From a virus: a stretch of 64,000 nucleotides of DNA. How positions within the stretch are numbered: position 1 is the stretch's first letter; each line of letters opens with the position of its first letter. This document shows, in pieces, positions 1 through 64,000 of this stretch. The notes under the pieces are model-generated. The model had not been told where the DNA came from, searched no databases, and saw nothing but the letters and a program-made list of their open reading frames with translations. The stretch spans positions 32,001 through 96,000 of IMG/VR virus record IMGVR_UViG_3300045988_100686. One strand, given 5' to 3'. Made by a program: the position numbers and the translations under genes.

Positions 1-2
1 TA

Positions 3-204
3 GCCATTGAACTCGAAAAGGAGCTTCCACCATACGATACAGGTCTCTGGGGTCATAAGAAAACAGATCAATCATGCCAATTTTTAGAAGATCTACGAAG
101 GCAAATTCAGTTTAAGGAATGGTTTTTTGGTCATTTCCACGTAATTTCTGATATAACTTATGATAACCATGAATTTCACTGTATGTACAATAATATAAAA
201 GGAA
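3..204 (+). CDS. C-terminal fragment of a metallophosphoesterase-like protein (gene starts upstream of window)
   Basis: Frame 3 is open from the window edge to the TAG at 202-204. Translation ends ...KEWFFGHFHVISDITYDNHEFHC, which carries the GHxH motif of calcineurin-like phosphoesterases. Confidence 0.4.
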
Positions 205-228
205 TAACAAGTTAGGAGGTACATAACA

Positions 229-831
229 ATGAAACTAAAATTATGCAAAAGCTTTAAGAAACTTTGGTTACCAAATCCAAAAACTGTAGTAGCAATGCAG
301 GTAGAGGAGCAGTCTATTGACACGACGCGTAAGCTAGAGTTACTAGTTAAAAAAGGATTCAAGACCTTTATCTGGGACACATCTTATTTACGCTCATACT
401 GCATAAATGACGCTTGGGTTACACAGCAGTTGTTTTTAAGACTGTATAAACAAAAAGTAAATATTGTATTTCATATTGACGACTCCATTGACTTACTTTC
501 TTTGGCAGCCATCGGAAATACATATCCAGTATATCTAAACAAATATGCAACCATAGACTTTACATCATATAAAGAATTACCATCTGAACATCGGTCAGAC
601 GTTAGAATAATGCTTGGGAAACAAGTTCAGTACTTAGAGTTCGCTAATATTAGCAATTCAGATGACCAGGAACTTCCAGCAGTTGAGGCACAAGCCATGA
701 AGCTTGTTACTGGAATCGGCGATAGCTATTTCACGAAAGTAATAGCAGCAACTTTTCTCCCGCAGCCTAGAGAAGTTGACAATGCAAAATTCTCACGTAT
801 TGAAGATCTTTTAGATGACTACCTTTATTAA
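229..831 (+). CDS. hypothetical protein
   Basis: 200-aa ORF with the SD-like sequence AGGAGGT 8 nt upstream of the ATG. No recognisable motif. Confidence 0.6.
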   Translation: MKLKLCKSFKKLWLPNPKTVVAMQVEEQSIDTTRKLELLVKKGFKTFIWDTSYLRSYCINDAWVTQQLFLRLYKQKVNIVFHIDDSIDLLSLAAIGNTYPVYLNKYATIDFTSYKELPSEHRSDVRIMLGKQVQYLEFANISNSDDQELPAVEAQAMKLVTGIGDSYFTKVIAATFLPQPREVDNAKFSRIEDLLDDYLY

Positions 832-2650
832 ACGTGGAGAAAACCTAGTATTTAAACTAGGAGTACAGGGTGTTGAAAGACTTAAAAAGGTCCTTCGACA
901 CCTTGTATATAACAAGAAAACAAAGCTATGGGAAACGCGGGCTTCCATATCTGTTTTTCTTGATCTGTATACTAAAGTACCCAAGTTATTGAATTCTAAA
1001 GACCCAGAAACAATACTTTGGGTAACACACATGAAATCCCTATACCCAAGATTACATGATATTCAGCAGGGAATAGCAAAGATTACTTTGCCAGACACAA
1101 TTGATTATGTGCTTAAGCCTTACAAGCACCAGATGGAAGCCATTGCATTCGCACTTTATATAAATAAATGTGCTCTTTGGCTAGACATGGGATTAGGTAA
1201 GACATATACAGCAATAACATTGGCTAAGATACGTCATTCGCAACGGCATTTCGGAGGCGTAAACAGAGTATTGGTTGTTGCGCCAAGATCTTTGTTATAT
1301 CAATGGGAAACAGAAATAAAAAGGTTAGTGAAGTCTGCAGAAGTATTTTCTATAGTTGGCACTCCTTATCAGAAGGAGAGAGCAATAGAGAAAATAGCTG
1401 CAGCAGATGGGTTTACTTGGACCCTAATTAGTTATGAATCTGTTGGTAATGTATATGATGAATTAGTAGCCTTAAATCATGATATGTTTATCTTAGATGA
1501 GGCAACAAAAATAAAGAATCCTAAAGCAAAGCGTACAGAGAAAACAGTTGATCTCTGCAACACTATCCGTTATGGTGTTGAGCTAACAGGAATGGCTTAC
1601 GTAAACTCTCCACTAGACCTATTTAGTCAGTTTAGTGCAATTGATCCAACCGTGTTTGGCGTAAACTCATATGTATTTTCCCATAGATACATAAACTACG
1701 CTAACATGACATTTGGAAAAATTATTCTTGGGTATAAGAACATGGAGGAACTGAAGTCACGTAGTTATTTAGCTGCATTCGCTAGAACAAAAGACCAGTG
1801 TCTTGATCTTCCAGCTCGTGTATACCAAGTGCGAAAGCTACCTGTAAATGAAGACCAGTATAAGTGGTATACGAGTCTTTTAGATCAGCTTGCACAGTCT
1901 AAGGATGGTACAGGAAACTATCAACAGACGTATGTGGTTGCATTGCTGGAAAAGTTTACCCAGATTACATCAGGTTTTATTCTTACAGATGACCATGAAT
2001 ACATCTGGTTGGACAGCCCAAAGTACGCCGAAGCATGGGATATAATTTCCAATTCCAAAGAAAAATTTATTATATGGGCAAGACATACTTACACACTTAA
2101 AAAACTTGCAGCATATTTCACTGGAAAAGAAAGGAACAAATGTAAATTAAATGTGCAAGTTCTTGATCGTCATTCATCAGCATCTGCAAGGCAGTATATA
2201 AAAGAGCAGTTTAAGAATGGAAATATTGATGTTCTTATCCTCCAGCTACAGTCCGAGTGTCGTGGTAATGACTTTACGTGTCAGACTTCAAGTGTTAGCA
2301 GTATTTTCTTTGAAAACTCTGCTAGTATTGAAGAACGTAGTCAGGCGGAAGATAGACAACATCGTATTGGTATGGTTGGAACAGCTCTCTATATTGACCT
2401 AGTATGTGAAGATACCTATGATGAAGGCATTCAAGTATTACTTGAGGGGAAGAAAACAATCACATCATATATTAGAGAACAGAACCTACAGATTCTTCTT
2501 GGTTCTGGTGGAACAATAGCGGTAAAGAAGAGCAGATCACAGAAGCGACCTAAATCACCGTCCGAGGTTGCTCAACGTGTAGCAAAGGCTGAAGAAGAGG
2601 CACAAGATTTTTCTGAGATTGAAGGAATGGAGACATTTAATGACCAATAA
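815..2650 (+). CDS. SNF2/DEAD-like SF2 helicase
   Basis: Walker A LDMGLGKTYTAITLA, DEAH-type motif II ILDEATKIKN, and a C-terminal helicase domain (QSECRGNDFT, QAEDRQHRIGM). The start is uncertain; the gene is coupled to the upstream ORF. Confidence 0.85.
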   Translation: MTTFIKRGENLVFKLGVQGVERLKKVLRHLVYNKKTKLWETRASISVFLDLYTKVPKLLNSKDPETILWVTHMKSLYPRLHDIQQGIAKITLPDTIDYVLKPYKHQMEAIAFALYINKCALWLDMGLGKTYTAITLAKIRHSQRHFGGVNRVLVVAPRSLLYQWETEIKRLVKSAEVFSIVGTPYQKERAIEKIAAADGFTWTLISYESVGNVYDELVALNHDMFILDEATKIKNPKAKRTEKTVDLCNTIRYGVELTGMAYVNSPLDLFSQFSAIDPTVFGVNSYVFSHRYINYANMTFGKIILGYKNMEELKSRSYLAAFARTKDQCLDLPARVYQVRKLPVNEDQYKWYTSLLDQLAQSKDGTGNYQQTYVVALLEKFTQITSGFILTDDHEYIWLDSPKYAEAWDIISNSKEKFIIWARHTYTLKKLAAYFTGKERNKCKLNVQVLDRHSSASARQYIKEQFKNGNIDVLILQLQSECRGNDFTCQTSSVSSIFFENSASIEERSQAEDRQHRIGMVGTALYIDLVCEDTYDEGIQVLLEGKKTITSYIREQNLQILLGSGGTIAVKKSRSQKRPKSPSEVAQRVAKAEEEAQDFSEIEGMETFNDQ

Positions 2651-2662
2651 GGGGGAATAATA

Positions 2663-3544
2663 ATGGAGTGGACAAAGTATAATTTAAATAATTATGAAGC
2701 GTCTACTGGTGTTGAAGACAACATCGTAGAAGAATGTCAGGAAGACACTTGGACTATTCTTGATGCATTAAATATTGCTGTAAAGAAAATAAATGCAGAT
2801 GAAGTAACACCTGCAGAGTATTTTAATATTTTAAAATCACAAAAACATAAAATATCTAATAACGCATTAAATAAGAGTTACGATGCTTGTTTACAGTTAG
2901 CAGATAAATATGCTAAATTAGGTCAGTTGGCTGGGCTAAAACGCATTGGATTCCAAATGGCATGTATTATTCAGGAACGTAAACTCATTGAAACAGGAAT
3001 TACAACCTACGTATATAAAGAAGACGTGATGACTTATATTGATAAGGTAAAAGATAAAAGCATAAAAATCTGTTATCTTAAAGACTATGAACGCGAGATC
3101 CCGGATGAAGTAAGTGAGACAATTCTGTCAGTTAAAGATATCTTTGATGAATTCGTTGTTATCTACACAGACTATACCATTAAGGAAACCATGAAAACAA
3201 AGGCATTCATAGAACACAAAGAAAAAGACCCTATAGTATTTGGTATTTTTACTGACAAAGAGAACATTTTCACCTTAGATCGTCTGTATTACATTGCTGA
3301 TTGGGTAGACGAATACTGTGATCTAACACTTGACAAACTTGTAGAAGAATACAAAACTATGACCGATAGACACATCACAAGAACCATGTCTACACCACTT
3401 ACACTTGAGGATGTTAAAGAGAAGATTAAGTGCCTTGAGGCAAAGGATGCGTCTAGTGGAGTCTATAAGGTTACAGATTATACACCAAGTAAAAATAAGA
3501 CGTTCTTTGAAAAAGTATCTACGTTCTTTAGCAGAAAGGATTAA
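2663..3544 (+). CDS. hypothetical protein
   Basis: 293-aa ORF with SD GGGGGAA upstream. Confidence 0.6.
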   Translation: MEWTKYNLNNYEASTGVEDNIVEECQEDTWTILDALNIAVKKINADEVTPAEYFNILKSQKHKISNNALNKSYDACLQLADKYAKLGQLAGLKRIGFQMACIIQERKLIETGITTYVYKEDVMTYIDKVKDKSIKICYLKDYEREIPDEVSETILSVKDIFDEFVVIYTDYTIKETMKTKAFIEHKEKDPIVFGIFTDKENIFTLDRLYYIADWVDEYCDLTLDKLVEEYKTMTDRHITRTMSTPLTLEDVKEKIKCLEAKDASSGVYKVTDYTPSKNKTFFEKVSTFFSRKD

Positions 3545-3588
3545 GCAACTTCTACTATAGTAATGGGAATATAAGAGGAGGTAAAAGT

Positions 3589-3771
3589 ATGAGTCCTAAG
3601 GAGTTATATGAGTGGGCGTTGGATCACAACGCTGAAGATTGCAAAATAGAATTTATGTGTTTCAACGGTAGCAGTGATTACAAGCTTCTAACAATGAAAG
3701 ATTTGGGAATATCTAAGCATTTAAACGGATCACCAGAAACAGTGTTACTAAATCTGAATAAGGGAATATAA
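3589..3771 (+). CDS. hypothetical small protein
   Basis: SD AAGAGGAGGT upstream; 60 aa. Confidence 0.5.
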   Translation: MSPKELYEWALDHNAEDCKIEFMCFNGSSDYKLLTMKDLGISKHLNGSPETVLLNLNKGI

Positions 3772-3784
3772 GGAGGAATTTAAA

Positions 3785-4141
3785 ATGTCTTGGGATTGTG
3801 TAGTAGTTTACAAAGATACTAAAGAAGACGTAAAGCTTGATAAGCCAATAGATTTAAAAGGAGGAACATACAATGTATTTGGTACAGATATTCTGTGGCT
3901 AAACGTTACTTACAACTACTCCCAGTCCTATAGAAAGAAGCTACCTGAGAGCCTACGAAGTTTAGATGGAATGGATGTAAAGGAGTCCATCCCAATTCTA
4001 CAAGACTTGGCGGATAGTCTTGGAGATGATAAAACGTCTAATTACTGGGAGCCAACAGAAGGAAACGCAAAAGCTGCACTCATGAAGTTGATTAAATTAG
4101 CTGAACTGGCACCAGACAATACAATGTGGGAGGTTGATTAA
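3785..4141 (+). CDS. hypothetical protein
   Basis: SD TAAGGAGG upstream; 118 aa. Confidence 0.55.
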   Translation: MSWDCVVVYKDTKEDVKLDKPIDLKGGTYNVFGTDILWLNVTYNYSQSYRKKLPESLRSLDGMDVKESIPILQDLADSLGDDKTSNYWEPTEGNAKAALMKLIKLAELAPDNTMWEVD

Positions 4142-4143
4142 CA

Positions 4144-4440
4144 GTGGAAACTTTAATCCCAAGTACTGCCATTCAAGCTGCAATGATTATTATTGAGGTT
4201 ACTCTTTTAATCTTGATTATTATAAGCATACAGGTATCACGAGCAATAGTTGATAAAACCAAACATAATGAATACAACGTCTCTAACAGCATTCCAAAAT
4301 TCACATACACTACGTTAAAGATAACTAAGGAGGTACAAAATGATGACAAAAAAGCAGAAAGTACTAGTAGGATTAGCGTTGATGTTGACACTAATGGCAA
4401 CATTACCTCCCAAACAACTACCAGAGTACCAAAACCCTGA
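4144..4440 (+). CDS. small membrane protein (GTG start), possible holin-like
   Basis: GGGAGG lies 10 nt before a GTG. The N-terminus is strongly hydrophobic (AIQAAMIIIEVTLLILIIISIQV). It overlaps the next gene by 100 nt, so it may be spurious. Confidence 0.35.
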   Translation: METLIPSTAIQAAMIIIEVTLLILIIISIQVSRAIVDKTKHNEYNVSNSIPKFTYTTLKITKEVQNDDKKAESTSRISVDVDTNGNITSQTTTRVPKP

Positions 4441-4792
4441 TTTACCAAAGTCTATGCAAATACGCTGGCCTACTTTTTCACAAAAGGTTGCAAATGCGGA
4501 GCAACATCATTACGTATTGCACGTAGTAGCCACAGCATACTGGACACATATTGGAGGGCATGGAATTGCATATGACGGGAATCCAGCAGTAGCATACCGT
4601 ACCCTTGCGGTTGATCCAAATATAATCCCTTTAGGATCAAAGGTGCATGTACCTGGCATTGGTTGGATGCTAGCGCATGACACTGGTAGCTCAATAAAGG
4701 GTAACAGAATTGATATTGCTATGGAATCAAATCAAGCAGCCATTAAGTGGGGAAGAAAAGAGTTGACAGTTACTGTAATTCCGCCACAGTAA
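4340..4792 (+). CDS. secreted 3D-domain (MltA-like) cell-wall hydrolase
   Basis: Signal-peptide-like N-terminus (MMTKKQKVLVGLALMLTLMA). 3D-domain signature YVLHVVATAY...DPNIIPLGSKVHVPGIGWMLAHDTGSSIKGNRIDI. SD AAGGAGGT upstream. Confidence 0.7.
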   Translation: MMTKKQKVLVGLALMLTLMATLPPKQLPEYQNPDLPKSMQIRWPTFSQKVANAEQHHYVLHVVATAYWTHIGGHGIAYDGNPAVAYRTLAVDPNIIPLGSKVHVPGIGWMLAHDTGSSIKGNRIDIAMESNQAAIKWGRKELTVTVIPPQ

Positions 4793-4808
4793 GAAAGGAG
4801 AGACAAGG

Positions 4809-5009
4809 ATGTATATGACAGTAAGAGACTTAATATCATATGCTATAGAGAATAGGTGTCTAGACTATGAAATTGCCATTGAGGGATGGGATGCTTACGG
4901 TGAGGAAACAACATTTCATCCTGGAGTAGAATGTTTACGTAGTAAACATACAAATGACTACTTAAAAATTTATGTAGATCCCACGTACCAATCAACGGAG
5001 GAAGAATAG
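4809..5009 (+). CDS. hypothetical small protein
   Basis: SD AAAGGAGAG upstream; 66 aa. Confidence 0.5.
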   Translation: MYMTVRDLISYAIENRCLDYEIAIEGWDAYGEETTFHPGVECLRSKHTNDYLKIYVDPTYQSTEEE

Positions 5010-5177
5010 ATGCATAACTACGAGGTTAGCGGCTACAATCTTTTAACTGCAGAATTAGTTATTAAAAGCTATGTATGTAAGTCTTCAGAAGTAGCACGTA
5101 TGCTGTTTCTTCAAGAAAATCCAATGTGTAATGAGGAGATACTTTGTATAAACAAAGATTCTAACAGGATTCAATAA
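5010..5177 (+). CDS. unlisted small ORF (55 aa)
   Basis: GGAGGAAG sits 7 nt before the ATG, and the ATG overlaps the upstream stop (TAGATG). It falls below the 60-aa ORF-track cutoff. Confidence 0.3.
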   Translation: MHNYEVSGYNLLTAELVIKSYVCKSSEVARMLFLQENPMCNEEILCINKDSNRIQ

Positions 5178-5192
5178 AGGAGGACAATACAA

Positions 5193-5522
5193 ATGGAAAA
5201 CTTAGATAGAATGTCTCGTTCAGAATTATTAGAATACGTAACTATTCATACCAATGAGTTAGATTTATTAGTAGCTTTAGCAGAAGAGGCTGCAGAGTTA
5301 AGCAAGGCAGCATTGAAGCTTGCAAGAGCTCGCAAATATGTAAATCATCCAACACCAGTACAGAGTGACCAGGCATTAAAAGACTTAGTAGAGGAATACA
5401 CAGATGTAAAACTTTGTGTTGACGCATTCGCAATAGATTATGATCCAGACCTGTTGCAGAAGAAAACACTGCGTTGGGCAAAGAGACTTGAAAGAGCAGC
5501 AGAGGAACAAAAGGAGGGTTAA
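5193..5522 (+). CDS. MazG-like nucleotide pyrophosphohydrolase
   Basis: Small all-alpha MazG signature ALAEEAAELSKAALK with downstream acidic residues. SD AAAGGAGG upstream. Confidence 0.7.
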   Translation: MENLDRMSRSELLEYVTIHTNELDLLVALAEEAAELSKAALKLARARKYVNHPTPVQSDQALKDLVEEYTDVKLCVDAFAIDYDPDLLQKKTLRWAKRLERAAEEQKEG

Positions 5523-5523
5523 T

Positions 5524-6078
5524 ATGAAAGTTATAATCTATATAAACATGACTACTGGGCTGGAACAACTAAAAGAATTTCAAGAAAAGTTTAAAGATGG
5601 GGAAGCAGAATTTCATTTCTCTCACTTGCAATCTACACATTTGGAACAAGTGAACTATAAAGCTTTTCTTAACTCCGTGGACAACGATATGCTTATGTAT
5701 TTAGCTTTAGATTGGCCTATATTGTTCATAGATTCAGGATCTCGCTATAAGGATGGAATTCCTCGCACAATTTATCAAGGACTTCAGTTTCTAAAATATG
5801 TTTGTACAAGAATGTGGTTTGGTGTAGATGAGAAGGACTTGTGCAAAGTAAAATGTTTTAACTGTCATAAATTCTTCCAAGGAAAGTATGCTGAGCTTTT
5901 CATCAATTCTGATACAAAGGACAATCAATTATGTAAGAAATTCAAATATTTCAAGAAATACGCAGTACCTCGTGAATACTTTAACTTAGTTGGAATCTCC
6001 CAGGTTAGCGTGTTCGACGGAAAGCCTCAAGCGTATTTAGACATTGTTTCTGAGTGTTTGACAAATAAATCTGAATAA
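5524..6078 (+). CDS. Cys-rich hypothetical protein
   Basis: The likely true start is the ATG at 5524, which has GGAGGG upstream; the ORF track extends it to 5440. Contains CKVKCFNCHK and a second Cys pair, probably a zinc-binding site. Confidence 0.55.
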   Translation: MKVIIYINMTTGLEQLKEFQEKFKDGEAEFHFSHLQSTHLEQVNYKAFLNSVDNDMLMYLALDWPILFIDSGSRYKDGIPRTIYQGLQFLKYVCTRMWFGVDEKDLCKVKCFNCHKFFQGKYAELFINSDTKDNQLCKKFKYFKKYAVPREYFNLVGISQVSVFDGKPQAYLDIVSECLTNKSE

Positions 6079-6093
6079 TTTCTCTAAAAGTGC

Positions 6094-6122
6094 TTGACAA
6101 TGCCTATCACGTATGCTATACT
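6094..6122 (+). promoter_or_regulatory. consensus sigma-A-type promoter (TTGACA-17-TATACT)
   Basis: TTGACA at 6094-6099, a 17-nt spacer, and TATACT at 6117-6122, placed 40 nt upstream of the sigma-factor gene. Confidence 0.6.
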
Positions 6123-6160
6123 GTACTCATAAACAGGAATAACAAAGCGAGGTAGGCATT

Positions 6161-7105
6161 ATGAGCACAAATACCACTCATAGCCCCTCTAATGATGACT
6201 TAGAAGCTTTAGCCGAAAAGCGAGGAGTACATAGTTCACTACTCACATTGCTTCAACATCAGAAACCTTCAGATGTTTCAGACGCAGTGTTATGTGAACA
6301 GATACGAAAAGGTGACCAGACTGCAGCTTTTCAGCTCCTTGTTCACCACTATCGCTATATTATAGCTAAAGCGATGCAGATAGCTTCCGGAAGACATTTT
6401 TCAGATGACATACTGCAAGCTGGCGCTGTAGGGTTATACGAGGCGGCTAGTAGATACGACGCTACTAAACACGTAAAGTTTCTTACATACGCACATTATT
6501 GGATACTAAAATTTCTTTATATTGAAGTACGCAATGAGCTCCTCCCTCTTGGTGGATTATATATTGCTAGAGATAATAAAGAACGACTTTTTAATTATAT
6601 AAAGTATTCAATGATGGGCTGGACAGACGCCCAAATACTAGAAAAACTAAACATTAAACAAGAAGCATTAGACGAGTTAAAGTTACTCAACAGGATTGCT
6701 TCGCGGTTAAAAAGTTTAGATGATCTACGTTCTGATGGTGATAAAGATGATTTAGATCCATATGATTTCTTAGGAATGCCAACGCATAAGAGTGCAGAGG
6801 ATGAATACATTTCCATGGAATTACAAAATTACGTAGAAGCATTAGTATCTGATTTAAAGATCACAGAACCAAAGTTGGCTAAATTTTTAAATTATGAACT
6901 TGGCCTTAATAGTCATGCACAATTAACAAAATCAGAAATATGTAAAACCCTTAAAATTTCTCCGTTGGAGTATAAAGGTCTTAAAGACTCCGGAATTCAA
7001 TACCTACGCACACAGATGATTGAAGACGGATGGATGGATAAAAAAAAGGATAAAATAAAGGAGATTGTTGATGAATGGCTCATACAAAACGAACCATCAC
7101 AGTAG
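6161..7105 (+). CDS. sigma-70 family RNA polymerase sigma factor (phage-encoded)
   Basis: Region-2-like segment DILQAGAVGLYEAASRYDATKHVKFLTYAHYWILKF, which follows the pattern of the sigma-70 -10 recognition helix. A C-terminal HTH-like region is present. Confidence 0.7.
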   Translation: MSTNTTHSPSNDDLEALAEKRGVHSSLLTLLQHQKPSDVSDAVLCEQIRKGDQTAAFQLLVHHYRYIIAKAMQIASGRHFSDDILQAGAVGLYEAASRYDATKHVKFLTYAHYWILKFLYIEVRNELLPLGGLYIARDNKERLFNYIKYSMMGWTDAQILEKLNIKQEALDELKLLNRIASRLKSLDDLRSDGDKDDLDPYDFLGMPTHKSAEDEYISMELQNYVEALVSDLKITEPKLAKFLNYELGLNSHAQLTKSEICKTLKISPLEYKGLKDSGIQYLRTQMIEDGWMDKKKDKIKEIVDEWLIQNEPSQ

Positions 7106-7662
7106 AATATTTAGCTGAGGATTCTCCTTTTACTCAATCAGATTATCTGTATTATGTTGGCATTGATCCTTCTTATTCATCAACAGGACTTGTAATTCTA
7201 GACGGGATACATAATGTACCATTAGTTAATTGTCATATTAAGGCTGGCAACCCTAAAGATCCTTTTTATGTTCGTATACGGAAATTATTAGATGCATTAT
7301 CCGATAACTTACTGCATTTCAATACCGATGATATTTATGTAGTTATGGAAGGTGCAGCATTTGCGTCTGAGTTTAATGCATTCAAATTAGGCAAACTCAG
7401 TGGAGTAATTGAATACTTTCTTGGTGAACATAAAATAGCGTATAGCCTAGTAGCTCCTACTTTTGCAAAAAAAGTTGCAACTGGAAAGGGTTCTGCAGAC
7501 AAACTAGCTGTTATGCAAGGAGTAAGGAACAAGTGGGGTTTTCGGAGTAACTGTGATGATGAAAATGACGCATATGTCATGGCGCAGATTGCACGTGGAG
7601 CTCGACCAGAAACTCCCATAAAAAAGAGGAGACAAAGCAAAAATGTTAAGTCTAGTACGTAG
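7075..7662 (+). CDS. RuvC-like Holliday junction resolvase
   Basis: YYVGIDPSYSSTGLVILDG carries the first catalytic Asp. The downstream DENDAYVMAQIARG fits the RuvC/YqgF fold. Confidence 0.6.
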   Translation: MAHTKRTITVEYLAEDSPFTQSDYLYYVGIDPSYSSTGLVILDGIHNVPLVNCHIKAGNPKDPFYVRIRKLLDALSDNLLHFNTDDIYVVMEGAAFASEFNAFKLGKLSGVIEYFLGEHKIAYSLVAPTFAKKVATGKGSADKLAVMQGVRNKWGFRSNCDDENDAYVMAQIARGARPETPIKKRRQSKNVKSST

Positions 7663-7805
7663 ATTTACAAGTAAATTCATGAAAAGTGCAACAGCAAAAA
7701 TGCTTGATTCGTTGTACACGTTTACCTACTTAGTGAGCTTAAGAGCTATTGATCTACGAGTTAGCTAAGTTGCAATATATAAAAACATGAAAGGAGACCA
7801 TTAAA

Positions 7806-8072
7806 ATGGCTTTAACTACTGTAAAGGAACTAACTGCAAAAATTGCAGAAAAAGAGGGTATGCCGAAACTTCAGGCATACAAGGTTTGGATGGACATCTG
7901 CGAGATTCTGAAAGATGAACTTACTGCAGGAAATAAAGTTCGTCTGCGTAACATTGGAACTCTTTCCCGCAGAGATCGTAAAGCAAAACCATTCCGTCTG
8001 CCGAATGGTACTGAAGGCGTAAGCACTCCAAAGTTTGGCTTCAAACTTGCTTCCAACACCTACGCTCTGTAA
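7806..8072 (+). CDS. HU/IHF-family DNA-binding protein (TF1-like)
   Basis: 88 aa with the HU fold pattern VRLRNIGTLSRRDRKAKPFRLPNGTEGVSTPKF (beta-arm). Codon usage is high-expression (CTG/CGT-rich). SD AAAGGAGACC upstream. Confidence 0.85.
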   Translation: MALTTVKELTAKIAEKEGMPKLQAYKVWMDICEILKDELTAGNKVRLRNIGTLSRRDRKAKPFRLPNGTEGVSTPKFGFKLASNTYAL

Positions 8073-8117
8073 CCAATTAGCCCTTTGGAACGTCCTTAGG
8101 GACACCTCTTTCTAACT

Positions 8118-8147
8118 TGGGGGTCGTAAAATTATCTGCGGCCCCCA
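8118..8147 (+). terminator. stable hairpin downstream of HU-like gene (possible terminator)
   Basis: TGGGGGTCG-12 nt loop-CGGCCCCCA gives an 8-9 bp GC stem. The 3' tail is only weakly U-rich. Confidence 0.35.
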
Positions 8148-8191
8148 CTCTTAGTTTATAGTAATTAGAAACCAGAAAGGAGCTACATATC

Positions 8192-8797
8192 ATGACTCAA
8201 ATCAGTGTAGCACGAGCATTAACAAAACTCAAAACAACAAAAGCAAAAATTAATGTAAAGATTAAACATATTGCTGCAAACGCATATGGAAATTCCAAGA
8301 CTACGTCAATTTTATCAAAGGTTACTAATGTGGAAGGAAACCGCAAGGAAACCACATCTCAAATAACCGCTACAATCCAGTCCTACAAGGACCTTATGAA
8401 GTACTACCGTGTAGTATCCCTGGCTATCCAAGAATCAAACAGTAAAACTATCATTCACACTGATGCCTTTGGAGATATCTCTGTAGCTGATGCTATCATT
8501 ATTACCACAAAATTAAATGATAACATTAAAGATTTCTCTAGCGCTCTTAGTACTTGCATCACAAAAGCTACTGAGTCTGCGGAAAACTTTAACAAGAAAA
8601 GTTTCTCAAAGACTATCACAGAAAGCATGGATAAAAGTACAGCTGATGCATTGTTAGCACAACCGTGTGTATATTTTAACCCAGCAGAAGCTGAAGCTGC
8701 TAACATTATGGCCCTGTATATCCATGATGAATTAAATTCTCTTATCAACGAAAGCAACGCAATTACAATGATTGATGTTCCTGATGAAGTAAACTAA
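8192..8797 (+). CDS. hypothetical protein
   Basis: SD AAAGGAG upstream; 201 aa. Confidence 0.55.
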   Translation: MTQISVARALTKLKTTKAKINVKIKHIAANAYGNSKTTSILSKVTNVEGNRKETTSQITATIQSYKDLMKYYRVVSLAIQESNSKTIIHTDAFGDISVADAIIITTKLNDNIKDFSSALSTCITKATESAENFNKKSFSKTITESMDKSTADALLAQPCVYFNPAEAEAANIMALYIHDELNSLINESNAITMIDVPDEVN

Positions 8798-8829
8798 TAC
8801 ATCAATACCTGACTGCTAATATAATAATT

Positions 8830-8903
8830 GCGGATATAGTTCAACGGTAGAATAGTGGCCTTCCAAGCCATATATGCGGGTTCGATTCCCGTTATCCGCT
8901 CCA
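8830..8903 (+). tRNA. tRNA-Gly (anticodon TCC)
   Basis: Hand-folded cloverleaf: acceptor GCGGATA/TATCCGC, anticodon loop CTTCCAA, T-loop GTTCGATTC, and an encoded CCA. Confidence 0.85.
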
Positions 8904-8967
8904 ACAAACAATATCTCCCTAGAAAGCCATGCTATTCTGGGGAGTTTTATTATTTAGGAGAAAGCGT

Positions 8968-9396
8968 ATGTCAGAAACTAACCAATCATCATTTAACACT
9001 GTAAAGTCATATTTGGTAGAAATTACCTTTAAATTTGATACAAACAGCATAATTATTTTACAAACTTTAGTAAGAGGTTTAAGTCCTCGCGATTGTCTAG
9101 GATTTGCACTAGAGAAAGCCTTGCCATTTATAGGAAACCGTGGAGTTCACTATATTACTGGAAAGCTTGTATATAATTATAGGTTTGCAAAAATTTATGC
9201 GTATAACAACGAAGGTAAACTAGTAGGTATATATAATCATACAAAGTTCAAAGATCTAGCGAGTCACATATCTAAGGTAGAAATACTAGGTGAATATGAT
9301 GACAATGATAGTCTCCCCAATAATTTAGGTGATCGAGTATATATGGATCCGGGGATTCATACAGTTAGATACAAGGAGGTTATACATGAAGACTAA
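8968..9396 (+). CDS. hypothetical protein
   Basis: The likely start is the ATG at 8968, which has TAGGAGAAAG upstream; the ORF track starts at 8929, only 26 nt after the tRNA. Confidence 0.5.
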   Translation: MSETNQSSFNTVKSYLVEITFKFDTNSIIILQTLVRGLSPRDCLGFALEKALPFIGNRGVHYITGKLVYNYRFAKIYAYNNEGKLVGIYNHTKFKDLASHISKVEILGEYDDNDSLPNNLGDRVYMDPGIHTVRYKEVIHED

Positions 9397-9778
9397 AGTT
9401 TTGTACTTAATTAGAGGGGTTCCGGGATCCGGAAAAACAACTCTTGGTAAACAATTAATTAAAGGAACTGACGGAGTAATTTTTAGTGCCGACGATTATT
9501 TTACAGCTTCTGACGGATTTTATCAATTTGATCCAAGTAGGTTATATGAGGCTCACAGATGTTGTCAGTTAGACTGTGAGTGTGCTATGATTACTGGACT
9601 AACTCCTGTAGTTGTAGCTAACGTTTTTCATAAACGACTATATATGGAGCCTTACATTGAATATGCTAAGGAAAACGGGTATCATGTAGTGGAAATCTGT
9701 GTAAAGAGTGATTTTAAAAATATACATGGATGCCCTGAAGATAAAGTAAAGTTATTCAAAGAAACTTTCGAGTACTAA
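9386..9778 (+). CDS. P-loop NTPase / kinase-like protein
   Basis: Walker A LIRGVPGSGKTTLGKQL near the N-terminus. SD AAGGAGG sits before the ATG at 9386; the ORF track starts at 9329. Confidence 0.6.
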   Translation: MKTKVLYLIRGVPGSGKTTLGKQLIKGTDGVIFSADDYFTASDGFYQFDPSRLYEAHRCCQLDCECAMITGLTPVVVANVFHKRLYMEPYIEYAKENGYHVVEICVKSDFKNIHGCPEDKVKLFKETFEY

Positions 9779-9791
9779 GGAGGAAAAGAAT

Positions 9792-10568
9792 GTGAGTAAT
9801 GTAACTGTATTTAACAATGACGTCTTTGGGGCACTAAGAACAATTGAAAGAGATGGTGAAATCTGGTTTGTAGGTAAAGAAGTTGCTGAGATGTTAGGAT
9901 ACAGTAATGCTAGAAATGCTGTAGTAAATCATGTTGATAGTGACGATAAGCTGCGTACCCAAATCGAGTACGCAGGTCAACGACGCGAAGTATCATTAAT
10001 TAACGAATCTGGACTATACTCGTTAATACTATCTAGTAAATTGCCCGCTGCTAAAGATTTCAAACGTTGGGTAACTTCAGAGGTACTTCCTAGTATTCGC
10101 AAAACAGGAAATTACAAAATTCAATCTTCAAAGGTAACACCAGAGGAACTTGAAGTACGCAAGATTGAGGCGCAGGCTAATCTAAATGCAACAAGATCAG
10201 AACAAAGTAAGTTACTTCTTTCCATAGCAGACACAGTTTCCAATGAGCTTTATAAGGAGACCCTGAAATCAGTAGCAGTAGCAACGCTTACAGGCAAAGA
10301 ATACCTGCCGCTACCAAAGATAGAATGCAACTACCATACTACTACTGAGTTAGCTACTATTTTGAGCAAAAAGTTCAATAGGAAAGTGTCAGCCAACATA
10401 GTAGGAAGGCTAACAACCAAAAATAATCTCAAAACGGAAGAATACGCAGTAAAAGTATGGGATAAAGCAAAATTCAGTAATAAACAGATAGAATCTTACA
10501 GATATAAAGATACTGTCATTGAACCTCTTTGTAAAGCTTACGAAGTATACTTACAAATTCATTCCTAA
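9792..10568 (+). CDS. Bro-N domain antirepressor-like protein
   Basis: N-terminus VFNNDVFGALRTIERDGEIWFVGKEVAEMLGY matches the Bro-N pattern. GTG start with AGGAGG 9 nt upstream. Confidence 0.75.
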   Translation: MSNVTVFNNDVFGALRTIERDGEIWFVGKEVAEMLGYSNARNAVVNHVDSDDKLRTQIEYAGQRREVSLINESGLYSLILSSKLPAAKDFKRWVTSEVLPSIRKTGNYKIQSSKVTPEELEVRKIEAQANLNATRSEQSKLLLSIADTVSNELYKETLKSVAVATLTGKEYLPLPKIECNYHTTTELATILSKKFNRKVSANIVGRLTTKNNLKTEEYAVKVWDKAKFSNKQIESYRYKDTVIEPLCKAYEVYLQIHS

Positions 10569-10592
10569 AATTGGTATAAGTATAATGTAAAA

Positions 10593-10664
10593 GAATACGT
10601 AGATCAAGCGGTAAGATCACCCTGGTACCTGCGGAGATCCGATGTTCGAGTCATCGGCGTATTC
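10593..10664 (+). ncRNA. degenerate tRNA-like element (no anticodon stem), followed by a T-run
   Basis: 7-bp acceptor-like helix (AATACGT/GCGTATT), D-arm GATC-AAGCGGTAA-GATC, and T-arm CGATG-TTCGAGT-CATCG. No anticodon helix can be formed. A TTTT run follows at 10665. Confidence 0.35.
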
Positions 10665-10694
10665 TTTTATTTTAGTTAAAGGAGGAAAAAATAA

Positions 10695-10946
10695 ATGTTT
10701 ACGAAGAAACAATATGAAGAATTTGAGGCACTTACGACTCCCGTAATCAACTGGATTAAAAGCTTAGACGATCCGGATGTATTAGTAACTATTGATGGAG
10801 CAGAAGCTGTATTACACGTTCCTCAACTTGTGAACATGGATTACGAATTTGAGGAAATGACTAAGGACCTTGATGAATTTTTAGATAGCAAAAAGGATGA
10901 AGATCCTAAAAAAGAAGCAGATAAACCGTCTACCATTTTAAACTAA
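10695..10946 (+). CDS. hypothetical acidic protein
   Basis: SD AAAGGAGG upstream; 83 aa. Confidence 0.5.
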   Translation: MFTKKQYEEFEALTTPVINWIKSLDDPDVLVTIDGAEAVLHVPQLVNMDYEFEEMTKDLDEFLDSKKDEDPKKEADKPSTILN

Positions 10947-10968
10947 GCATAAAACGGGGGAAATTACA

Positions 10969-11550
10969 ATGAAAACACACTTAAAGACACTAATAGCAAT
11001 TATCTGTGGATTAATTATCTGTGTAGTAGCTTTCAACCTTGTGAATAATAATTCAACACCAAAAGTGATACCACCAAAGGTACTACAAGATAACTTAACA
11101 AATTCCCAGATATTTTGTATGATGGGATCATATAATTTGCGTGATGAATCGTGGCACGATGACGTGATCTTGTCACCTAAGAATTATCAATTCGTAGAAA
11201 AAGACGAATTTATTAGATATCTTAGAACAGCCAAGTCATCCTCTATCCTAAACGCAGATGAACAAACCACCTTAAGAAATGACATAATTAAACTTGCTAA
11301 GTATGCTGGACGTCAAGTAACTACTAAAAACAAAGATGACCATGAGGTTACTGATTATTTTTATCTCTATGCTAATGCTGGACAGCTCTATCAAGTAACA
11401 TTTAAAGACGGTTGTATATTTAAGGCAGTCCAAACTACAGAAAAGGGATACATCTCGTTTGAGATAGCCCCTAACTTAATGTTATCACATGAATGGAAAG
11501 CGTCACCTAAATTATTACACAAATTAAACAACGAATACTGCGGCTGGTAG
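10969..11550 (+). CDS. membrane-anchored or secreted hypothetical protein
   Basis: N-terminal TM/signal segment LIAIICGLIICVVAF. SD GGGGGAA upstream. Confidence 0.55.
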   Translation: MKTHLKTLIAIICGLIICVVAFNLVNNNSTPKVIPPKVLQDNLTNSQIFCMMGSYNLRDESWHDDVILSPKNYQFVEKDEFIRYLRTAKSSSILNADEQTTLRNDIIKLAKYAGRQVTTKNKDDHEVTDYFYLYANAGQLYQVTFKDGCIFKAVQTTEKGYISFEIAPNLMLSHEWKASPKLLHKLNNEYCGW

Positions 11551-11615
11551 GTATAATTTTAGTAAAGGCAGTGTCGTTATTCAGAGGCTTTTCACAAAAA
11601 GTACATAATTTAAAG

Positions 11616-11644
11616 TTGACATTTGCTGTGCTTCTTATTATAAT
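11616..11644 (+). promoter_or_regulatory. consensus promoter (TTGACA-17-TATAAT) driving the tRNA array
   Basis: TTGACA at 11616-11621, a 17-nt spacer, and TATAAT at 11639-11644, placed 30 nt upstream of the first tRNA. Confidence 0.6.
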
Positions 11645-11673
11645 ATATGTATGAAACACAGTTTATCTTTTAA

Positions 11674-11748
11674 GGTTCAGTAGCTCAGTGGAAGAGCAGG
11701 GTACTCATAATACTCTAGTCCTGGGTTCAAACCCCAGCTGAACCTCCA
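11674..11748 (+). tRNA. tRNA-Met (anticodon CAT)
   Basis: Acceptor GGTTCAG/CTGAACC, anticodon loop CTCATAA, T-loop GTTCAAACC, and an encoded CCA. Confidence 0.85.
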
Positions 11749-11775
11749 AATTTGTTAATCACATTTAACATAAAT

Positions 11776-11860
11776 GCCGCCTTGGTGGAATTGGCAGACA
11801 CGCTAGACTTAGGATCTAGTGGATAATTCCGTAAGGGTTCGAGTCCCTTAGGCGGCACCA
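11776..11860 (+). tRNA. tRNA-Leu (anticodon TAG), long variable arm
   Basis: Acceptor GCCGCCT/AGGCGGC, anticodon stem-loop CTAGA-CTTAGGA-TCTAG, a long variable arm, T-loop GTTCGAGTC, and CCA. Confidence 0.85.
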
Positions 11861-11862
11861 AT

Positions 11863-11940
11863 TTCGGGCGTTGGTGTAATTGGTAACACTTCGGTCTCCA
11901 AAACCGACATTCTAAGTTCGAGTCTTAGACGCTTCGGCCA
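11863..11940 (+). tRNA. probable tRNA-Trp (anticodon CCA), acceptor stem not cleanly resolvable by hand
   Basis: D-arm GTGT-AATTGGTA-ACAC, anticodon arm TCGGT-CTCCAAA-ACCGA, T-arm CTAAG-TTCGAGT-CTTAG, and a 3' GCCA. I could not pair a canonical 7-bp acceptor helix. Confidence 0.45.
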
Positions 11941-11941
11941 T

Positions 11942-12018
11942 CGGGATGTAGCGCAGTTTGGTAGCGCACGTGATTTGGGATCACGGTGTCGCAGGTTCAA
12001 ATCCTGTCATCCCGACCA
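11942..12018 (+). tRNA. tRNA-Pro (anticodon TGG)
   Basis: Acceptor CGGGATG/CATCCCG, anticodon arm CGTGA-TTTGGGA-TCACG, T-loop GTTCAAATC, discriminator A and CCA. Confidence 0.85.
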
Positions 12019-12022
12019 CTAT

Positions 12023-12098
12023 GCTCCTGTGGCGCAATTGGCAGCGCAAGTGTTTTGTAAACATTAGGTTGTAGGTTCAAGTCCTATCAGGAGCTCCA
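12023..12098 (+). tRNA. tRNA-Thr (anticodon TGT)
   Basis: Acceptor GCTCCTG/CAGGAGC, anticodon arm AGTGT-TTTGTAA-ACATT, T-loop GTTCAAGTC, and CCA. Confidence 0.85.
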
Positions 12099-12101
12099 TA
12101 C

Positions 12102-12191
12102 GGAAAGGTGGTCGAGTGGTTTAAGACAGCAGTCTTGAAAACTGCCGAAGACACAAATCTTCCGTGGGTTCAAATCCCACCCTTTCCGCCA
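12102..12191 (+). tRNA. tRNA-Ser (anticodon TGA), long variable arm
   Basis: Acceptor GGAAAGG/CCTTTCC, anticodon arm GCAGT-CTTGAAA-ACTGC, a long variable arm, T-arm GTGGG-TTCAAAT-CCCAC, and CCA. Confidence 0.85.
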
Positions 12192-12555
12192 CAATTATTG
12201 TAATTATATACCGTAGTAACTTCAAAAACTGTTAACAATTAAGAAGAAAATTTCTTCATGCACACAATTTGCAAAAAGCATGACCAAATAATGAGGTTGG
12301 TGACCTGGGATTGCATGGACAAATCCAAAATAACCGGAGCGCGTTAGCTAGTTAGATAAAAGTAGCTTAGTTTCTTAGTTATACAAGTTTATAGAAGATA
12401 AGTTGAATAGACTATTACAAAAATCCTATGATCTACTTCTAGTGAAAGCTAGCAGGATAAACAGTGCCTGGAAGTTCAGACATACGGCAGGTATACAATT
12501 ATTAATATATTAGCATTAACGTGGTGTTAACCAAGTTAAACTGCTAAGTCCACTA

Positions 12556-12590
12556 GGCTCTCGGGCAACACCGAGGGCCTATTTTATTCT
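12556..12590 (+). terminator. Rho-independent terminator
   Basis: GGCTCTCGG-gcaaca-CCGAGGGCC stem followed by TATTTTATT. Confidence 0.5.
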
Positions 12591-12602
12591 TCATTTTTTT
12601 AC

Positions 12603-12631
12603 TTGACATCCGTTTTGCGGCATGATACAAT
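12603..12631 (+). promoter_or_regulatory. strong promoter with extended -10 (TTGACA-17-TGaTACAAT)
   Basis: TTGACA at 12603-12608 and TACAAT at 12626-12631, preceded by TG. Confidence 0.55.
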
Positions 12632-12679
12632 AATCATGCAAGGACATTAAATGTCAAAATTAGAAAGGAGATTACAACA

Positions 12680-13564
12680 ATGGCAAAAGAAGCTAAAACT
12701 GAAGAAGCAAAACAAATGGAAGCAGTATCCAATATTCCTGATTTTGGAGATGAATTTGAAGGTGATATTGGTATTGAAGGAGGATCAGTTACTTTCAGTT
12801 CTATTCCTGTTCTTAAATTGACTCAAGCTATGAGCCCAGAGGTTCAGGACAGAAACTTCCCAGATGTATACGCAGGTATGTTTATCAATGATACCACAAA
12901 AGAGTGCCTGGGTGAAGAAGTAACCTGTCGTATTCTGCGCACTTGGAGATCCCGTGCAAAATTTGTTCCACGTGATGCAGGCAGTGGCATTGAGTGCAGC
13001 TGTCCTACATATAATTCTCCAGATGGTGACTTTGGTAGTGAATATGGTAGCTGTCGTACTTGCATGTACAACAATTTTACGCAGTCTGATCACTGCTTGA
13101 CTCAGTATAACATGATTATTACCATTAATGACAATCCTACTGACATGTATCGTGTAATACTGTCGAAGACATCCTTCAAGGCAGGACGCACTCTTGACAC
13201 CGCTTTACGTGCATTGAGTACTCGTTACAAACGTCAACCGATTTTCATGTTCAAGGTAAAGATCTCTGCAAAAGAAGCTACTAACACCAAGATCGGCAGC
13301 AAATATTTCGTTTATAAGCTGGATGTGATTCCTCCTAAAGCAGATGAACCGCTACTGAACGAGGATTCTATCCCTGAATACATTGATGCAATGCATCAAA
13401 TCGCAGATATTCGTACTGCACAATTAGAATATCATAAACGCCAATTAACTGAGAAATCCTCCTTCGATACTGCAGGTGCGCAAACATCAACTGATTTTGA
13501 GAAGATGGGAACAGCTCTTGCAGCAGAGCTTGCACCCGGCGGATCTGAAGAGATTCCGTTTTAA
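12680..13564 (+). CDS. putative ssDNA-binding protein (gp32-like; Zn-binding, acidic C-terminal EEIPF tail)
   Basis: 294 aa. Cys cluster CSCPTYNSPDGDFGSEYGSCRTCMYNN...HC. The C-terminus ...GGSEEIPF resembles the SSB DDDIPF tail. Codon usage is high-expression, and the gene sits between a strong promoter and a terminator. Confidence 0.45.
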   Translation: MAKEAKTEEAKQMEAVSNIPDFGDEFEGDIGIEGGSVTFSSIPVLKLTQAMSPEVQDRNFPDVYAGMFINDTTKECLGEEVTCRILRTWRSRAKFVPRDAGSGIECSCPTYNSPDGDFGSEYGSCRTCMYNNFTQSDHCLTQYNMIITINDNPTDMYRVILSKTSFKAGRTLDTALRALSTRYKRQPIFMFKVKISAKEATNTKIGSKYFVYKLDVIPPKADEPLLNEDSIPEYIDAMHQIADIRTAQLEYHKRQLTEKSSFDTAGAQTSTDFEKMGTALAAELAPGGSEEIPF

Positions 13565-13580
13565 TTAGTAAATTACATAA

Positions 13581-13616
13581 GGGGTTGAGGAGAGTGTTCT
13601 TCAACCCCGTATTTTT
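13581..13616 (+). terminator. Rho-independent terminator
   Basis: GGGGTTGA-11 nt loop-TCAACCCC followed by GTATTTTT. Confidence 0.6.
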
Positions 13617-13632
13617 GAAAGGAGTTTTTTAG

Positions 13633-14133
13633 ATGTCTAATCTTGAACCTAAATCCACTGAAGTTAAACAGGAAGAAACAAGCGTAGAACAACAAGAAAC
13701 AGCAAAGGAATACCCAGTAATTCACTGTCAACGAGTTGTTCCCGGGAAAACAGCAGAGTCTATGGAAGATATTGAAGGTCTTGTAATTCAGCTTTCAGAA
13801 AATGGTGCGCTTTCACCTGAGTTGGTTCCCAAGTTCATCATGAATATGGATGTTGCAAAGCTTCCTAATGGAAGAACAACAATTGTGTCAGCTAGATGCC
13901 GCAACAATTTTATCATCACTGAAACTATCTCATCCCCAAGTCCAGATACTTATGATGAACAGGCAGCTGTTGAGATTTGCCGTAATAAAATTTATAGTAG
14001 ACTATGGGAAATGTTGCAATTCTTATATGCGACTGCAATAGTAACAACCAATACTATCGTATCTGAGTATAACGCTGCGCAACAGATTCCTGAGTCTGTA
14101 ACAAATGAAAGGACTGAAGAAAATGATGACTGA
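13633..14133 (+). CDS. hypothetical protein
   Basis: SD AAAGGAG upstream; 166 aa. Confidence 0.55.
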   Translation: MSNLEPKSTEVKQEETSVEQQETAKEYPVIHCQRVVPGKTAESMEDIEGLVIQLSENGALSPELVPKFIMNMDVAKLPNGRTTIVSARCRNNFIITETISSPSPDTYDEQAAVEICRNKIYSRLWEMLQFLYATAIVTTNTIVSEYNAAQQIPESVTNERTEENDD

Positions 14134-14647
14134 TCCTAGATCTTTCACTGAACTCACAAACTCTAACGTATCACAAGACAGCTGGATAGATCTGGCAGTA
14201 GAGAAACTCATTGATCCAATGTTTTATACAAAATCAACTGCATATAGTGACAATAGTGATCAATTTCATTCAATCAGGGAACTTGCTCGTCGTAATTTTC
14301 CAAAAGAGTATGAGGCTAATGAGTGGTATGCGATGGCGCACGTTGTAGGAATTCTCGTAGATAAACATCATGTAGCATTAGCAAAGACACCAGATGTCTA
14401 CGAAAACCGTGATCGTGCAGTGGATTGCGTTGTATACGAATTTTTTAGACTGCGTTTCATTCTTCTAGGGAATGAACTTGAAAAATCACATACTCTAGAG
14501 CAGATTCAAGAAAAATGCCAAATGAGTAAAATGGAATCAGAAAAACTACAAGGAGCAGTAGTACATGAATGTTCAAAATGCAACTGCAAAGGAAACAATA
14601 GAAAACTATCTTTCGATTACTTGGCTAATAAAGAATCCAAAGATTAG
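14123..14647 (+). CDS. hypothetical protein
   Basis: The ORF track starts at 14105. An internal ATG at 14123 would remove the overlap with the upstream gene. The C-terminus carries CSKCNCKGN. Confidence 0.45.
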   Translation: MMTDPRSFTELTNSNVSQDSWIDLAVEKLIDPMFYTKSTAYSDNSDQFHSIRELARRNFPKEYEANEWYAMAHVVGILVDKHHVALAKTPDVYENRDRAVDCVVYEFFRLRFILLGNELEKSHTLEQIQEKCQMSKMESEKLQGAVVHECSKCNCKGNNRKLSFDYLANKESKD

Positions 14648-15167
14648 AGAGTTTACACAGAGATTTATCCAAGAAAAAGTCCCAGATTACTTCATGTGGA
14701 TACCTGCTAGTGCATCAGGAAAATACCATCCTATGGATTCTCTCGGAGATGGTGGTCTAGTAAGACATTCTATGTCAGTAGCAATCGTAGCTCAAGCAAT
14801 TTGTGAACTTGAATATCTACAAGTTACCCCAGTTGATAAAAGTTTTATTCTTGCTGCATGTTTGCTTCATGATACCTTTAAACAAGGAAGATCTGAATCA
14901 GGAACTACAGTTAGGACTCACCCCAACATTGCTGCTCAAGAAATATATAATTTTGGCAAAGAAATTGGGGAAGAAAAGATTGGGAAATCAATAGCTACAC
15001 TTGTGGTATCACATATGGGACAATGGGGGAATCAGAAACCAGGTTCCCGTGTGCAATTTCTTGTGCATCTTGCAGACTTCATCTCAAGTAGACGCTGGGT
15101 AACAATTGATTACACAGATACTATTGAGAGAGCGAAGCGAGCAAAGGAAGCACTGAATCACAAATAA
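14565..15167 (+). CDS. HD-domain phosphohydrolase
   Basis: H...HD signature (VRHSMSVA ... LLHDTFK ... VVSHMGQWG). AGGAG sits 9 nt before the ATG. It overlaps the upstream ORF by 83 nt. Confidence 0.7.
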   Translation: MNVQNATAKETIENYLSITWLIKNPKIREFTQRFIQEKVPDYFMWIPASASGKYHPMDSLGDGGLVRHSMSVAIVAQAICELEYLQVTPVDKSFILAACLLHDTFKQGRSESGTTVRTHPNIAAQEIYNFGKEIGEEKIGKSIATLVVSHMGQWGNQKPGSRVQFLVHLADFISSRRWVTIDYTDTIERAKRAKEALNHK

Positions 15168-15185
15168 ATAAAAGAGGTCAAGATT

Positions 15186-16037
15186 ATGAGCGAACACGTT
15201 ATTAATGGCGACCTAGATATGTTACTAGGGGAGGCTAAATACCTCCCCTGGTCTTCTTCTAGGGTAGATACAGCGTGCAGTTGTCTTTACAAGTTTTACA
15301 AGGTTTATATGGAAGGGTACAAGGAAGAGTCATCTGCGCTCACTCTTGGGAGCTTAACACATGAGATACTTGCTAAATCTATAAATGACGGCAGTCCGTC
15401 CATCCTAAAGCTACAGAGTTGGCTACACCAATCATATGAACTTTATAGAGATAAAGATACTACTGGAGAAATTTATTCTGAAGTAGATAGATTTCTTCAA
15501 TATATAATGGAGTTCACAATTAAATGGAAAAATTTCTTATCACAAGAGGGAATCCCTGAAGATCACGTGGAAGAGCCATATGGCTTAACTCAGAGATGTG
15601 GTGCAGCCCCATATATTCCAACAGAAGCTAATTCTACATACTTCCGAGGAATTGTAGACTTATGGGCATATGATCCAAATAAATGTATACTGTATATTGT
15701 AGATCATAAGACAAATAAGTCAGCACTTTCTAAACAGCGAGTCAAAGAACATCCGCAGCTAAATCTTTATACAATGATGCTAACAAGCATTTTTCAATTA
15801 CCATGGAGGAAAGCGGTTGTAGGCTTAAACTTCATTCGTAAGGAAAAGGTTGTATGGAACACTATATATCCTAAAGAAGCAGAAGAGTTTCGAGATAAAT
15901 ATTGGAATACACTGAAATATTTAGAATATAAATTGTGGGAAGCAGAAAGTGATATGGTTTGGCCCGCAACACGGTCATTTAAATGTAACTGGTGTACATT
16001 TAAAAGCTCTTGCAATTCGTACTTGAATAAAGTATAA
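15186..16037 (+). CDS. PD-(D/E)XK nuclease, Cas4/RecB-like (4-Cys cluster)
   Basis: Nuclease core GIVDLWAYD...YIVDHKTNKS...QLNLY. An N-terminal Cys (DTACSC) plus the C-terminal CNWCTFKSSC form a Cas4-like Fe-S/Cys arrangement. Confidence 0.65.
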   Translation: MSEHVINGDLDMLLGEAKYLPWSSSRVDTACSCLYKFYKVYMEGYKEESSALTLGSLTHEILAKSINDGSPSILKLQSWLHQSYELYRDKDTTGEIYSEVDRFLQYIMEFTIKWKNFLSQEGIPEDHVEEPYGLTQRCGAAPYIPTEANSTYFRGIVDLWAYDPNKCILYIVDHKTNKSALSKQRVKEHPQLNLYTMMLTSIFQLPWRKAVVGLNFIRKEKVVWNTIYPKEAEEFRDKYWNTLKYLEYKLWEAESDMVWPATRSFKCNWCTFKSSCNSYLNKV

Positions 16038-16072
16038 TAGAATTGCAGACTAAAAAGAAAGGTTGTGAGCAT

Positions 16073-19000
16073 ATGTTAGTAGAAGCTTTTGAAACCGCTT
16101 TTCCCAACCATGATTTTGGATGGCGGCAAAGCGGATCAAGTGCTCTTGGATTTTGCCCTTTTCATAATGATAAGCATCAACGTTCATTAAGCGTTTATCT
16201 CAATGACATGGGAGAAGAACGTTGGCATTGTTTTGCTGAGTCTATTGGAGGTGGGCTCATTGAAATTATCAAGCGTTCAGGGCTTCCAGAGACATCATCC
16301 ACCGAGGGCGCAAACTACTGGTTGGTGCAACATGGTTTTATTCAAGAAACCGAGCAACAAGTAGCTGCAAGTAAACGTAATCGTGCACTACGTGAATTCC
16401 TAGAGTGGACCAACAAATTATTAATGGAGTCTGAGGATGCTGCCGGGCTTCGTTCATATATAGCAAGTAGACATATTGATGTTCGTACTATTCCTATGGC
16501 ACCTATTGGATTCTACCCTACTGTATCTGAGGTCGAGTCCTGGTTATCAGAACATAACTACTATGAGTTACTAGAACCTGAGTTAATACCAGAACGCAGG
16601 CACGAACCTCTTGTAACAGGGTCTCTACTTATGTTTTACCGTCATTCCTATGAAGAATTTGGTAGAATAAAGATTCGCAATGTATTCAAGGAGAAGGATG
16701 GGAATAAAGTCACTATGTTTCTTGGGCGTAAAACTTCTAAGAAAGAGAGCGCTGGTTATTTCAGTTGGAACATGCATGGTAGCCCATCTGAAGATGCTAT
16801 TCTTGTAGAAGGAGAGTTTGACGTAGGCGCTCTTACTAGTATGGTATATACATATGATGATACTGCGGTTGAGCCAATATACTGCTTTAGTGGCGGTGGA
16901 AACCTAAACTACGGCATAGGAATCTTGACTAACATGGGTAAAAAGAACCTCTACGTAATGCCGGATAACGACGACGCAGGAATGGATTACGCATATAAAT
17001 TGGCTGACGCATTCCCACAAACTTTTATAATAGTTCCCCATGACTACAAGGAAAAGGACGATCCTGCATCTTGGGCTGCAGATCATACTTTTGATGACTT
17101 ACAGGCAGCATATAACGCAAGAACACCTGCTTTTAGCTGGATTGGTACTCGACTCGCAGATTCTGCTAAAGACGCAACAATAGAAGAACAGTCAACAATT
17201 AAAACTAAGTTGATTAAGTATGCAAAGAAGCTGCGTCCGATTGACCGTGAACTGTTTTTGAAGAGCTATGGAGCCATCTCTGGAGTATCTTTACCTGCAC
17301 TTATTGAAGAAGTAGAAGATAGTTCTGAAGTTAGGTACAGAAAGGTACTCAATGAAATGGGCTACGGAATTCAGATGCGGGTAGAGACTAAAAATAGTAT
17401 AAATTGGGAACAGATTTCTAACATCATAATGGAAACTGAACGTGATATACTATTAGATGCTGGTGATGACGACGTAGAACGTAAGATTGTTCTACGTGTA
17501 TCCTTGGCTTCCAGGTCAGAGCGACTAGAACTTAGTCCTGAAGAATATGCAGATGATAAGAAGCTGTACTCTTCTGTAGTAACCCTATTAGGATCCCGTG
17601 TATGGGTAAAGCCAAGATGCATGAGTTATATGCGTGAATCTTGCAACTTACTTTCTAGAAATCATCTTCAAGATATTCCAGAGGAAATGATTTACACACA
17701 TACCGGGTGGCGTGGGGACCGATATATTTCCCCAACAGGATTTATCAATGCAGAGGGGTTTCATAAGCTAAATGACATCAAGGTGGAACTCCCTGATAAC
17801 CCAGCTTATATGCGTAATTATTACCTTGATGATCCACCTGCAGACTTGGAGTTTGTAAAGAATCTAATTAGGGAAGAAATTCTTAAGGTATTTCCATATC
17901 AAGTAACCTTACCTTACTTGGCACATATCTTTTGGTCACCATTAGCTCATTTTGTTCCCATGGCTAAACCTGTATGTCTTTGGGTAGTAGGCTTAACAGG
18001 AAGTTTCAAAACAAGTTATACGGGTCTTATGGCTAGCTTTTTTGGAAACTTTAAAACTGGCGACTTTGAGACATGGAGATCAACAACTAATGCTATTGAG
18101 AAAAATGGCTATTTTGTCAAAGACATGCCATATGTAGTTGATGATTACAAGGGCGTAGACATCAATCCCAAGGCTCTTACAAGCTGTATTCAGAACTATG
18201 GTGACCGTCATGGCCGTGGCCGTATGCGTGCAGATTTAAACATTGGCAAAACTTGGTATATCCGTGGAAACATGATTTCCACAGCAGAAGATATTCCACA
18301 GGGTGAGGCTTCTGTACTTTCTCGTATACTCCTGCTTAAAATACCTGGACGAGGAAATTCTGAGCATCTTACCAGGGCGCAAGCAAATGCTAATTTACTA
18401 CCAGGACTCATGAGTAAGTATATTCAGTTTCTTTGTCAACGTAAACTTCGTGAGCATGACTATGAACTTCTTCTTGCAGAAAGACGTTCTAAATACAAGG
18501 CATTTCATGGTCGTGTATCTGAATCTCTGGCTGCTAACTCTATCGCATGGGATGCAGTAGCGGAGTTTCTAGGCTTAGAAGACTTACAGTCAGAATATGA
18601 TTTTGCGATTGAGGAAATATTGCACACAATGAACATGTCTACTCGTGATGAACAAGCTGGATTTGTTTTTATTTCCACACTAACAGAGTTGCTTCAGTCT
18701 GGACAGTGCTATCTTGAAGGTTACAATGGAATGGACGATACAGAGCACCCAGAAAACGCTAAGAGAATTGGTTGGATAACACCATCAGAGGTATACTTGT
18801 TGGGAAGCCTTGCATTGGCAGAAGTTAACAAATTCCGTATCTCAGTAAACGGAGTTGGACTAAAGTACTCTACAAGTGCTATTTATGACCAGTTAATCCA
18901 CGCAGGACAAGTAAAACCTGCTAAAAATGGTGGACCAACTAATATTGTAAAGATTAATAAACAATCTGTACGTGTTCTAAAGTTCAGAAGGGGGGTTCTA

Positions 19001-19096
19001 GAGCATTACGATGAAGCACCTACAAATTCTATCCAACTTGATTCCGCTGTCATTCGGGATCAGCAGGAAGGCACTGAGAAAAACGACCTCTGGTAA
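16073..19096 (+). CDS. DNA primase-helicase (Zn-finger + TOPRIM + D5-like P-loop NTPase)
   Basis: CHC2-like Zn finger (CPFHNDKHQRS...WHCF), TOPRIM acidic motif (VMPDNDDAGMDYA), and a Walker-A-like segment (VVGLTGSFKTSYTG). The likely start is the ATG at 16073; the ORF track begins at a TTG at 16043. Confidence 0.75.
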   Translation: MLVEAFETAFPNHDFGWRQSGSSALGFCPFHNDKHQRSLSVYLNDMGEERWHCFAESIGGGLIEIIKRSGLPETSSTEGANYWLVQHGFIQETEQQVAASKRNRALREFLEWTNKLLMESEDAAGLRSYIASRHIDVRTIPMAPIGFYPTVSEVESWLSEHNYYELLEPELIPERRHEPLVTGSLLMFYRHSYEEFGRIKIRNVFKEKDGNKVTMFLGRKTSKKESAGYFSWNMHGSPSEDAILVEGEFDVGALTSMVYTYDDTAVEPIYCFSGGGNLNYGIGILTNMGKKNLYVMPDNDDAGMDYAYKLADAFPQTFIIVPHDYKEKDDPASWAADHTFDDLQAAYNARTPAFSWIGTRLADSAKDATIEEQSTIKTKLIKYAKKLRPIDRELFLKSYGAISGVSLPALIEEVEDSSEVRYRKVLNEMGYGIQMRVETKNSINWEQISNIIMETERDILLDAGDDDVERKIVLRVSLASRSERLELSPEEYADDKKLYSSVVTLLGSRVWVKPRCMSYMRESCNLLSRNHLQDIPEEMIYTHTGWRGDRYISPTGFINAEGFHKLNDIKVELPDNPAYMRNYYLDDPPADLEFVKNLIREEILKVFPYQVTLPYLAHIFWSPLAHFVPMAKPVCLWVVGLTGSFKTSYTGLMASFFGNFKTGDFETWRSTTNAIEKNGYFVKDMPYVVDDYKGVDINPKALTSCIQNYGDRHGRGRMRADLNIGKTWYIRGNMISTAEDIPQGEASVLSRILLLKIPGRGNSEHLTRAQANANLLPGLMSKYIQFLCQRKLREHDYELLLAERRSKYKAFHGRVSESLAANSIAWDAVAEFLGLEDLQSEYDFAIEEILHTMNMSTRDEQAGFVFISTLTELLQSGQCYLEGYNGMDDTEHPENAKRIGWITPSEVYLLGSLALAEVNKFRISVNGVGLKYSTSAIYDQLIHAGQVKPAKNGGPTNIVKINKQSVRVLKFRRGVLEHYDEAPTNSIQLDSAVIRDQQEGTEKNDLW

Positions 19097-21803
19097 CGGA
19101 GATGTTGAACCAGATTTAACACAACTTACCAGTGATGTGATTCCTGCTTTCCATTGCAATAAATGTACTCTGCATAATCAAAGTTCTCCATGCTTTACCT
19201 CTGATAGACTACTATTGACGGGTAAGCATAGAGAATCTGATACAGAACGAATTATTATGTTGATTACAGGTGCTCCAGTTTCTGACAACGCCCTGGTTTC
19301 TAAGGAAGCCAGGGACCTTATTAGGAGTTGGACGCGAGAACATATTACTGCTAACAAAGTGTATTTAACCTCAGTAGTAAAATGTCCGCATACTAAAGAC
19401 CCAACAAAGTTAATGATTCAGTGTTGTGAAGAAAGACTTCGGCAAGAACTTCTTAACATCCAGCCTGACGTCATTATTTGCATGGGAAAGGCAGCAGCAG
19501 TACCTTTCAATCTTGGCGGAAAGATGACAGAGCTGCTAAACAGAGTTATGACGGTAAAGCCTTTGACTTATTCATTCAGTGCTCCAGGTAAAGACACTAA
19601 ACGCATTGTAACTAGAGAAGCCAAAATTATAGTCACCTATGATCCTGTAAAGTTTGTGAGTGACATCAAGGTACGAAGTGCCGTGGAAGCTTGTTTCAGA
19701 CAGGCAGAAAGGCTATCACTAGGTGCTACAATTAAACCACCAGATAAATACTATCTCATTGAGTCCCCTAGAGAGTTTGAGGACTGGGTTGAAAGGCACC
19801 TCACAGATGAGCGACTAAATAAACGTGTACACGCGTTCGATATTGAGACAAATGGTCGTTCAATTCATCCAAAAACTGAATTTGATGCTCAATATCCTCC
19901 AAAGCTACGTTGTGTAAGCTTCTCTTGGGGACCAGGCATGGCTATTTGTGTACCTTATGAGAATGACCCAGCATATCATGTACCCCTAAAAAGATTTATG
20001 GAATCTGGTATTCAATTTACAGGGCATAACGTGGCATTCGATATTTTCTTTTTAAAACTTGTCAATGATATTCATACAAAGCACTTATCCGGAGATACGA
20101 TGCTTATGGCAGCGATGCTAAACCCTGGTAAAGGTAAGTATGGATATGGCTTAAAACCCTTAGCTGCAGAATGGACAGACCTTGGTGGCTACGAAACTGA
20201 TATGAAATCCACTCCAGATACTCTGGATGAACAGGGACGAATAACTGAGACCAAGTGGGAAAAAGTAGACATGGATGTTATGGCACCCTATAACTGTGCT
20301 GACGCTGATGCTACCTTGCAAATTTATCATATCTTTATGGGCTTCTTTAAAGAACGCAAAATGCTTCCCGCTCATTGGGTTATGACTCATGCATTGTTTC
20401 CGTTAGCAGAAATGGAGCACAATGGGTTCCTTGTTGACAGGAACTGGGTAGATACTAGCCGTAAAAAGATCGAAGACATTGTTGTACGGTATGAACAGCA
20501 ACTAAAAGAACTTTGCGGTGGTAAGGAGTACCTATGGTCATCTCCCGATGCTCTGAGTATGGTCATGTACGATGAGTTTAAGTACCCAGTTCCTAACCTA
20601 GATCCTTTCGCTGTCGGTAGATCTGATGAAGATGATTCCTCTGACTCAAGCAGACCTACAAATGATGCAGCTTTATCCATTATCAATACTCCGTTTACAC
20701 AGACGATTCGTAAATACCGTCGTGCAACAAAATTATTATCCACGTTTTTTAATGGATATCTTGTTCATACAGGATTAGACAATAGACTACGTGCAGACTT
20801 TAATCTTGTTGGTACGGTCACAGGAAGACTTTCGTCATCTGGGGATGCTAACCTTCAAAACATCCCGTCAGGTATGCCGTCTACAGCACCTGGTTATGAA
20901 GAACTCCATGAGTTCAAAGTTAAGAAAGCCTTTATTCCTCGCCCTGGGTGGAAGATAGTAAACGCAGACCAATCGCAGTTGGAACTTCGTATAGCTGGAG
21001 CTGTGTCTAACGAGGAACTGTTCATCAAGTCCTATAAAAACCAGATAGACATGCATTCACGTAATGCAAAAGTATCCTTTGGATTACAAGTAGATCAACG
21101 AGAATATGAAGCTGAAGCTTTAGCAAAAGGATTTCTACGTGGATCAGAGGACTTCAATGTTTACGTGGAACGTGCAGTATGTAAGTATATCAAAAAGCAC
21201 TACCCTGAAGAACGGCAAGCAGCAAAGACTGTATCCTTTGGTATTCTTTATGGAATGTCTAAATGGGGATTGGCACAGTCACTCAATGCTGATGGCCGTG
21301 ATGCAGGTAGTACACGTATTTGGACTCCAGATGAATGCCAGCAGTTAATTTCTAAGTTTAAGCTTGGATATCCAACTTTAACTCGTTGGCAAGCAGGGTT
21401 GATTCAGTTTGCACATAAAAACGGATATACGTATACGGTGTTTGGCCGTCGTCGTTACCTGCCTGATATAAATTCAGCAGATAGACAGCTAAAAGGCAGA
21501 GCAGAGCGTGCAGCTATTAATACACCAGTACAATCAGCAGGTTCTGATTTCATGATGTCTGGCGTATATCAGATGTATAAAGAACTGGATTATACTAAGT
21601 ATCGTTTCTGTGCTACTGTGCATGATTCCATAGTCTGTGAAGTTCAGGAAGACTATATTCCTGAGTTTTGTAAAATTTCTAAGCAATGCTTGGAGCATCC
21701 ACACATAGGTAATACTGAGATTCCACTGTGCAGTGTAATGCCGTTCATTGCAGAGTTTGAAGTTGGTAATTCTTATGGTACTATGGAAGGCTATGAAGTA
21801 TAA
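19011..21803 (+). CDS. family-A DNA polymerase with N-terminal UDG-family-4-like domain and 3'-5' exonuclease domain
   Basis: UDG4-like segment (CNKCTLH ... IMLITGAPVSD ... VKCPHTKDP). PolA motif A DQSQLELRIAGAVS, motif B RQAAKTVSFGILYGMS, and motif C VHDSIVCEV. The start is unclear; the ORF overlaps the primase gene by 85 nt with no SD. Confidence 0.85.
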   Translation: MKHLQILSNLIPLSFGISRKALRKTTSGNGDVEPDLTQLTSDVIPAFHCNKCTLHNQSSPCFTSDRLLLTGKHRESDTERIIMLITGAPVSDNALVSKEARDLIRSWTREHITANKVYLTSVVKCPHTKDPTKLMIQCCEERLRQELLNIQPDVIICMGKAAAVPFNLGGKMTELLNRVMTVKPLTYSFSAPGKDTKRIVTREAKIIVTYDPVKFVSDIKVRSAVEACFRQAERLSLGATIKPPDKYYLIESPREFEDWVERHLTDERLNKRVHAFDIETNGRSIHPKTEFDAQYPPKLRCVSFSWGPGMAICVPYENDPAYHVPLKRFMESGIQFTGHNVAFDIFFLKLVNDIHTKHLSGDTMLMAAMLNPGKGKYGYGLKPLAAEWTDLGGYETDMKSTPDTLDEQGRITETKWEKVDMDVMAPYNCADADATLQIYHIFMGFFKERKMLPAHWVMTHALFPLAEMEHNGFLVDRNWVDTSRKKIEDIVVRYEQQLKELCGGKEYLWSSPDALSMVMYDEFKYPVPNLDPFAVGRSDEDDSSDSSRPTNDAALSIINTPFTQTIRKYRRATKLLSTFFNGYLVHTGLDNRLRADFNLVGTVTGRLSSSGDANLQNIPSGMPSTAPGYEELHEFKVKKAFIPRPGWKIVNADQSQLELRIAGAVSNEELFIKSYKNQIDMHSRNAKVSFGLQVDQREYEAEALAKGFLRGSEDFNVYVERAVCKYIKKHYPEERQAAKTVSFGILYGMSKWGLAQSLNADGRDAGSTRIWTPDECQQLISKFKLGYPTLTRWQAGLIQFAHKNGYTYTVFGRRRYLPDINSADRQLKGRAERAAINTPVQSAGSDFMMSGVYQMYKELDYTKYRFCATVHDSIVCEVQEDYIPEFCKISKQCLEHPHIGNTEIPLCSVMPFIAEFEVGNSYGTMEGYEV

Positions 21804-21822
21804 AAGAAAGGAATGAGGAACA

Positions 21823-22551
21823 ATGGCTAACGAAATTCAAATATTTAGCAATGAAACATTTGGACAGTTAAGAACTATCAAGATAAACGGAGAGATATGG
21901 TTTGTAGCAAAAGATGTCTGTGATGCGTTAGAGATTAAAAATTCCAGGGATGCCTTAACAAGACTTGATGCTGATGAAAAGAATACCGTAGTTTTAACCG
22001 ACGGTATTGGAAATCCTAACAAATCCGTAGTAAATGAGTATGGACTATATACATTAGTGCTTTCAAGCCGTAAGCCTGAGGCAAAAACATTTAAACGTTG
22101 GGTTACTCATGATGTGTTGCCATCTATACGTAAAACTGGGCAATACAGTAATTTGCCTCAGGATTATTTAAGTGCACTGAAAGCACTTGTTGCTAGTGAA
22201 GAAGCTAAACAGAAAGCAGAGTTGGAACTCGCCATTGCACAGCCTAAAGCCAACTACACGGACAATGTTCTTTCCTCTGAAGGCTACATGACTGCGACCC
22301 AGATTGCTAAAGATTATGGAAAGTCTGCAAAGTGGTTAAACAAACTGCTTCATGTGGAAGAAATTCAGTATAAGAGTGGCAACCAATGGATTCTTTATGC
22401 TAAGTATGCTGACAAGGGATATACTGTGTCTGGTACTTGTGTTGTATGTGATAATTCCTACGTATCTACCTATTGGACTCAGGAGGGACGCAAGTTTATA
22501 TATGATCTTATTAAAGATAAATATGGTTTGACTCCGAGAAACGAGGAGTAA
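21823..22551 (+). CDS. Bro-N / KilA-C antirepressor-like protein (second paralog)
   Basis: Bro-N N-terminus IFSNETFGQLRTIKINGEIWFVAKDVCDAL, paralogous to the protein at 9792-10568. The C-terminal part resembles KilA-C/ORF6C. Confidence 0.75.
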   Translation: MANEIQIFSNETFGQLRTIKINGEIWFVAKDVCDALEIKNSRDALTRLDADEKNTVVLTDGIGNPNKSVVNEYGLYTLVLSSRKPEAKTFKRWVTHDVLPSIRKTGQYSNLPQDYLSALKALVASEEAKQKAELELAIAQPKANYTDNVLSSEGYMTATQIAKDYGKSAKWLNKLLHVEEIQYKSGNQWILYAKYADKGYTVSGTCVVCDNSYVSTYWTQEGRKFIYDLIKDKYGLTPRNEE

Positions 22552-22572
22552 GTAGTTTTGTCAGAGAGGCGT

Positions 22573-22606
22573 CATAACGGCGTCTCTCTTTTATTATAAG
22601 GAGGTA
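22573..22606 (+). terminator. Rho-independent terminator
   Basis: AGAGAGGCG-loop-CGTCTCTCT (one G-T pair) followed by TTTTATT. Confidence 0.5.
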
Positions 22607-22612
22607 ATTAAA

Positions 22613-22813
22613 ATGACATTTCAGTACAAACAAGTAACATTTTTAAACAAAAGAGACCCCCGGTTGAGCACAGCTGACCAAGTAATTAAGATCTCTAATG
22701 ATTTATATCTGGTAGCTTGCAATCATACTACTCCGTTATTACAGTCTGCAAGTGAAGTGTGCCAAATAGGTAAACTCCTTGGATTCCTTTCCAAAGGAAA
22801 TATTTCCAAATAG
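22613..22813 (+). CDS. hypothetical small protein
   Basis: SD AAGGAGGT upstream; 66 aa. Confidence 0.45.
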   Translation: MTFQYKQVTFLNKRDPRLSTADQVIKISNDLYLVACNHTTPLLQSASEVCQIGKLLGFLSKGNISK

Positions 22814-22854
22814 ATTCCTAAAATTGGTATAAGTATATAAAGGAGGTGACATTG

Positions 22855-23136
22855 ATGGTGCCTAAAAATTTAGATACTATGCGCAGAGAAACGGAGATTG
22901 GACTACACGATCCGCAGGAAATCCAAGATGAATTTATGGTATCTATGCAGAAGCTTACTACTATGCTCCTAGAAGTTAAAACACAGGAACTAGAAGATTC
23001 TCAGCGTACTCTACAAAAATTTAATAAAGATTTTTCACTCCTTCAAGCAATGGAGTACTGGGCATATCTTACTATAGCATTCATTTTGGGTGTTATATCA
23101 GGGATAGGGATTATAAAAACCGTTCTCGAAAAGTAG
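22855..23136 (+). CDS. small protein with C-terminal TM segment
   Basis: ATG at 22855 with AAGGAGG 8 nt upstream; the ORF track starts at a GTG at 22846. C-terminal TM segment YLTIAFILGVISGIGIIKTVL. Confidence 0.5.
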   Translation: MVPKNLDTMRRETEIGLHDPQEIQDEFMVSMQKLTTMLLEVKTQELEDSQRTLQKFNKDFSLLQAMEYWAYLTIAFILGVISGIGIIKTVLEK

Positions 23137-23163
23137 TTTAGGTTAAGGAGGTAGGTGAGTGAT

Positions 23164-23283
23164 ATGTGGGGAGATCCGGGCTTACTGTTGGTTATGCTAA
23201 GATACCTAAGAATTATGCTGTTATGCATGTGTCTATGTGTATTTATAATAATAGCATTTATCAACTATATTATTGCTAGTTAA
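23164..23283 (+). CDS. unlisted 39-aa hydrophobic peptide
   Basis: Strong SD TTAAGGAGGTAGG 7 nt before the ATG. Sequence MWGDPGLLLVMLRYLRIMLLCMCLCVFIIIAFINYIIAS. Below the ORF-track size cutoff. Confidence 0.3.
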   Translation: MWGDPGLLLVMLRYLRIMLLCMCLCVFIIIAFINYIIAS

Positions 23284-23297
23284 AGGAGGTGAGGTTA

Positions 23298-23819
23298 ATG
23301 AATATTGTAGAAGACGTACTTCAAAAGTTGGGTGTGAAAAAGAGAGAAATCTTTACAATTGATGAGTCACGAAGATTACTAATGATTGATACATTTGGAA
23401 CTATATGGACTCCAAAATGTCCAGACAACCCTACAGGTAATTGGGAGACGATTAGCATTGACGTATCAAAATTACTTAGTAGCACTGCATCCATAACGCA
23501 TATTCCTTGGTTGCCGCATACAGGTCAGCCATATTATGCGTTAGTGGATCAGGAGTCTGTGGAACCTGCAAGAACCTATGGTTTTGCGAATAAAACGTAC
23601 CTTTTAATACTTGAGTGTAGATACTGGAAAAATGACATTCTAGAAAGAGCACTGTATAGAATGAATATGGTCTTTCAAACATTTGAAGAGTGTAATGCAG
23701 CCAGGTCAGCATTAATTAAACGGTATCCCAATGTCTATGGCGTTGCAGAGGTGGATAAACGTGCAGATTGCATCGTTAGAGCTGTCCAGGGACACACAGA
23801 TTACATTAAAAAACTCTAA
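23298..23819 (+). CDS. hypothetical protein
   Basis: ATG at 23298 with AAAGGAGGTGAGG upstream; the ORF track starts at a GTG at 23289. Confidence 0.55.
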   Translation: MNIVEDVLQKLGVKKREIFTIDESRRLLMIDTFGTIWTPKCPDNPTGNWETISIDVSKLLSSTASITHIPWLPHTGQPYYALVDQESVEPARTYGFANKTYLLILECRYWKNDILERALYRMNMVFQTFEECNAARSALIKRYPNVYGVAEVDKRADCIVRAVQGHTDYIKKL

Positions 23820-23835
23820 GGGGTGGAGATAAATC

Positions 23836-25128
23836 ATGGAAATGCAAGTAGATATAATTAAAGACTTAAAAGAATACAATATTTATTTATTAAGGACTAC
23901 TGGGTCTAAGGATATGTTGAGCGTAGGGTTATCAAGGGCCAACATTACATACGCCATTTTAATTCACAGCATTTGTACAGCGCGAAATAAAGGAGAGACC
24001 TGGCAAATAACGTTAGATGACCTGGCTAAAACTTTTTGCATGGATAAAGTACAGTTGCGAAAATATGCAGTATACCTTGTAAAATTAGGTGTATTAGATG
24101 TTGTTGATAACAACACCTTTATGCCAAAAATGGGCAGTGCACCTGAACAACCATTGTTTATCCCAGTATATACACGCGGTGCCACATTAGAGGATAAAGA
24201 GCTTTGGAGTCCACGCACTCGTATGCTTAGGTCACCGAGGGATACAGCAAATCCTCCAAAGCTTCCCAATGGTGCTATAGGAGCATCCCCAGAGTTATTT
24301 AGTGGCGGGCATACGCTAATCGCTTACAACTACAGGGGATTAGTTAGCGGAACAAACGAGCCAATTAATATAATTGTAGCACACAGTAGTATAAATAGAT
24401 TCTCTGAAACTCTAAAGGCTGCCTGGTTTGCGTCAAACGGTGTAAAGCAAATACCAAATGGTTACGCAGTTTTAAAACAGGGATCGAATTTTTGGGACAT
24501 TGCTACACCTGATCATTTTAAGTCTAATGACTATTGTAAACCTGATTGTGCGCCTGTTCCCTTCTGGCAGGATATTAATGTTAATTTGTTCTTTGGAAAT
24601 ACTGCATCAGAATCCGCCAGAGGAGGATTATATCGTAAACTCCTGCTTCATACACAGGATGTTGTAAAAGACAATCCTCAGTTGCTCCCGTGGATTACTA
24701 ACGTAGGCGTAGGGAACTATATCGAGCTAGTAAAAGAAAGTGGACTTAAAGTTGCGAAAATGCAGCAAGAAGAACTAGTAAAAATGACTACACAGGGCAA
24801 ACGAACTAGTACTACTAGGTTGGTAGCTGAGGAAAAAATCAAGGTTGTTAAACATAATGAACAACACGTAGCTAATGAACAATACGTAGCTAATGAACAA
24901 CATGTAGCTAATGAACAACATGTAGTCAATGAACAACAAGTAGCTAGTGAGCAACGCTTTGAACCTCAGCCAGCACTTAGTATTCGTGGTAGACTTAATC
25001 TGTCATTCACATCTTCTCAGCTAATTCGCAGAGTATTCTCAAGCGACCTTGATGAGTCAACTCAAGATATCCTTGTGGAACACATTATCCAGGCACGTAT
25101 GTGGAAACACTATAATCGCATGAAATAA
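23836..25128 (+). CDS. hypothetical protein with wHTH-like N-terminus and C-proximal hexapeptide tandem repeats
   Basis: SD GGGGTGGAG upstream. Contains (Q/Y)HVANE repeated five times, encoded by an 18-bp tandem repeat. Confidence 0.55.
   Translation: MEMQVDIIKDLKEYNIYLLRTTGSKDMLSVGLSRANITYAILIHSICTARNKGETWQITLDDLAKTFCMDKVQLRKYAVYLVKLGVLDVVDNNTFMPKMGSAPEQPLFIPVYTRGATLEDKELWSPRTRMLRSPRDTANPPKLPNGAIGASPELFSGGHTLIAYNYRGLVSGTNEPINIIVAHSSINRFSETLKAAWFASNGVKQIPNGYAVLKQGSNFWDIATPDHFKSNDYCKPDCAPVPFWQDINVNLFFGNTASESARGGLYRKLLLHTQDVVKDNPQLLPWITNVGVGNYIELVKESGLKVAKMQQEELVKMTTQGKRTSTTRLVAEEKIKVVKHNEQHVANEQYVANEQHVANEQHVVNEQQVASEQRFEPQPALSIRGRLNLSFTSSQLIRRVFSSDLDESTQDILVEHIIQARMWKHYNRMK
24857..24958 (+). 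repeat. 18-bp tandem repeat x5-6 (AATGAACAACAYGTAGCT)
   Basis: Direct reading shows near-perfect units from 24857, encoding NEQHVA repeats. Confidence 0.8.
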
Positions 25129-25133
25129 CAAAA

Positions 25134-25184
25134 AGCCCCGAGACGTAGTGAAAACTACGTTCTCAGGGCTTCTCTTTTTTTTTT
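25134..25184. terminator. bidirectional Rho-independent terminator between convergent modules
   Basis: AGCCCCGAGACGTAGT-gaaa-ACTACGTTCTCAGGGCT stem, with an A-run on the 5' side and a T9 run on the 3' side. Confidence 0.6.
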
Positions 25185-25455
25185 AGCCAACTGTTGTGCG
25201 GTTATTAGCTGCAATTACTGACGCACCACAGCTTACTGGAGCTCCATTTCCAGCTACAGCTTGCCCACTTACAGTTGTTCTCCCTGTGGCAGCGTGACCA
25301 GTAATTAATTTGCCATTATGTCCAGGTATTGGGTCCGGTGATACTGAAGAACCAACGTGTGCTACATTGCTACCAGCTACAGTCGTCCTAGTGGATCCGG
25401 AGGTTACAGAGCCACCGTGTGAATCAGCGTCCCCTACTACACATACAGCACCCAT
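25183..25455 (-). CDS. PAAR-like spike-tip protein
   Basis: 90 aa, Gly/Ser/Thr/Val-rich with a pattern like GDADSHGGSVTSGS...VAHVGSSVSP. SD AAAGGAG upstream on the minus strand. Confidence 0.55.
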   Translation of the reverse strand: MGAVCVVGDADSHGGSVTSGSTRTTVAGSNVAHVGSSVSPDPIPGHNGKLITGHAATGRTTVSGQAVAGNGAPVSCGASVIAANNRTTVG

Positions 25456-25472
25456 AGTCCTACTCCTTTCTT

Positions 25473-26249
25473 TTATGGAAGTTTAACACTAGAAACGTTT
25501 AAACAGTCAAAGTTGTCTGCGTTAAAGGTAATATTTGTTCCGTTAAGAGTAACATTTTTAGCAGTAATCGTTGTATTTCTATCAGCGTCTACATGTAAAA
25601 ATTCTACTCCATTGATATTTAGTTGAATAACGTCAGCATCTTTACCTATGTTTAGATTAACTACTGAAGTTCCTGTACGCTCCCCTACCGTCCTGCGTAC
25701 ATTGATAGTAGTGTTTGTATTATCTGATGTATCTACTTCACAGAATATGTCTGCAGGACCAGATCGTAGTCTGAAAATGCTACACCAGTTTTCCCAAATA
25801 CAGTTTAACATGTTCCATATTGAAGCTAGCTTTCCAGGGGACATGACAATCTTTTTCATATTATCTGTAAACGTTTCTTCTGCACCCATGGATGTTGTAG
25901 CTGAAGTATTTCCAGGCAACGTTCCGCTATTTCTCATCGTAGACGGACCTCGATTAATCGTAGCATTCGTAGGAGATAATACTTGACCATTCGTGTCTGC
26001 ATTTACATTTATTGGAGAGAACGTACCTAGAATAAATGTTTCTTCTCCAGCCTGCGTAAACAAACATGGAGCATTAATGCTCGGTGGAGTTACTGCGTAA
26101 GCACCATTTCGTGGATCATATCTTGAGAATTGACATACAACATTCTGCAGTATTCCACTCCCATCATATGGAACTACTGTAGCTGTCATGGTGTTTGGGT
26201 CATACGCAGTGACTATGCCACGGCGTATTAATCCAGGATGATTAGCCAT
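25473..26249 (-). CDS. baseplate central spike (gpV/gp5-like OB-fold N-terminus + beta-helical C-terminus)
   Basis: N-terminus RRGIVTAYDPNTMTATVVPYDG...VCQFSRY is gpV-like. The C-terminus carries N-x-T-rich repeats. It lies immediately upstream of PAAR. Confidence 0.5.
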   Translation of the reverse strand: MANHPGLIRRGIVTAYDPNTMTATVVPYDGSGILQNVVCQFSRYDPRNGAYAVTPPSINAPCLFTQAGEETFILGTFSPINVNADTNGQVLSPTNATINRGPSTMRNSGTLPGNTSATTSMGAEETFTDNMKKIVMSPGKLASIWNMLNCIWENWCSIFRLRSGPADIFCEVDTSDNTNTTINVRRTVGERTGTSVVNLNIGKDADVIQLNINGVEFLHVDADRNTTITAKNVTLNGTNITFNADNFDCLNVSSVKLP

Positions 26250-26264
26250 TTTTAACCTTCTTTC

Positions 26265-27293
26265 TTACAACTTCCATAGGTTATCATTATTAAATTTCAA
26301 CCCAGAACTACTACTACTAGAAGTATTGGAGCTGTCGATATAATCATTCAAGCCTCTGTCAAGTGCATCACCTGTTGATAATGAGCTTTTGACGCCTGCA
26401 GTTGACACATCTTTAACTGCAGAGGATATTGCCTTATCTAACCCGTTGCCAGAAGAAGACGATTGGACGGAGTCCTGTGCAGCTACTGTTTCTGCTGTTC
26501 CCGCAGTCAACTCTCCAACGCCAATACATCTACCATAAACAATTCCTACGTTGTCAAGTATTTGATAACTACCAGCATTTAATCCCATAGATACAGAAGT
26601 GATTGCACAGCGTTCAAAGTATAACGTACTTATAGATTGCTCCCTACTGGGGGTAAGGAACATTGCCATTATTCCAAATAGCGGTTTCATTGTGAGCGAT
26701 TGAGTAGAATAATTCCAGTTAGGTAGGATGTGCAATCTATTAGTAAGACTGGAGTACGTTCCACACAGTCTACCCATAGTCATTGATCCAGCCTGGGACT
26801 TTCCAGGGATAACAATATTCTCCTCGCAGCGCAGTTCCTTAAATGTTGTTACATTAATACTGCTAGAAAATTGCCAATTCTGGCACAAACCTATAGGTAC
26901 TAACTCTGCTCCTGTGTTCAAATTGGAGTATAACGGCTCACCTGCAAATAGTAGGACAGAGTCTGCAGTGGCGAAGTTCTCGGGGGTAGTTTCCATTTCC
27001 ACCCATTTGAAAGACCCCGTGTTAGCATCTCCACTAGATGTTTGAGTATGAGCGGCTTCACCAGCAACAGAGGAGTTTGTCAGTCCTAAGATGTTAAGAA
27101 TGTTGGTAACATTATCTCCAACACGTAACATTCTATTAAGTTGTAACGGTACCTTGGGTAGCTTTACTAATCCTAGTGTTGCACTGCTAATACCATTACG
27201 TAAACCGTTATAACTATTTTTTAGCGCGGTAGTATCATTAACTACTGTTTGCGCACCATTAAGAAAAGTGAGTGCTTGTGAAGCCCAATTCAT
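26265..27293 (-). CDS. baseplate/tail hypothetical protein
   Basis: 342 aa with a Ser-rich stretch, in the tail module. Confidence 0.5.
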   Translation of the reverse strand: MNWASQALTFLNGAQTVVNDTTALKNSYNGLRNGISSATLGLVKLPKVPLQLNRMLRVGDNVTNILNILGLTNSSVAGEAAHTQTSSGDANTGSFKWVEMETTPENFATADSVLLFAGEPLYSNLNTGAELVPIGLCQNWQFSSSINVTTFKELRCEENIVIPGKSQAGSMTMGRLCGTYSSLTNRLHILPNWNYSTQSLTMKPLFGIMAMFLTPSREQSISTLYFERCAITSVSMGLNAGSYQILDNVGIVYGRCIGVGELTAGTAETVAAQDSVQSSSSGNGLDKAISSAVKDVSTAGVKSSLSTGDALDRGLNDYIDSSNTSSSSSSGLKFNNDNLWKL

Positions 27294-27299
27294 AGTCGG

Positions 27300-27872
27300 T
27301 TATCCCTCTTTAGATTTATTTTTCAGACTGTGATATAGTCCTTGGATTTTCTCAGGAAGGTAACGCGCAGCTCCATACACTGCTATAGGTCGTATTGTAC
27401 CAAACCCATAGGTAGCTAAGCCTGCATATGGACCTAAGCGTTTGTTGAGTCCTCTTACTTTTACACCAGTCATCCCCGCATTACGCAGTAGTTTGTGTCC
27501 TCTAATGGATGCGTCAGCCTCCATTATAAACTGTGGAATTCTTACTGCAGTTTGTATTCCTGCGAAGCCTCTACCTAGTATATCCACAGCTTTCTGCGTA
27601 TTTGGGTCATCTGACCTATAACTGCCAAGTCCCAGAGTAAGTAGTCCTTTGTGAGGTATTTTATCTAAGTGTCTCATCTCAAAGTACCTACCTTTATTCG
27701 CCAAGTTTTTCAGGGTACCTGACTGTAATGCGTGTCCCAGTTCGTGCGCAATTGTGCCTGCTGTAGCATTTCTTCCTTTACCTATATACACTTCATGAAG
27801 TGTATTGCCTTGAATTGATGTACCGAGATCTCTTTCATAAGCGGTATTGGGATCCATAAACCCAATATTCAT
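27300..27872 (-). CDS. HExxH zinc metallopeptidase-like protein
   Basis: TAGTIAHELGHALQSG carries the zincin HExxH motif. Confidence 0.55.
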   Translation of the reverse strand: MNIGFMDPNTAYERDLGTSIQGNTLHEVYIGKGRNATAGTIAHELGHALQSGTLKNLANKGRYFEMRHLDKIPHKGLLTLGLGSYRSDDPNTQKAVDILGRGFAGIQTAVRIPQFIMEADASIRGHKLLRNAGMTGVKVRGLNKRLGPYAGLATYGFGTIRPIAVYGAARYLPEKIQGLYHSLKNKSKEG

Positions 27873-28159
27873 TTTGCGTATAACTTTATTGCCTTTTTCC
27901 AGCCTATATGTGGAGCGTCGTCTGTACCAGTATTTACCCTGCGGAATCCAGCTGAAGATAAGAGTTTATCTATTATATTTTCTTGCATAGCATTTCTTCT
28001 AGGACTTACCTTCCAGGATTGCAAGTTTGAGTCTAGGTGTTTGTTATATGTATTCCAGGCTTTATTAACAAGCTTTTGCGCACCAAATCCTCCAGCAAGC
28101 GCAGGTATTCCAAGGTAATGACTAGGCGTAGTATTCTTTTGTTCCTTCTTATTCGTCAT
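27869..28159 (-). CDS. hypothetical protein
   Basis: 96 aa, coupled to neighbouring genes. Confidence 0.45.
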   Translation of the reverse strand: MTNKKEQKNTTPSHYLGIPALAGGFGAQKLVNKAWNTYNKHLDSNLQSWKVSPRRNAMQENIIDKLLSSAGFRRVNTGTDDAPHIGWKKAIKLYAK

Positions 28160-28212
28160 ATATTAATGCCCTCAACACTATAGATTTAACTCCATAGAAA
28201 GATATATAATAT

Positions 28213-28959
28213 TTACAGTCCAATCATGGTATCATCACTCAAAGCAAAGGGACCAACCGCTTTAAGCGCACGTACACGCTCGAAATTAAATGACATACTG
28301 TCAATCATCTGAAATTGTCCTTGAGACATGCCAGATTGATTACCAAGCAACATACATTGCTCAAGAAAATTAATAGCAGTTACACGCTGGCGTGGGTCAC
28401 GTTTTACCTCGATTAAGCCAAATGGAATCTTATATAGAAGTGAGTTCATGCCGCCAGAAGAAATGACTCTGTCTAGTCTGTCAGAGGTATCTAGATCAAA
28501 GATATTAATGGACTGTGCGTTTAGTCCTTGAATCCACTCTTTTGCGTCACCTGCAATTCTGTCAATTATATCAGGAAGACTGTCAGTAGCAAGGATCCAT
28601 GCAATGGTTGGACGGTACAATGCTGCTGCAAGGGAGTTGCCATGAATAGACAAGCGACTAATCATACCACTACCCATTGCTGTTCCAGATGCACCAGTCT
28701 TTCTTGAAGAACCAATCTCAGCGATAAACTGGCCACTCAGTCCTTCATTATATGAAAATTGTTGAGCAAATCCTACTGGGAATAGCGGGATATCACTAAA
28801 AGAATCACCCACTTGCAGGAAAGGTACTGTAGAAAGAAGTAGAGACGAGTCGGCAGTAGTAAAGTCTGTAGCATCAGAAACTGCTTCAACAAATTGTTGT
28901 CTGTAATCAGTGCCTGTTAGTTGGTCTGATTTAAGTATATTATTTGTAGGCTGTGCCAT
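28213..28959 (-). CDS. tail structural protein (paralog A)
   Basis: Shares EIGS-RK----G-S-G--IS core and overall similarity with the protein at 28978-29649. Confidence 0.5.
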   Translation of the reverse strand: MAQPTNNILKSDQLTGTDYRQQFVEAVSDATDFTTADSSLLLSTVPFLQVGDSFSDIPLFPVGFAQQFSYNEGLSGQFIAEIGSSRKTGASGTAMGSGMISRLSIHGNSLAAALYRPTIAWILATDSLPDIIDRIAGDAKEWIQGLNAQSINIFDLDTSDRLDRVISSGGMNSLLYKIPFGLIEVKRDPRQRVTAINFLEQCMLLGNQSGMSQGQFQMIDSMSFNFERVRALKAVGPFALSDDTMIGL

Positions 28960-28977
28960 TAGTTCTCACCTCTTTCC

Positions 28978-29649
28978 TTAGTAAGAATCAACGTGTTGTC
29001 CAACGTTGTCTTCATTCTCCCACATTGGAACAAGCTGTTCATATAGTAAGTTAAAGTTATCTACTACAAGGAAGCTTCCAGCTTGATAGCCACGAGAAAC
29101 TCCCATGCATAAGCATTGCTCAAACATATAGCATGAGTATGTGCGACCTGCGGGATCACCTTCAATAACAACTATTCCCATGGGAGTACGAAGTTTATCA
29201 AGGTTCAAGCCAACGGCAGCTCCCCATTCTTTCTCAGTCCAATAGTTTTTGTCAATATTAAACGTTCTACCATACTTAGAAAGAATGTTGATAGGACTGT
29301 TGCCGTTAACTACCATTTTGGAGATACTGATGCTTCCACCTTGAGATGATCCAACAGTAGCACGTTTACGACGTGAACCAATTTCACCGATAAGAGAAGC
29401 ATTCAATCCCTCAGAGAAACTGAAACTTTGTGTCAATCCAATCGGGGTAACTTTTGTAACTTTATCGTGTAACCAATGGTCTGCCATGCAGATCAGGGTG
29501 TTATCAGGAGTCATTAGGTCAACAGCTAGTCTAAGCTGTTCTACCCAGTTATAATGGGGAGCACCTGTGGAACTCAGCAGTTCGTTGAGCGTTTGTTCCT
29601 TTACTACACCACCCATAGATTTAATAGGGCTGATATTATAATCTGCCAT
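28978..29649 (-). CDS. tail structural protein (paralog B)
   Basis: Paralogous to the protein at 28213-28959. Confidence 0.5.
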   Translation of the reverse strand: MADYNISPIKSMGGVVKEQTLNELLSSTGAPHYNWVEQLRLAVDLMTPDNTLICMADHWLHDKVTKVTPIGLTQSFSFSEGLNASLIGEIGSRRKRATVGSSQGGSISISKMVVNGNSPINILSKYGRTFNIDKNYWTEKEWGAAVGLNLDKLRTPMGIVVIEGDPAGRTYSCYMFEQCLCMGVSRGYQAGSFLVVDNFNLLYEQLVPMWENEDNVGQHVDSY

Positions 29650-29665
29650 CTGGAGATATCCCTCC

Positions 29666-31273
29666 TTAATCTAAAAGAGAATTTATTTCTTTTACAATAG
29701 ACTGTTTTTTATCTCCAACTTGAGCCAAGTAGTTATCAATGGCTGTGTTGGCAGGTCTGTTAAACCATTTTTGAAAGGTTGTTTTTGGTAATGTAGACCT
29801 GTATTCTTCCACGATTACCTTGCGTTCACTTTCTGGCAAGGATTCGTGGGATTTATAACGAATTGCCCTAGCTTCAGCTTGGTCTGTCTTTGACTTATTG
29901 AAGTGGGGCTCAAGAATCTGCATTAAACGAGTATTTTTTAGGTTTAAACCTTCACTGCCACTGCTAGACAGTAATAGTACTTGAGGTTTCTTTGTATTAC
30001 TATTATACTTGTCAATGAGTTCTTGCTTTTCATTTTTTGTAAGCTTCCCAGTATAAACTAGAGGCTGGATACCTGCATCTTGTAGTGCCTGTGCATATGG
30101 TTTAAGCCCTGCGTCTAGGTAGTTAGAATAGACAACACCGCGGAACCCTGGTTTCTCTTTAGCTTTAGACAACATAGAAGACACTGCAGCCATAATCTTA
30201 GGACTATCTGTGTATCTACCCTTGTCGTCATGATGCAATGTAGAATCTGCTACCTGACGTACACCTTGAGAAAATACGTTGAGTCTACTAGCCTGTTGAA
30301 CTGTAAGTGGCATATTACCCTCAATATTCTTACGAATGTCTTTCGGAATATCTTTTTCCACTGCTTTATATACAGCCGCCTGACGAGGTGACATTTCTAC
30401 GTTGATTACCTTTCGTTCCACACTAGGGAAGTCTCCTGCATTTCTAGGTGTTTCATAGTGGTCTACAAATGGTGTTAGTAGGCTAGCTAGATGAGATTTG
30501 TTGCGTATCTTCCAGGTTTTATCATCTATAAACCTGCTATTGAACTCATGTTGAGTAGTAGGTAACTTTACTCCTGGATTAGACAGGTTTATCAAATTGC
30601 ACATATCTACAGGGTTGTTATACGCCGCAGTGCCTGTCAGAAGAAGAACCTTGTTAGATTTATCCATAAGCTTACGTAGCTGTCTAGCTCTATTCGTGTC
30701 GGTATTACGAAGTCTGTGGGCTTCGTCAAATACCGTCAAAGCGTAGTGTTTACGATTTAATTCATCAATATGATTAGCCGCTCTATCATAACTGATAATA
30801 TCTATCTTTCGTTTTAAGTTCTTAAAACCATGTTTATCAAGTTCTTCATTGTAGTTATTTACAAGCGATGCAGGTACAACCACCAGTCCCCTAGCTTTAG
30901 GGTTTTGTTTCAATGCAGTATCAAGTGCACCAAGGGATGTCAGTGTCTTTCCTGAACCCATAGAGTGGTAAGCAACAATTCCGTGAGGTCCTGTAGGATC
31001 ATTAACCTTGTCTACTACTCGTTGCTGATAGGGTTTCAACTCCGTGGAAGCAGTCTTCTTTTGAGAAAACCTAGTAGATGCTGCTACACCTATAGGAGTG
31101 GCACGCTTACGACTAGCTAGAGTATCATTTGAAGGTCTTTGAGATCCCCAGAATGTTGATTTTGTGAAATTACTCTCACTAGTGCTGTGTCCCCCTTGCA
31201 TTCCACCGGATAAAGGCTTTGGTGCAGGCGTTTTTGATACTGTTGGAGTAAGTGGTTTATATTGATTTGTCAT
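29666..31273 (-). CDS. SF2 (DEAD/DEAH, SNF2-like) helicase encoded inside the virion module
   Basis: Motif I SMGSGKTLTSLGAL, motif II VFDEAHRLRN, LLLTGTAAYN, and a C-terminal helicase domain ending QAEARAIR. Confidence 0.75.
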   Translation of the reverse strand: MTNQYKPLTPTVSKTPAPKPLSGGMQGGHSTSESNFTKSTFWGSQRPSNDTLASRKRATPIGVAASTRFSQKKTASTELKPYQQRVVDKVNDPTGPHGIVAYHSMGSGKTLTSLGALDTALKQNPKARGLVVVPASLVNNYNEELDKHGFKNLKRKIDIISYDRAANHIDELNRKHYALTVFDEAHRLRNTDTNRARQLRKLMDKSNKVLLLTGTAAYNNPVDMCNLINLSNPGVKLPTTQHEFNSRFIDDKTWKIRNKSHLASLLTPFVDHYETPRNAGDFPSVERKVINVEMSPRQAAVYKAVEKDIPKDIRKNIEGNMPLTVQQASRLNVFSQGVRQVADSTLHHDDKGRYTDSPKIMAAVSSMLSKAKEKPGFRGVVYSNYLDAGLKPYAQALQDAGIQPLVYTGKLTKNEKQELIDKYNSNTKKPQVLLLSSSGSEGLNLKNTRLMQILEPHFNKSKTDQAEARAIRYKSHESLPESERKVIVEEYRSTLPKTTFQKWFNRPANTAIDNYLAQVGDKKQSIVKEINSLLD

Positions 31274-31279
31274 AATATA

Positions 31280-32779
31280 TTAGTCAGAGTAGTCCTTATA
31301 AAGTCCATAGATATTCTTAGCACCGAGTGCTGCGCCACCAACAATGCCTATTGCACCTATTTCTGGCATTGTACTATGGAGTAATTCTCTACCAGCAAGC
31401 ATTCCTGAGATGCCGCCAGCCACTCCTGCTACATGTTTGGCTTTATTTGTTGAGAGTGTGTCTACAACCTTTTGGAATACTGAACGATCTCGTTTGGGCT
31501 TTGGTACTGGATTGAGTTCCTCAGCTAATGCGGCAGTCTTTTCTTTTCCTGTGTTTAGAAGATTATTACCTCTTCTCCAGTTAATTATTCTAGGAGAATT
31601 AGGATTTTCTGGGAGGTATCCATTCGCTTTTAAGATGTTCTGCATGATAGTATTCATTGCGTTAGTTTTAGCCAATGTTTTTGGAAAGCTATTATGAAAA
31701 TATCTTAATAGTTTACTTGCTACTTTTTTCCCTCTATACTTTGGATGAACTACTAATTCCTCTAGCAAAGAATAACCTTCAGGGCGACCACTTTCTCGTA
31801 GAAATCCAATAATTTTATTTTTATCTGTAGCAACATAGCAATGCTTACCACTCCGAATAATCTGTCGTATCAATGCAGCTTTGGTATTATATGCTAAAAA
31901 TTTTACATCTTCAGCACTTAATGAATTAAATAATTCCAGGATTGCATTTAAGTCTGTGGCGTCTGCTTTGCGAATATTAACATCAGTACGTGCTTGTGTT
32001 TTTAATGGGTTGAGTTCCTCCGCCAATGCGGCAGTCTTTTGATTCTCCCAATAACCAGGTTTATACTTTCGTATATATGGCTTTATGGATTTCCTAAACT
32101 TTTGAAGTTCTTTTCTGTACTTTTTATCTGCAAGGGTATCACCATTCATAGCTTTAATTCGCAGTGTATTTAAGTTACTAAATACTTTGGGAGTTACAGT
32201 TTGATCATAGCGCTTCTGAAAATCAGCTTTATATGCATCCTGTATCGGATCTAGTTGTTTTTGCAAGGCATCATTATTATTAATTGCTGTATGATATTGT
32301 TTATCATAAGCGTCAAACTTCCTAGTATCAGAAGAAGGAAATTTTTTACTTAACACGGCAGCGCCTAGCATTCCCATTCCACCAATAGCTGCCTTAACAC
32401 CAATATCAGATACCTTTTTATTCGGAATATGCGCTGCCAATGCACCTGCAGCGGTTAAACCTAGACCACCAGCAGTAAGTCTAAAAGCCCAATCAGGTTT
32501 GTTGACGTCTATATCCGGAAAATCTGGAGGCTTTTTATACCCAGGCATATCAGATACATATGCTGGTACACCGCTTTCTTCACCTGCATAAGCAAATTCG
32601 TTACGTAGAACACGATTCATGAAATAAGGATCTTCATCTTCATACTGGATATCTTTACCAATTTCTGGATTAAAGTTTAGCTTGTGCTCTTCTAATACTT
32701 TAGGATCCTTACTCCAAGAAGGTTCCAAGACTGGCAAATAAGTTGCAACCTTCATCATGTATAAGTCTTTGTTTACCAT
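31280..32779 (-). CDS. GNAT-family acetyltransferase domain protein with glycine-zipper/TM segments
   Basis: GNAT core LVVHPKYRGKKVASKLL with flanking beta strands. Gly-zipper segments lie at both ends. An internal duplicated peptide TAALAEELNP is encoded by a 34-bp direct repeat. Confidence 0.6.
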   Translation of the reverse strand: MVNKDLYMMKVATYLPVLEPSWSKDPKVLEEHKLNFNPEIGKDIQYEDEDPYFMNRVLRNEFAYAGEESGVPAYVSDMPGYKKPPDFPDIDVNKPDWAFRLTAGGLGLTAAGALAAHIPNKKVSDIGVKAAIGGMGMLGAAVLSKKFPSSDTRKFDAYDKQYHTAINNNDALQKQLDPIQDAYKADFQKRYDQTVTPKVFSNLNTLRIKAMNGDTLADKKYRKELQKFRKSIKPYIRKYKPGYWENQKTAALAEELNPLKTQARTDVNIRKADATDLNAILELFNSLSAEDVKFLAYNTKAALIRQIIRSGKHCYVATDKNKIIGFLRESGRPEGYSLLEELVVHPKYRGKKVASKLLRYFHNSFPKTLAKTNAMNTIMQNILKANGYLPENPNSPRIINWRRGNNLLNTGKEKTAALAEELNPVPKPKRDRSVFQKVVDTLSTNKAKHVAGVAGGISGMLAGRELLHSTMPEIGAIGIVGGAALGAKNIYGLYKDYSD

Positions 32780-32848
32780 TAATTACCCACCTTTATAAAA
32801 GATTCCCTCCTCTGAGCCAGAACCCAGAGGGGGGGGGATATAGATCCG

Positions 32849-34822
32849 TTATACCTGGAGAACTACGTCTACAGCGTTAACAGGATATGGGATTTCAATC
32901 TTAATGGTAGGCTTAATAGTATCAGCCTTAGTTTCAACGGATACTAGGGTGCCACCGAGAAGAATAGGTCCAATGTACTGATAAGATGTACCAGTCATGT
33001 CAGTAGTGCACGAATTGATAACGTTCTTAACAAGGGTCACAGAAATGTTATTTACGTTGTATTTACCAAGAACTGGTTTCAGATTATCTTTGTAGTACTT
33101 AGATGCATAGTCTACAACCGCTACACAGCTGCTCTCACATGTTTCAAGCTGAGTAGTATCAGTAGTTGTCTGATAGAGTACATATGGTAGTTCCTCTGGT
33201 TCATCTTGGAGTACCCAGAATACACCTTGTCCAGCCATTTCATCCAGCTGGTCTTTAGTAAACAATTTATTAGCACGTAGTACACGTTTAATACCACTCA
33301 AGCTAATAGTTGAGAAACCTTGATGTGGTGGGTAGCCTGCACGCATAGCGCCAAGTGTTACACACAGATAATAAGATGGAACCATTACGTCAACCGAGTT
33401 AACGTTCAGCATAATGGTATCAGGCATTACGTAGTGCAAACGTTTGTTGCTGTAAGACTTCGCAATAGCACCAATTGCGTCTGCTACACCTTGAGTGTCC
33501 AGTACACGAACGATCTCATAATTTACAGATGTAGCTGATGCAACAGTTAATTTTTCCTCGGTTTCTACGTATCCTTCAGATGTGCGTTGCCACTTCATTG
33601 TGCTGAAGGAAGCAACACTATCATTAAGAATTTCAGTAAGCTGGAGGGAATACTGATATTCGTTCTTGGTATCATAAACATCCATGAAATCAGTTACTCT
33701 AGCTCCAGAGGATACGAACATGCCGTTTGCAATATCCTTCAAATAGCAGGAATCAGCATTTAATCCAGCTACAAGGGATCCCTCATTAATCTCAATCATA
33801 ACTTTGGTGCTAGGCATCGGACCACTACCAAACATTGTGCGCCACATGCTCTTCTCAGGTTTACTCATTGTAGCACAATGGCTTGCGTATGCACTAATAA
33901 CATCTTTATCTTGTGTGAGAGGTACAATTACATATATTTTTTCGTTAGTTGAAAGAATGTCCAGTGCCTTAATATAACCGTTGTTATCATCAGACTCAAT
34001 AGGAAGAATACGGTAACTCATATCACTCACAGCGGCAGATACAAGTCTAGCAGCTACTGACATTGGGTTATTGATATTCAAGCTACCAATTTTTGCTGTT
34101 GCTACACTCTGGCTAGTGATGGTCATAAAATCATTAGCAATATCTGTACGGAGTGCACGGTAACTTACCTTTGTGGTAGCAGACACAACTGTAGCAGCAG
34201 TTTCAAGTACTTCAGTAGCTACCTGTGCTCCTGCTAAAATAGTGAATCCAGCTTTATCAGCCTTTACAAACTGCGACTCTAGAATGTGGGTTTCGTTTGT
34301 AGGGCGCTTAATTACGGCTGTAACTGTAGCCCCACTATCAGGGTTTGGTAGGTTGCGTTTCAAAGTGATGGTTTTACCATCTTCACTTACTGTTTGAATT
34401 GAGGACGAATAAGTCAATTCTTCAGCTGCTGTCTTATATGTAATGTCAATAAAATCGCCTGCTTTTACAACTGCGTCAGAAAACTCCAGGCTGGGGGTTC
34501 CATTTACAACAGTTACAGGAGAAGAATTACTAACAACTACTGCACTGTTTAGTACAGTTGATGTTTTTGGCCAAACTTTTACATAAACGTCAGACAGAGA
34601 TATAGAAACAGAAGCAGGGTCAATAATAGAACCCAGCATCTGATTTACATACTTGCTAGTATAGTTCTCAGTGGATAGAGTATAATCGTTTACTTTAACG
34701 TTCTCTTCTACTTGGTACACTGGGCCTACAATGCATAGGTCAAAAAAAGGAGTGGTAATAGAAGGATTGGTGGTAAGTAGTTCTTGATATACTCTAACCG
34801 ACGGAGTACGGAAAGTTGACAT
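32849..34822 (-). CDS. large virion structural protein
   Basis: 657 aa; SD AAGGCGGTG upstream. No diagnostic motif recognised. Confidence 0.5.
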   Translation of the reverse strand: MSTFRTPSVRVYQELLTTNPSITTPFFDLCIVGPVYQVEENVKVNDYTLSTENYTSKYVNQMLGSIIDPASVSISLSDVYVKVWPKTSTVLNSAVVVSNSSPVTVVNGTPSLEFSDAVVKAGDFIDITYKTAAEELTYSSSIQTVSEDGKTITLKRNLPNPDSGATVTAVIKRPTNETHILESQFVKADKAGFTILAGAQVATEVLETAATVVSATTKVSYRALRTDIANDFMTITSQSVATAKIGSLNINNPMSVAARLVSAAVSDMSYRILPIESDDNNGYIKALDILSTNEKIYVIVPLTQDKDVISAYASHCATMSKPEKSMWRTMFGSGPMPSTKVMIEINEGSLVAGLNADSCYLKDIANGMFVSSGARVTDFMDVYDTKNEYQYSLQLTEILNDSVASFSTMKWQRTSEGYVETEEKLTVASATSVNYEIVRVLDTQGVADAIGAIAKSYSNKRLHYVMPDTIMLNVNSVDVMVPSYYLCVTLGAMRAGYPPHQGFSTISLSGIKRVLRANKLFTKDQLDEMAGQGVFWVLQDEPEELPYVLYQTTTDTTQLETCESSCVAVVDYASKYYKDNLKPVLGKYNVNNISVTLVKNVINSCTTDMTGTSYQYIGPILLGGTLVSVETKADTIKPTIKIEIPYPVNAVDVVLQV

Positions 34823-34892
34823 TAAGTTTTCACCGCCTTTTAAGAATGAAAGATGTTTGAGAAGTTCTTTCGTATGATAATATTATACCTAA

Positions 34893-35741
34893 TTATGTCT
34901 CTGGCTCTCCTGGCTGGTATCCCTTAGTAGAATCTTTTGTCACTTTAAAACGCAGGTTTACCACATTGTCATCAATGCCGTCTGCAGTGTAATCACTAGA
35001 TACTCCACCAGTGCCACCCCAGTTACCATTTTGTCCACCAGAATTAGTGCCGCCAACATTGCCAATATTAATATCGTTACCTTTTTCATCTTTGTCTCCT
35101 GGTTTTGGTGTAGTTCTGCCGTTTACAGGGGTAAGTACAGTTTCAATGCTCTTCAGTAGTTCTCCCGAGTCTACTGGTTGCCACATTCTAGCTAATGTGT
35201 AAGAGTATGAGAAATTTACCATAGCCGTAAATTGAGAGTTCCAGCCAGTCTGTCCTGTTTTAGCAGCAGGGCTAATTTGGGCGTCACTGATATTTTGGAT
35301 TTGCAGGATATTGGCAATCAGTGGTCTACAGAGTTCAATAGCAATGGCTACCTCGTATGCCAACTCATCAGCATCATCCTTGTTGGGGGAATGTACATGA
35401 ATGCTAGTTGAACTATTTATATTGAACTGCTGTTTCATATCCCATATGTACTCTTTTTCTATAAGTTTGCCATTGACATACCCTAGTTGGTTAAATACTC
35501 GGTCGGTGCCTCCATTGAATCCCGCAGGAGAAACCATTGTTGCCCCGTTTTCAACCACTATCAGCGGCATCCCCTTTTGCAAATTATCATCCTCTGCATA
35601 CTCAGGAGCGATATCAATCTGGGTAAGGCTCGCATCTGGGTCCCAGACGTATTCAACATGATTCCTAAAATAATTTTGGAGAAAACATAGAAAAAGAGTA
35701 TTTATAATTCTAGGAGATAGTCTAGAAAACGATTTCCCCAT
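34893..35741 (-). CDS. virion protein with Gly-rich C-terminal region
   Basis: 282 aa containing GNVGGTNSGGQNGNWGGTGG. Confidence 0.5.
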   Translation of the reverse strand: MGKSFSRLSPRIINTLFLCFLQNYFRNHVEYVWDPDASLTQIDIAPEYAEDDNLQKGMPLIVVENGATMVSPAGFNGGTDRVFNQLGYVNGKLIEKEYIWDMKQQFNINSSTSIHVHSPNKDDADELAYEVAIAIELCRPLIANILQIQNISDAQISPAAKTGQTGWNSQFTAMVNFSYSYTLARMWQPVDSGELLKSIETVLTPVNGRTTPKPGDKDEKGNDINIGNVGGTNSGGQNGNWGGTGGVSSDYTADGIDDNVVNLRFKVTKDSTKGYQPGEPET

Positions 35742-36582
35742 GTCTAGAGTCCTCCTTTTTTGGATTGAACGGTATTCTATCTAGTAGTTTATAAATGCTT
35801 AAATCATCTTCCTGTGACTGTAGTACTAAGTCTTGTTTTGTTACTACACGTTTATGCGTAGATAGACCTATTTGAGCTACATGCCAAATTTCACGAGTAT
35901 TAGCATCCACAAGGACATCCCCTAGACTTATCCTGGGAAACCCGGTTGTCCACCCCTGTATATTTCCTGGTACCTCGGTATCATCTAATGATTGGTTAAC
36001 AGTAGTATGTTCTCCAGATAGCGATACGTAGATTCCTATTGGATCATAATATCCATTTAGGTAACCTGTCCCTAGGCATACTGGGCAGTTAGACATTGAC
36101 CTAGTACCGCGTAAAGTATCATAACACTTGGGGCATCTTTCCTTGAGTCTTCGACGTATAAATAGATACATTAAGTTCCCAGCATGTCCCTCTCTCAGCA
36201 TGATAGCGTGGCGTCTGGAAATCTCCATTCCATATAAGTTTGGTTCATGTTCGTTAGATACTACTCTGCTACACTTGTCTACTGCTGGAAAGCGGAGTCT
36301 ATAATACACCATGGGACTACGATAATATGTAGCCATGCTGTGGTCATCTAGGAAATAAGGTGGAGAGAATAAATGTAGTGTTGCTACCGGGATAAATTCA
36401 GAAAGAGGGGAATCAGATACCTCCAAGTATGCTTCTTCTTCTCCGTTTCCAAAGTATTCTGCAGGAATTTCTGACCAAACTATAATAAGCTTTCTAGCGG
36501 ATTCTTTATAAACTACTATCTTAATACTAGGGTCAGTAAGCTGTTTATTTTCACCAAAGATAGTATTATCTAGGCTACTCAT
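35722..36582 (-). CDS. virion protein with zinc-ribbon (CPKC...CPVC)
   Basis: RCPKCYDTLRGTRSMSNCPVCLGTGY. Confidence 0.5.
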   Translation of the reverse strand: MSSLDNTIFGENKQLTDPSIKIVVYKESARKLIIVWSEIPAEYFGNGEEEAYLEVSDSPLSEFIPVATLHLFSPPYFLDDHSMATYYRSPMVYYRLRFPAVDKCSRVVSNEHEPNLYGMEISRRHAIMLREGHAGNLMYLFIRRRLKERCPKCYDTLRGTRSMSNCPVCLGTGYLNGYYDPIGIYVSLSGEHTTVNQSLDDTEVPGNIQGWTTGFPRISLGDVLVDANTREIWHVAQIGLSTHKRVVTKQDLVLQSQEDDLSIYKLLDRIPFNPKKEDSRHGEIVF

Positions 36583-37322
36583 TATGTATCATCCTCTCGT
36601 TTGTTCAGCCATAGTGGCAACGCTGGACCATCGAAGCACGCTAAGGCCATGTATCTTTCTGTATAGTAGCTCTGTATATCCTCAATCGTAGCTTCTGTGC
36701 CTCTATACCTTGCATTTATTGTGTAACTACCCTTTAGATACGTATACGCTAAGCCTGCTACAGGAGCCCAAGCATCTACAAGTAATTGCTTGTGAATAAA
36801 ACCTTCTTGACCATACAATGGATCACCATAAGGACCATGTCCATAAGGTCTGCCAGCCGGAGCGTTATCATCGTGTGGGGTCTCAGTATAGTTTAATTTA
36901 TGTTTTGGTGTTGTATATCCCTGGCTGACATAATCAGGAATAGGTTTGGGAAGAGTAGAATATTCAATAGTATAGTCTACAATTCCTGACCCTGGATCGG
37001 TGTTCTTAGGGATAATAGTGTGGAGAATAAACCACGTTATCTCCCCAGGTGCTAGATTTCCAAGTTCTCCCAAAATAGACTGATATCTATTCGTTGGCGT
37101 AGATATTTTAAAGTAATCAGAGATATCACCGACTTCTTTAATCTGTATATTCTGTGCAGGAGTGTCACCCTCATTCCGGATATATATAGTTTGATTGACT
37201 ATCTCTCCGGTATCACCATTCAATCCAGATTTTGGCCCCATGTCTAGTGTGTATGAGATAACATCAAAGAATACCGGTAGGGTGCATTGTTCATCATAGT
37301 AACACTTTATCAGTGCACTCAT
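36582..37322 (-). CDS. virion protein, N-terminal domain paralogous to the protein at 37319-37732
   Basis: Shared N-terminal pattern K-F-D--CT...G-NG-TGE----Y--N-G. Confidence 0.5.
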   Translation of the reverse strand: MSALIKCYYDEQCTLPVFFDVISYTLDMGPKSGLNGDTGEIVNQTIYIRNEGDTPAQNIQIKEVGDISDYFKISTPTNRYQSILGELGNLAPGEITWFILHTIIPKNTDPGSGIVDYTIEYSTLPKPIPDYVSQGYTTPKHKLNYTETPHDDNAPAGRPYGHGPYGDPLYGQEGFIHKQLLVDAWAPVAGLAYTYLKGSYTINARYRGTEATIEDIQSYYTERYMALACFDGPALPLWLNKREDDT

Positions 37323-37732
37323 ACTGCCACCTCCCTGGTATCTGTATACGGGTTATGAAAAGTCTCATCAATTTCTGGAAGAGTGTAATAGTCGAATACT
37401 AGCTGGAAATTGCAGTCAGTCGCAGGTGTCCAGCGAGGCACGTATACTATCATTTTTACTTCTCTAACTTCTAGCTCTTTCAGGTCACCAATAAATGGTT
37501 CCTCAATGGTTAGGTAATCTTGCCCGTGTTTTACATCCTGCAAGAATATTTTAGTGTGCAGTGCTGCACGTGTCCCTACGTTTTTTACGTAGACAGATGA
37601 TCTCCATACCTCTCCAGTATTACCATTGATACCTTTTTTAGTACCTAGAAACAATAGAGGATTATTGTTTGCTGATAAAGGTAGTTCTTGCGTACACTCT
37701 TTATCTACAAATATTTTAAGTTGTGCTGCCAT
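37319..37732 (-). CDS. virion protein (paralogous domain)
   Basis: 137 aa, similar to the N-terminus of the protein at 36582-37322. Confidence 0.5.
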   Translation of the reverse strand: MAAQLKIFVDKECTQELPLSANNNPLLFLGTKKGINGNTGEVWRSSVYVKNVGTRAALHTKIFLQDVKHGQDYLTIEEPFIGDLKELEVREVKMIVYVPRWTPATDCNFQLVFDYYTLPEIDETFHNPYTDTREVAV

Positions 37733-37733
37733 T

Positions 37734-38393
37734 TTAATGAAAACCTGGATTTGGAATCTTGTGTTGAGATTTAGCGTTAGCTCTATCTAGTTTTTCAGTA
37801 GCATCATTTTTTGCAATTACTGCACCCATAATAGGAGTCGCAAGACTGCCAGCAGCACTCAAAGCTCCTGCAATCTTTTCAGGGTTTTCCTCTGCATATA
37901 CGTTTGCTGCCACTAATTTCATAGCCACTTTGTCCATCCCTGGTTGCACTGCGTTGTACAATCCAATAGTTATAGCTTCTCTGTTTTCATCAGGCAACTC
38001 ATTGTATAGCAGATATGCATTATAAGCATACTTTGTAGGAACAGTATATGCTTCAGAACCCATTGTGGCTGCTGCTATTTTTACAAATTCTTGTAGTCCA
38101 GTGTTGTCAAAGTATTCATTATTTGCCATTTTTTTAATTTTTCCCTTTTCTTCAATTAAGTCACGCTCGTGCTGCTTAGCCCTATTATAAAATCTACGGT
38201 TTACAAGCAGCCCTAAACCTGCAAGCCCACTTCCAATTACACCTGCGCGGGTAATACGTTGCAGTCTATTCAACGGGAGCTTTGAAAAATGCTTATCAAT
38301 TTTATATTGGGCAATTCCTGCACCTATTCCCGTACCAGCAGCAATAAGCTGGTTTATTTTGTTCTGTTTTTCAACTCGTGTCTCCGCTGCCAT
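37734..38393 (-). CDS. glycine-zipper membrane protein
   Basis: AAGTGIGAGIA and GVIGSGLAGLGLLV segments. Confidence 0.5.
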   Translation of the reverse strand: MAAETRVEKQNKINQLIAAGTGIGAGIAQYKIDKHFSKLPLNRLQRITRAGVIGSGLAGLGLLVNRRFYNRAKQHERDLIEEKGKIKKMANNEYFDNTGLQEFVKIAAATMGSEAYTVPTKYAYNAYLLYNELPDENREAITIGLYNAVQPGMDKVAMKLVAANVYAEENPEKIAGALSAAGSLATPIMGAVIAKNDATEKLDRANAKSQHKIPNPGFH

Positions 38394-38407
38394 AGTATCA
38401 CCTCATA

Positions 38408-38890
38408 CTAGCATAAGTGTCCATAGCACTCATTGATATTCAGAGTTCTTTTAATTGCCGTAGTCTCTTGAGACACCTTTGCTTCTAGTTCTTGTCTTAG
38501 AGCGGAAAATTGCTGGCTCTTATAATATATAGTAGACTGGATTCCGCCATCAGAATATTGCATTTCGCCACGTAATTCAATCAATGCAGTGAGTTTCAAT
38601 GCCTCTACCATTGCGGAGTCTAACAGAAGTTTACGTCTTGGAAAATCTTCCATGGTATATTGGCGATATATGTGTGGAGGAGTATCATTGAACAATGTTA
38701 CTGCCCAGTCAATACATTTCCAAAGCTGTTCATCTGTTAGGTGCTCCTGATATAGTGGTATATTCTTAGTGGCAAAGTCCATCAATGCTAGACGTAGATC
38801 TGAAGGTGTTACAACAGATTTTTGTTCCAGAGTCTTGCTAATTGCTAAAACCTTAGGATCTATGTCTTCGGTTTTTAAGGTATCACTCAT
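38408..38890 (-). CDS. hypothetical virion protein
   Basis: 160 aa. Confidence 0.5.
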   Translation of the reverse strand: MSDTLKTEDIDPKVLAISKTLEQKSVVTPSDLRLALMDFATKNIPLYQEHLTDEQLWKCIDWAVTLFNDTPPHIYRQYTMEDFPRRKLLLDSAMVEALKLTALIELRGEMQYSDGGIQSTIYYKSQQFSALRQELEAKVSQETTAIKRTLNINECYGHLC

Positions 38891-38979
38891 TTAACCTCCT
38901 AAATAAGAAAAAGACCGCCGCCGAAATAGCGACGGCCTTAATGGCCTAAGCCGTATAATGAGGAGCTACTTATCAGGGG

Positions 38980-39291
38980 TTAGCGGATAGTAGCTACAAA
39001 TGTTTCAAGTGCTGATGCTGTTTTCTCTGGACGTGTAGCATATTGTTTATACGCATCATATAAACCACGTACACCGTAGCCGGTACCTGCAAGACCTGCA
39101 AGGGATCCAAGGCCGCCTGCTGCAAGTGCAAGGTTAGTATGACCTTTTAACCCTAGTGGTATTGCAGCGCTATTGAGTGCACCTGAGGCTAGACCCATGC
39201 CGAAACCCATTCCGATGTCTCTTGAGAGTCTATTGGAGTAGAATTGATTATCTTTATCTGCTGCACATTTATATAGATAATATGGATTCAT
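38980..39291 (-). CDS. small glycine-zipper protein with C-terminal SALETFVATIR motif
   Basis: GMGFGMGLASGALNSAAIPLG...LAAGGLGSLAGLAGTGYG. The C-terminus resembles that of the protein at 39319-40836. Confidence 0.5.
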   Translation of the reverse strand: MNPYYLYKCAADKDNQFYSNRLSRDIGMGFGMGLASGALNSAAIPLGLKGHTNLALAAGGLGSLAGLAGTGYGVRGLYDAYKQYATRPEKTASALETFVATIR

Positions 39292-39318
39292 TGCATTAAT
39301 CTCCTTATTCTAATACAG

Positions 39319-40836
39319 TTACTGACGAGAAGTAGCTACAAAGTTCTCTAAAGCTGATGCAGCAGGACCACCAACAGCGCCACCAATAGCAGCTCCAATG
39401 CCTGCGCCTACGCGGGGAGCATTAAATCTACCACCAATCATTGCACCTGCAGTTGCACCTGCAGCGGAGCCTAGAGCGGATCCTGCAATAGGAACGAATT
39501 CATTAGCCTGCTTTTCCATATAGTCGCAGTAATCTAGATAATCTGCAGCGTCTGTATAGAGTTCCTCTGCATATGCCATTTTTTCAAGGCAGTCATCATA
39601 GAGAGCTTCTGCAGAGTCCATTGCATATGCTGCTTCTTCTGGGTAAATACCAGTGTAATCTACAGAAGCTAGTTTATCCATGTAGTCTTCATACGGATCA
39701 TAGTCATAAATGCTAGCTTGTTTTTCTTTATATTTCTTGTAGCCGTAAGCTGCGCCCCCAAGAGCTGCAGTAGCTCCTGCACCATAAGCCAGTTGTTTAT
39801 TGGACACCGGAATCGTGTTGCGAGTCATCTGCAGTGCGGTCTTAACATCTTTCCAGCTTCTATTTTTAATGCCTTGTCCAATAAGACTTAATCCTGCTTT
39901 AAAGTCACCAATTCCTGCAGTTTTAGCGAATGGGTCAATACCATTTTGATACATATTAACTGCTTCATCCATAGTTAGGCCTCTGGATGCTAATTCAGCT
40001 TTGGCGTTTCTGTAGCGATTATGTACGTATGCGGCTGCACCACCAAGAGCTGCTGCACCTGCCACACCAGCGCCGACACGACCAGGATGATTCTTTGTGT
40101 ATCCCCAAGCAGCCTTGCCTTTACCCTTCACATAATTGTAACCCTTGCCGACGGTGTCTTTTACGGACTGCCAACGGCTTTTGTCTTCTGCAGCTTGCTT
40201 AGCCATTTCACACGCAGCTATCTGCTTAGCCTTTGCGAGTTGCATCTGCTCAGATGGGCTAGCATATACACTTGCACCCTGAGAGGTAGGACTTAGAGTT
40301 GCATTATTGGTCATTCCCAGTACTCCCTCAGAGCCAGCTTCTGGTGCTGGTTGTGCTTCCAGAGGGATACTCATATCTGCAGCGTATTTTGCGAGTTCAC
40401 AAACATTATATAAATCATTATTCATTGATACTTCATTCTCCTCTATTCTTGCAGTCTTTTCAGCATTTTGTCCAGCTTTATGCCTTTTATATGCAATAGC
40501 GCCTGCGGAACCAATAGCACCTGCGGAACCTGCTGTTAGTGCAATTTTTTTACGTATGCTAGATGTTCTAGCTTTTTCAACCTGAAGTTTATGTTTTGCA
40601 GCTTGTAATAATGGAGAAAGCTCTTTGAGTTTATTAGCAGCGGATTGTCTTAATCCAGTGCCAATAGTAGGTGTAGTAGCAAAAGCCTTAGTAATATCTA
40701 CATCCTGCTGTATTCTTGCAACTTGTTTCTGAGCTGCCCTTACATTCTTACCACGGGCAACTCTTATAAGTTTAGTAACAGAATCTCGAAACCCAGCTTC
40801 CTTTTGCATATCATTTAATGTATTTGATAATTCCAT
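39319..40836 (-). CDS. large Ala/Gly-rich internal virion (ejection-type) protein with C-terminal SALENFVATSRQ motif
   Basis: Multiple glycine-zipper segments, N-terminal coiled-coil-like region, 505 aa. Confidence 0.5.
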   Translation of the reverse strand: MELSNTLNDMQKEAGFRDSVTKLIRVARGKNVRAAQKQVARIQQDVDITKAFATTPTIGTGLRQSAANKLKELSPLLQAAKHKLQVEKARTSSIRKKIALTAGSAGAIGSAGAIAYKRHKAGQNAEKTARIEENEVSMNNDLYNVCELAKYAADMSIPLEAQPAPEAGSEGVLGMTNNATLSPTSQGASVYASPSEQMQLAKAKQIAACEMAKQAAEDKSRWQSVKDTVGKGYNYVKGKGKAAWGYTKNHPGRVGAGVAGAAALGGAAAYVHNRYRNAKAELASRGLTMDEAVNMYQNGIDPFAKTAGIGDFKAGLSLIGQGIKNRSWKDVKTALQMTRNTIPVSNKQLAYGAGATAALGGAAYGYKKYKEKQASIYDYDPYEDYMDKLASVDYTGIYPEEAAYAMDSAEALYDDCLEKMAYAEELYTDAADYLDYCDYMEKQANEFVPIAGSALGSAAGATAGAMIGGRFNAPRVGAGIGAAIGGAVGGPAASALENFVATSRQ

Positions 40837-40865
40837 GTCATCTTGTTTATCTACGATAGTATTAA

Positions 40866-42428
40866 TTAGTCTCTGTTGCGGGGTATAGGATTAGAAAACT
40901 TTTTGTATCCATCATACACGGTTTTACCAAGTAACGCCCCACCCAGAGCGTTTGCTGCAGCTCCCGCAAGATATACCTTGCCTACGGCACCGGGCTTCGT
41001 TGCTCCTGGGGATCCGGCTGCGTATCGCAAGAAATTACCTGCGCCTGTAAGCCCTGCCCCTATAAGACCATTTCTAATTAAATGGGTCTCACCAATGTTT
41101 TCTGGAGCATAATTTTCGTTATATTTTTGACGTAGCTTGTGCGCACCATATATACCACCAGCTAAAGCTCCAGCTCCTAGGCCGATTTTCCACTTATTTG
41201 CTTTTAGCCAAGGTTTCGCGTTCTCATATCCCCAAGAACGAATCATTCGGGATTCTTCATCTAGTCCTCCTAAGGCTGTAGCTACACGTTTTAGTTCTTC
41301 ACTTTCTGTTGACGCCTTTTTTTCTCTAGGTTTATATTTTACAGCTTTATAAGCATTATAAAGTCCTTTGGTTGCATCAACTGTGGCTAAGCCTTGAAGT
41401 GCACGCCCAGCATTGTTGCTGATAGCCCCTAAAATTGGATGTTCCTTTTTGATGAACTTACCAGTCAGACGAAGCGCGTCACCGGATATTCCATGCTTAA
41501 GGTACTGTTTAAGATTTGACTTAAAATTTGCTGAGTATGGGTTTGTTTCACTACTGAATTCAACAGGAATACCATTTCTTTTAGCGTAAGCATTTGCTCC
41601 CATTCCCAAGGCTCCAGCTCCTAGGAAAGCGGTTTCTATTGGATTCTTCCTTGCGTAGGCTGCCAATATATTCCCCACCCCAGCAACTTTTTCTGGCTGA
41701 TTATTTTGAGGCTGAGGAGCAAGCATATGACCTGCGAGGTATCCAGCACCTAGGGCACCTACAGCAGTACTAACAGGATGACGTTGGATGAAAGATTTAT
41801 TTGGTGTTGTAGAAGCTGCCGTATTTGCAGTTTCACTAACACCTGAAGTGTTCTTAAGAAACTTCGATTTATACTTTTGAGCAACATCACCAATACCGTT
41901 TTTTATCTGAGTCCCAGTAAATTTGGTGGAGCCTTTAAATGCTCTCCAACTTTTATCTTTAAACACAGAATCTTTCATCATGTTAAGTCCATGCTTAAAT
42001 GATGTCCACCCTGCTTGTTTTTCCAATGCTAGCATTGCTAGCTCTGGGTAAAGCTGTGAAGCTGTTTTTTCTGAAGGTTCTAAAGTGTTTCGCTTTGATA
42101 ACGCATATCCTGCACCTGAAAGTCCCAGTCCAGTAGTACCAACTTTATCTATGTAATTATTGTTATTCATTTCGTTGTTACATGAAGCTTGAATTGGGGT
42201 CGACCTAGGTTTCTTATTAATAAAAGATCCCCCCAATCCTCCCACAAGTGCTCCAAAACCTGCAGAGGCTAGACTGCTTGTAGCTAGATGCCCATAACCC
42301 TTGAACTTACTTGCTAATAATTGTTTTCCAATGTTAGCAGCTGTGAATCCAAGTGCTCCTGCTGCAGCTCCTGGAAGCATCATGGTTCCAGTGTCTGCTG
42401 GAGTAATTGTAGAAACTTGCCTTTCCAT
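40866..42428 (-). CDS. large glycine-zipper-rich internal virion protein
   Basis: More than six GxxxG-type hydrophobic segments; 520 aa. Confidence 0.5.
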   Translation of the reverse strand: MERQVSTITPADTGTMMLPGAAAGALGFTAANIGKQLLASKFKGYGHLATSSLASAGFGALVGGLGGSFINKKPRSTPIQASCNNEMNNNNYIDKVGTTGLGLSGAGYALSKRNTLEPSEKTASQLYPELAMLALEKQAGWTSFKHGLNMMKDSVFKDKSWRAFKGSTKFTGTQIKNGIGDVAQKYKSKFLKNTSGVSETANTAASTTPNKSFIQRHPVSTAVGALGAGYLAGHMLAPQPQNNQPEKVAGVGNILAAYARKNPIETAFLGAGALGMGANAYAKRNGIPVEFSSETNPYSANFKSNLKQYLKHGISGDALRLTGKFIKKEHPILGAISNNAGRALQGLATVDATKGLYNAYKAVKYKPREKKASTESEELKRVATALGGLDEESRMIRSWGYENAKPWLKANKWKIGLGAGALAGGIYGAHKLRQKYNENYAPENIGETHLIRNGLIGAGLTGAGNFLRYAAGSPGATKPGAVGKVYLAGAAANALGGALLGKTVYDGYKKFSNPIPRNRD

Positions 42429-42802
42429 TATTCTTGGGTAGCCTCTTCTGCTGTTGGAGCAGGAGTAGCTTTTCGTGTTCTAGTAGTTTTAGTTGATTTA
42501 GAAGTACTTTGTACTACTGGGGGTTCAGGTGTTTGCTTCGGTGCTGCCTTTACAGCACTACGTGGGCCATTGGAAACAGCGCCAGCATCAAAGCTTACAG
42601 CTTTTACAACGTTACCAGTAATACCAGTTTTTACTAAACCGGGATCATTGGAAATAGAAACTAACTTAGCACTTTCTAGTTCTTTTACGCGAGTAACTAG
42701 TTCAATGTTGGAGTCATCAATATAATGATTGATTTCACCGACTGCTAGGTTTAATCTTCCATCAATGCCCAGGATAGCATTATGTAGATTAGAAATAAAC
42801 AC
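42428..42802 (-). CDS. hypothetical head-associated protein
   Basis: 124 aa with a basic, Pro/Thr-rich C-terminus. Confidence 0.45.
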   Translation of the reverse strand: MFISNLHNAILGIDGRLNLAVGEINHYIDDSNIELVTRVKELESAKLVSISNDPGLVKTGITGNVVKAVSFDAGAVSNGPRSAVKAAPKQTPEPPVVQSTSKSTKTTRTRKATPAPTAEEATQE

Positions 42803-42865
42803 TAGGGTTATCCCTCTCTTTCTTAAAGTATAGTAATGAGGGAGGGGTAACCTCCCTCTAATGAG

Positions 42866-43804
42866 TTAGTCTTCGTAACCAGCGCCAGTCAGTTTAATCT
42901 TTGCGACACCGTTATCGTTACCAATTGAAATACCAATGTTCTCCCACAGATGGAAGGTAAACTTGTTGGCTTTGGTTTCCATAAATGCTTTAACGTCAGT
43001 CAGGACGTCAAATACACCAAGGTATTCAGGGGTAGAGAACAGATAAATGTGACCCGGTTTTACAATTTCATTCTTGATGGAACGAACGAAGTTGTAACCC
43101 AACAGCTTAGTATAGCTGTAACCATTATGGATGATATCTTCCATAACCTGAGAACCAGCTGCAGGCTGTTGCAGTTTCAGCAGGTCCATCCAGTCAGATT
43201 CACTGATCAAAATAGTGCCGATAGGTACTTGACGTTTAACCAGGAGTTTCAGGCCTTCAGCCAGGATAGACGGAGTAAACGGACCAGCTGCAGTGTAAAC
43301 TGCGGTACCAGCTTTTTCCGCTTCTTTCTTCTTCAGAATATCATCCACAGTAGAAATAAATAGTTTATCTTCTGTAGCCTGAATATCTTTCAGATAGTTC
43401 TCTTGGATAATTTGTTTAATAGGTACTCTGTAGGTCATCAACTCTTCAGTGAGTTTGTGGAATTCCTCAGACTGAATATGAGTATAGAATACCTGGAATT
43501 TATCACCGATATAGTATCTCTGTTGAGCTTGCTCACTGAAAGTTACAGGGTAAGCCTCAGATACTTTATCTTTGTGGATAATACGCATCGGGGAATCTGA
43601 ATCAACAGCTTGGTCCAGATCTGCTGCGGTAATTTGTTTCGGGGGAATAATTTTACGAGTGAAGGAACCTTCACGGATTTTTACACGGCAGAACTCAGTA
43701 GCACTACCTGCAACCTTTTCCAAACCTTCCTGAGAAGAAATCTTTTGGACAAAGGAAGTGTTGTATAACATTGCATCATTTGCGTTGTCGAGAATTACGC
43801 TCAT
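42866..43804 (-). CDS. putative major capsid protein
   Basis: 312 aa with markedly high-expression codon usage, sitting immediately after a decoration-like gene and downstream of a scaffold-like gene. Assigned by gene order and composition only. Confidence 0.45.
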   Translation of the reverse strand: MSVILDNANDAMLYNTSFVQKISSQEGLEKVAGSATEFCRVKIREGSFTRKIIPPKQITAADLDQAVDSDSPMRIIHKDKVSEAYPVTFSEQAQQRYYIGDKFQVFYTHIQSEEFHKLTEELMTYRVPIKQIIQENYLKDIQATEDKLFISTVDDILKKKEAEKAGTAVYTAAGPFTPSILAEGLKLLVKRQVPIGTILISESDWMDLLKLQQPAAGSQVMEDIIHNGYSYTKLLGYNFVRSIKNEIVKPGHIYLFSTPEYLGVFDVLTDVKAFMETKANKFTFHLWENIGISIGNDNGVAKIKLTGAGYED

Positions 43805-43832
43805 TCTATTTATACACCGTCCTTATTGTCTA

Positions 43833-44225
43833 TTAAGCAAACATAAAGGTTACGACACCGTTAGTCATATCTTTAATTGCGTAACCAATAACATCTGACT
43901 TATCAGCAGACTTATCCACTTTACCATCGTTTACAGTCAGAGCATCACCTGCTACAATTGATACTGCAGCAACTTTGTCTGTCTCCAAAACTCCTGATTT
44001 TGCAGTTACACAGTCTACACGATTCAGATAACGGGTATCATAGAAGCGACCATTACCACGATAAACTGGCACGCAGAGTCCTTGGGACGGATCCCATTGA
44101 CCTGTTTGTTTCTTTACGGCACCACTATCAAATACTGCCCAATCACCCTGATCCAGGATTTCGCCGTCCTTAACTGGAAGGCTTTTGATATTTGCAGTTT
44201 CTTGACCACTTAAAATATTAAGCAT
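43833..44225 (-). CDS. head decoration-like protein
   Basis: 130 aa, beta-rich, with high-expression codon usage. Size and position match a lambda gpD-like decoration slot. Confidence 0.4.
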   Translation of the reverse strand: MLNILSGQETANIKSLPVKDGEILDQGDWAVFDSGAVKKQTGQWDPSQGLCVPVYRGNGRFYDTRYLNRVDCVTAKSGVLETDKVAAVSIVAGDALTVNDGKVDKSADKSDVIGYAIKDMTNGVVTFMFA

Positions 44226-44246
44226 TCGGGAATTCTCCTCCTTATA

Positions 44247-44564
44247 TTAACCTAAAATTGCTTTATCCAGAGGATCCATTGATCCTCCAAAATATCCACC
44301 AGTGGAGACTTCCCCAAGTGCGTCAACGCTACCAGTAGGTAGGTCATTGACCACGGATTTCATGGATGCAATTTTTTGTGGGTTTTTAGTTAAAAATTCT
44401 ATATAATCATTACGTTGAGATTCTTTAACCATACCATGTTGAATCATCAAATTAGTTGTTTCTGCTGCTTCTTTTTGTAGGTTATTAGAATACTCCATTA
44501 CACTTGCGGCTTTTTCAAGTAAGGTTGCCGCATTCAAAAGTTCTTGTTGGATATCAGAACCCAT
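44247..44564 (-). CDS. hypothetical head-module protein
   Basis: 105 aa. Confidence 0.45.
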   Translation of the reverse strand: MGSDIQQELLNAATLLEKAASVMEYSNNLQKEAAETTNLMIQHGMVKESQRNDYIEFLTKNPQKIASMKSVVNDLPTGSVDALGEVSTGGYFGGSMDPLDKAILG

Positions 44565-44576
44565 GTGGGCACCTCC

Positions 44577-45098
44577 TTATTGTTCCTGTGGTTTGCTACG
44601 AAGTTTATCAAGAAGCTCTGTGCCTTTCATTTGAGCAAGTATACCTGTTGCCAATGCTCCTGCACCTGCTACTGGCTTCATTATACTCGGACGTTCAATC
44701 TCTCGATAAAGAACCTTTCCATCTTTACCAGCACCTGGAACCAGAACATTTTTGCCATTCTTTGTTTCCATGTGAACTTTGTATTTTGATTTGCTCGTCC
44801 ACATGTCATGCCAGAGACCAGATTTTGACCTGCCACGTATCATAGCACCTAATCCAGTGTCTGCAGCAGTAAGCCCAGAGTCTAATTTATTTAAGGCTTT
44901 AGAAACAGTCGGAGCACCAAAAGCATCAGCTTTAGCAAGCCCGTCTATTATGTTCCTATGAATTGCCAGTCCTCCGACTTCCCCTGACTGCCGTATGTAG
45001 GGTGTTGCTCGCTGAATTTCTCGCTTAGCATACCGGAGTCTGTTCTTTGCAAAATTGGCTATACCGTTTAGAAAAGCAGCTTCTTTTTCAATAGACAT
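44577..45098 (-). CDS. hypothetical head-module protein
   Basis: 173 aa. Confidence 0.5.
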   Translation of the reverse strand: MSIEKEAAFLNGIANFAKNRLRYAKREIQRATPYIRQSGEVGGLAIHRNIIDGLAKADAFGAPTVSKALNKLDSGLTAADTGLGAMIRGRSKSGLWHDMWTSKSKYKVHMETKNGKNVLVPGAGKDGKVLYREIERPSIMKPVAGAGALATGILAQMKGTELLDKLRSKPQEQ

Positions 45099-45274
45099 TA
45101 ATCTTCTAGTGCAAAGCCAGCCAGCAAGCCATCCATGTACTCTGCGCGAGCAGTAGAGGCAGGGGCAGTCGCACTAGCTACTTTGTCAAGCGAATATGAT
45201 TCTTCTGTAGCAAACTGGCGTAAAAGGGATGCACAGTCACGCATGTCCTGAACCAGTTGTTCATTGTCGTTCAT
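45098..45274 (-). CDS. unlisted small ORF (58 aa)
   Basis: Minus-strand AAAGGAGAC sits 7 nt before the ATG. Its stop overlaps the next start (TAATG). Below the ORF-track cutoff. Confidence 0.35.
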   Translation of the reverse strand: MNDNEQLVQDMRDCASLLRQFATEESYSLDKVASATAPASTARAEYMDGLLAGFALED

Positions 45275-45296
45275 GTAAAGTCTCCTTTACTGAGAG

Positions 45297-45896
45297 TTAC
45301 GCAATACCTTGAATAGCCTGTGCTGCGCTACCAACAGCTTGGCTTGCCTGAGCAACGTATGCTTCGAGTTCTGGATCTGCTACTGCTTCATGAGCTTGGC
45401 GCGCCAGTGTCATGTTCTCAGCAGCGGTTGCCATAGATTGTGCAGCAGTATTTGGATCACCTTGATCAGCAGATGCAATGGCGTCATTTGCAGCCTGAAC
45501 TGCTAGTTCTGCATGAGCTTTACCTGCTTCACGCAGTTGATCTGCGGATGCTTGTTGGGTGCTTACAAGGTTAGCGCCACCAGATTGTGGGGAATAAGTT
45601 TCAGCGATTTTTTCAAGGCTAGCGTATACTGCAGTGTCAATCATGTCTGCAATAGAAGCTTGCTTTACAATTTCTTCCTCCGGATCAAAACCAAGAGATG
45701 CGGACAATCTATAGTGGAAAGTATCATATGCCTGATTGCCCATGATGTCGCCAGTGATGCTAGCAACTTTAGTTACGCGTTCTGCGTCCGCAATGCCTTG
45801 TTCATGTGCGGTCTTCAACAAAGAATTATCTTCTAGATTTACTCGTGCACTCGCTTGTTTAACAAGGTCTGCAATAGTAGTTTTTTGGTTTGACAT
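45297..45896 (-). CDS. Ala-rich alpha-helical protein, scaffold-like
   Basis: 199 aa, Ala/Gln/Glu-rich, low complexity, positioned upstream of the capsid-like gene. Confidence 0.45.
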   Translation of the reverse strand: MSNQKTTIADLVKQASARVNLEDNSLLKTAHEQGIADAERVTKVASITGDIMGNQAYDTFHYRLSASLGFDPEEEIVKQASIADMIDTAVYASLEKIAETYSPQSGGANLVSTQQASADQLREAGKAHAELAVQAANDAIASADQGDPNTAAQSMATAAENMTLARQAHEAVADPELEAYVAQASQAVGSAAQAIQGIA

Positions 45897-45987
45897 TGTC
45901 GTCTTGCACCATCCTTTACGAAATGAGTAGAATTTGTCGATTATCTACTTGTGGTATATTATACCTGATTTTATTTATTAGACTAAT

Positions 45988-47910
45988 TTATTTCATGGTT
46001 CTATCAATCAATGCATTATCTATTGCATTTCCTGCTAGACTTGATACTAGTGATTGACCTCTTCCTCTGAATATTATACCGTTAAGTAATGTTGTGCCAA
46101 CATTTGCAACGGTGTCTCCAAATGCTGCCAATTTTTCATGAAATTCTACGTTTCCTGCTGTTTTTAACATGCTCTGCTCTACATTAGAATGTTTCTGTAA
46201 TGCAATATTTACTGCTACAGGAGCAACTAGAGATATAATATCATCTGTTTCTGCTGCACATTTCTCTAGATTATTATAGTTATCTGTGGATATAAAATGA
46301 CTCATCACAAATGGTATCACAGGTTCGTTTATACTCGATGTTTTCTGCATCTGTAGTTCCTGCGGGGTTGGTGTTGCTTTCTTAGAGTGGAGTAAAGCTG
46401 CTGCTGCCGTTAAAATTGCCCAAACCTTAGGATCAGTTAGTAGCTTCTTGACCGTCGGTACATTATTGTACGCTGCGTAAAGTGCCCCAAGAGTATATCC
46501 AGTTACTGCAGGGTTTAGTGGCGGCTTTTTGTTTCGCAAGTACATCTCATACTGCTGAGGTGTCATTTGTACTGGCACAGTAGCATAGGGATCTTGTTGA
46601 ACTAAAATTGTTCCCGGCACTTGATCTCCTGCGATATTGGTACAGCTCTCCGGAATGCGAACTTGTCCGAAAGTTAGAGCAGGATTCATAGCCCATGCAG
46701 TACTCGGAATATCAATGTTTAATGCAGCTAACTTCTCTACACTGTCCATTACTGCAGGAAGGAAAGATGAACGCTTAATTAGGAATGGTTCAACTAATCT
46801 GCTTACCTGCTTTATGGTTTCTCCTCCAGGATTTGATACTGGTTTCGCTGCCAATAATCCTGACAATACTTCTCCAAATGAATCCAAGGGCAGGCCACGT
46901 TGAACGATAATTATTCTTGTAGCTTCACGAGGTTTCAACTGGATGGCATTTGCGAATAAACTCTTTAAAATGTCTGGGAAAGAATATCTTAATGCAAGAT
47001 GATCAAGCAGCGGAATAGGCAAATCTGGTTGCATTTCTTTTATCACCGGGTTGACCCCTGCTATTCCTGCGTTCATTACTCTTACTGCACCAGAGTTTAT
47101 TCGTTTAATCATTGCCAACTTATTAAAACTTGGTGTTGACGCTGTTTTTAGGAGTTCGTCGTCTTCAATATCAAAAGTACGTGCTACCTGAGCAACTGGA
47201 ATACAATTACCTAGATTTTCAAAGTAATCTGCACATTCATCTTGTAGACTGCGTTGATCTGCGCTGGCTACTTTTGATAACACATATGCAATTCTGTCAG
47301 CACGGTGGCGCACGATAGAAATATCAAAGAACGTTGGATTATAATTTATCATAAACGGTTGTTTGCCGTCGGGGTAAATCTTTTTCTTGTCATACTTTAT
47401 ATGAGAACAGTAGTCTGATTTTCTACGTGCTTTATTGCCACAGATGGAGCACACATCATAGGCTACTCTGCAACCCATACTTACTTCAAGCTGTTCCCCA
47501 GCTTCCTGCCTGCGAACAAACTCTGCACCCTTGATTTTATCAATGGCTAGAATAAGTTCTACGCGATGCATTTTTGGATTGTACCATGAGAATACTACTT
47601 TGCCATAATCTTGACTAGTAGGCTTATTGTCATGCTCTTTAAATACTTTTGCTGTTGTAACAAAGGTGTTGTGTCTAGCAATCAGGTCCTTTTCGGGGAA
47701 GTAGTCACCGTTAATATTGCAACCATAGTATTCACCAGCGCCCATAGCTATTACATGCAAATACATGAAACCTGGATCAGGGGTAAAAGTAGACAAGAAT
47801 TCTGTTATTTCAGGACTCTGTCCTCGTAGTTCATCAAAGTTCGCAAGTTTTACTCTTGCTTCACCTGTATTCTCAAAGGTACTTCCTAGAGAATATTGTT
47901 TACCAAGCAT
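45988..47910 (-). CDS. large head-module protein (possible portal or prohead component) with Cys cluster
   Basis: 640 aa containing CRVAYDVCSICGNKARRKSDYCSH. Shares the FFD-S/T-V-R-RADR-AY motif with the protein at 49921-50691. Confidence 0.4.
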   Translation of the reverse strand: MLGKQYSLGSTFENTGEARVKLANFDELRGQSPEITEFLSTFTPDPGFMYLHVIAMGAGEYYGCNINGDYFPEKDLIARHNTFVTTAKVFKEHDNKPTSQDYGKVVFSWYNPKMHRVELILAIDKIKGAEFVRRQEAGEQLEVSMGCRVAYDVCSICGNKARRKSDYCSHIKYDKKKIYPDGKQPFMINYNPTFFDISIVRHRADRIAYVLSKVASADQRSLQDECADYFENLGNCIPVAQVARTFDIEDDELLKTASTPSFNKLAMIKRINSGAVRVMNAGIAGVNPVIKEMQPDLPIPLLDHLALRYSFPDILKSLFANAIQLKPREATRIIIVQRGLPLDSFGEVLSGLLAAKPVSNPGGETIKQVSRLVEPFLIKRSSFLPAVMDSVEKLAALNIDIPSTAWAMNPALTFGQVRIPESCTNIAGDQVPGTILVQQDPYATVPVQMTPQQYEMYLRNKKPPLNPAVTGYTLGALYAAYNNVPTVKKLLTDPKVWAILTAAAALLHSKKATPTPQELQMQKTSSINEPVIPFVMSHFISTDNYNNLEKCAAETDDIISLVAPVAVNIALQKHSNVEQSMLKTAGNVEFHEKLAAFGDTVANVGTTLLNGIIFRGRGQSLVSSLAGNAIDNALIDRTMK

Positions 47911-47922
47911 CTCTTAGCCTCC

Positions 47923-48138
47923 TTATTTATCAAGGAGCATTCTGCCTATAAAGTCGTTCATGATTTCTCTTCCAGCTGCTTGGCTTGCTACCTTTCCAAA
48001 CTCAAGATTGTCTCCGTAGAAGCTGTCTTCAAAGCCAGCAAGGTAGGCTGGGAGAGTTAGGTCTTCATTAGCTCTTTCGGCAGCTGTTTTCTCATTTAAT
48101 TGAGAAACAAATAGTCCTAGCCCAAACCAATCTTCCAT
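47923..48138 (-). CDS. hypothetical small protein
   Basis: 71 aa. Confidence 0.4.
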   Translation of the reverse strand: MEDWFGLGLFVSQLNEKTAAERANEDLTLPAYLAGFEDSFYGDNLEFGKVASQAAGREIMNDFIGRMLLDK

Positions 48139-48833
48139 TATTTTACTCCTTTGAATGCCTCTCTACCAACAGCTTCTGCACCACTACGGATTACTGCACC
48201 CGTAAGCTGTGTTCCAAGAGAGCTGAAGTTACTCTTGTTAGCCTCACGATTGCGGAGCACTTGTCCTTCAAGACCCAGTAGCTCTCCCATTGTTGCCATG
48301 TTTAGATGGCCCTCAGCATCAAGCATAGATTCTAAGTAATTTGCAAGCAGTCTAGGTTCTGCCGCAACTGTTGGAGATGCCTTGATGATCATTGGCATAT
48401 ATCCTTTTAGAACTTCATATCCATGACGTTGAAGAGTCGGAGACATTTGGATTGCTGTGCGTAGAGATTCATCATATTTAGAAGCATTCATTTGGTTAGC
48501 AATGTAGTCAATTCCTTTTGCTGCGCCCGCTGCTACTGCTGCTGCACCTAAGGCACCCACACCCTGAAGAAACCCATTCTTGAGAGCCGGACTGACAGAG
48601 AATCCTGCTGCTGTTTTTTCTTGACCAACGGAGTATCCTCTTTGCCATTCCACGGGGCCAGAGTACTCTGTATTTGAACTGGCAGTTTTTTCGGCTTCAG
48701 CGGACTTATTTTGCTGAAATTCAATTGGGCCAGCATTTGCGCCTTTGAAAAGCATTTTTCTGCTCACTCTCCCTGTTAATTTTGTATTAAACCCACTATA
48801 TGGGGATTTTGGTATTGTTATTTTAGGTATCAT
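48138..48833 (-). CDS. hypothetical virion protein
   Basis: 231 aa. Confidence 0.5.
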   Translation of the reverse strand: MIPKITIPKSPYSGFNTKLTGRVSRKMLFKGANAGPIEFQQNKSAEAEKTASSNTEYSGPVEWQRGYSVGQEKTAAGFSVSPALKNGFLQGVGALGAAAVAAGAAKGIDYIANQMNASKYDESLRTAIQMSPTLQRHGYEVLKGYMPMIIKASPTVAAEPRLLANYLESMLDAEGHLNMATMGELLGLEGQVLRNREANKSNFSSLGTQLTGAVIRSGAEAVGREAFKGVK

Positions 48834-48835
48834 AG

Positions 48836-49078
48836 TTAATTGTTGCTATTCAGTATCATGTGTTTTGCAAGCTCAGCGGCTGCTCCAACTGAAATTGCCC
48901 CTATGCCCTGAAGCATTCCTTGTCTAACTGCAGGATTAAGATGTACTTCTAGGTGCCTATTAGCATCATGATCAAACTCTACTGGACCGTTGTTAAGTAC
49001 GTATGTCCCTGCTGTTTTTATGGTGTGCTTGCTTTGGAATTCAATTGGAGTATTCATATCAGTCGCCAATTTCTGCAC
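48836..49078 (-). CDS. hypothetical small protein
   Basis: 80 aa. Confidence 0.4.
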   Translation of the reverse strand: MQKLATDMNTPIEFQSKHTIKTAGTYVLNNGPVEFDHDANRHLEVHLNPAVRQGMLQGIGAISVGAAAELAKHMILNSNN

Positions 49079-49904
49079 CGTATGCTTGCAATACTCGTTT
49101 ACATGCTTCAGTTACATCAGAGGATGCTGCAATCTTAGTGTTCCATACATCTTCAGATCTTCCCAGTAAATCTGGGTCAACATACTCACTTGCAAGCTTT
49201 TCGGTGAATTGATTAAAAATTTCACGTATTGCAGGTTGTTGCTCAGGGAACATATTGAGGCATTCGTATTCAGACTCAGCTAATGATTTGTCTTCTGACA
49301 GGGAAGCCTGTTTTACAATTCTGTACATGTCGGTTAGAGCAGTCTCCTGGTCTAGCTCTGCTTTCATTGCAGCAACCCCCACATCTGAAGCGTTCTTTTC
49401 CATGTCACAAATTATTCTGCACATCTCACGTGAATCTGCATCAATCGCTGGTGCGTAAGCAGTATCACTTGCAGTCTTCTTAAAATCCTCGTTTATCCCG
49501 AAGATATCATCAGCAGACACTGCAGCTAGTTTTTCTTGGAAAGACTTTGAAAACCTTGAAACAGTGGAAATTCTAGGAAGACTAGATTCTACACTTGCGG
49601 CCTTAAAAAGTCCTGTTGTAGGAGCTTCAACTTTTACATCGTTAGCCTTTGGAAGCACGGATGATGTTTTAACTCCTAAAATTACTTCAGGACTAGCAAC
49701 TTCAAAGTCTGTTTCACCAGGGTATACTCTAAGAAATGCTTCTGTGTTTGTGCGTTCAATCAATCTTTGAGTTTGATCTGTATTTAGCCCTAAGTCGCCT
49801 GCTTTCTTTATGACTCCAGTATTTAGTGATACATGGTTGTCCATGAAATCTGTTACGATTTCTTGAGCGGCAGTCAACAGAGAGCTATCTGATACACTGG
49901 ACAA
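49059..49904 (-). CDS. hypothetical protein
   Basis: 281 aa. Confidence 0.5.
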   Translation of the reverse strand: MSSVSDSSLLTAAQEIVTDFMDNHVSLNTGVIKKAGDLGLNTDQTQRLIERTNTEAFLRVYPGETDFEVASPEVILGVKTSSVLPKANDVKVEAPTTGLFKAASVESSLPRISTVSRFSKSFQEKLAAVSADDIFGINEDFKKTASDTAYAPAIDADSREMCRIICDMEKNASDVGVAAMKAELDQETALTDMYRIVKQASLSEDKSLAESEYECLNMFPEQQPAIREIFNQFTEKLASEYVDPDLLGRSEDVWNTKIAASSDVTEACKRVLQAYGAEIGD

Positions 49905-49920
49905 TATAGTGCCCTCCTTT

Positions 49921-50691
49921 CTACTCTAAGTCATCAATTCCAATCTCTGGTGCAGGTCGAGTCTCAAGTGCAATCTTGAGTTCCTTAATTCCTCCATCAG
50001 CAGTATTGGCTGCCTTGAGTTCTCTATATATTTCTATTGTTCGTTTTACCCATTCTTGGGCACACTTCTGATCATCGTTATCGTCATTGTCAGCACGGTT
50101 AATTGCCTGTTTATAAGCCACTCCAAAAAGGTTTGCCAACGCTTTATCCATACGGATTTTTGCTGGCATGTTGAATACACTTGTAAGTACATAGTCAACA
50201 CCTTTCTGCTCTGCCATATTTTTTATGCGGGCGTCCTCTCCAATGGTGCCGCGCAGCAAGTATGCCATTCTGTCAGCACGTGTACGCCATACGGTAACGT
50301 CAAAGAATACATTAGCGTATGTTTCTACCATTGAAGACTTTTGTCCAAGGTCGGCTGCTACTTCTTCAGGCAGTAGTCCTGACATTAGCATAATTTCGAT
50401 GAGTTGACGCTGCTTTGTATCAAGAAATAGTCCCATACATTCTGCTATGCAAAAGTATGAATCAGTATAGTCTTCACGCATGATAGCGTCAACGATTTCA
50501 TCCGTGAGTTCGTCGTTGGTCTCAAACGGATAGTATACATCTATATCGCTTTTGAGCCCAAAAGCTTCTGGAGCTATTTCGTCATAAATTTTTAAATTTT
50601 TGACATCGCTCCTAATAGTGTCTATCGCTTTATATATTCGCCAAGATGGATGACGAATTTTGGCTGATGTATAGCGATCAAGCACACTCAC
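49921..50691 (-). CDS. HTH-containing protein (sigma-70 region-4-like / small-terminase-like HTH)
   Basis: TKQRQLIEIMLMSGLLPEEVAADLGQKSSMVETY HTH, followed by FFDVTVWRTRADRMAYLL, the motif shared with the protein at 45988-47910. Confidence 0.4.
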   Translation of the reverse strand: MSVLDRYTSAKIRHPSWRIYKAIDTIRSDVKNLKIYDEIAPEAFGLKSDIDVYYPFETNDELTDEIVDAIMREDYTDSYFCIAECMGLFLDTKQRQLIEIMLMSGLLPEEVAADLGQKSSMVETYANVFFDVTVWRTRADRMAYLLRGTIGEDARIKNMAEQKGVDYVLTSVFNMPAKIRMDKALANLFGVAYKQAINRADNDDNDDQKCAQEWVKRTIEIYRELKAANTADGGIKELKIALETRPAPEIGIDDLE

Positions 50692-50710
50692 GCCATCTCA
50701 CCTCCGCTAA

Positions 50711-52732
50711 TTAGTATCCTTGCTGTGGGAGCTGTAGTCCCAAGGAAGTCAGCACGTCGGTTAGTTTTTGAATTGCTAAACGAACATCCTGCTCCTTGAG
50801 GAATCCAAGTTGTCCTTGGCGAATCAAGAAGATTACCTGGCTTAAATAGCTTACGGCTCTCATAATACTATCGCTAGTTCTTTGTAGCATGTCCTGGCTA
50901 GCCATATTAGTCGCTGCAAGATTTGACATTACCATTGCATCCATTGTTTGGGGAGAGTTTATTGTTACAACATTCTCCATATCCTTAGATGTCACAGGGA
51001 GTTGTGCAGAAGTATTGATCCCTGCACCACTAGGATTGTTTGTTGACATCATCTGGGTTGGGGTTTGCTGCTGAAGCTGTGTCTGCATAGCGGCATCACT
51101 GTCATCACTGCCAGTCATTGTACCTTTACGGTCTCTTTTAGTCTTATCAGGGTTATCATTTAGAGCATCTGCCTGTTTTTCTACTGGCTCAAATACCTCA
51201 AAGACGCATTTACCAATGTTGCTTGCTACGTTAGTAATATTTACTGCATCCTCGTAAGAGCAAGCGTACTTGCTCATTAATGCGTAGGGGCAATTAACCA
51301 CTGAGTGACTAGTACCATCAATAATAATGTTCCCTTCGTTATCTCTGGAGACACTGCCATTCACGCCAGACATCGTAACAGTGTCAGTAATGTCTTCTTC
51401 GTTAGCTACTGCCAGTTGGTTATCTGGAACCTCATAGAAGGTATCTCCCATGGTGTAATCTTGTGGTTTATGTGTTATGTAACTATACAAACGTACAAGA
51501 TTTTTCCCGCCAGTGCGAATGACACTTTCTACCCTACCGAAGTCTTTTAAATAATTCTCCAGGATAATACCAACCATGCCTATAGCTGGAGTATCAGGTG
51601 TACCTAGCTCGGCTAGCATCTGACCACTTACCTCCAACCGTGTGGTTGATTTTATTGCAGTTGCGAATCCGTAACCATGATTTGATATAAACAACTCTCT
51701 GTCAAGGTTGCCATATCCGTCAGCCCTGTCTACATCAGCTCTAGTAAAATCTCTAAATGGTTCATTTACTGAGTCTGCCTTGCGATCAGTTACGCCACCA
51801 GTAAAGGTACTAACATTTATGATAATACCTTTTACTCGTGTGCCATCTTTGAGATACGCGTTTGATATAGAAATGTTTGGTACGCTACCTCTTCTGCTAG
51901 CCCTGAACATGTCGTCTTCATTGAATAAATCAAAGCTATCATCTGCTGCCAATGTTGTTAGCTCTTGTTCGCCAGGGATATGAATAGCGGCAACTTTTTC
52001 GCGATAGTCTCTTACAAGTGGTACACCATTTAACAATGCAGTACGCTCATATTCTGTAGCGCCTGCTAGTTTACAAAAGTCGCCAACTTGGGAGCCTGTC
52101 AGCTCCTCTCCATTTCCGAAGAATCTATCGCCATCTTTACTGATGATAATAAGATCTGGAATATCACTTGCTGCCATCTTTTCTGTTGCTTGCGGCTCTT
52201 CTGTTGATCTTTCATATAATGCAGTAAGCAACTCTGGCGTATTATTTGCCATCCATGTTGCTACACTTGCACTCTTTTCAATCTCACCAACTATCTTTTT
52301 TACGGAGTCTATACTTGCATACTTGACAGAATCTACAGTCTTTATGTGTTTGATGCGTCTGCCAGGGCCCTCGTAGTCTTCATCTCTCTCTGTAGCGTTT
52401 TCTACGGGCTCACCAATTACGTTATCTGCATATATTTTTTGTAAAAAAATAGGAGACAGTGGATAAAATTTTGGTTCTCCTGCTCCAATATCAGTTACCA
52501 GGATATCAATGGGTGCAAGTTTATTTGCACGGATAGTTACTGGTGCTGATGCAATGCCGCCAAGGAATTCAATGAGTGCGTCTGCGTTGCCAGTAGACAC
52601 GTCCATGTTGGACCATGTAATATTGGTTACATAAGATGTTGCCTCTGGTATGCTCTGAGCAAGTGTGCTCATTATTGCACTATTCCATGATTGCATATCT
52701 GGAGGGAGCGGATACCATAAATCTGGATTCAT
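50711..52732 (-). CDS. large hypothetical virion/packaging-region protein
   Basis: 673 aa with no Walker A motif. Function unknown. Confidence 0.5.
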   Translation of the reverse strand: MNPDLWYPLPPDMQSWNSAIMSTLAQSIPEATSYVTNITWSNMDVSTGNADALIEFLGGIASAPVTIRANKLAPIDILVTDIGAGEPKFYPLSPIFLQKIYADNVIGEPVENATERDEDYEGPGRRIKHIKTVDSVKYASIDSVKKIVGEIEKSASVATWMANNTPELLTALYERSTEEPQATEKMAASDIPDLIIISKDGDRFFGNGEELTGSQVGDFCKLAGATEYERTALLNGVPLVRDYREKVAAIHIPGEQELTTLAADDSFDLFNEDDMFRASRRGSVPNISISNAYLKDGTRVKGIIINVSTFTGGVTDRKADSVNEPFRDFTRADVDRADGYGNLDRELFISNHGYGFATAIKSTTRLEVSGQMLAELGTPDTPAIGMVGIILENYLKDFGRVESVIRTGGKNLVRLYSYITHKPQDYTMGDTFYEVPDNQLAVANEEDITDTVTMSGVNGSVSRDNEGNIIIDGTSHSVVNCPYALMSKYACSYEDAVNITNVASNIGKCVFEVFEPVEKQADALNDNPDKTKRDRKGTMTGSDDSDAAMQTQLQQQTPTQMMSTNNPSGAGINTSAQLPVTSKDMENVVTINSPQTMDAMVMSNLAATNMASQDMLQRTSDSIMRAVSYLSQVIFLIRQGQLGFLKEQDVRLAIQKLTDVLTSLGLQLPQQGY

Positions 52733-52777
52733 GGAGTAACCTCCTTTAACTTTATAAACATATTATACCTAAGGATG

Positions 52778-53290
52778 TCATCCTTTTGGCATCTGTTTTA
52801 CTGCGTCAGCAATTGTTTTATATAGAAGAGCTCCAGTTGCTACATTACCTGCAGTAGCTAGCGCTCCAGCGGCACGGGTCTCATTCTTTGTAATCCCAAG
52901 ATCCCTAAAGTTTAATGTACCAGACCCATTCTGGATTCTTTGCTTGATTGTCTTGTAAGTGATTAAGAATGATGGTGCTGAAGCAATAAGTGATGCTACT
53001 TGTAGTAAATGTGGTTTTTGACGTGCACTAATAAGTTGTCCAATGTCAATCGTTGTTCTAATTGCACCTTTGATAGCCAAAGCAGCGACAAGAACAAAGA
53101 TTTTACGAATAACAAGCTCTTTTTTGCTCAGCTGAAATCCATCTGTTATCTCTTCTTTTGACATTACTGTATGATCTGGGATTAAGTAAATAGCTGCTAC
53201 ACAGACTACTAGGGGAATACCCTTGCTTATTAAAAACCGTTTTACTTGTTCTCCAATTATATTTGCGAGCATTTGTTCGTCTCTGCCCAT
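52778..53290 (-). CDS. membrane protein (multi-TM)
   Basis: IPLVVCVAAIYLI and FVLVAALAIKGAI hydrophobic segments. Confidence 0.5.
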   Translation of the reverse strand: MGRDEQMLANIIGEQVKRFLISKGIPLVVCVAAIYLIPDHTVMSKEEITDGFQLSKKELVIRKIFVLVAALAIKGAIRTTIDIGQLISARQKPHLLQVASLIASAPSFLITYKTIKQRIQNGSGTLNFRDLGITKNETRAAGALATAGNVATGALLYKTIADAVKQMPKG

Positions 53291-55992
53291 TAGTACCTCC
53301 CGTCTTTACCTTTTCCGAATCCTGTTCCGCGTGCGTAGGAAGGAATAGGATTATAAGAGTGTAATGGACTACGTGATTGTGTAGCAGCGTTATCAATAAG
53401 CTTCTCTTTTAAGTATTTAAATCCAAAGTTAGCCATCCAATCATGTTTGTAGGTTGGGGCTTTATTGGTACCCTTCTGGAAGGGAACAAACTTTGGTGGA
53501 CGCTTGCTAGGATTCTTGCGAATATCTGCTGCTAGCTGGTTATAGTCTACTACGTCTCCTTCAATGAGATCATCAAAATCTCCCGGATCAATAATCTGTA
53601 CGTAGTTTATTAATCCACGAGCGATTACCTCAAAGTTTTTCTTTACACTATCGAGTCCTGCACCATGGTACAGAGTATCAAGACTCTGAATAAACTGCTT
53701 GCGACCAGTATCTATGCCTTTGTAAGGTACAACCTTGCTAATGTTTAGAATACCGTCTGTTAATGGGTCGCCAGCTTCTACTCTATCCCCAACCTTTACT
53801 TTCAGTGTTCTTGTTGGCGGTATGTAGTACTTCTTACGGCCTATGTATACGTTCTGTCCGCCTGCAGGTGCTGCCTGTATGTTTGTGATTGTTCCAGATA
53901 CTTCAGTAATAACTGCTGCACCACTAAACTTAGTGGACATATTAAAGAACGCCTTTACCGTGTTAAAACCAATTGCCTCACCTGCTGCAGTACCTGCTGT
54001 ATGTTTAGATGACAGGCCTAACTGTGTAAAAGGTTCTGAAATAGCGTGAGCAGATACTACACCTACATTTTCACCGATATCAGGGAATTTCAATTTCTCG
54101 TTGTACCCGTAGCAATATTGGCATACACCATCATGTGCTTCACATGTAGCTGGGCTACGTACCTCAACCTGAGGAACTCCACGACGTTTTAATTGTTCAT
54201 AATAGTTGGCATCGATAAACTTGTTTGTCTTCGCCTCAACACGGTTAATGATATTCTTAGTATCGTTAATGTCACGTACTAAACCACGTTTACATCCGCA
54301 ATCCTTTTTGGTAACTACGATATCAAGTACGTTGCCAATAAGTTCTTTTGCTAATGCGCCTGCAGGAGCTACGGATAGCTTTGCACCAACAGTACCTTTA
54401 CGGGTGCCATAGGATGATACAAAGTAATCGGCAGGACTTAGACCCTCGTTGTATGATGTGTGAATCAAGGAAGGAATAAGTTTATCTTTAGGATCTGCTA
54501 CTACTGTAGGACTAGTTATGATCTGCATTACTTGTCCTTTTGACCCCTTGGAGCCTGTATATGCCCACTGCTGGAATGTGTTGTCAGTTGCCTCATCTGT
54601 GAGTTTCTGTGCAAATGCCTGAGCTTTACGTAATATCTTGCCTTTTTCTGCATCGACTTGTTTGGGTGTAAGATCTTTGCGTTTGTCAATATCTGCCAGC
54701 TCTTGGTCAATCTTATTGAAGTATATGTTACGCTTTTTCTTCAACTCATCCATATCGAAGTCAGTTGCTTTGTAAGATACACCTAATCTATAGGCAAATA
54801 ATGCTCCCAACTCTTTTAGACCATCAGCAATCCTGGTATATTCTTTTGGCCATCTCTGTCCTACCTGGGTAAGAAGGCCGCTCATTACGGATTTATTCCA
54901 CACTTTGTCATAATTACGCAATGGCATTGGGAATAGCTCATTGATAAGTACTGCACCTGCAGTTGTCTTAAACTGTCTGTATTGAACAGGGGCGTCTGGC
55001 TTAATCATTCCCATGCGGATATTTTCGTGAAGCTGTTTAACGTTTTGTACAGGAGTGAATCGTGTACTTTTATCAAACGTTGGGAGAGTCTTTGTTGCTG
55101 CAAATAATCCAAACACTGATTCCTGCTGTGGTAACATCATAGGTCCCATGTTGCGGGGTGAGAATAAGTTGTGACTTGGAGTCATTTTCTCCAGTGCTTC
55201 TAACCTTGCTTCTTCCGTTGCAGGTACATGAAGCTGCATGGTATCATAAACTAGAATACCGTTGGCTATGAAAAGTGGAAACTCCGGGACCGTGAAGTCG
55301 TAAGTTATTTCTTCTCGGTCAACTTCTTCTACAGAAGTCACCTCATCCCATACATATGGCAGGTTTAAATATGGATTTGCTGGGTTTACCTTAGCTACAT
55401 CACTGATCTGTACTAGTGCGCCATTCTCTGGTATTCTTACTGCGTTGTAGTCCAAGTATAAACGTGTGTTTACTATTTTGCAAAAGATACCCTGACGTGC
55501 TAGTATTACTTTAGCTAATTCTAGCTCTTGCTTATCCTTTACCTTCCAGTACATACTAGGATTTTCTGTGTTATCTGTGGTATCAAAGTGGACCATTGCT
55601 AACAATGCCGTGCCAAGATCATCTGTTGATAAATTTAGCATATAATATGAAAACTTGTTTGGTTTAAAGTTATCCATTGCAAACTTACGCATAGCTTTTG
55701 CTTGTGCAGTTTTCTTTGGAATATATGATATCATACGCATTATAGGCACGAATTTACCAAGTGCATCCTGGGGAGGTAATGGAGCAAAAAATGTTTCACT
55801 TCCGTTTGTTGCCAATGAGTGGTCATCGGTTACTGTGATCTCGTAGCCACAAGAGGTGCAGATTCTGTACATCTTCCCATGCTCTGTGTGTACACTTCGC
55901 TCAGTGTAATCCATGAATTCATTGGTGTTTGTAGCAGGGCAATAGGTTAATACTTTTCCCTTAACTACAGTTGAGTTACTTTGGGTACTCAT
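53290..55992 (-). CDS. RNA polymerase beta-prime-like protein (C-terminal-half homolog) with N-terminal intein-like element
   Basis: Three strong beta-prime motifs. (1) LHVPATEEARLEALEKMTPSHNLFSPRNMGPMMLPQQESVFGLF matches the VHVPLSLEAQLEAR...SPANGEP...PSQD..LG segment after the catalytic loop. (2) The bridge-helix region TGSKGSKGQVMQI...SYNEGLSPADYFVSSYGTRKGTVGAKLSVAPAGALAKELIGNVLD matches SGARG...FREGL..[33 protein letters not shown]. (3) The trigger-loop region AISEPFTQLGLSSKHTAGTA matches GEPGTQLTMRTFHTGG. In the N-terminal 250 aa, C18 plus ITVTDDHSLATNG (block B, TxxH-like) and TYDFTVPEFPLFIANGILVYD|T (blocks F/G) resemble intein splicing motifs. SD GGAGG upstream. Confidence 0.7.
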   Translation of the reverse strand: MSTQSNSTVVKGKVLTYCPATNTNEFMDYTERSVHTEHGKMYRICTSCGYEITVTDDHSLATNGSETFFAPLPPQDALGKFVPIMRMISYIPKKTAQAKAMRKFAMDNFKPNKFSYYMLNLSTDDLGTALLAMVHFDTTDNTENPSMYWKVKDKQELELAKVILARQGIFCKIVNTRLYLDYNAVRIPENGALVQISDVAKVNPANPYLNLPYVWDEVTSVEEVDREEITYDFTVPEFPLFIANGILVYDTMQLHVPATEEARLEALEKMTPSHNLFSPRNMGPMMLPQQESVFGLFAATKTLPTFDKSTRFTPVQNVKQLHENIRMGMIKPDAPVQYRQFKTTAGAVLINELFPMPLRNYDKVWNKSVMSGLLTQVGQRWPKEYTRIADGLKELGALFAYRLGVSYKATDFDMDELKKKRNIYFNKIDQELADIDKRKDLTPKQVDAEKGKILRKAQAFAQKLTDEATDNTFQQWAYTGSKGSKGQVMQIITSPTVVADPKDKLIPSLIHTSYNEGLSPADYFVSSYGTRKGTVGAKLSVAPAGALAKELIGNVLDIVVTKKDCGCKRGLVRDINDTKNIINRVEAKTNKFIDANYYEQLKRRGVPQVEVRSPATCEAHDGVCQYCYGYNEKLKFPDIGENVGVVSAHAISEPFTQLGLSSKHTAGTAAGEAIGFNTVKAFFNMSTKFSGAAVITEVSGTITNIQAAPAGGQNVYIGRKKYYIPPTRTLKVKVGDRVEAGDPLTDGILNISKVVPYKGIDTGRKQFIQSLDTLYHGAGLDSVKKNFEVIARGLINYVQIIDPGDFDDLIEGDVVDYNQLAADIRKNPSKRPPKFVPFQKGTNKAPTYKHDWMANFGFKYLKEKLIDNAATQSRSPLHSYNPIPSYARGTGFGKGKDGRY

Positions 55993-56063
55993 TAAATTTC
56001 TAAACCTCCAATCTAATCTAGGTTTCTAAAGATCATTATACCGGGAAATTATGTAACAAAAAA

Positions 56064-56108
56064 TCGTAAAAGTAATGGTATAAGTATTATGTAGAAGAAT
56101 ATAATTAC
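56064..56108 (+). promoter_or_regulatory. divergent-region control element: AATGGTATAAGTAT extended -10-like box plus 9-bp perfect palindrome AGAAGAATA-N8-TATTCTTCT
   Basis: The TGGTATAAGTAT box also occurs at 10572 and 22825. The palindrome lies at 56083-56108, between the divergent virion and Ubl modules. Confidence 0.4.
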
Positions 56109-56149
56109 GTATTCTTCTATAAAAATTAAGGGGGGAGACGACTCTGTCA

Positions 56150-56509
56150 ATGATTCCTTTAAGTCAAATTTATAAGAGGGAGAAGATTATTCTTACAATA
56201 AAGAATAGTAAAGATCTTATTAAGGAAGTATCCATTAATGGAGTAAACTTACTTAGTAAGACTTTATCACTTATTGTTAATCCTGATTTAAACTGTGACC
56301 TCTTCCTGTTGAGAACCACAAAGTCAGGAGGAATAGTCTTCGAGCAATCAACAAAAGGGAATATTAGAATTACGATCTCCTCTAATATTTCCCTTGAATC
56401 AACCACAGATAGACCTACAACAAATTTCATAAGGGTATCTCAACGAGAGAAAAAGAATAGGCAGTGGACAATCTGTGAGCGATTCTATACCTTGGAGATC
56501 AATAGTTAA
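56150..56509 (+). CDS. hypothetical protein
   Basis: 119 aa with AAGGGGGGAG upstream. AT-rich and of low complexity. Confidence 0.4.
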   Translation: MIPLSQIYKREKIILTIKNSKDLIKEVSINGVNLLSKTLSLIVNPDLNCDLFLLRTTKSGGIVFEQSTKGNIRITISSNISLESTTDRPTTNFIRVSQREKKNRQWTICERFYTLEINS

Positions 56510-56528
56510 ACGAAAGAAGGATTTTATT

Positions 56529-56759
56529 ATGAACACTAATCTGACCCGCATTGTATTTATCTCTGGCCAAACTCAACCGTACGTATTCAGCCCGGACGAC
56601 GGCGCAAATGATCTTACTGACGCTCAGATCTTGGAATGCATCGCTGCAACTGATCCGTCTGTTAACACTTCTGCTCGCCTGGCTTGGCAGCAAACCCAAT
56701 ACAATGGTGAGCAAGTTCTCTCCGCAACCTATGTGCCGCAAGCACAAACCAAAGGTTAA
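56529..56759 (+). CDS. ubiquitin-like protein (76 aa, C-terminal Gly) - candidate Ubl of a conjugation system
   Basis: The ATG at 56529 has AGAAGGA 7 nt upstream. 76 aa ending ...QAQTKG then stop. The N-terminus MNTNLTRIVFISGQ echoes the ubiquitin beta-1 strand. GC-richer, high-expression codon usage. The ORF track's 56475 start overlaps the upstream ORF. Confidence 0.5.
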   Translation: MNTNLTRIVFISGQTQPYVFSPDDGANDLTDAQILECIAATDPSVNTSARLAWQQTQYNGEQVLSATYVPQAQTKG

Positions 56760-56952
56760 TCTGCTGGGTTTCTCTAATTAATTGATCTAGCCTTGTTAGG
56801 CTACGATTACTGTGTAGCATTTTCTGGTAAAAATTTAATATTGAATTAGAATATTATGATGGCATAATCGTTCTAAAGACAATTGCATATTGAAAGACCT
56901 AGATAGTCGGTAATAGGTGAACAGAAAGACTTAATCTTCTACAAGTTATACG

Positions 56953-57004
56953 CAAGGGGTCTATGTAGTCTTCGGACTGCATAGATTCCCTAAAATTTTT
57001 TTTT
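56953..57004 (+). terminator. hairpin with UUCG tetraloop followed by T-run
   Basis: GGGGTCTATGTAGTC-TTCG-GACTGCATAGATTCCC, then TAAAATTTTTTTTT. Confidence 0.5.
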
Positions 57005-57027
57005 AGTACTTTGAAAGGAGGATAATA

Positions 57028-57312
57028 ATGGGTGTTCAGTCTGAAATAGATAAAGTTATAGGAGAACTTCCTGAGATTAAACCTCTCAGCTTTTATATTG
57101 AAGAGTTACGGAAGTATTTAGACACAACGACTCCTCTTGAGGAAATGTTTAAAAAGCCTTTCCCAGAAGAACTGATACGTAAATTTCTAGCTGCAAAACA
57201 AGATAATTCACAGAGAAGAAATGAGCTGCTCGTAAAGCAGGTCTGGGAGATTGTAGTTGATCTTCCTGTTGCACCTGTACCAGAATCTAGTAAAAGGAGG
57301 AGAGTAATGTGA
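57028..57312 (+). CDS. hypothetical protein (first gene of the E2-JAB-E1 operon)
   Basis: SD AAAGGAGG upstream; 94 aa; stop overlaps the next start (ATGTGA). Confidence 0.5.
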   Translation: MGVQSEIDKVIGELPEIKPLSFYIEELRKYLDTTTPLEEMFKKPFPEELIRKFLAAKQDNSQRRNELLVKQVWEIVVDLPVAPVPESSKRRRVM

Positions 57313-58793
57313 GTAATGAAAATATGGCTTCAGGCTATATAAATTATATTGCTGATGCTAGTACCTCAGTAATTGGACGTAATAGAGGGAAGTGGGAATT
57401 GTCACAAAAGTATGTTCAGTATTTAGATGATACTACTGAATATGCACTTGGACTAATATTTGGACCTTATCAGCTTAATCATTTTGGTTGCTACGTAGCA
57501 ACTAGAATATTTTCTTCTATTCTTACTCCTGGTAAGAAAAACGGGTTAATGACACCCAATGAAGCTCGTGGAGCTATTGAAGATAATCTTTACTGTGATG
57601 TGAATTTGCCGACATTGTTTTTCAATGCCTTGGTGCTCTTAAAATTCATGCAGTTCGGAGACGATACTTTTGCTTCCCCTACAGCTTTCAAGTATATAAA
57701 ACGAGTCCAGACAAGTGGATCCCGAGGAACTATTGTTAACATGAAAATTATTCCATTTGTATCTGGGCTTGTTACTCCAGAGACAATGCTTAAGGGAGTA
57801 AAGATCCTGTGTGCAATAGCTGCATTAAAACCAGAGGTATATGAAGCAGTTCAAGAAATATACAATGATATTAATAAAGAATTACTCAGAAATATAATGG
57901 TAAATGCATCTGAATTGCTTGACCTTAGGATAGAGAGTGGCAAAATTGCAATACCTATGTTTAAACTTGGTGCTCCTGGTATCCCGCTCGAACTTGTACT
58001 CGATGATTATAAGGAGTTTTCACTTAAGCTCGAAGAACTTGCCTCTAGAATTTTAGAGGCGTGCAATGGTAGCTTAGAAGATTTCCTTCAAGCTATATTT
58101 GCTCTTGACATTGATAATATAACTACCTATAAGGAGGAAAACACAATGATGGTTGTAACTGAAATACTGAGGAATCTGATTAATAAAGGTATACTGATTA
58201 CTCGTGATGGCAGACTGCTGTCCATCAACATTACTGATGAAGATACTGTTCAGGTTAATCCTTTCAATAATAATGATGCGGAACGCCCGACTATTGCAAA
58301 TTTGACCATTGAACGTAACGGTACTACAGAGGAAATCATTACTCTGAAGGATGATAGATTAGAACATATTATTGATACCGCTCAAAACGTTCTGAATTCT
58401 AGTGTAAACAATGCTATCAACAATGACAGAAATGTCAGAGTACAGCGTGCTTCTATGGCATCTGCTACACCTGCTACACCGGAAATGCGTAGAAATGCTG
58501 ACGGGTCTATTTCTGTGCATAGAACAGTTGGCTCTTTCCGTATGTGGGCCCCAGCTACTCCTGCAGAGGCAGCTCAATTTGAGCGTACACAGCAACAACA
58601 AGCTCAACAAGATCAGCTTGCAGCTGGTGAGGATACAGAACGGGATGCCATTGTTGAAACCGTAGAAGATAGTCCTGAAGATATTGTCATGGTTTCTGTT
58701 GTGGAAAACAATAGTGTGCGTGTAAGACGTATGACTCGTGAAGAAGCTGAAGATCAAGAACTTGCTATCGTAAGTGTTATTGAAAGACGGTGA
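57309..58793 (+). CDS. hypothetical 494-aa protein in the Ubl-conjugation operon (possible adaptor/target-recognition component)
   Basis: GTG start with GGAGG 8 nt upstream. The C-terminus is acidic and Gln-rich. Confidence 0.5.
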   Translation: MSNENMASGYINYIADASTSVIGRNRGKWELSQKYVQYLDDTTEYALGLIFGPYQLNHFGCYVATRIFSSILTPGKKNGLMTPNEARGAIEDNLYCDVNLPTLFFNALVLLKFMQFGDDTFASPTAFKYIKRVQTSGSRGTIVNMKIIPFVSGLVTPETMLKGVKILCAIAALKPEVYEAVQEIYNDINKELLRNIMVNASELLDLRIESGKIAIPMFKLGAPGIPLELVLDDYKEFSLKLEELASRILEACNGSLEDFLQAIFALDIDNITTYKEENTMMVVTEILRNLINKGILITRDGRLLSINITDEDTVQVNPFNNNDAERPTIANLTIERNGTTEEIITLKDDRLEHIIDTAQNVLNSSVNNAINNDRNVRVQRASMASATPATPEMRRNADGSISVHRTVGSFRMWAPATPAEAAQFERTQQQQAQQDQLAAGEDTERDAIVETVEDSPEDIVMVSVVENNSVRVRRMTREEAEDQELAIVSVIERR

Positions 58794-58800
58794 TTATACA

Positions 58801-59607
58801 ATGGCTATGAATATTAAAAAGATAGAATTTGAAGACAATTCTGCTGTAGTAACCATGAGGGATCCTGACGAACTTATTGGTCTTGTACGTAAAAGAGTGT
58901 CGATTGATGCTCTAATTCAAGCCCTTGGAAAGATTAGTACATCCCAATCTATGCTTATTCCTCCTAACTGCAGGGGCATTTGGGAGACTAAAAACAATAA
59001 GTATTTCCTGTTTATCATCCCGGCACACATGGGCAAGACTGCCGTAGTGTGGTATAAAACTGACACTGATAACTATGGAGCTCCGGGTAGTAGTACTAAG
59101 TTGGAGAACCAGCCTGAACATATTCAGTCAATGTATGAAGACTCAGAAGACAGTGACTACATTAGAGTGTTCAACACTCCATTCCCAGATGCGTGTGTGT
59201 TGATTAAAATGACAAAGGCTGGTAGCAATAAACTTATGTTTAATGATATCAGAGCATGGTCTATTAAGAGTACTATGCTTCCTCTAGATAAAACAGCAGT
59301 ATACCGCTGGCCGTTCTTTAATATGTATGGTGATGCAAGAGTATGCATTGGTGATATCCCCAGAGAGTATCCTAATGTAGAATCTGTTGCTAGTATTATT
59401 AATTACCTATATATTGGCGTAGGTAACCATGATCTTGATCATACTCCATATGTAATTCCTGATAATAAGTTTGGAATCAAAAATTCTTTTCAGTTGGTCA
59501 AATACCTTGATGAAAACAAGTTGACTGTATTTCCAAGGGAGTTACTGTGTAGTTTTGGTACATCGATCATTGAAACAGTAGAAAATATTGTTGCTAATGG
59601 AAATTAA
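58801..59607 (+). CDS. E2-like (UBC-fold) ubiquitin-conjugating enzyme homolog
   Basis: FFNMYGDARVCIGDI...VESVASIINYLY aligns with the UBC core FHPNVYADGSICLDIL...VSSILTSIQSLL; the catalytic Cys sits in RVCIG. The ORF track starts at a GTG at 58774. Confidence 0.5.
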   Translation: MAMNIKKIEFEDNSAVVTMRDPDELIGLVRKRVSIDALIQALGKISTSQSMLIPPNCRGIWETKNNKYFLFIIPAHMGKTAVVWYKTDTDNYGAPGSSTKLENQPEHIQSMYEDSEDSDYIRVFNTPFPDACVLIKMTKAGSNKLMFNDIRAWSIKSTMLPLDKTAVYRWPFFNMYGDARVCIGDIPREYPNVESVASIINYLYIGVGNHDLDHTPYVIPDNKFGIKNSFQLVKYLDENKLTVFPRELLCSFGTSIIETVENIVANGN

Positions 59608-59621
59608 TGGAGGTAAAAATA

Positions 59622-61472
59622 ATGGCAGTTCCAAACCAATATAATAAATATGCTTCTTTATATACTGTGCCCAAAAAGCCAGAACTCACAGACGTCCAAA
59701 AACGTCTTATTGAACGTATGCAACGTAGTCGCTGCAAAATCTGGGAGTCCTATGCTGCGTATACTGCAGCTGATGAATCTGATAAGAAACCAGACAATTA
59801 CTTCCCAACTAAAACTGGTTGGGGTATTGCGCGCAAGCGTGTTCTCAATGGTAATAGTGTGGAGTTCGTTACAACTGTTCCAGAATGTCCGCTGGTTGAT
59901 GAAATCCAACCCAAAGTTGTTCTTGATATTCATAATAAAATCCCTGGATCTCTGCTCCAGGAGATTCTTGCAAACTTTAACAAAGTATGCGAGGACTCTA
60001 ATAATGAGTGTGCTGCTCAGATTTACCGTGAGCGAGATGGTGAAAGAAAGTATTTCATTTATTACCCTGAACAAAAGGTGTCTACTGCTCAAGTAACCTA
60101 TACTCATGATCCACAGCTCATGGAACTCGCAAAGGCATATGACCTCATCATGGAGCTGCATTCCCATGATTCTATGGGTGCATTCTGGTCTGGCACAGAT
60201 GACAGTAATGAGAACACTTGTGGATTCTACATGGTAATTGGCAGATTTAACTCTTCTGTAGTTGAGTACAAATGCCGTGCAAAACTTGATAAACTGTATG
60301 CTGATTTTAATTGCTCTGAAATCTTTGATTTCGGTGACACACCTGAAGAACAAATCCTTACTCGTGAAAACTTTATTGCTCCGAATGATGAACTGGATAA
60401 GAAGATCACAAAAGAAAGCCTTACTTATTATAATGGTGCGTATCAAGCTTGTTATGACATGTGGAACTATGGTGGTTATTCTTATCAAGGATACAATGAC
60501 TATAATTATGGTAAATCAACTAAGAAATCTCAGAGATACCTTGCTAAAACAGAACTGGCTGCACGTAAACGCTTGATGGCTAAATTGAAGAATGCTCCGG
60601 AATCCATCTTCCCGGAAGACGCTCTTTATAATGAGCTCTGGGATCATGCAGACTATATCAAAGCCAGAAAACGTTGGGAATGCTGTGGGTACTATGATAA
60701 CCAGGAGGCCATGAAGGAATGCTGGAAACGAATCCCAAAAAACCAGGCAGGCGCGGAAGAGGAGGTGAGTCAAGACGCCGTCGTTGCCTCTGATTATGTA
60801 ACTCGTATGAGCAAGTGCTACTCTGCAGATGGGTTCCAAAATACCCATACAGCTGGTGGAGTTGCCACTGGCATTGAAACTGCGGAATATCTTGCTGGTA
60901 ATGGAGATGAGGCAGCTGCACGTTATGGCACGCTTCCGGGCAAGATTCAACAATACAGTAATTTTGATTTAGATCTTGGCACTGCTGATGTGAATGACCA
61001 AGACTACAATGATAATCTTAATATGGCTGTGGCTAGCAGAACTGAGTCCCAGTCTAACATTGAGACATTCTTGCAGGAAGGAATGGGCGGGGTCCGTGAA
61101 GAGACTGAAAACAAATTTATTGCTAATGTAATGAATATTGCGTTTCTTCACACCCCGTCAGCCAGTATCAACGTCGGAGTGTTCTGGGAGTTGCTTACAC
61201 CGGTTGAGAAAACTAGACTGGCAAAAGCATTCCACTGCTCTGTTATGGATCTTGCTACTCTGCTTATTGGCAGCAGCGCTGTTGTTGCATCTCCTGATGT
61301 AGCAGAGTTCCTGTATAAGTGCATCCTTGGTGATGCTAAGTATGTAGAATGTAAGCTTGGTCTTATTACCAGTAAGGTCATGGCTGAAAAGCCGTCTACT
61401 GCTGCTCAATTTGTAGCACTCATCCATGAGATGCTTGAGGTTGAAAGAGATGTTAAGGAGGCAAAGGAATGA
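59622..61472 (+). CDS. JAB/MPN (JAMM) metallopeptidase-domain protein (deubiquitinase-like)
   Basis: JAMM motif ELHSHDSMGAFWSGTDD (HxHx7Sx2D) with an upstream Glu. The ATG at 59622 has TGGAGGT 8 nt upstream. The stop overlaps the E1 start (ATGA). Confidence 0.7.
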   Translation: MAVPNQYNKYASLYTVPKKPELTDVQKRLIERMQRSRCKIWESYAAYTAADESDKKPDNYFPTKTGWGIARKRVLNGNSVEFVTTVPECPLVDEIQPKVVLDIHNKIPGSLLQEILANFNKVCEDSNNECAAQIYRERDGERKYFIYYPEQKVSTAQVTYTHDPQLMELAKAYDLIMELHSHDSMGAFWSGTDDSNENTCGFYMVIGRFNSSVVEYKCRAKLDKLYADFNCSEIFDFGDTPEEQILTRENFIAPNDELDKKITKESLTYYNGAYQACYDMWNYGGYSYQGYNDYNYGKSTKKSQRYLAKTELAARKRLMAKLKNAPESIFPEDALYNELWDHADYIKARKRWECCGYYDNQEAMKECWKRIPKNQAGAEEEVSQDAVVASDYVTRMSKCYSADGFQNTHTAGGVATGIETAEYLAGNGDEAAARYGTLPGKIQQYSNFDLDLGTADVNDQDYNDNLNMAVASRTESQSNIETFLQEGMGGVREETENKFIANVMNIAFLHTPSASINVGVFWELLTPVEKTRLAKAFHCSVMDLATLLIGSSAVVASPDVAEFLYKCILGDAKYVECKLGLITSKVMAEKPSTAAQFVALIHEMLEVERDVKEAKE

Positions 61473-62974
61473 AGAAAACTGTGTTAGCTATCGGGCCTGC
61501 TAGTCCGTATGTGAATCTCTTGGCAACTGTTCAAGAGCATTTAAATGACTTAAGTGTCATTAAACCTAATTTTAATAACCTTCATATCATTCAGCTCGGT
61601 GCTGGTGGTACTGGCGGTTATGTAGCGTATGAAATACTTCGTATGCTTGGTAATATTCCAGAGGTGTTAAAACCGTATATCCATTATACACTGATAGATG
61701 GTGATACGTATGAGCCAAAGAATATTGGCAGACAACTTTGCTGTGAAGATGATATCGGTAAGTATAAAGCTCAGGTCCTCGTTGAAGAGTATGGAGAACT
61801 CTTTGGTGTTACTCCAGACCAAGCGTCTCATATCGATGAGTATTTTACTGCTATCAGCCAGCTGGCTGTTCTTCCAAAATTCCCTCTGCCAATCTGGTCT
61901 GTATTTGTAGACGATGAAGTAGAAAAGTTCTTCAAAGACTCTGAAGCTGCAGTTGCACTTAATTCTAAACAGCCACATATCAATGCAACAGCTACGTCAT
62001 TTATCATTATTGACTGTGTTGACAAAAATGCTCCGCGTAAACTATTACATGATTACTTTACAGATATCTCCAGTTTGCCCAGTACTTTGGCGCGTCTGAA
62101 CTATTGTTGCAATGCTGTTCCTGACTGTGATAAGATCACTGCTACTGGGCAGCAAATCATTGCACATAACAACGGTGGTAACAGCCTGCTTGGAAGTATG
62201 TACGGTGTCACCCCGATTCGTGATATCTACATCATCTCATCCGGCAATGGCAAGTATACTGGCCAAGTATCCTGGGGAAGAAAAAGCTTCCTTGGTAACT
62301 CCAGTGGTTCTATGCACTACAAGGATATCTTTGGTGACAAGGATGTATCTTCTATTATTGGACCTAAGATTAATACGAATGATGAAGTAGAGGCTGTCGA
62401 TATTACTCCGGGTATGACAGACGCTGATGTAAACCAGTTGCGGCTTAAAGCATTGGCTGAGGAGTATTTTACACCGTCTAATGTAAAGAGATTCCAGGAT
62501 AATGTATTCCAAGAAATTGTGGATCCTGCTACTGGCAGATTGTCAAATGGTTACATTAAGTCTATCCCGATTCCAATTACTAACCCAGAGGAACCTGAGC
62601 TTGAAACTGGACACCCGATGCTCAAAAACATGAATATGTTCATGTCTGCTTTTATGTCTACACCTACTCCGTATGACAGGTTCCCGGAGCTTACAGACCT
62701 TGAGATTGATGCAAGAGAAGAGGCGATGAGCTGCGCGGAGCGTGCAGAACATAATGTACAGTCTATCAATGCTAATAAAACTGCTGCAGCTCTTGTAGTA
62801 AATTACTTCACATCTATCTTTAATGGTATGTATATGTTTGAAAAGGAAGTACCCGTTCTTACTACTGAGACTACACGTTTCAACATATTAACGGGCGAGT
62901 ACTCTTCTGACCCGATTACTACGGATTCTCTGCGTATCCCTGTGGAAACACGCAAAAGAGTTCGCGCATTTTAA
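61469..62974 (+). CDS. E1-like ThiF/MoeB-family adenylyltransferase
   Basis: Nucleotide-binding loop HIIQLGAGGTGGYVAYEI and YTLIDGDTYEPKNIGRQL, which matches the ThiF/MoeB D-D-V-SNL-RQ pattern. SD GGAGGCAAAGGA upstream. Confidence 0.75.
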   Translation: MKKTVLAIGPASPYVNLLATVQEHLNDLSVIKPNFNNLHIIQLGAGGTGGYVAYEILRMLGNIPEVLKPYIHYTLIDGDTYEPKNIGRQLCCEDDIGKYKAQVLVEEYGELFGVTPDQASHIDEYFTAISQLAVLPKFPLPIWSVFVDDEVEKFFKDSEAAVALNSKQPHINATATSFIIIDCVDKNAPRKLLHDYFTDISSLPSTLARLNYCCNAVPDCDKITATGQQIIAHNNGGNSLLGSMYGVTPIRDIYIISSGNGKYTGQVSWGRKSFLGNSSGSMHYKDIFGDKDVSSIIGPKINTNDEVEAVDITPGMTDADVNQLRLKALAEEYFTPSNVKRFQDNVFQEIVDPATGRLSNGYIKSIPIPITNPEEPELETGHPMLKNMNMFMSAFMSTPTPYDRFPELTDLEIDAREEAMSCAERAEHNVQSINANKTAAALVVNYFTSIFNGMYMFEKEVPVLTTETTRFNILTGEYSSDPITTDSLRIPVETRKRVRAF

Positions 62975-62980
62975 GCTAAC

Positions 62981-63016
62981 GGTGGGCTCTTTGTGAGTCC
63001 ACCTTTTATTTTTTAT
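62981..63016 (+). terminator. Rho-independent terminator after the E1 gene
   Basis: GGTGGGCTC-tttgt-GAGTCCACC followed by TTTTATTTTTT. Confidence 0.55.
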
Positions 63017-63029
63017 GGAGGTATGCTAT

Positions 63030-64000
63030 ATGCAAATCCCAAGTTGGTTTATGGATAAGTATTTTCCAGAAGGTAGCGCACGCTCTGCTATAGTCTGTGA
63101 TGACGGAGAATTAAAATCATTCTTACGAATGGAAGCAGATGATAAGAATGCTGGGTGCGAAATCTTTGGTGATTATAGCTACGTGGAAGATATCATGGCA
63201 GTAATGTGTGAACCTGTTGTGGCCCATGAATTATCACTGCCAGCGCTTGAAGACTTAGTTCCTGATAAATATCATATATATAGGGTTATTCCACCATATT
63301 ATCTGCAGTTGTGGTACAAATATCAGCTGTCAAATAGGGGCATGACAAGTAGCTATACAGAAGATAAATTTAAGGTTGATTTTATTACTGCGTATATCAT
63401 TGAGTTCCCATGGGAACAGATGTCAAGTTGTAGCAGAAGAAAAACGAGATCAAAAAATGATGTAGACCACTGTATGTATGACAAAAATTTATTTAATGCT
63501 TGGTGTTATCAAAAAGATACTATTGAGGCTGTAGCACAGTTTCTTAATATCTGTAGAATCCCTGCATCTGAGGAAGAGATTGCGAAACTATTTATATCTA
63601 GGTTTATCTGGTATAGCTTTGTGACTCAATTGGATCTGCTGGATAGCATAGAAATAGGGGAATGGCTTGATTTTTATAATGGAGCACCGTATAGATCAAG
63701 ATGCGTTGATAGAAACTATGAGTTGAATTCTAGAAAAAGTTGTGGCCACTGGGGTGGTCTCATGGCTGCAGGGATTAAGATAAGCCGTATCCTGGAATAT
63801 CCTAGAAATGCTGATTCAGTAAAATCTAGAGTCTTGCAAAGGGCTAGGCTCTTAGTTGTAATGTTTTGTATGTCCCAGTCACCCAGAACGGTGAAGCTGA
63901 TCATTGAAGGTCTTATGACGTTTTCTGCGTCAATATCAGGTACATGGATGTTAAGCATCATTGAACCACTGGTAAGGGAGGTGGAGCCTTCATGGCTAAA
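63030..64000 (+). CDS. hypothetical protein, 3'-truncated by window end
   Basis: ATG at 63030 with GGAGG 8 nt upstream. The frame stays open to position 64000. Confidence 0.5.
   Translation, partial: MQIPSWFMDKYFPEGSARSAIVCDDGELKSFLRMEADDKNAGCEIFGDYSYVEDIMAVMCEPVVAHELSLPALEDLVPDKYHIYRVIPPYYLQLWYKYQLSNRGMTSSYTEDKFKVDFITAYIIEFPWEQMSSCSRRKTRSKNDVDHCMYDKNLFNAWCYQKDTIEAVAQFLNICRIPASEEEIAKLFISRFIWYSFVTQLDLLDSIEIGEWLDFYNGAPYRSRCVDRNYELNSRKSCGHWGGLMAAGIKISRILEYPRNADSVKSRVLQRARLLVVMFCMSQSPRTVKLIIEGLMTFSASISGTWMLSIIEPLVREVEPSWL

Follow-up and report, generated by a model that had tools for sequence, protein, structure and literature searches.

Seven co-oriented genes occupy positions 56150-62974 (+ strand) of the window, by which we mean the whole 64,000-nucleotide stretch of viral DNA that was analyzed, in the order 119-aa gene, Ubl, 94-aa gene, 494-aa gene, E2, JAB, and E1. 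An AT-rich intergenic region of 157 nt (55993-56149) separates them from the divergently transcribed RNAP beta' gene (- strand), which is followed by genes for a protease-like protein and the major capsid protein; these neighbors match those in phage Arash. The intergenic region is presumed from its sequence to contain promoters for both directions, and a sigma-70-like scan of it scored no better than shuffles. A sequence-only reading of this DNA had proposed a complete Ubl, E2, JAB, and E1 cassette beside, and divergent from, a virion module. This core proposal is supported by the profile matches, conserved catalytic residues, predicted beta-grasp fold, and conserved synteny described below. 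The same reading erred about the layout: it missed the conserved 119-aa gene ahead of Ubl and made E2 the second gene, whereas E2 follows the 94-aa and 494-aa genes.

The first cassette gene (56150-56509, +) encodes a 119-aa beta-rich protein that gave no match in Pfam, NCBIfam, or the PDB. It adjoins Ubl in syntenic position in relatives down to 24% identity, has a dN/dS of 0.33, and contains the invariant residues L4, S5, Q6, K18, K21, K25, G60, Q66, G70, and I72. The Ubl gene (56529-56759, +) encodes 76 aa ending in ...AQTKG immediately before the stop codon and is its own terminator-bounded unit. The 268 nt that separate it from the 94-aa gene contain an intrinsic terminator (56956-57004, +) with a 15-bp stem, a UUCG loop, and T9, which is likely an attenuator placed before the enzyme genes, and a hairpin and T-run occur at the equivalent position in related loci L001, L005, L007, L008, L010, and L011. 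The translational coupling claimed earlier holds for the run of five genes that starts with the 94-aa gene and ends with E1, to which overlap or abutment is confined, and does not extend to Ubl.

The 94-aa gene (57028-57312, +) has a strong RBS, is syntenic in all relatives with a dN/dS of 0.18, and overlaps the 494-aa gene by 4 nt; its product evolves fast, has a basic hydrophobic C-terminus, and matched no family in profile searches. The 494-aa protein (57309-58793, +) diverges fast and is mostly alpha-helical, including a predicted helical N-terminal region of ~290 aa. None of its charged residues was found to be absolutely conserved, and we consider it a candidate adaptor, E3-like factor, or target. 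The E2 (58801-59607, +; 268 aa), JAB (59622-61472, +; 616 aa), and E1 (61469-62974, +; 501 aa) genes follow. The JAB start given here is an ATG with a GGAGG RBS, and an alternative ATG at 59607 would give 621 aa. An intrinsic terminator with a 9-bp GC-rich stem and T-run (62981-63013, +) ends the operon, and the next gene begins at 63030.

The Ubl and its predicted conjugation enzymes

All three enzymes, encoded by consecutive genes, pass Pfam gathering scores. E2 matched Prok-E2_D (PF14460) at 1.3e-5 (25.5 bits, cut-off 25), JAB matched Prok-JAB (PF14464) at 8e-6 (26.2 bits, cut-off 25), and E1 matched ThiF (PF00899) at 2e-7 (30.8 bits, cut-off 28.1). Among curated families, PRTRC proteins B (TIGR03737, 8e-6), A (TIGR03735, 1.5e-10), and ThiF (TIGR03736, 6e-17) match them best, with scores far under the NCBIfam cut-offs (25.4 versus 131, 41 versus 102, and 61.8 versus 145 bits). 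Cys182 is the predicted catalytic residue of the Prok-E2_D/PRTRC_B-type E2, with Asn174 eight residues upstream. Across 61 distinct homologues, the positions of its P-x-x-N-x7-C-x-G motif are kept in 58-61 (Cys in 58, Asn in 60), and Phe stands where the His of an HPN motif would be. Downstream of the Cys the conserved residues are N-x-D; the only nearby His, in an NHDL motif, is kept in 5/61 homologues.

The JAB HSHDSMGAFWSGTDD motif is intact, and the full JAMM motif is invariant (E134, H185-S-H187, S195, and D198 in the 621-aa numbering). The PRTRC_A profile matches this protein only from position 74 onward; in its N-terminal part K111, I112, and P113 are invariant and no Arg or Trp is, and a variable region of ~390 aa forms its C-terminus. 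E1 is a single adenylation domain with two variable insertions and carries GAGGTGG and DGD..NIGRQ. Invariant positions are G44-G50, D79, N85, R88, Q89, K100, D185, and R190, followed by SGN258-260, GQV265-267, and S421-C422, where Cys422 lies in SCAERA; all adenylation motifs and Cys422 stay the same in homologues with as little as 23% identity. PDB profile matches of E1 are MccB, UBA3, and Uba4, and its best sequence matches include MccB, TcdA, and Uba4.

The 76-aa protein is predicted to adopt a beta-grasp fold, and A72, Q73, K75, and G76 are invariant in 14 homologues, after which comes a stop, a Cys, or Ser-Lys. Its own sequence gave no match at E<=1 to Pfam Prok_Ub (PF14454) or PRTRC_C (TIGR03738), and an hhalign alignment with Prok_Ub-like sequences was in register, including the terminal KG, and weak (E 0.016, probability 3%). 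Poly-Ubls of related cassettes did match Prok_Ub (8.8e-6), and that of Vibrio phage D69 matched a custom Prok_Ub-like HMM (4.5e-5). These poly-Ubl precursors, found in L010, pBtic235, phage WH1, and D69, are 3-5-mers in which every unit ends in GTKG. What had been read from the letters alone about the TKG-stop terminus, the E2 that retains its Cys and replaces the HPN His, the JAB and E1 motifs, and the extra regions of the large JAB and E1, which are poorly conserved, stood up. The suggested profile searches agreed for ThiF, Prok-JAB, and Prok-E2_D and gave no match for the Ubl of the window itself.

A sulfur-carrier system (ThiS/ThiF or MoaD/MoeB), or a Ubl joined to a non-protein acceptor (a lipid, cell-wall, or nucleic-acid moiety), would likewise use an E1 of the ThiF/MoeB superfamily with PDB matches of this kind, and a minimal beta-grasp protein such as ThiS or MoaD. 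We nevertheless hold this reading to be very improbable, and rejected assignment to the ThiS/MoaD-ThiF/MoeB carriers, because the Ubl terminus is KG, not GG, and the cassette contains no rhodanese, cysteine desulfurase, or sulfurtransferase. Moreover, a conserved E2 with its Cys and Asn is unneeded for sulfur transfer, and the combination of poly-Ubl precursors and a JAB fits conjugation.

Conservation and distribution of the cassette

The full cassette is present at the same place in 7/7 IMG/VR contigs that were picked by the RNAP beta' gene alone, and its gene order is unchanged even where E1 identity is as low as 31-37%. Distant cassettes occur in cultured phages, namely Salmonella phage Arash, Vibrio phage D69, and Bacillus jumbo phages. 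dN/dS ranges from 0.06 to 0.33 across all seven genes, indicating purifying selection. We conclude that a large-phage lineage, to which Arash belongs, inherits the cassette vertically as a syntenic core module. The Ubl is its most constant part: its identity is still 100% in a comparison where that of the 494-aa protein is down to 78% and that of E2 to 83%, the enzymes differ by 8-22% where it is fully conserved, and its exact sequence is present on 140 contigs. Its codon adaptation index, computed with the capsid gene as reference, is 0.68, the highest among the genes tested (0.36-0.56 for the other ten), in agreement with the high-expression codon usage noted earlier.

Cassettes of the same type are carried by plasmids, ICEs, and plasmid-prophages, and genomes of gut Clostridia often contain short-type cassettes. 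The latter occurrence would suit defense cargo, that is, an anti-phage or superinfection-exclusion system that tags proteins of competing phages in a Bil-like manner, and all characterized bacterial Ubl/E1/E2/JAB operons (Type II CBASS and Bil) do defend against phages. PADLOC 2.0.0, which is expected to include ISG15-like/Bil models, gave no match for Ubl, E2, or JAB; E1 matched only Cap2-type models, weakly (2e-7 over ~90 residues), a similarity that would also favor a defense role. However, defense cargo normally varies between close relatives, whereas this cassette is strictly conserved and syntenic, and its characterized carrier, Arash, is without lysogeny-related genes. We regard a defense-cargo role as improbable.

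Genomic setting and proposed role

Here and in L005 the cassette lies between the head and tail modules, and two distant sub-lineages have morphogenesis genes around it. The Arash cassette is flanked on one side by tail/PAAR genes and on the other by the end of the linear record, which has the terminase gene at its start; cassette and terminase would therefore be neighbors only in a genome whose ends are joined. LC-MS of purified Arash particles identified proteins of the cassette. Since that proteome of 116 proteins also includes ribonucleotide reductases and kinases, the detection is weak evidence for packaging, and the gp numbering of the proteome maps imperfectly onto GenBank. The penta-Ubl of Bacillus phage WH1 is annotated as a "virion structural protein." Together with the gene neighborhood, these two observations give some indirect support to one role suggested by the sequence-only reading, tagging of the phage's own virion proteins; counter-defense was the other.

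The plasmid and ICE cassettes of this type, whose carriers have no virion, argue against a virion-specific target. An alternative is that the Ubl tags host proteins, such as defense or replication factors, and thereby inactivates or redirects them, with the 494-aa protein as specificity factor; the JAB might also strip host Bil or CBASS conjugates. The related PRTRC cassettes adjoin ParB, RepA, and DNA polymerase genes, a setting that suits the establishment of incoming DNA better than virion assembly, and the L009 cassette lies in a replication module. RNAP beta' (64-69% identity) has diverged far less than the 494-aa protein, E2, and E1 (31-37% identity for E1), and such rapid change in the 494-aa protein and E2 would also be in keeping with an arms race against host proteins. 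Characterized relatives likewise act in phage-host conflict (PMC11601596). On the other hand, a patchy distribution is usual for counter-defense genes, but every one of the seven relatives has this cassette at a fixed position; it sits amid late and structural genes rather than in an early-gene region, and all dN/dS values are well below 1. Such a host-directed takeover or counter-defense role appears to us possible but rather unlikely.

We tentatively prefer to interpret the locus as a phage-borne, vertically inherited 6d/PRTRC-type Ubl conjugation system whose role would be late tagging of phage proteins. Virion-associated phage proteins are slightly favored as targets over host or defense proteins. 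As a committed guess, the system would be expressed late and, instead of forming a sporadic defense island, would tag phage proteins that act in morphogenesis or are associated with the virion and possibly injected. From sequence comparisons, we infer its chemical steps and targets as follows. The Ubl would be made in excess from its terminator-bounded unit, a proposal based on the conserved terminator after its gene and its codon adaptation index. In relatives with a Cys or Ser-Lys cap or a poly-Ubl, the JAB would cut after the Gly of ...TKG; in the window Ubl, this Gly is already terminal. E1 would adenylate Gly76 and then bind the Ubl through a thioester at Cys422, from which it would pass to Cys182 of E2 and on to lysines of target proteins, and the JAB could reverse the conjugates. 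The target most likely is chosen by, or consists of, the 494-aa helical protein together with the 94-aa and 119-aa products.

Relation to known Ubl systems

Operon types 6a-6e were described by Iyer, Burroughs and Aravind 2006 (PMC1779556), and 6d is the only one of them for which we found no functional study in the literature. Judged from profile matches and gene order, the cassette is of type 6d, or PRTRC (TIGR03735-03738: A, B, C, and ThiF). Both have the same order: a small Ubl ending in ...KG comes first, E2 lacks the HPN His, and a JAB and then a rhodanese-free ThiF-type E1 follow. Between Ubl and E2, type 6d has a fast-diverging helical protein; the 494-aa protein fits it in position and in its predicted helical N-terminal region, and homology to a 458-aa pPUV-19 protein could not be shown. 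The cassette of the window differs from 6d/PRTRC in its JAB (616 aa versus ~190) and E1 (501 aa versus ~245, with variable insertions), its additional 119-aa and 94-aa genes, its place as core module of a phage lineage, and, in the NCBIfam scan, which covered the cassette proteins, scores under equivalog cut-offs. It also lacks a ParB partner, none being found among 26 window proteins compared with Pfam and/or 16 compared with PHROGs. The 6d E2 has an "absolutely conserved" His downstream of the Cys (PMC1779556); neither this His nor the JAB-N Arg/Trp of 6d is evident here.

The sequence-only reading had suggested checks with Bil and Bub profiles, and the cassette resembles neither: outside the E1 similarity to CBASS Cap2, PADLOC found nothing, and PRTRC B, A, and ThiF are nearest. 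Bil (BilABCD, 6c) also has separate Ubl, E2, JAB, and E1 genes, and by analogy the relay from E1 to E2 would be Cys-based. Bil was rejected on the PADLOC result for Ubl, E2, and JAB and on the single adenylation domain of E1. Bil, which tags a phage tail protein (PMC11601596), is host-encoded and sporadic, in contrast to this phage-encoded core cassette. Type II CBASS (6b) shares a ThiF-type adenylation domain and a crossover-loop-type Cys, and its Cap3 is a JAB that suggests, by analogy, a trimming and reversing peptidase. It was rejected since E2 and E1 are separate genes here and the cassette showed neither a CD-NTase nor an effector domain; Cap2 is an E2-E1 fusion acting on a CD-NTase with effector, whereas this cassette has a dedicated Ubl. 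Bub (6e) likewise combines an often multi-domain Ubl, E1, E2, and a peptidase, and poly-Ubls occur in both. However, Bub uses an E2 Ser and E1 Tyr to form oxyester intermediates and has a DUF6527 protease (PMC11601596); Bub was rejected because Cys occupies the E2 position in 58/61 homologues, the E1 Cys is invariant, and no DUF6527 match was found in Pfam.

Among phages, tail assembly protein I of Lambda/T1, a Ubl with a C-terminal Gly, adjoins protein K, a JAB plus NlpC/P60, among morphogenesis genes (PMC1779556). I and K are unrelated in sequence to the present proteins and are without E1 or E2, hence without a conjugation cascade. By comparison, the lineage described here carries a complete tagging kit, the characterized bacterial relatives of which are all anti-phage.

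Gene content and layout of the cassette

The cassette lies on the plus strand and comprises seven genes, encoding in order a 119-aa protein (56150-56509), a 76-aa ubiquitin-like protein (Ubl; 56529-56759), a 94-aa protein (57028-57312), a 494-aa protein (57309-58793), an E2-like conjugating enzyme of 268 aa (58801-59607), a JAB metallopeptidase of 616 aa (ATG at 59622, with a GGAGG ribosome-binding site; the upstream ATG at 59607 gives 621 aa), and an E1 activating enzyme of 501 aa (61469-62974). The five genes from the 94-aa gene through the E1 gene overlap or are separated by ≤14 nt. By contrast, the Ubl gene is set apart from the enzyme genes by a 268-nt gap (56760-57027) that folds more stably than its shuffles (z = -2.9) and contains two hairpins. 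Folding placed the first hairpin at 56783-56809, and the terminator scan gave an overlapping, different one at 56800-56818 with a weak T tail. A terminator with a 15-bp hairpin, a UUCG loop, and a T9 run follows the Ubl gene at 56956-57004 (+), and another strong one lies 3' of the E1 gene at 62981-63013 (+). Relatives have a gap of 117-697 nt at the equivalent position, and most have a terminator 3' of the Ubl gene there. An Rfam scan of 55900-64000 gave no match, and the motif AGAATATWAT upstream of both transcription units (2 matches versus 0.9 expected) was not significant.

Upstream of the cassette and divergent from it is a gene for an RNA polymerase beta' fragment (53290-55992, minus strand), followed by the head module. 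A major capsid protein-like ORF (42866-43804) has 35% identity to the capsid protein of Salmonella phage Arash, and an ORF with a protease-like domain (45988-47910) matches Arash gp222, which is annotated as structural. Because the window also encodes a DNA polymerase, a primase, helicases, a sigma factor, and eight tRNAs, the phage context is secure. The tRNA genes (Gly-TCC, Gly-ACC, Met, Leu-TAG, Trp, Pro, Thr, and Ser) are clustered at 8830-12191; a sigma-70 region-2 protein is encoded at 6161-7105 (+) and an SNF2-family helicase at 815-2650 (+). Genes of these kinds also occur 3' of the cassette in other loci: a sigma-factor-like gene together with DnaN in the Pseudomonas megaplasmid, and an SNF2 helicase gene in L009, a more distant phage locus.

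The beta' fragment is the C-terminal part of beta', preceded by a Hint/intein-like domain of ~250 aa. Its orthologues show faint to strong matches to Pfam Intein_splicing, six relatives all carry 'TVTDDHSLAT' and 'NGILVYD|T' as unchanged blocks, and the beta' motif '(D)xMxxHVP' starts exactly at the end of the domain. With neither an N-extein nor a conserved N-terminal Cys, the domain may represent an intein that is degenerate or capable of cleavage only, within a split beta' gene.

The sequence-only reading had described a complete Ubl, E2, JAB, and E1 set in a phage beside its virion module, and this core reading was correct. The three enzymes gave consecutive Pfam matches, to Prok-E2_D (25.5 bits; cut-off 25), Prok-JAB (26.2 bits; cut-off 25), and ThiF (30.8 bits; cut-off 28.1), and their catalytic residues are kept. 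Nine E2 sequences all share P171-x-x-N174-x7-C182-x-G184 and N209-x-D211; of 61 distinct homologues, 60 retain the Asn and 58 the Cys. The Asn-to-Cys spacing is that of the classical HPN...C motif, the His being replaced by Phe, as originally proposed. The JAMM motif is likewise intact, with E134, H185-S-H187, S195, and D198 (621-aa numbering) invariant across divergent relatives. In the E1, GxGGTGG (44-50), D79, N85-x-x-R88-Q89, K100, D185, R190, SGN (258-260), GQV (265-267), and S421-C422 in 'MSCAERA' are invariant down to 23% identity. From its place after the SG..GQ motif, Cys422 is presumably the crossover-loop Cys of ThiF, MoeB, and Cap2. A PDB sequence search with the E2 and JAB profiles gave no match, and PHROGs gave none for the six cassette proteins scanned (the Ubl through the E1). 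The best PDB matches to the E1 profile included the recently solved 9egb, 9egc, and 9egd (6.7e-7), whose chains of 264-265 aa are named 'THIF-type NAD/FAD binding fold domain-containing protein'.

The Ubl itself matched no Pfam or NCBIfam profile. Nevertheless, in a scan of 1.8 billion representatives, all members of its family (72-82 aa) end in AQ[TSDN]KG, followed by a stop, Cys, or Ser-Lys. Modeling of the 76-aa protein had been suggested as a check for a beta-grasp fold; AlphaFold2 on the family alignment returned a β-β-α-β-β core (pLDDT 84) with a flexible tail. The high-expression codon usage noted earlier was also borne out, in that codon adaptation to the capsid gene is highest for the Ubl gene (0.68 versus 0.36-0.56 for the others). 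This adaptation and the terminator after the Ubl gene fit a stoichiometric substrate in excess over catalytic enzymes. The identical Ubl sequence is present on 140 contigs, compared to 3 for the E1 and 2 for the 494-aa protein, and this extreme conservation resembles that of ubiquitin.

Several relatives encode the Ubl as tandem units: five units each ending AGTKG in the distant phage locus L010 (4555-5430), five each ending QAGTKG in gp211 of Bacillus phage vB_BceM_WH1 (1778-2677 of its locus), four ending GTKG in pBtic235 (3969-4718 of its locus), and three ending GTKG with acidic spacers between them in Vibrio phage D69 (3391-4182 of its locus). Such poly-Ubl precursors need a peptidase that cuts after Gly. 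Multi-stretch Ubl matches to the large proteins P0125, P0131, P0133, and P0134 were set aside as spurious; the three that were read (P0125, P0133, and P0134) are ARM-like/Ig-like repeat proteins in which a low-complexity stretch was matched.

Distribution and selection

The E1 has 119 detectable homologues, mostly on 150-170 kb metagenome contigs, many of them from human gut. In every locus inspected, the order is RNAP beta' (minus strand), then genes for a protein of ~120 aa, the Ubl, a protein of ~95 aa, a protein of 480-640 aa, E2, JAB, and E1, even where E1 identity is just 31-37%. As an unbiased test of cassette presence, IMG/VR was searched with the RNAP beta' alignment as the sole query, and 7/7 loci carried the full cassette at this position, with beta' identity down to 51%. 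The IMG/VR locus search with the E1 alone found none, and INPHARED contained no close DNA relatives of the window. More distant cassettes occur in other phage backbones, namely L009 and L010, the Bacillus thuringiensis jumbo prophage pBtic235, Bacillus phages vB_BceM_WH1, Edson, and KLEB27-3, Vibrio phage D69 and its relatives, and Arash.

Arash and D69 are the nearest cultured relatives of the window by RNAP beta', and the Arash capsid protein was also compared. In Arash, gp248c is the E2, gp247c the JAB, and gp246c the E1 (HMM E values of 1e-6, 7e-36, and 5e-29, respectively). This E2-JAB-E1 cassette is headed by an unannotated 66-aa ORF ending ...RRTGTKG-stop (complement of 180513-180713 in OQ632216.1; 107-307 of the compared locus). 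The ORF overlaps gp251c (72 aa, hydrophobic), which is probably a miscall in another frame.

A scan of genome contigs toward host assignment found only distant short-type cassettes and none of the window's phage clade. The 73 loci with short-type E1 genes, mostly directly 3' of JAB, came from gut Oscillospiraceae/Ruminococcaceae MAGs, Oscillibacter valericigenes An860, Clostridium leptum DSM 753, and cyanobacterial plasmids. Many Clostridia loci have the E2-like gene several kb downstream, not upstream, of the E1 gene. In PLSDB, 517 plasmids match the short-type E1 (E<=1e-5), and the rows inspected are annotated as PRTRC-system or ThiF-family.

All seven cassette genes are under purifying selection. 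Between the window and its relative L001, dN/dS is 0.06 for the Ubl (100% aa identity, 76/76, at a dS of 0.6), 0.08 for both JAB and E1 (92% and 91% identity, respectively), 0.12 for E2 (83%), 0.18 for the 94-aa protein (93%), 0.19 for the 494-aa protein (78%), and 0.33 for the 119-aa protein (92%). The 494-aa protein diverges fastest in the cassette and has only 15 close homologues. Its AlphaFold2 model (pLDDT 61) is helical over the first ~290 residues, and no fold match was found. The 119-aa protein had no match in Pfam or NCBIfam. Its sole PDB profile matches, to antibody light-chain N-termini (E 0.0025), were taken as chance, and an Hsp20-like match exists only for a non-orthologous protein in L009.

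Possible mechanism and targets

By analogy to CBASS and Bil, for which the biochemistry of the family has been worked out, the JAB would expose or regenerate the terminal Gly of the Ubl, and the E1 would adenylate this Gly and form a thioester at Cys422. The Ubl would be handed on to Cys182 of the E2 and then go onto lysines of targets. Within this pathway, the leading candidate adaptor or target is the 494-aa protein.

That the targets are virion-associated or other phage proteins is plausible, at somewhat under even confidence. Here and in the relative L005, the cassette lies between the head and tail modules. In Arash, it has tail/PAAR genes on one side and the end of the linear record on the other; the large terminase gene is at the record start and would neighbor the cassette only if the genome ends were joined. 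Thus, the cassette remains embedded among late genes even though its immediate surroundings differ. Among the proteins found by LC-MS in purified Arash particles are those numbered Gp246-249 and Gp251, in a 'particle' list of 116 proteins that includes ribonucleotide reductases and whose numbering maps poorly onto GenBank (PMC10585845). The depositors of WH1 labeled its penta-Ubl 'virion structural protein', and no publication on this phage was found. On the other hand, PRTRC cassettes adjoin ParB and replication genes in plasmids that have no virions, and the accessory proteins evolve fast. Both observations favor host or defense proteins as targets, in a host-directed or establishment role, which we consider somewhat less likely. 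Defense cargo and sulfur transfer each account for a small share of the remaining probability.

Returning to phage-directed conjugation, we propose tentatively, and with distinct doubt, that a lineage of large tailed phages (the ~150-170 kb gut-metagenome phages, Arash, and D69) has its own Ubl conjugation pathway that is obligatory in the infection cycle. One possible form is covalent tagging of the phage's own virion or morphogenesis proteins. Another is loading of the Ubl machinery or of Ubl-tagged proteins into the capsid for delivery to the next cell.

Relation to known ubiquitin-like systems

Five classical types of such operons, 6a to 6e, are distinguished, and 6a is known from later work as MBL. 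Later work also equated 6b with Type II CBASS, 6c with Bil, and, in PMC11601596, 6e with Bub. Type 6d, the PRTRC cassette of plasmids and ICEs, was described from B. cereus, B. thuringiensis, Bacteroides, proteobacteria, and cyanobacteria; besides a Ubl, it has a 'rapidly diverging alpha-helical protein' and three enzymes, namely a JAB, an E1, and an E2 that lacks the classical His (Iyer et al., 2006; PMC1779556).

The best NCBIfam matches of the phage E2, JAB, and E1 were PRTRC protein B, PRTRC protein A, and PRTRC ThiF, respectively. The canonical PRTRC locus of a Pseudomonas megaplasmid (ParB, E, C of 70 aa ending FGDKG, a 458-aa protein, B, and ThiF) is collinear with the phage cassette, and alignment of its 458-aa protein to the 494-aa protein was uninformative. 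However, the phage enzymes fall far short of the equivalog cut-offs, Prok_Ub-like profiles align to the Ubl in register but weakly (E 0.016), the E2 lacks the 'absolutely conserved' His that follows the Cys in 6d, and no ParB partner was found. In addition, the phage JAB and E1 are two to three times longer than their PRTRC counterparts through variable regions, which agrees with the extra regions originally ascribed to them. Because of these differences, we call the cassette a divergent phage variant of the 6d/PRTRC kind.

The sequence-only reading had cited anti-phage operons and suggested Bil and Bub profiles, but by Pfam, PADLOC, and the E2 Cys the cassette is not Bil, CBASS, or Bub. PADLOC gave Cap2-type E1 similarity only, and membership in Bil or CBASS was therefore rejected; Bub was rejected on the retained E2 Cys and the Pfam scan of the cassette.

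Work on the 6d/PRTRC kind has been comparative genomics since 2006; our literature search found no functional characterization, which makes it the sole such type among the five. Genes for Ubl, E1, E2, or JAB proteins go unmentioned in a 2021 comparative survey of jumbo phages. Both the core, vertically inherited status of the cassette in a phage lineage and its presence in cultivable phages, including the unannotated Arash Ubl gene, appear to be undescribed in the searchable literature. Because Arash (host S. Typhimurium ATCC 14028) carries both cassette and Ubl gene, the question is directly testable, and the Bacillus jumbo phages and pBtic235 offer further genetically tractable hosts.

If correct, self-directed conjugation would be the first described ubiquitin-like modification system of this kind in a prokaryotic virus and would give a first function to the uncharacterized 6d/PRTRC family, which is widespread in megaplasmids, ICEs, and jumbo prophages. 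The current view of Type II CBASS, Bil, and Bub is that they arm the host against phages. In this case the virus itself owns the full set, as a vertically inherited core module, and Ubl tagging would either serve the phage's own assembly or delivery or be turned against the host.
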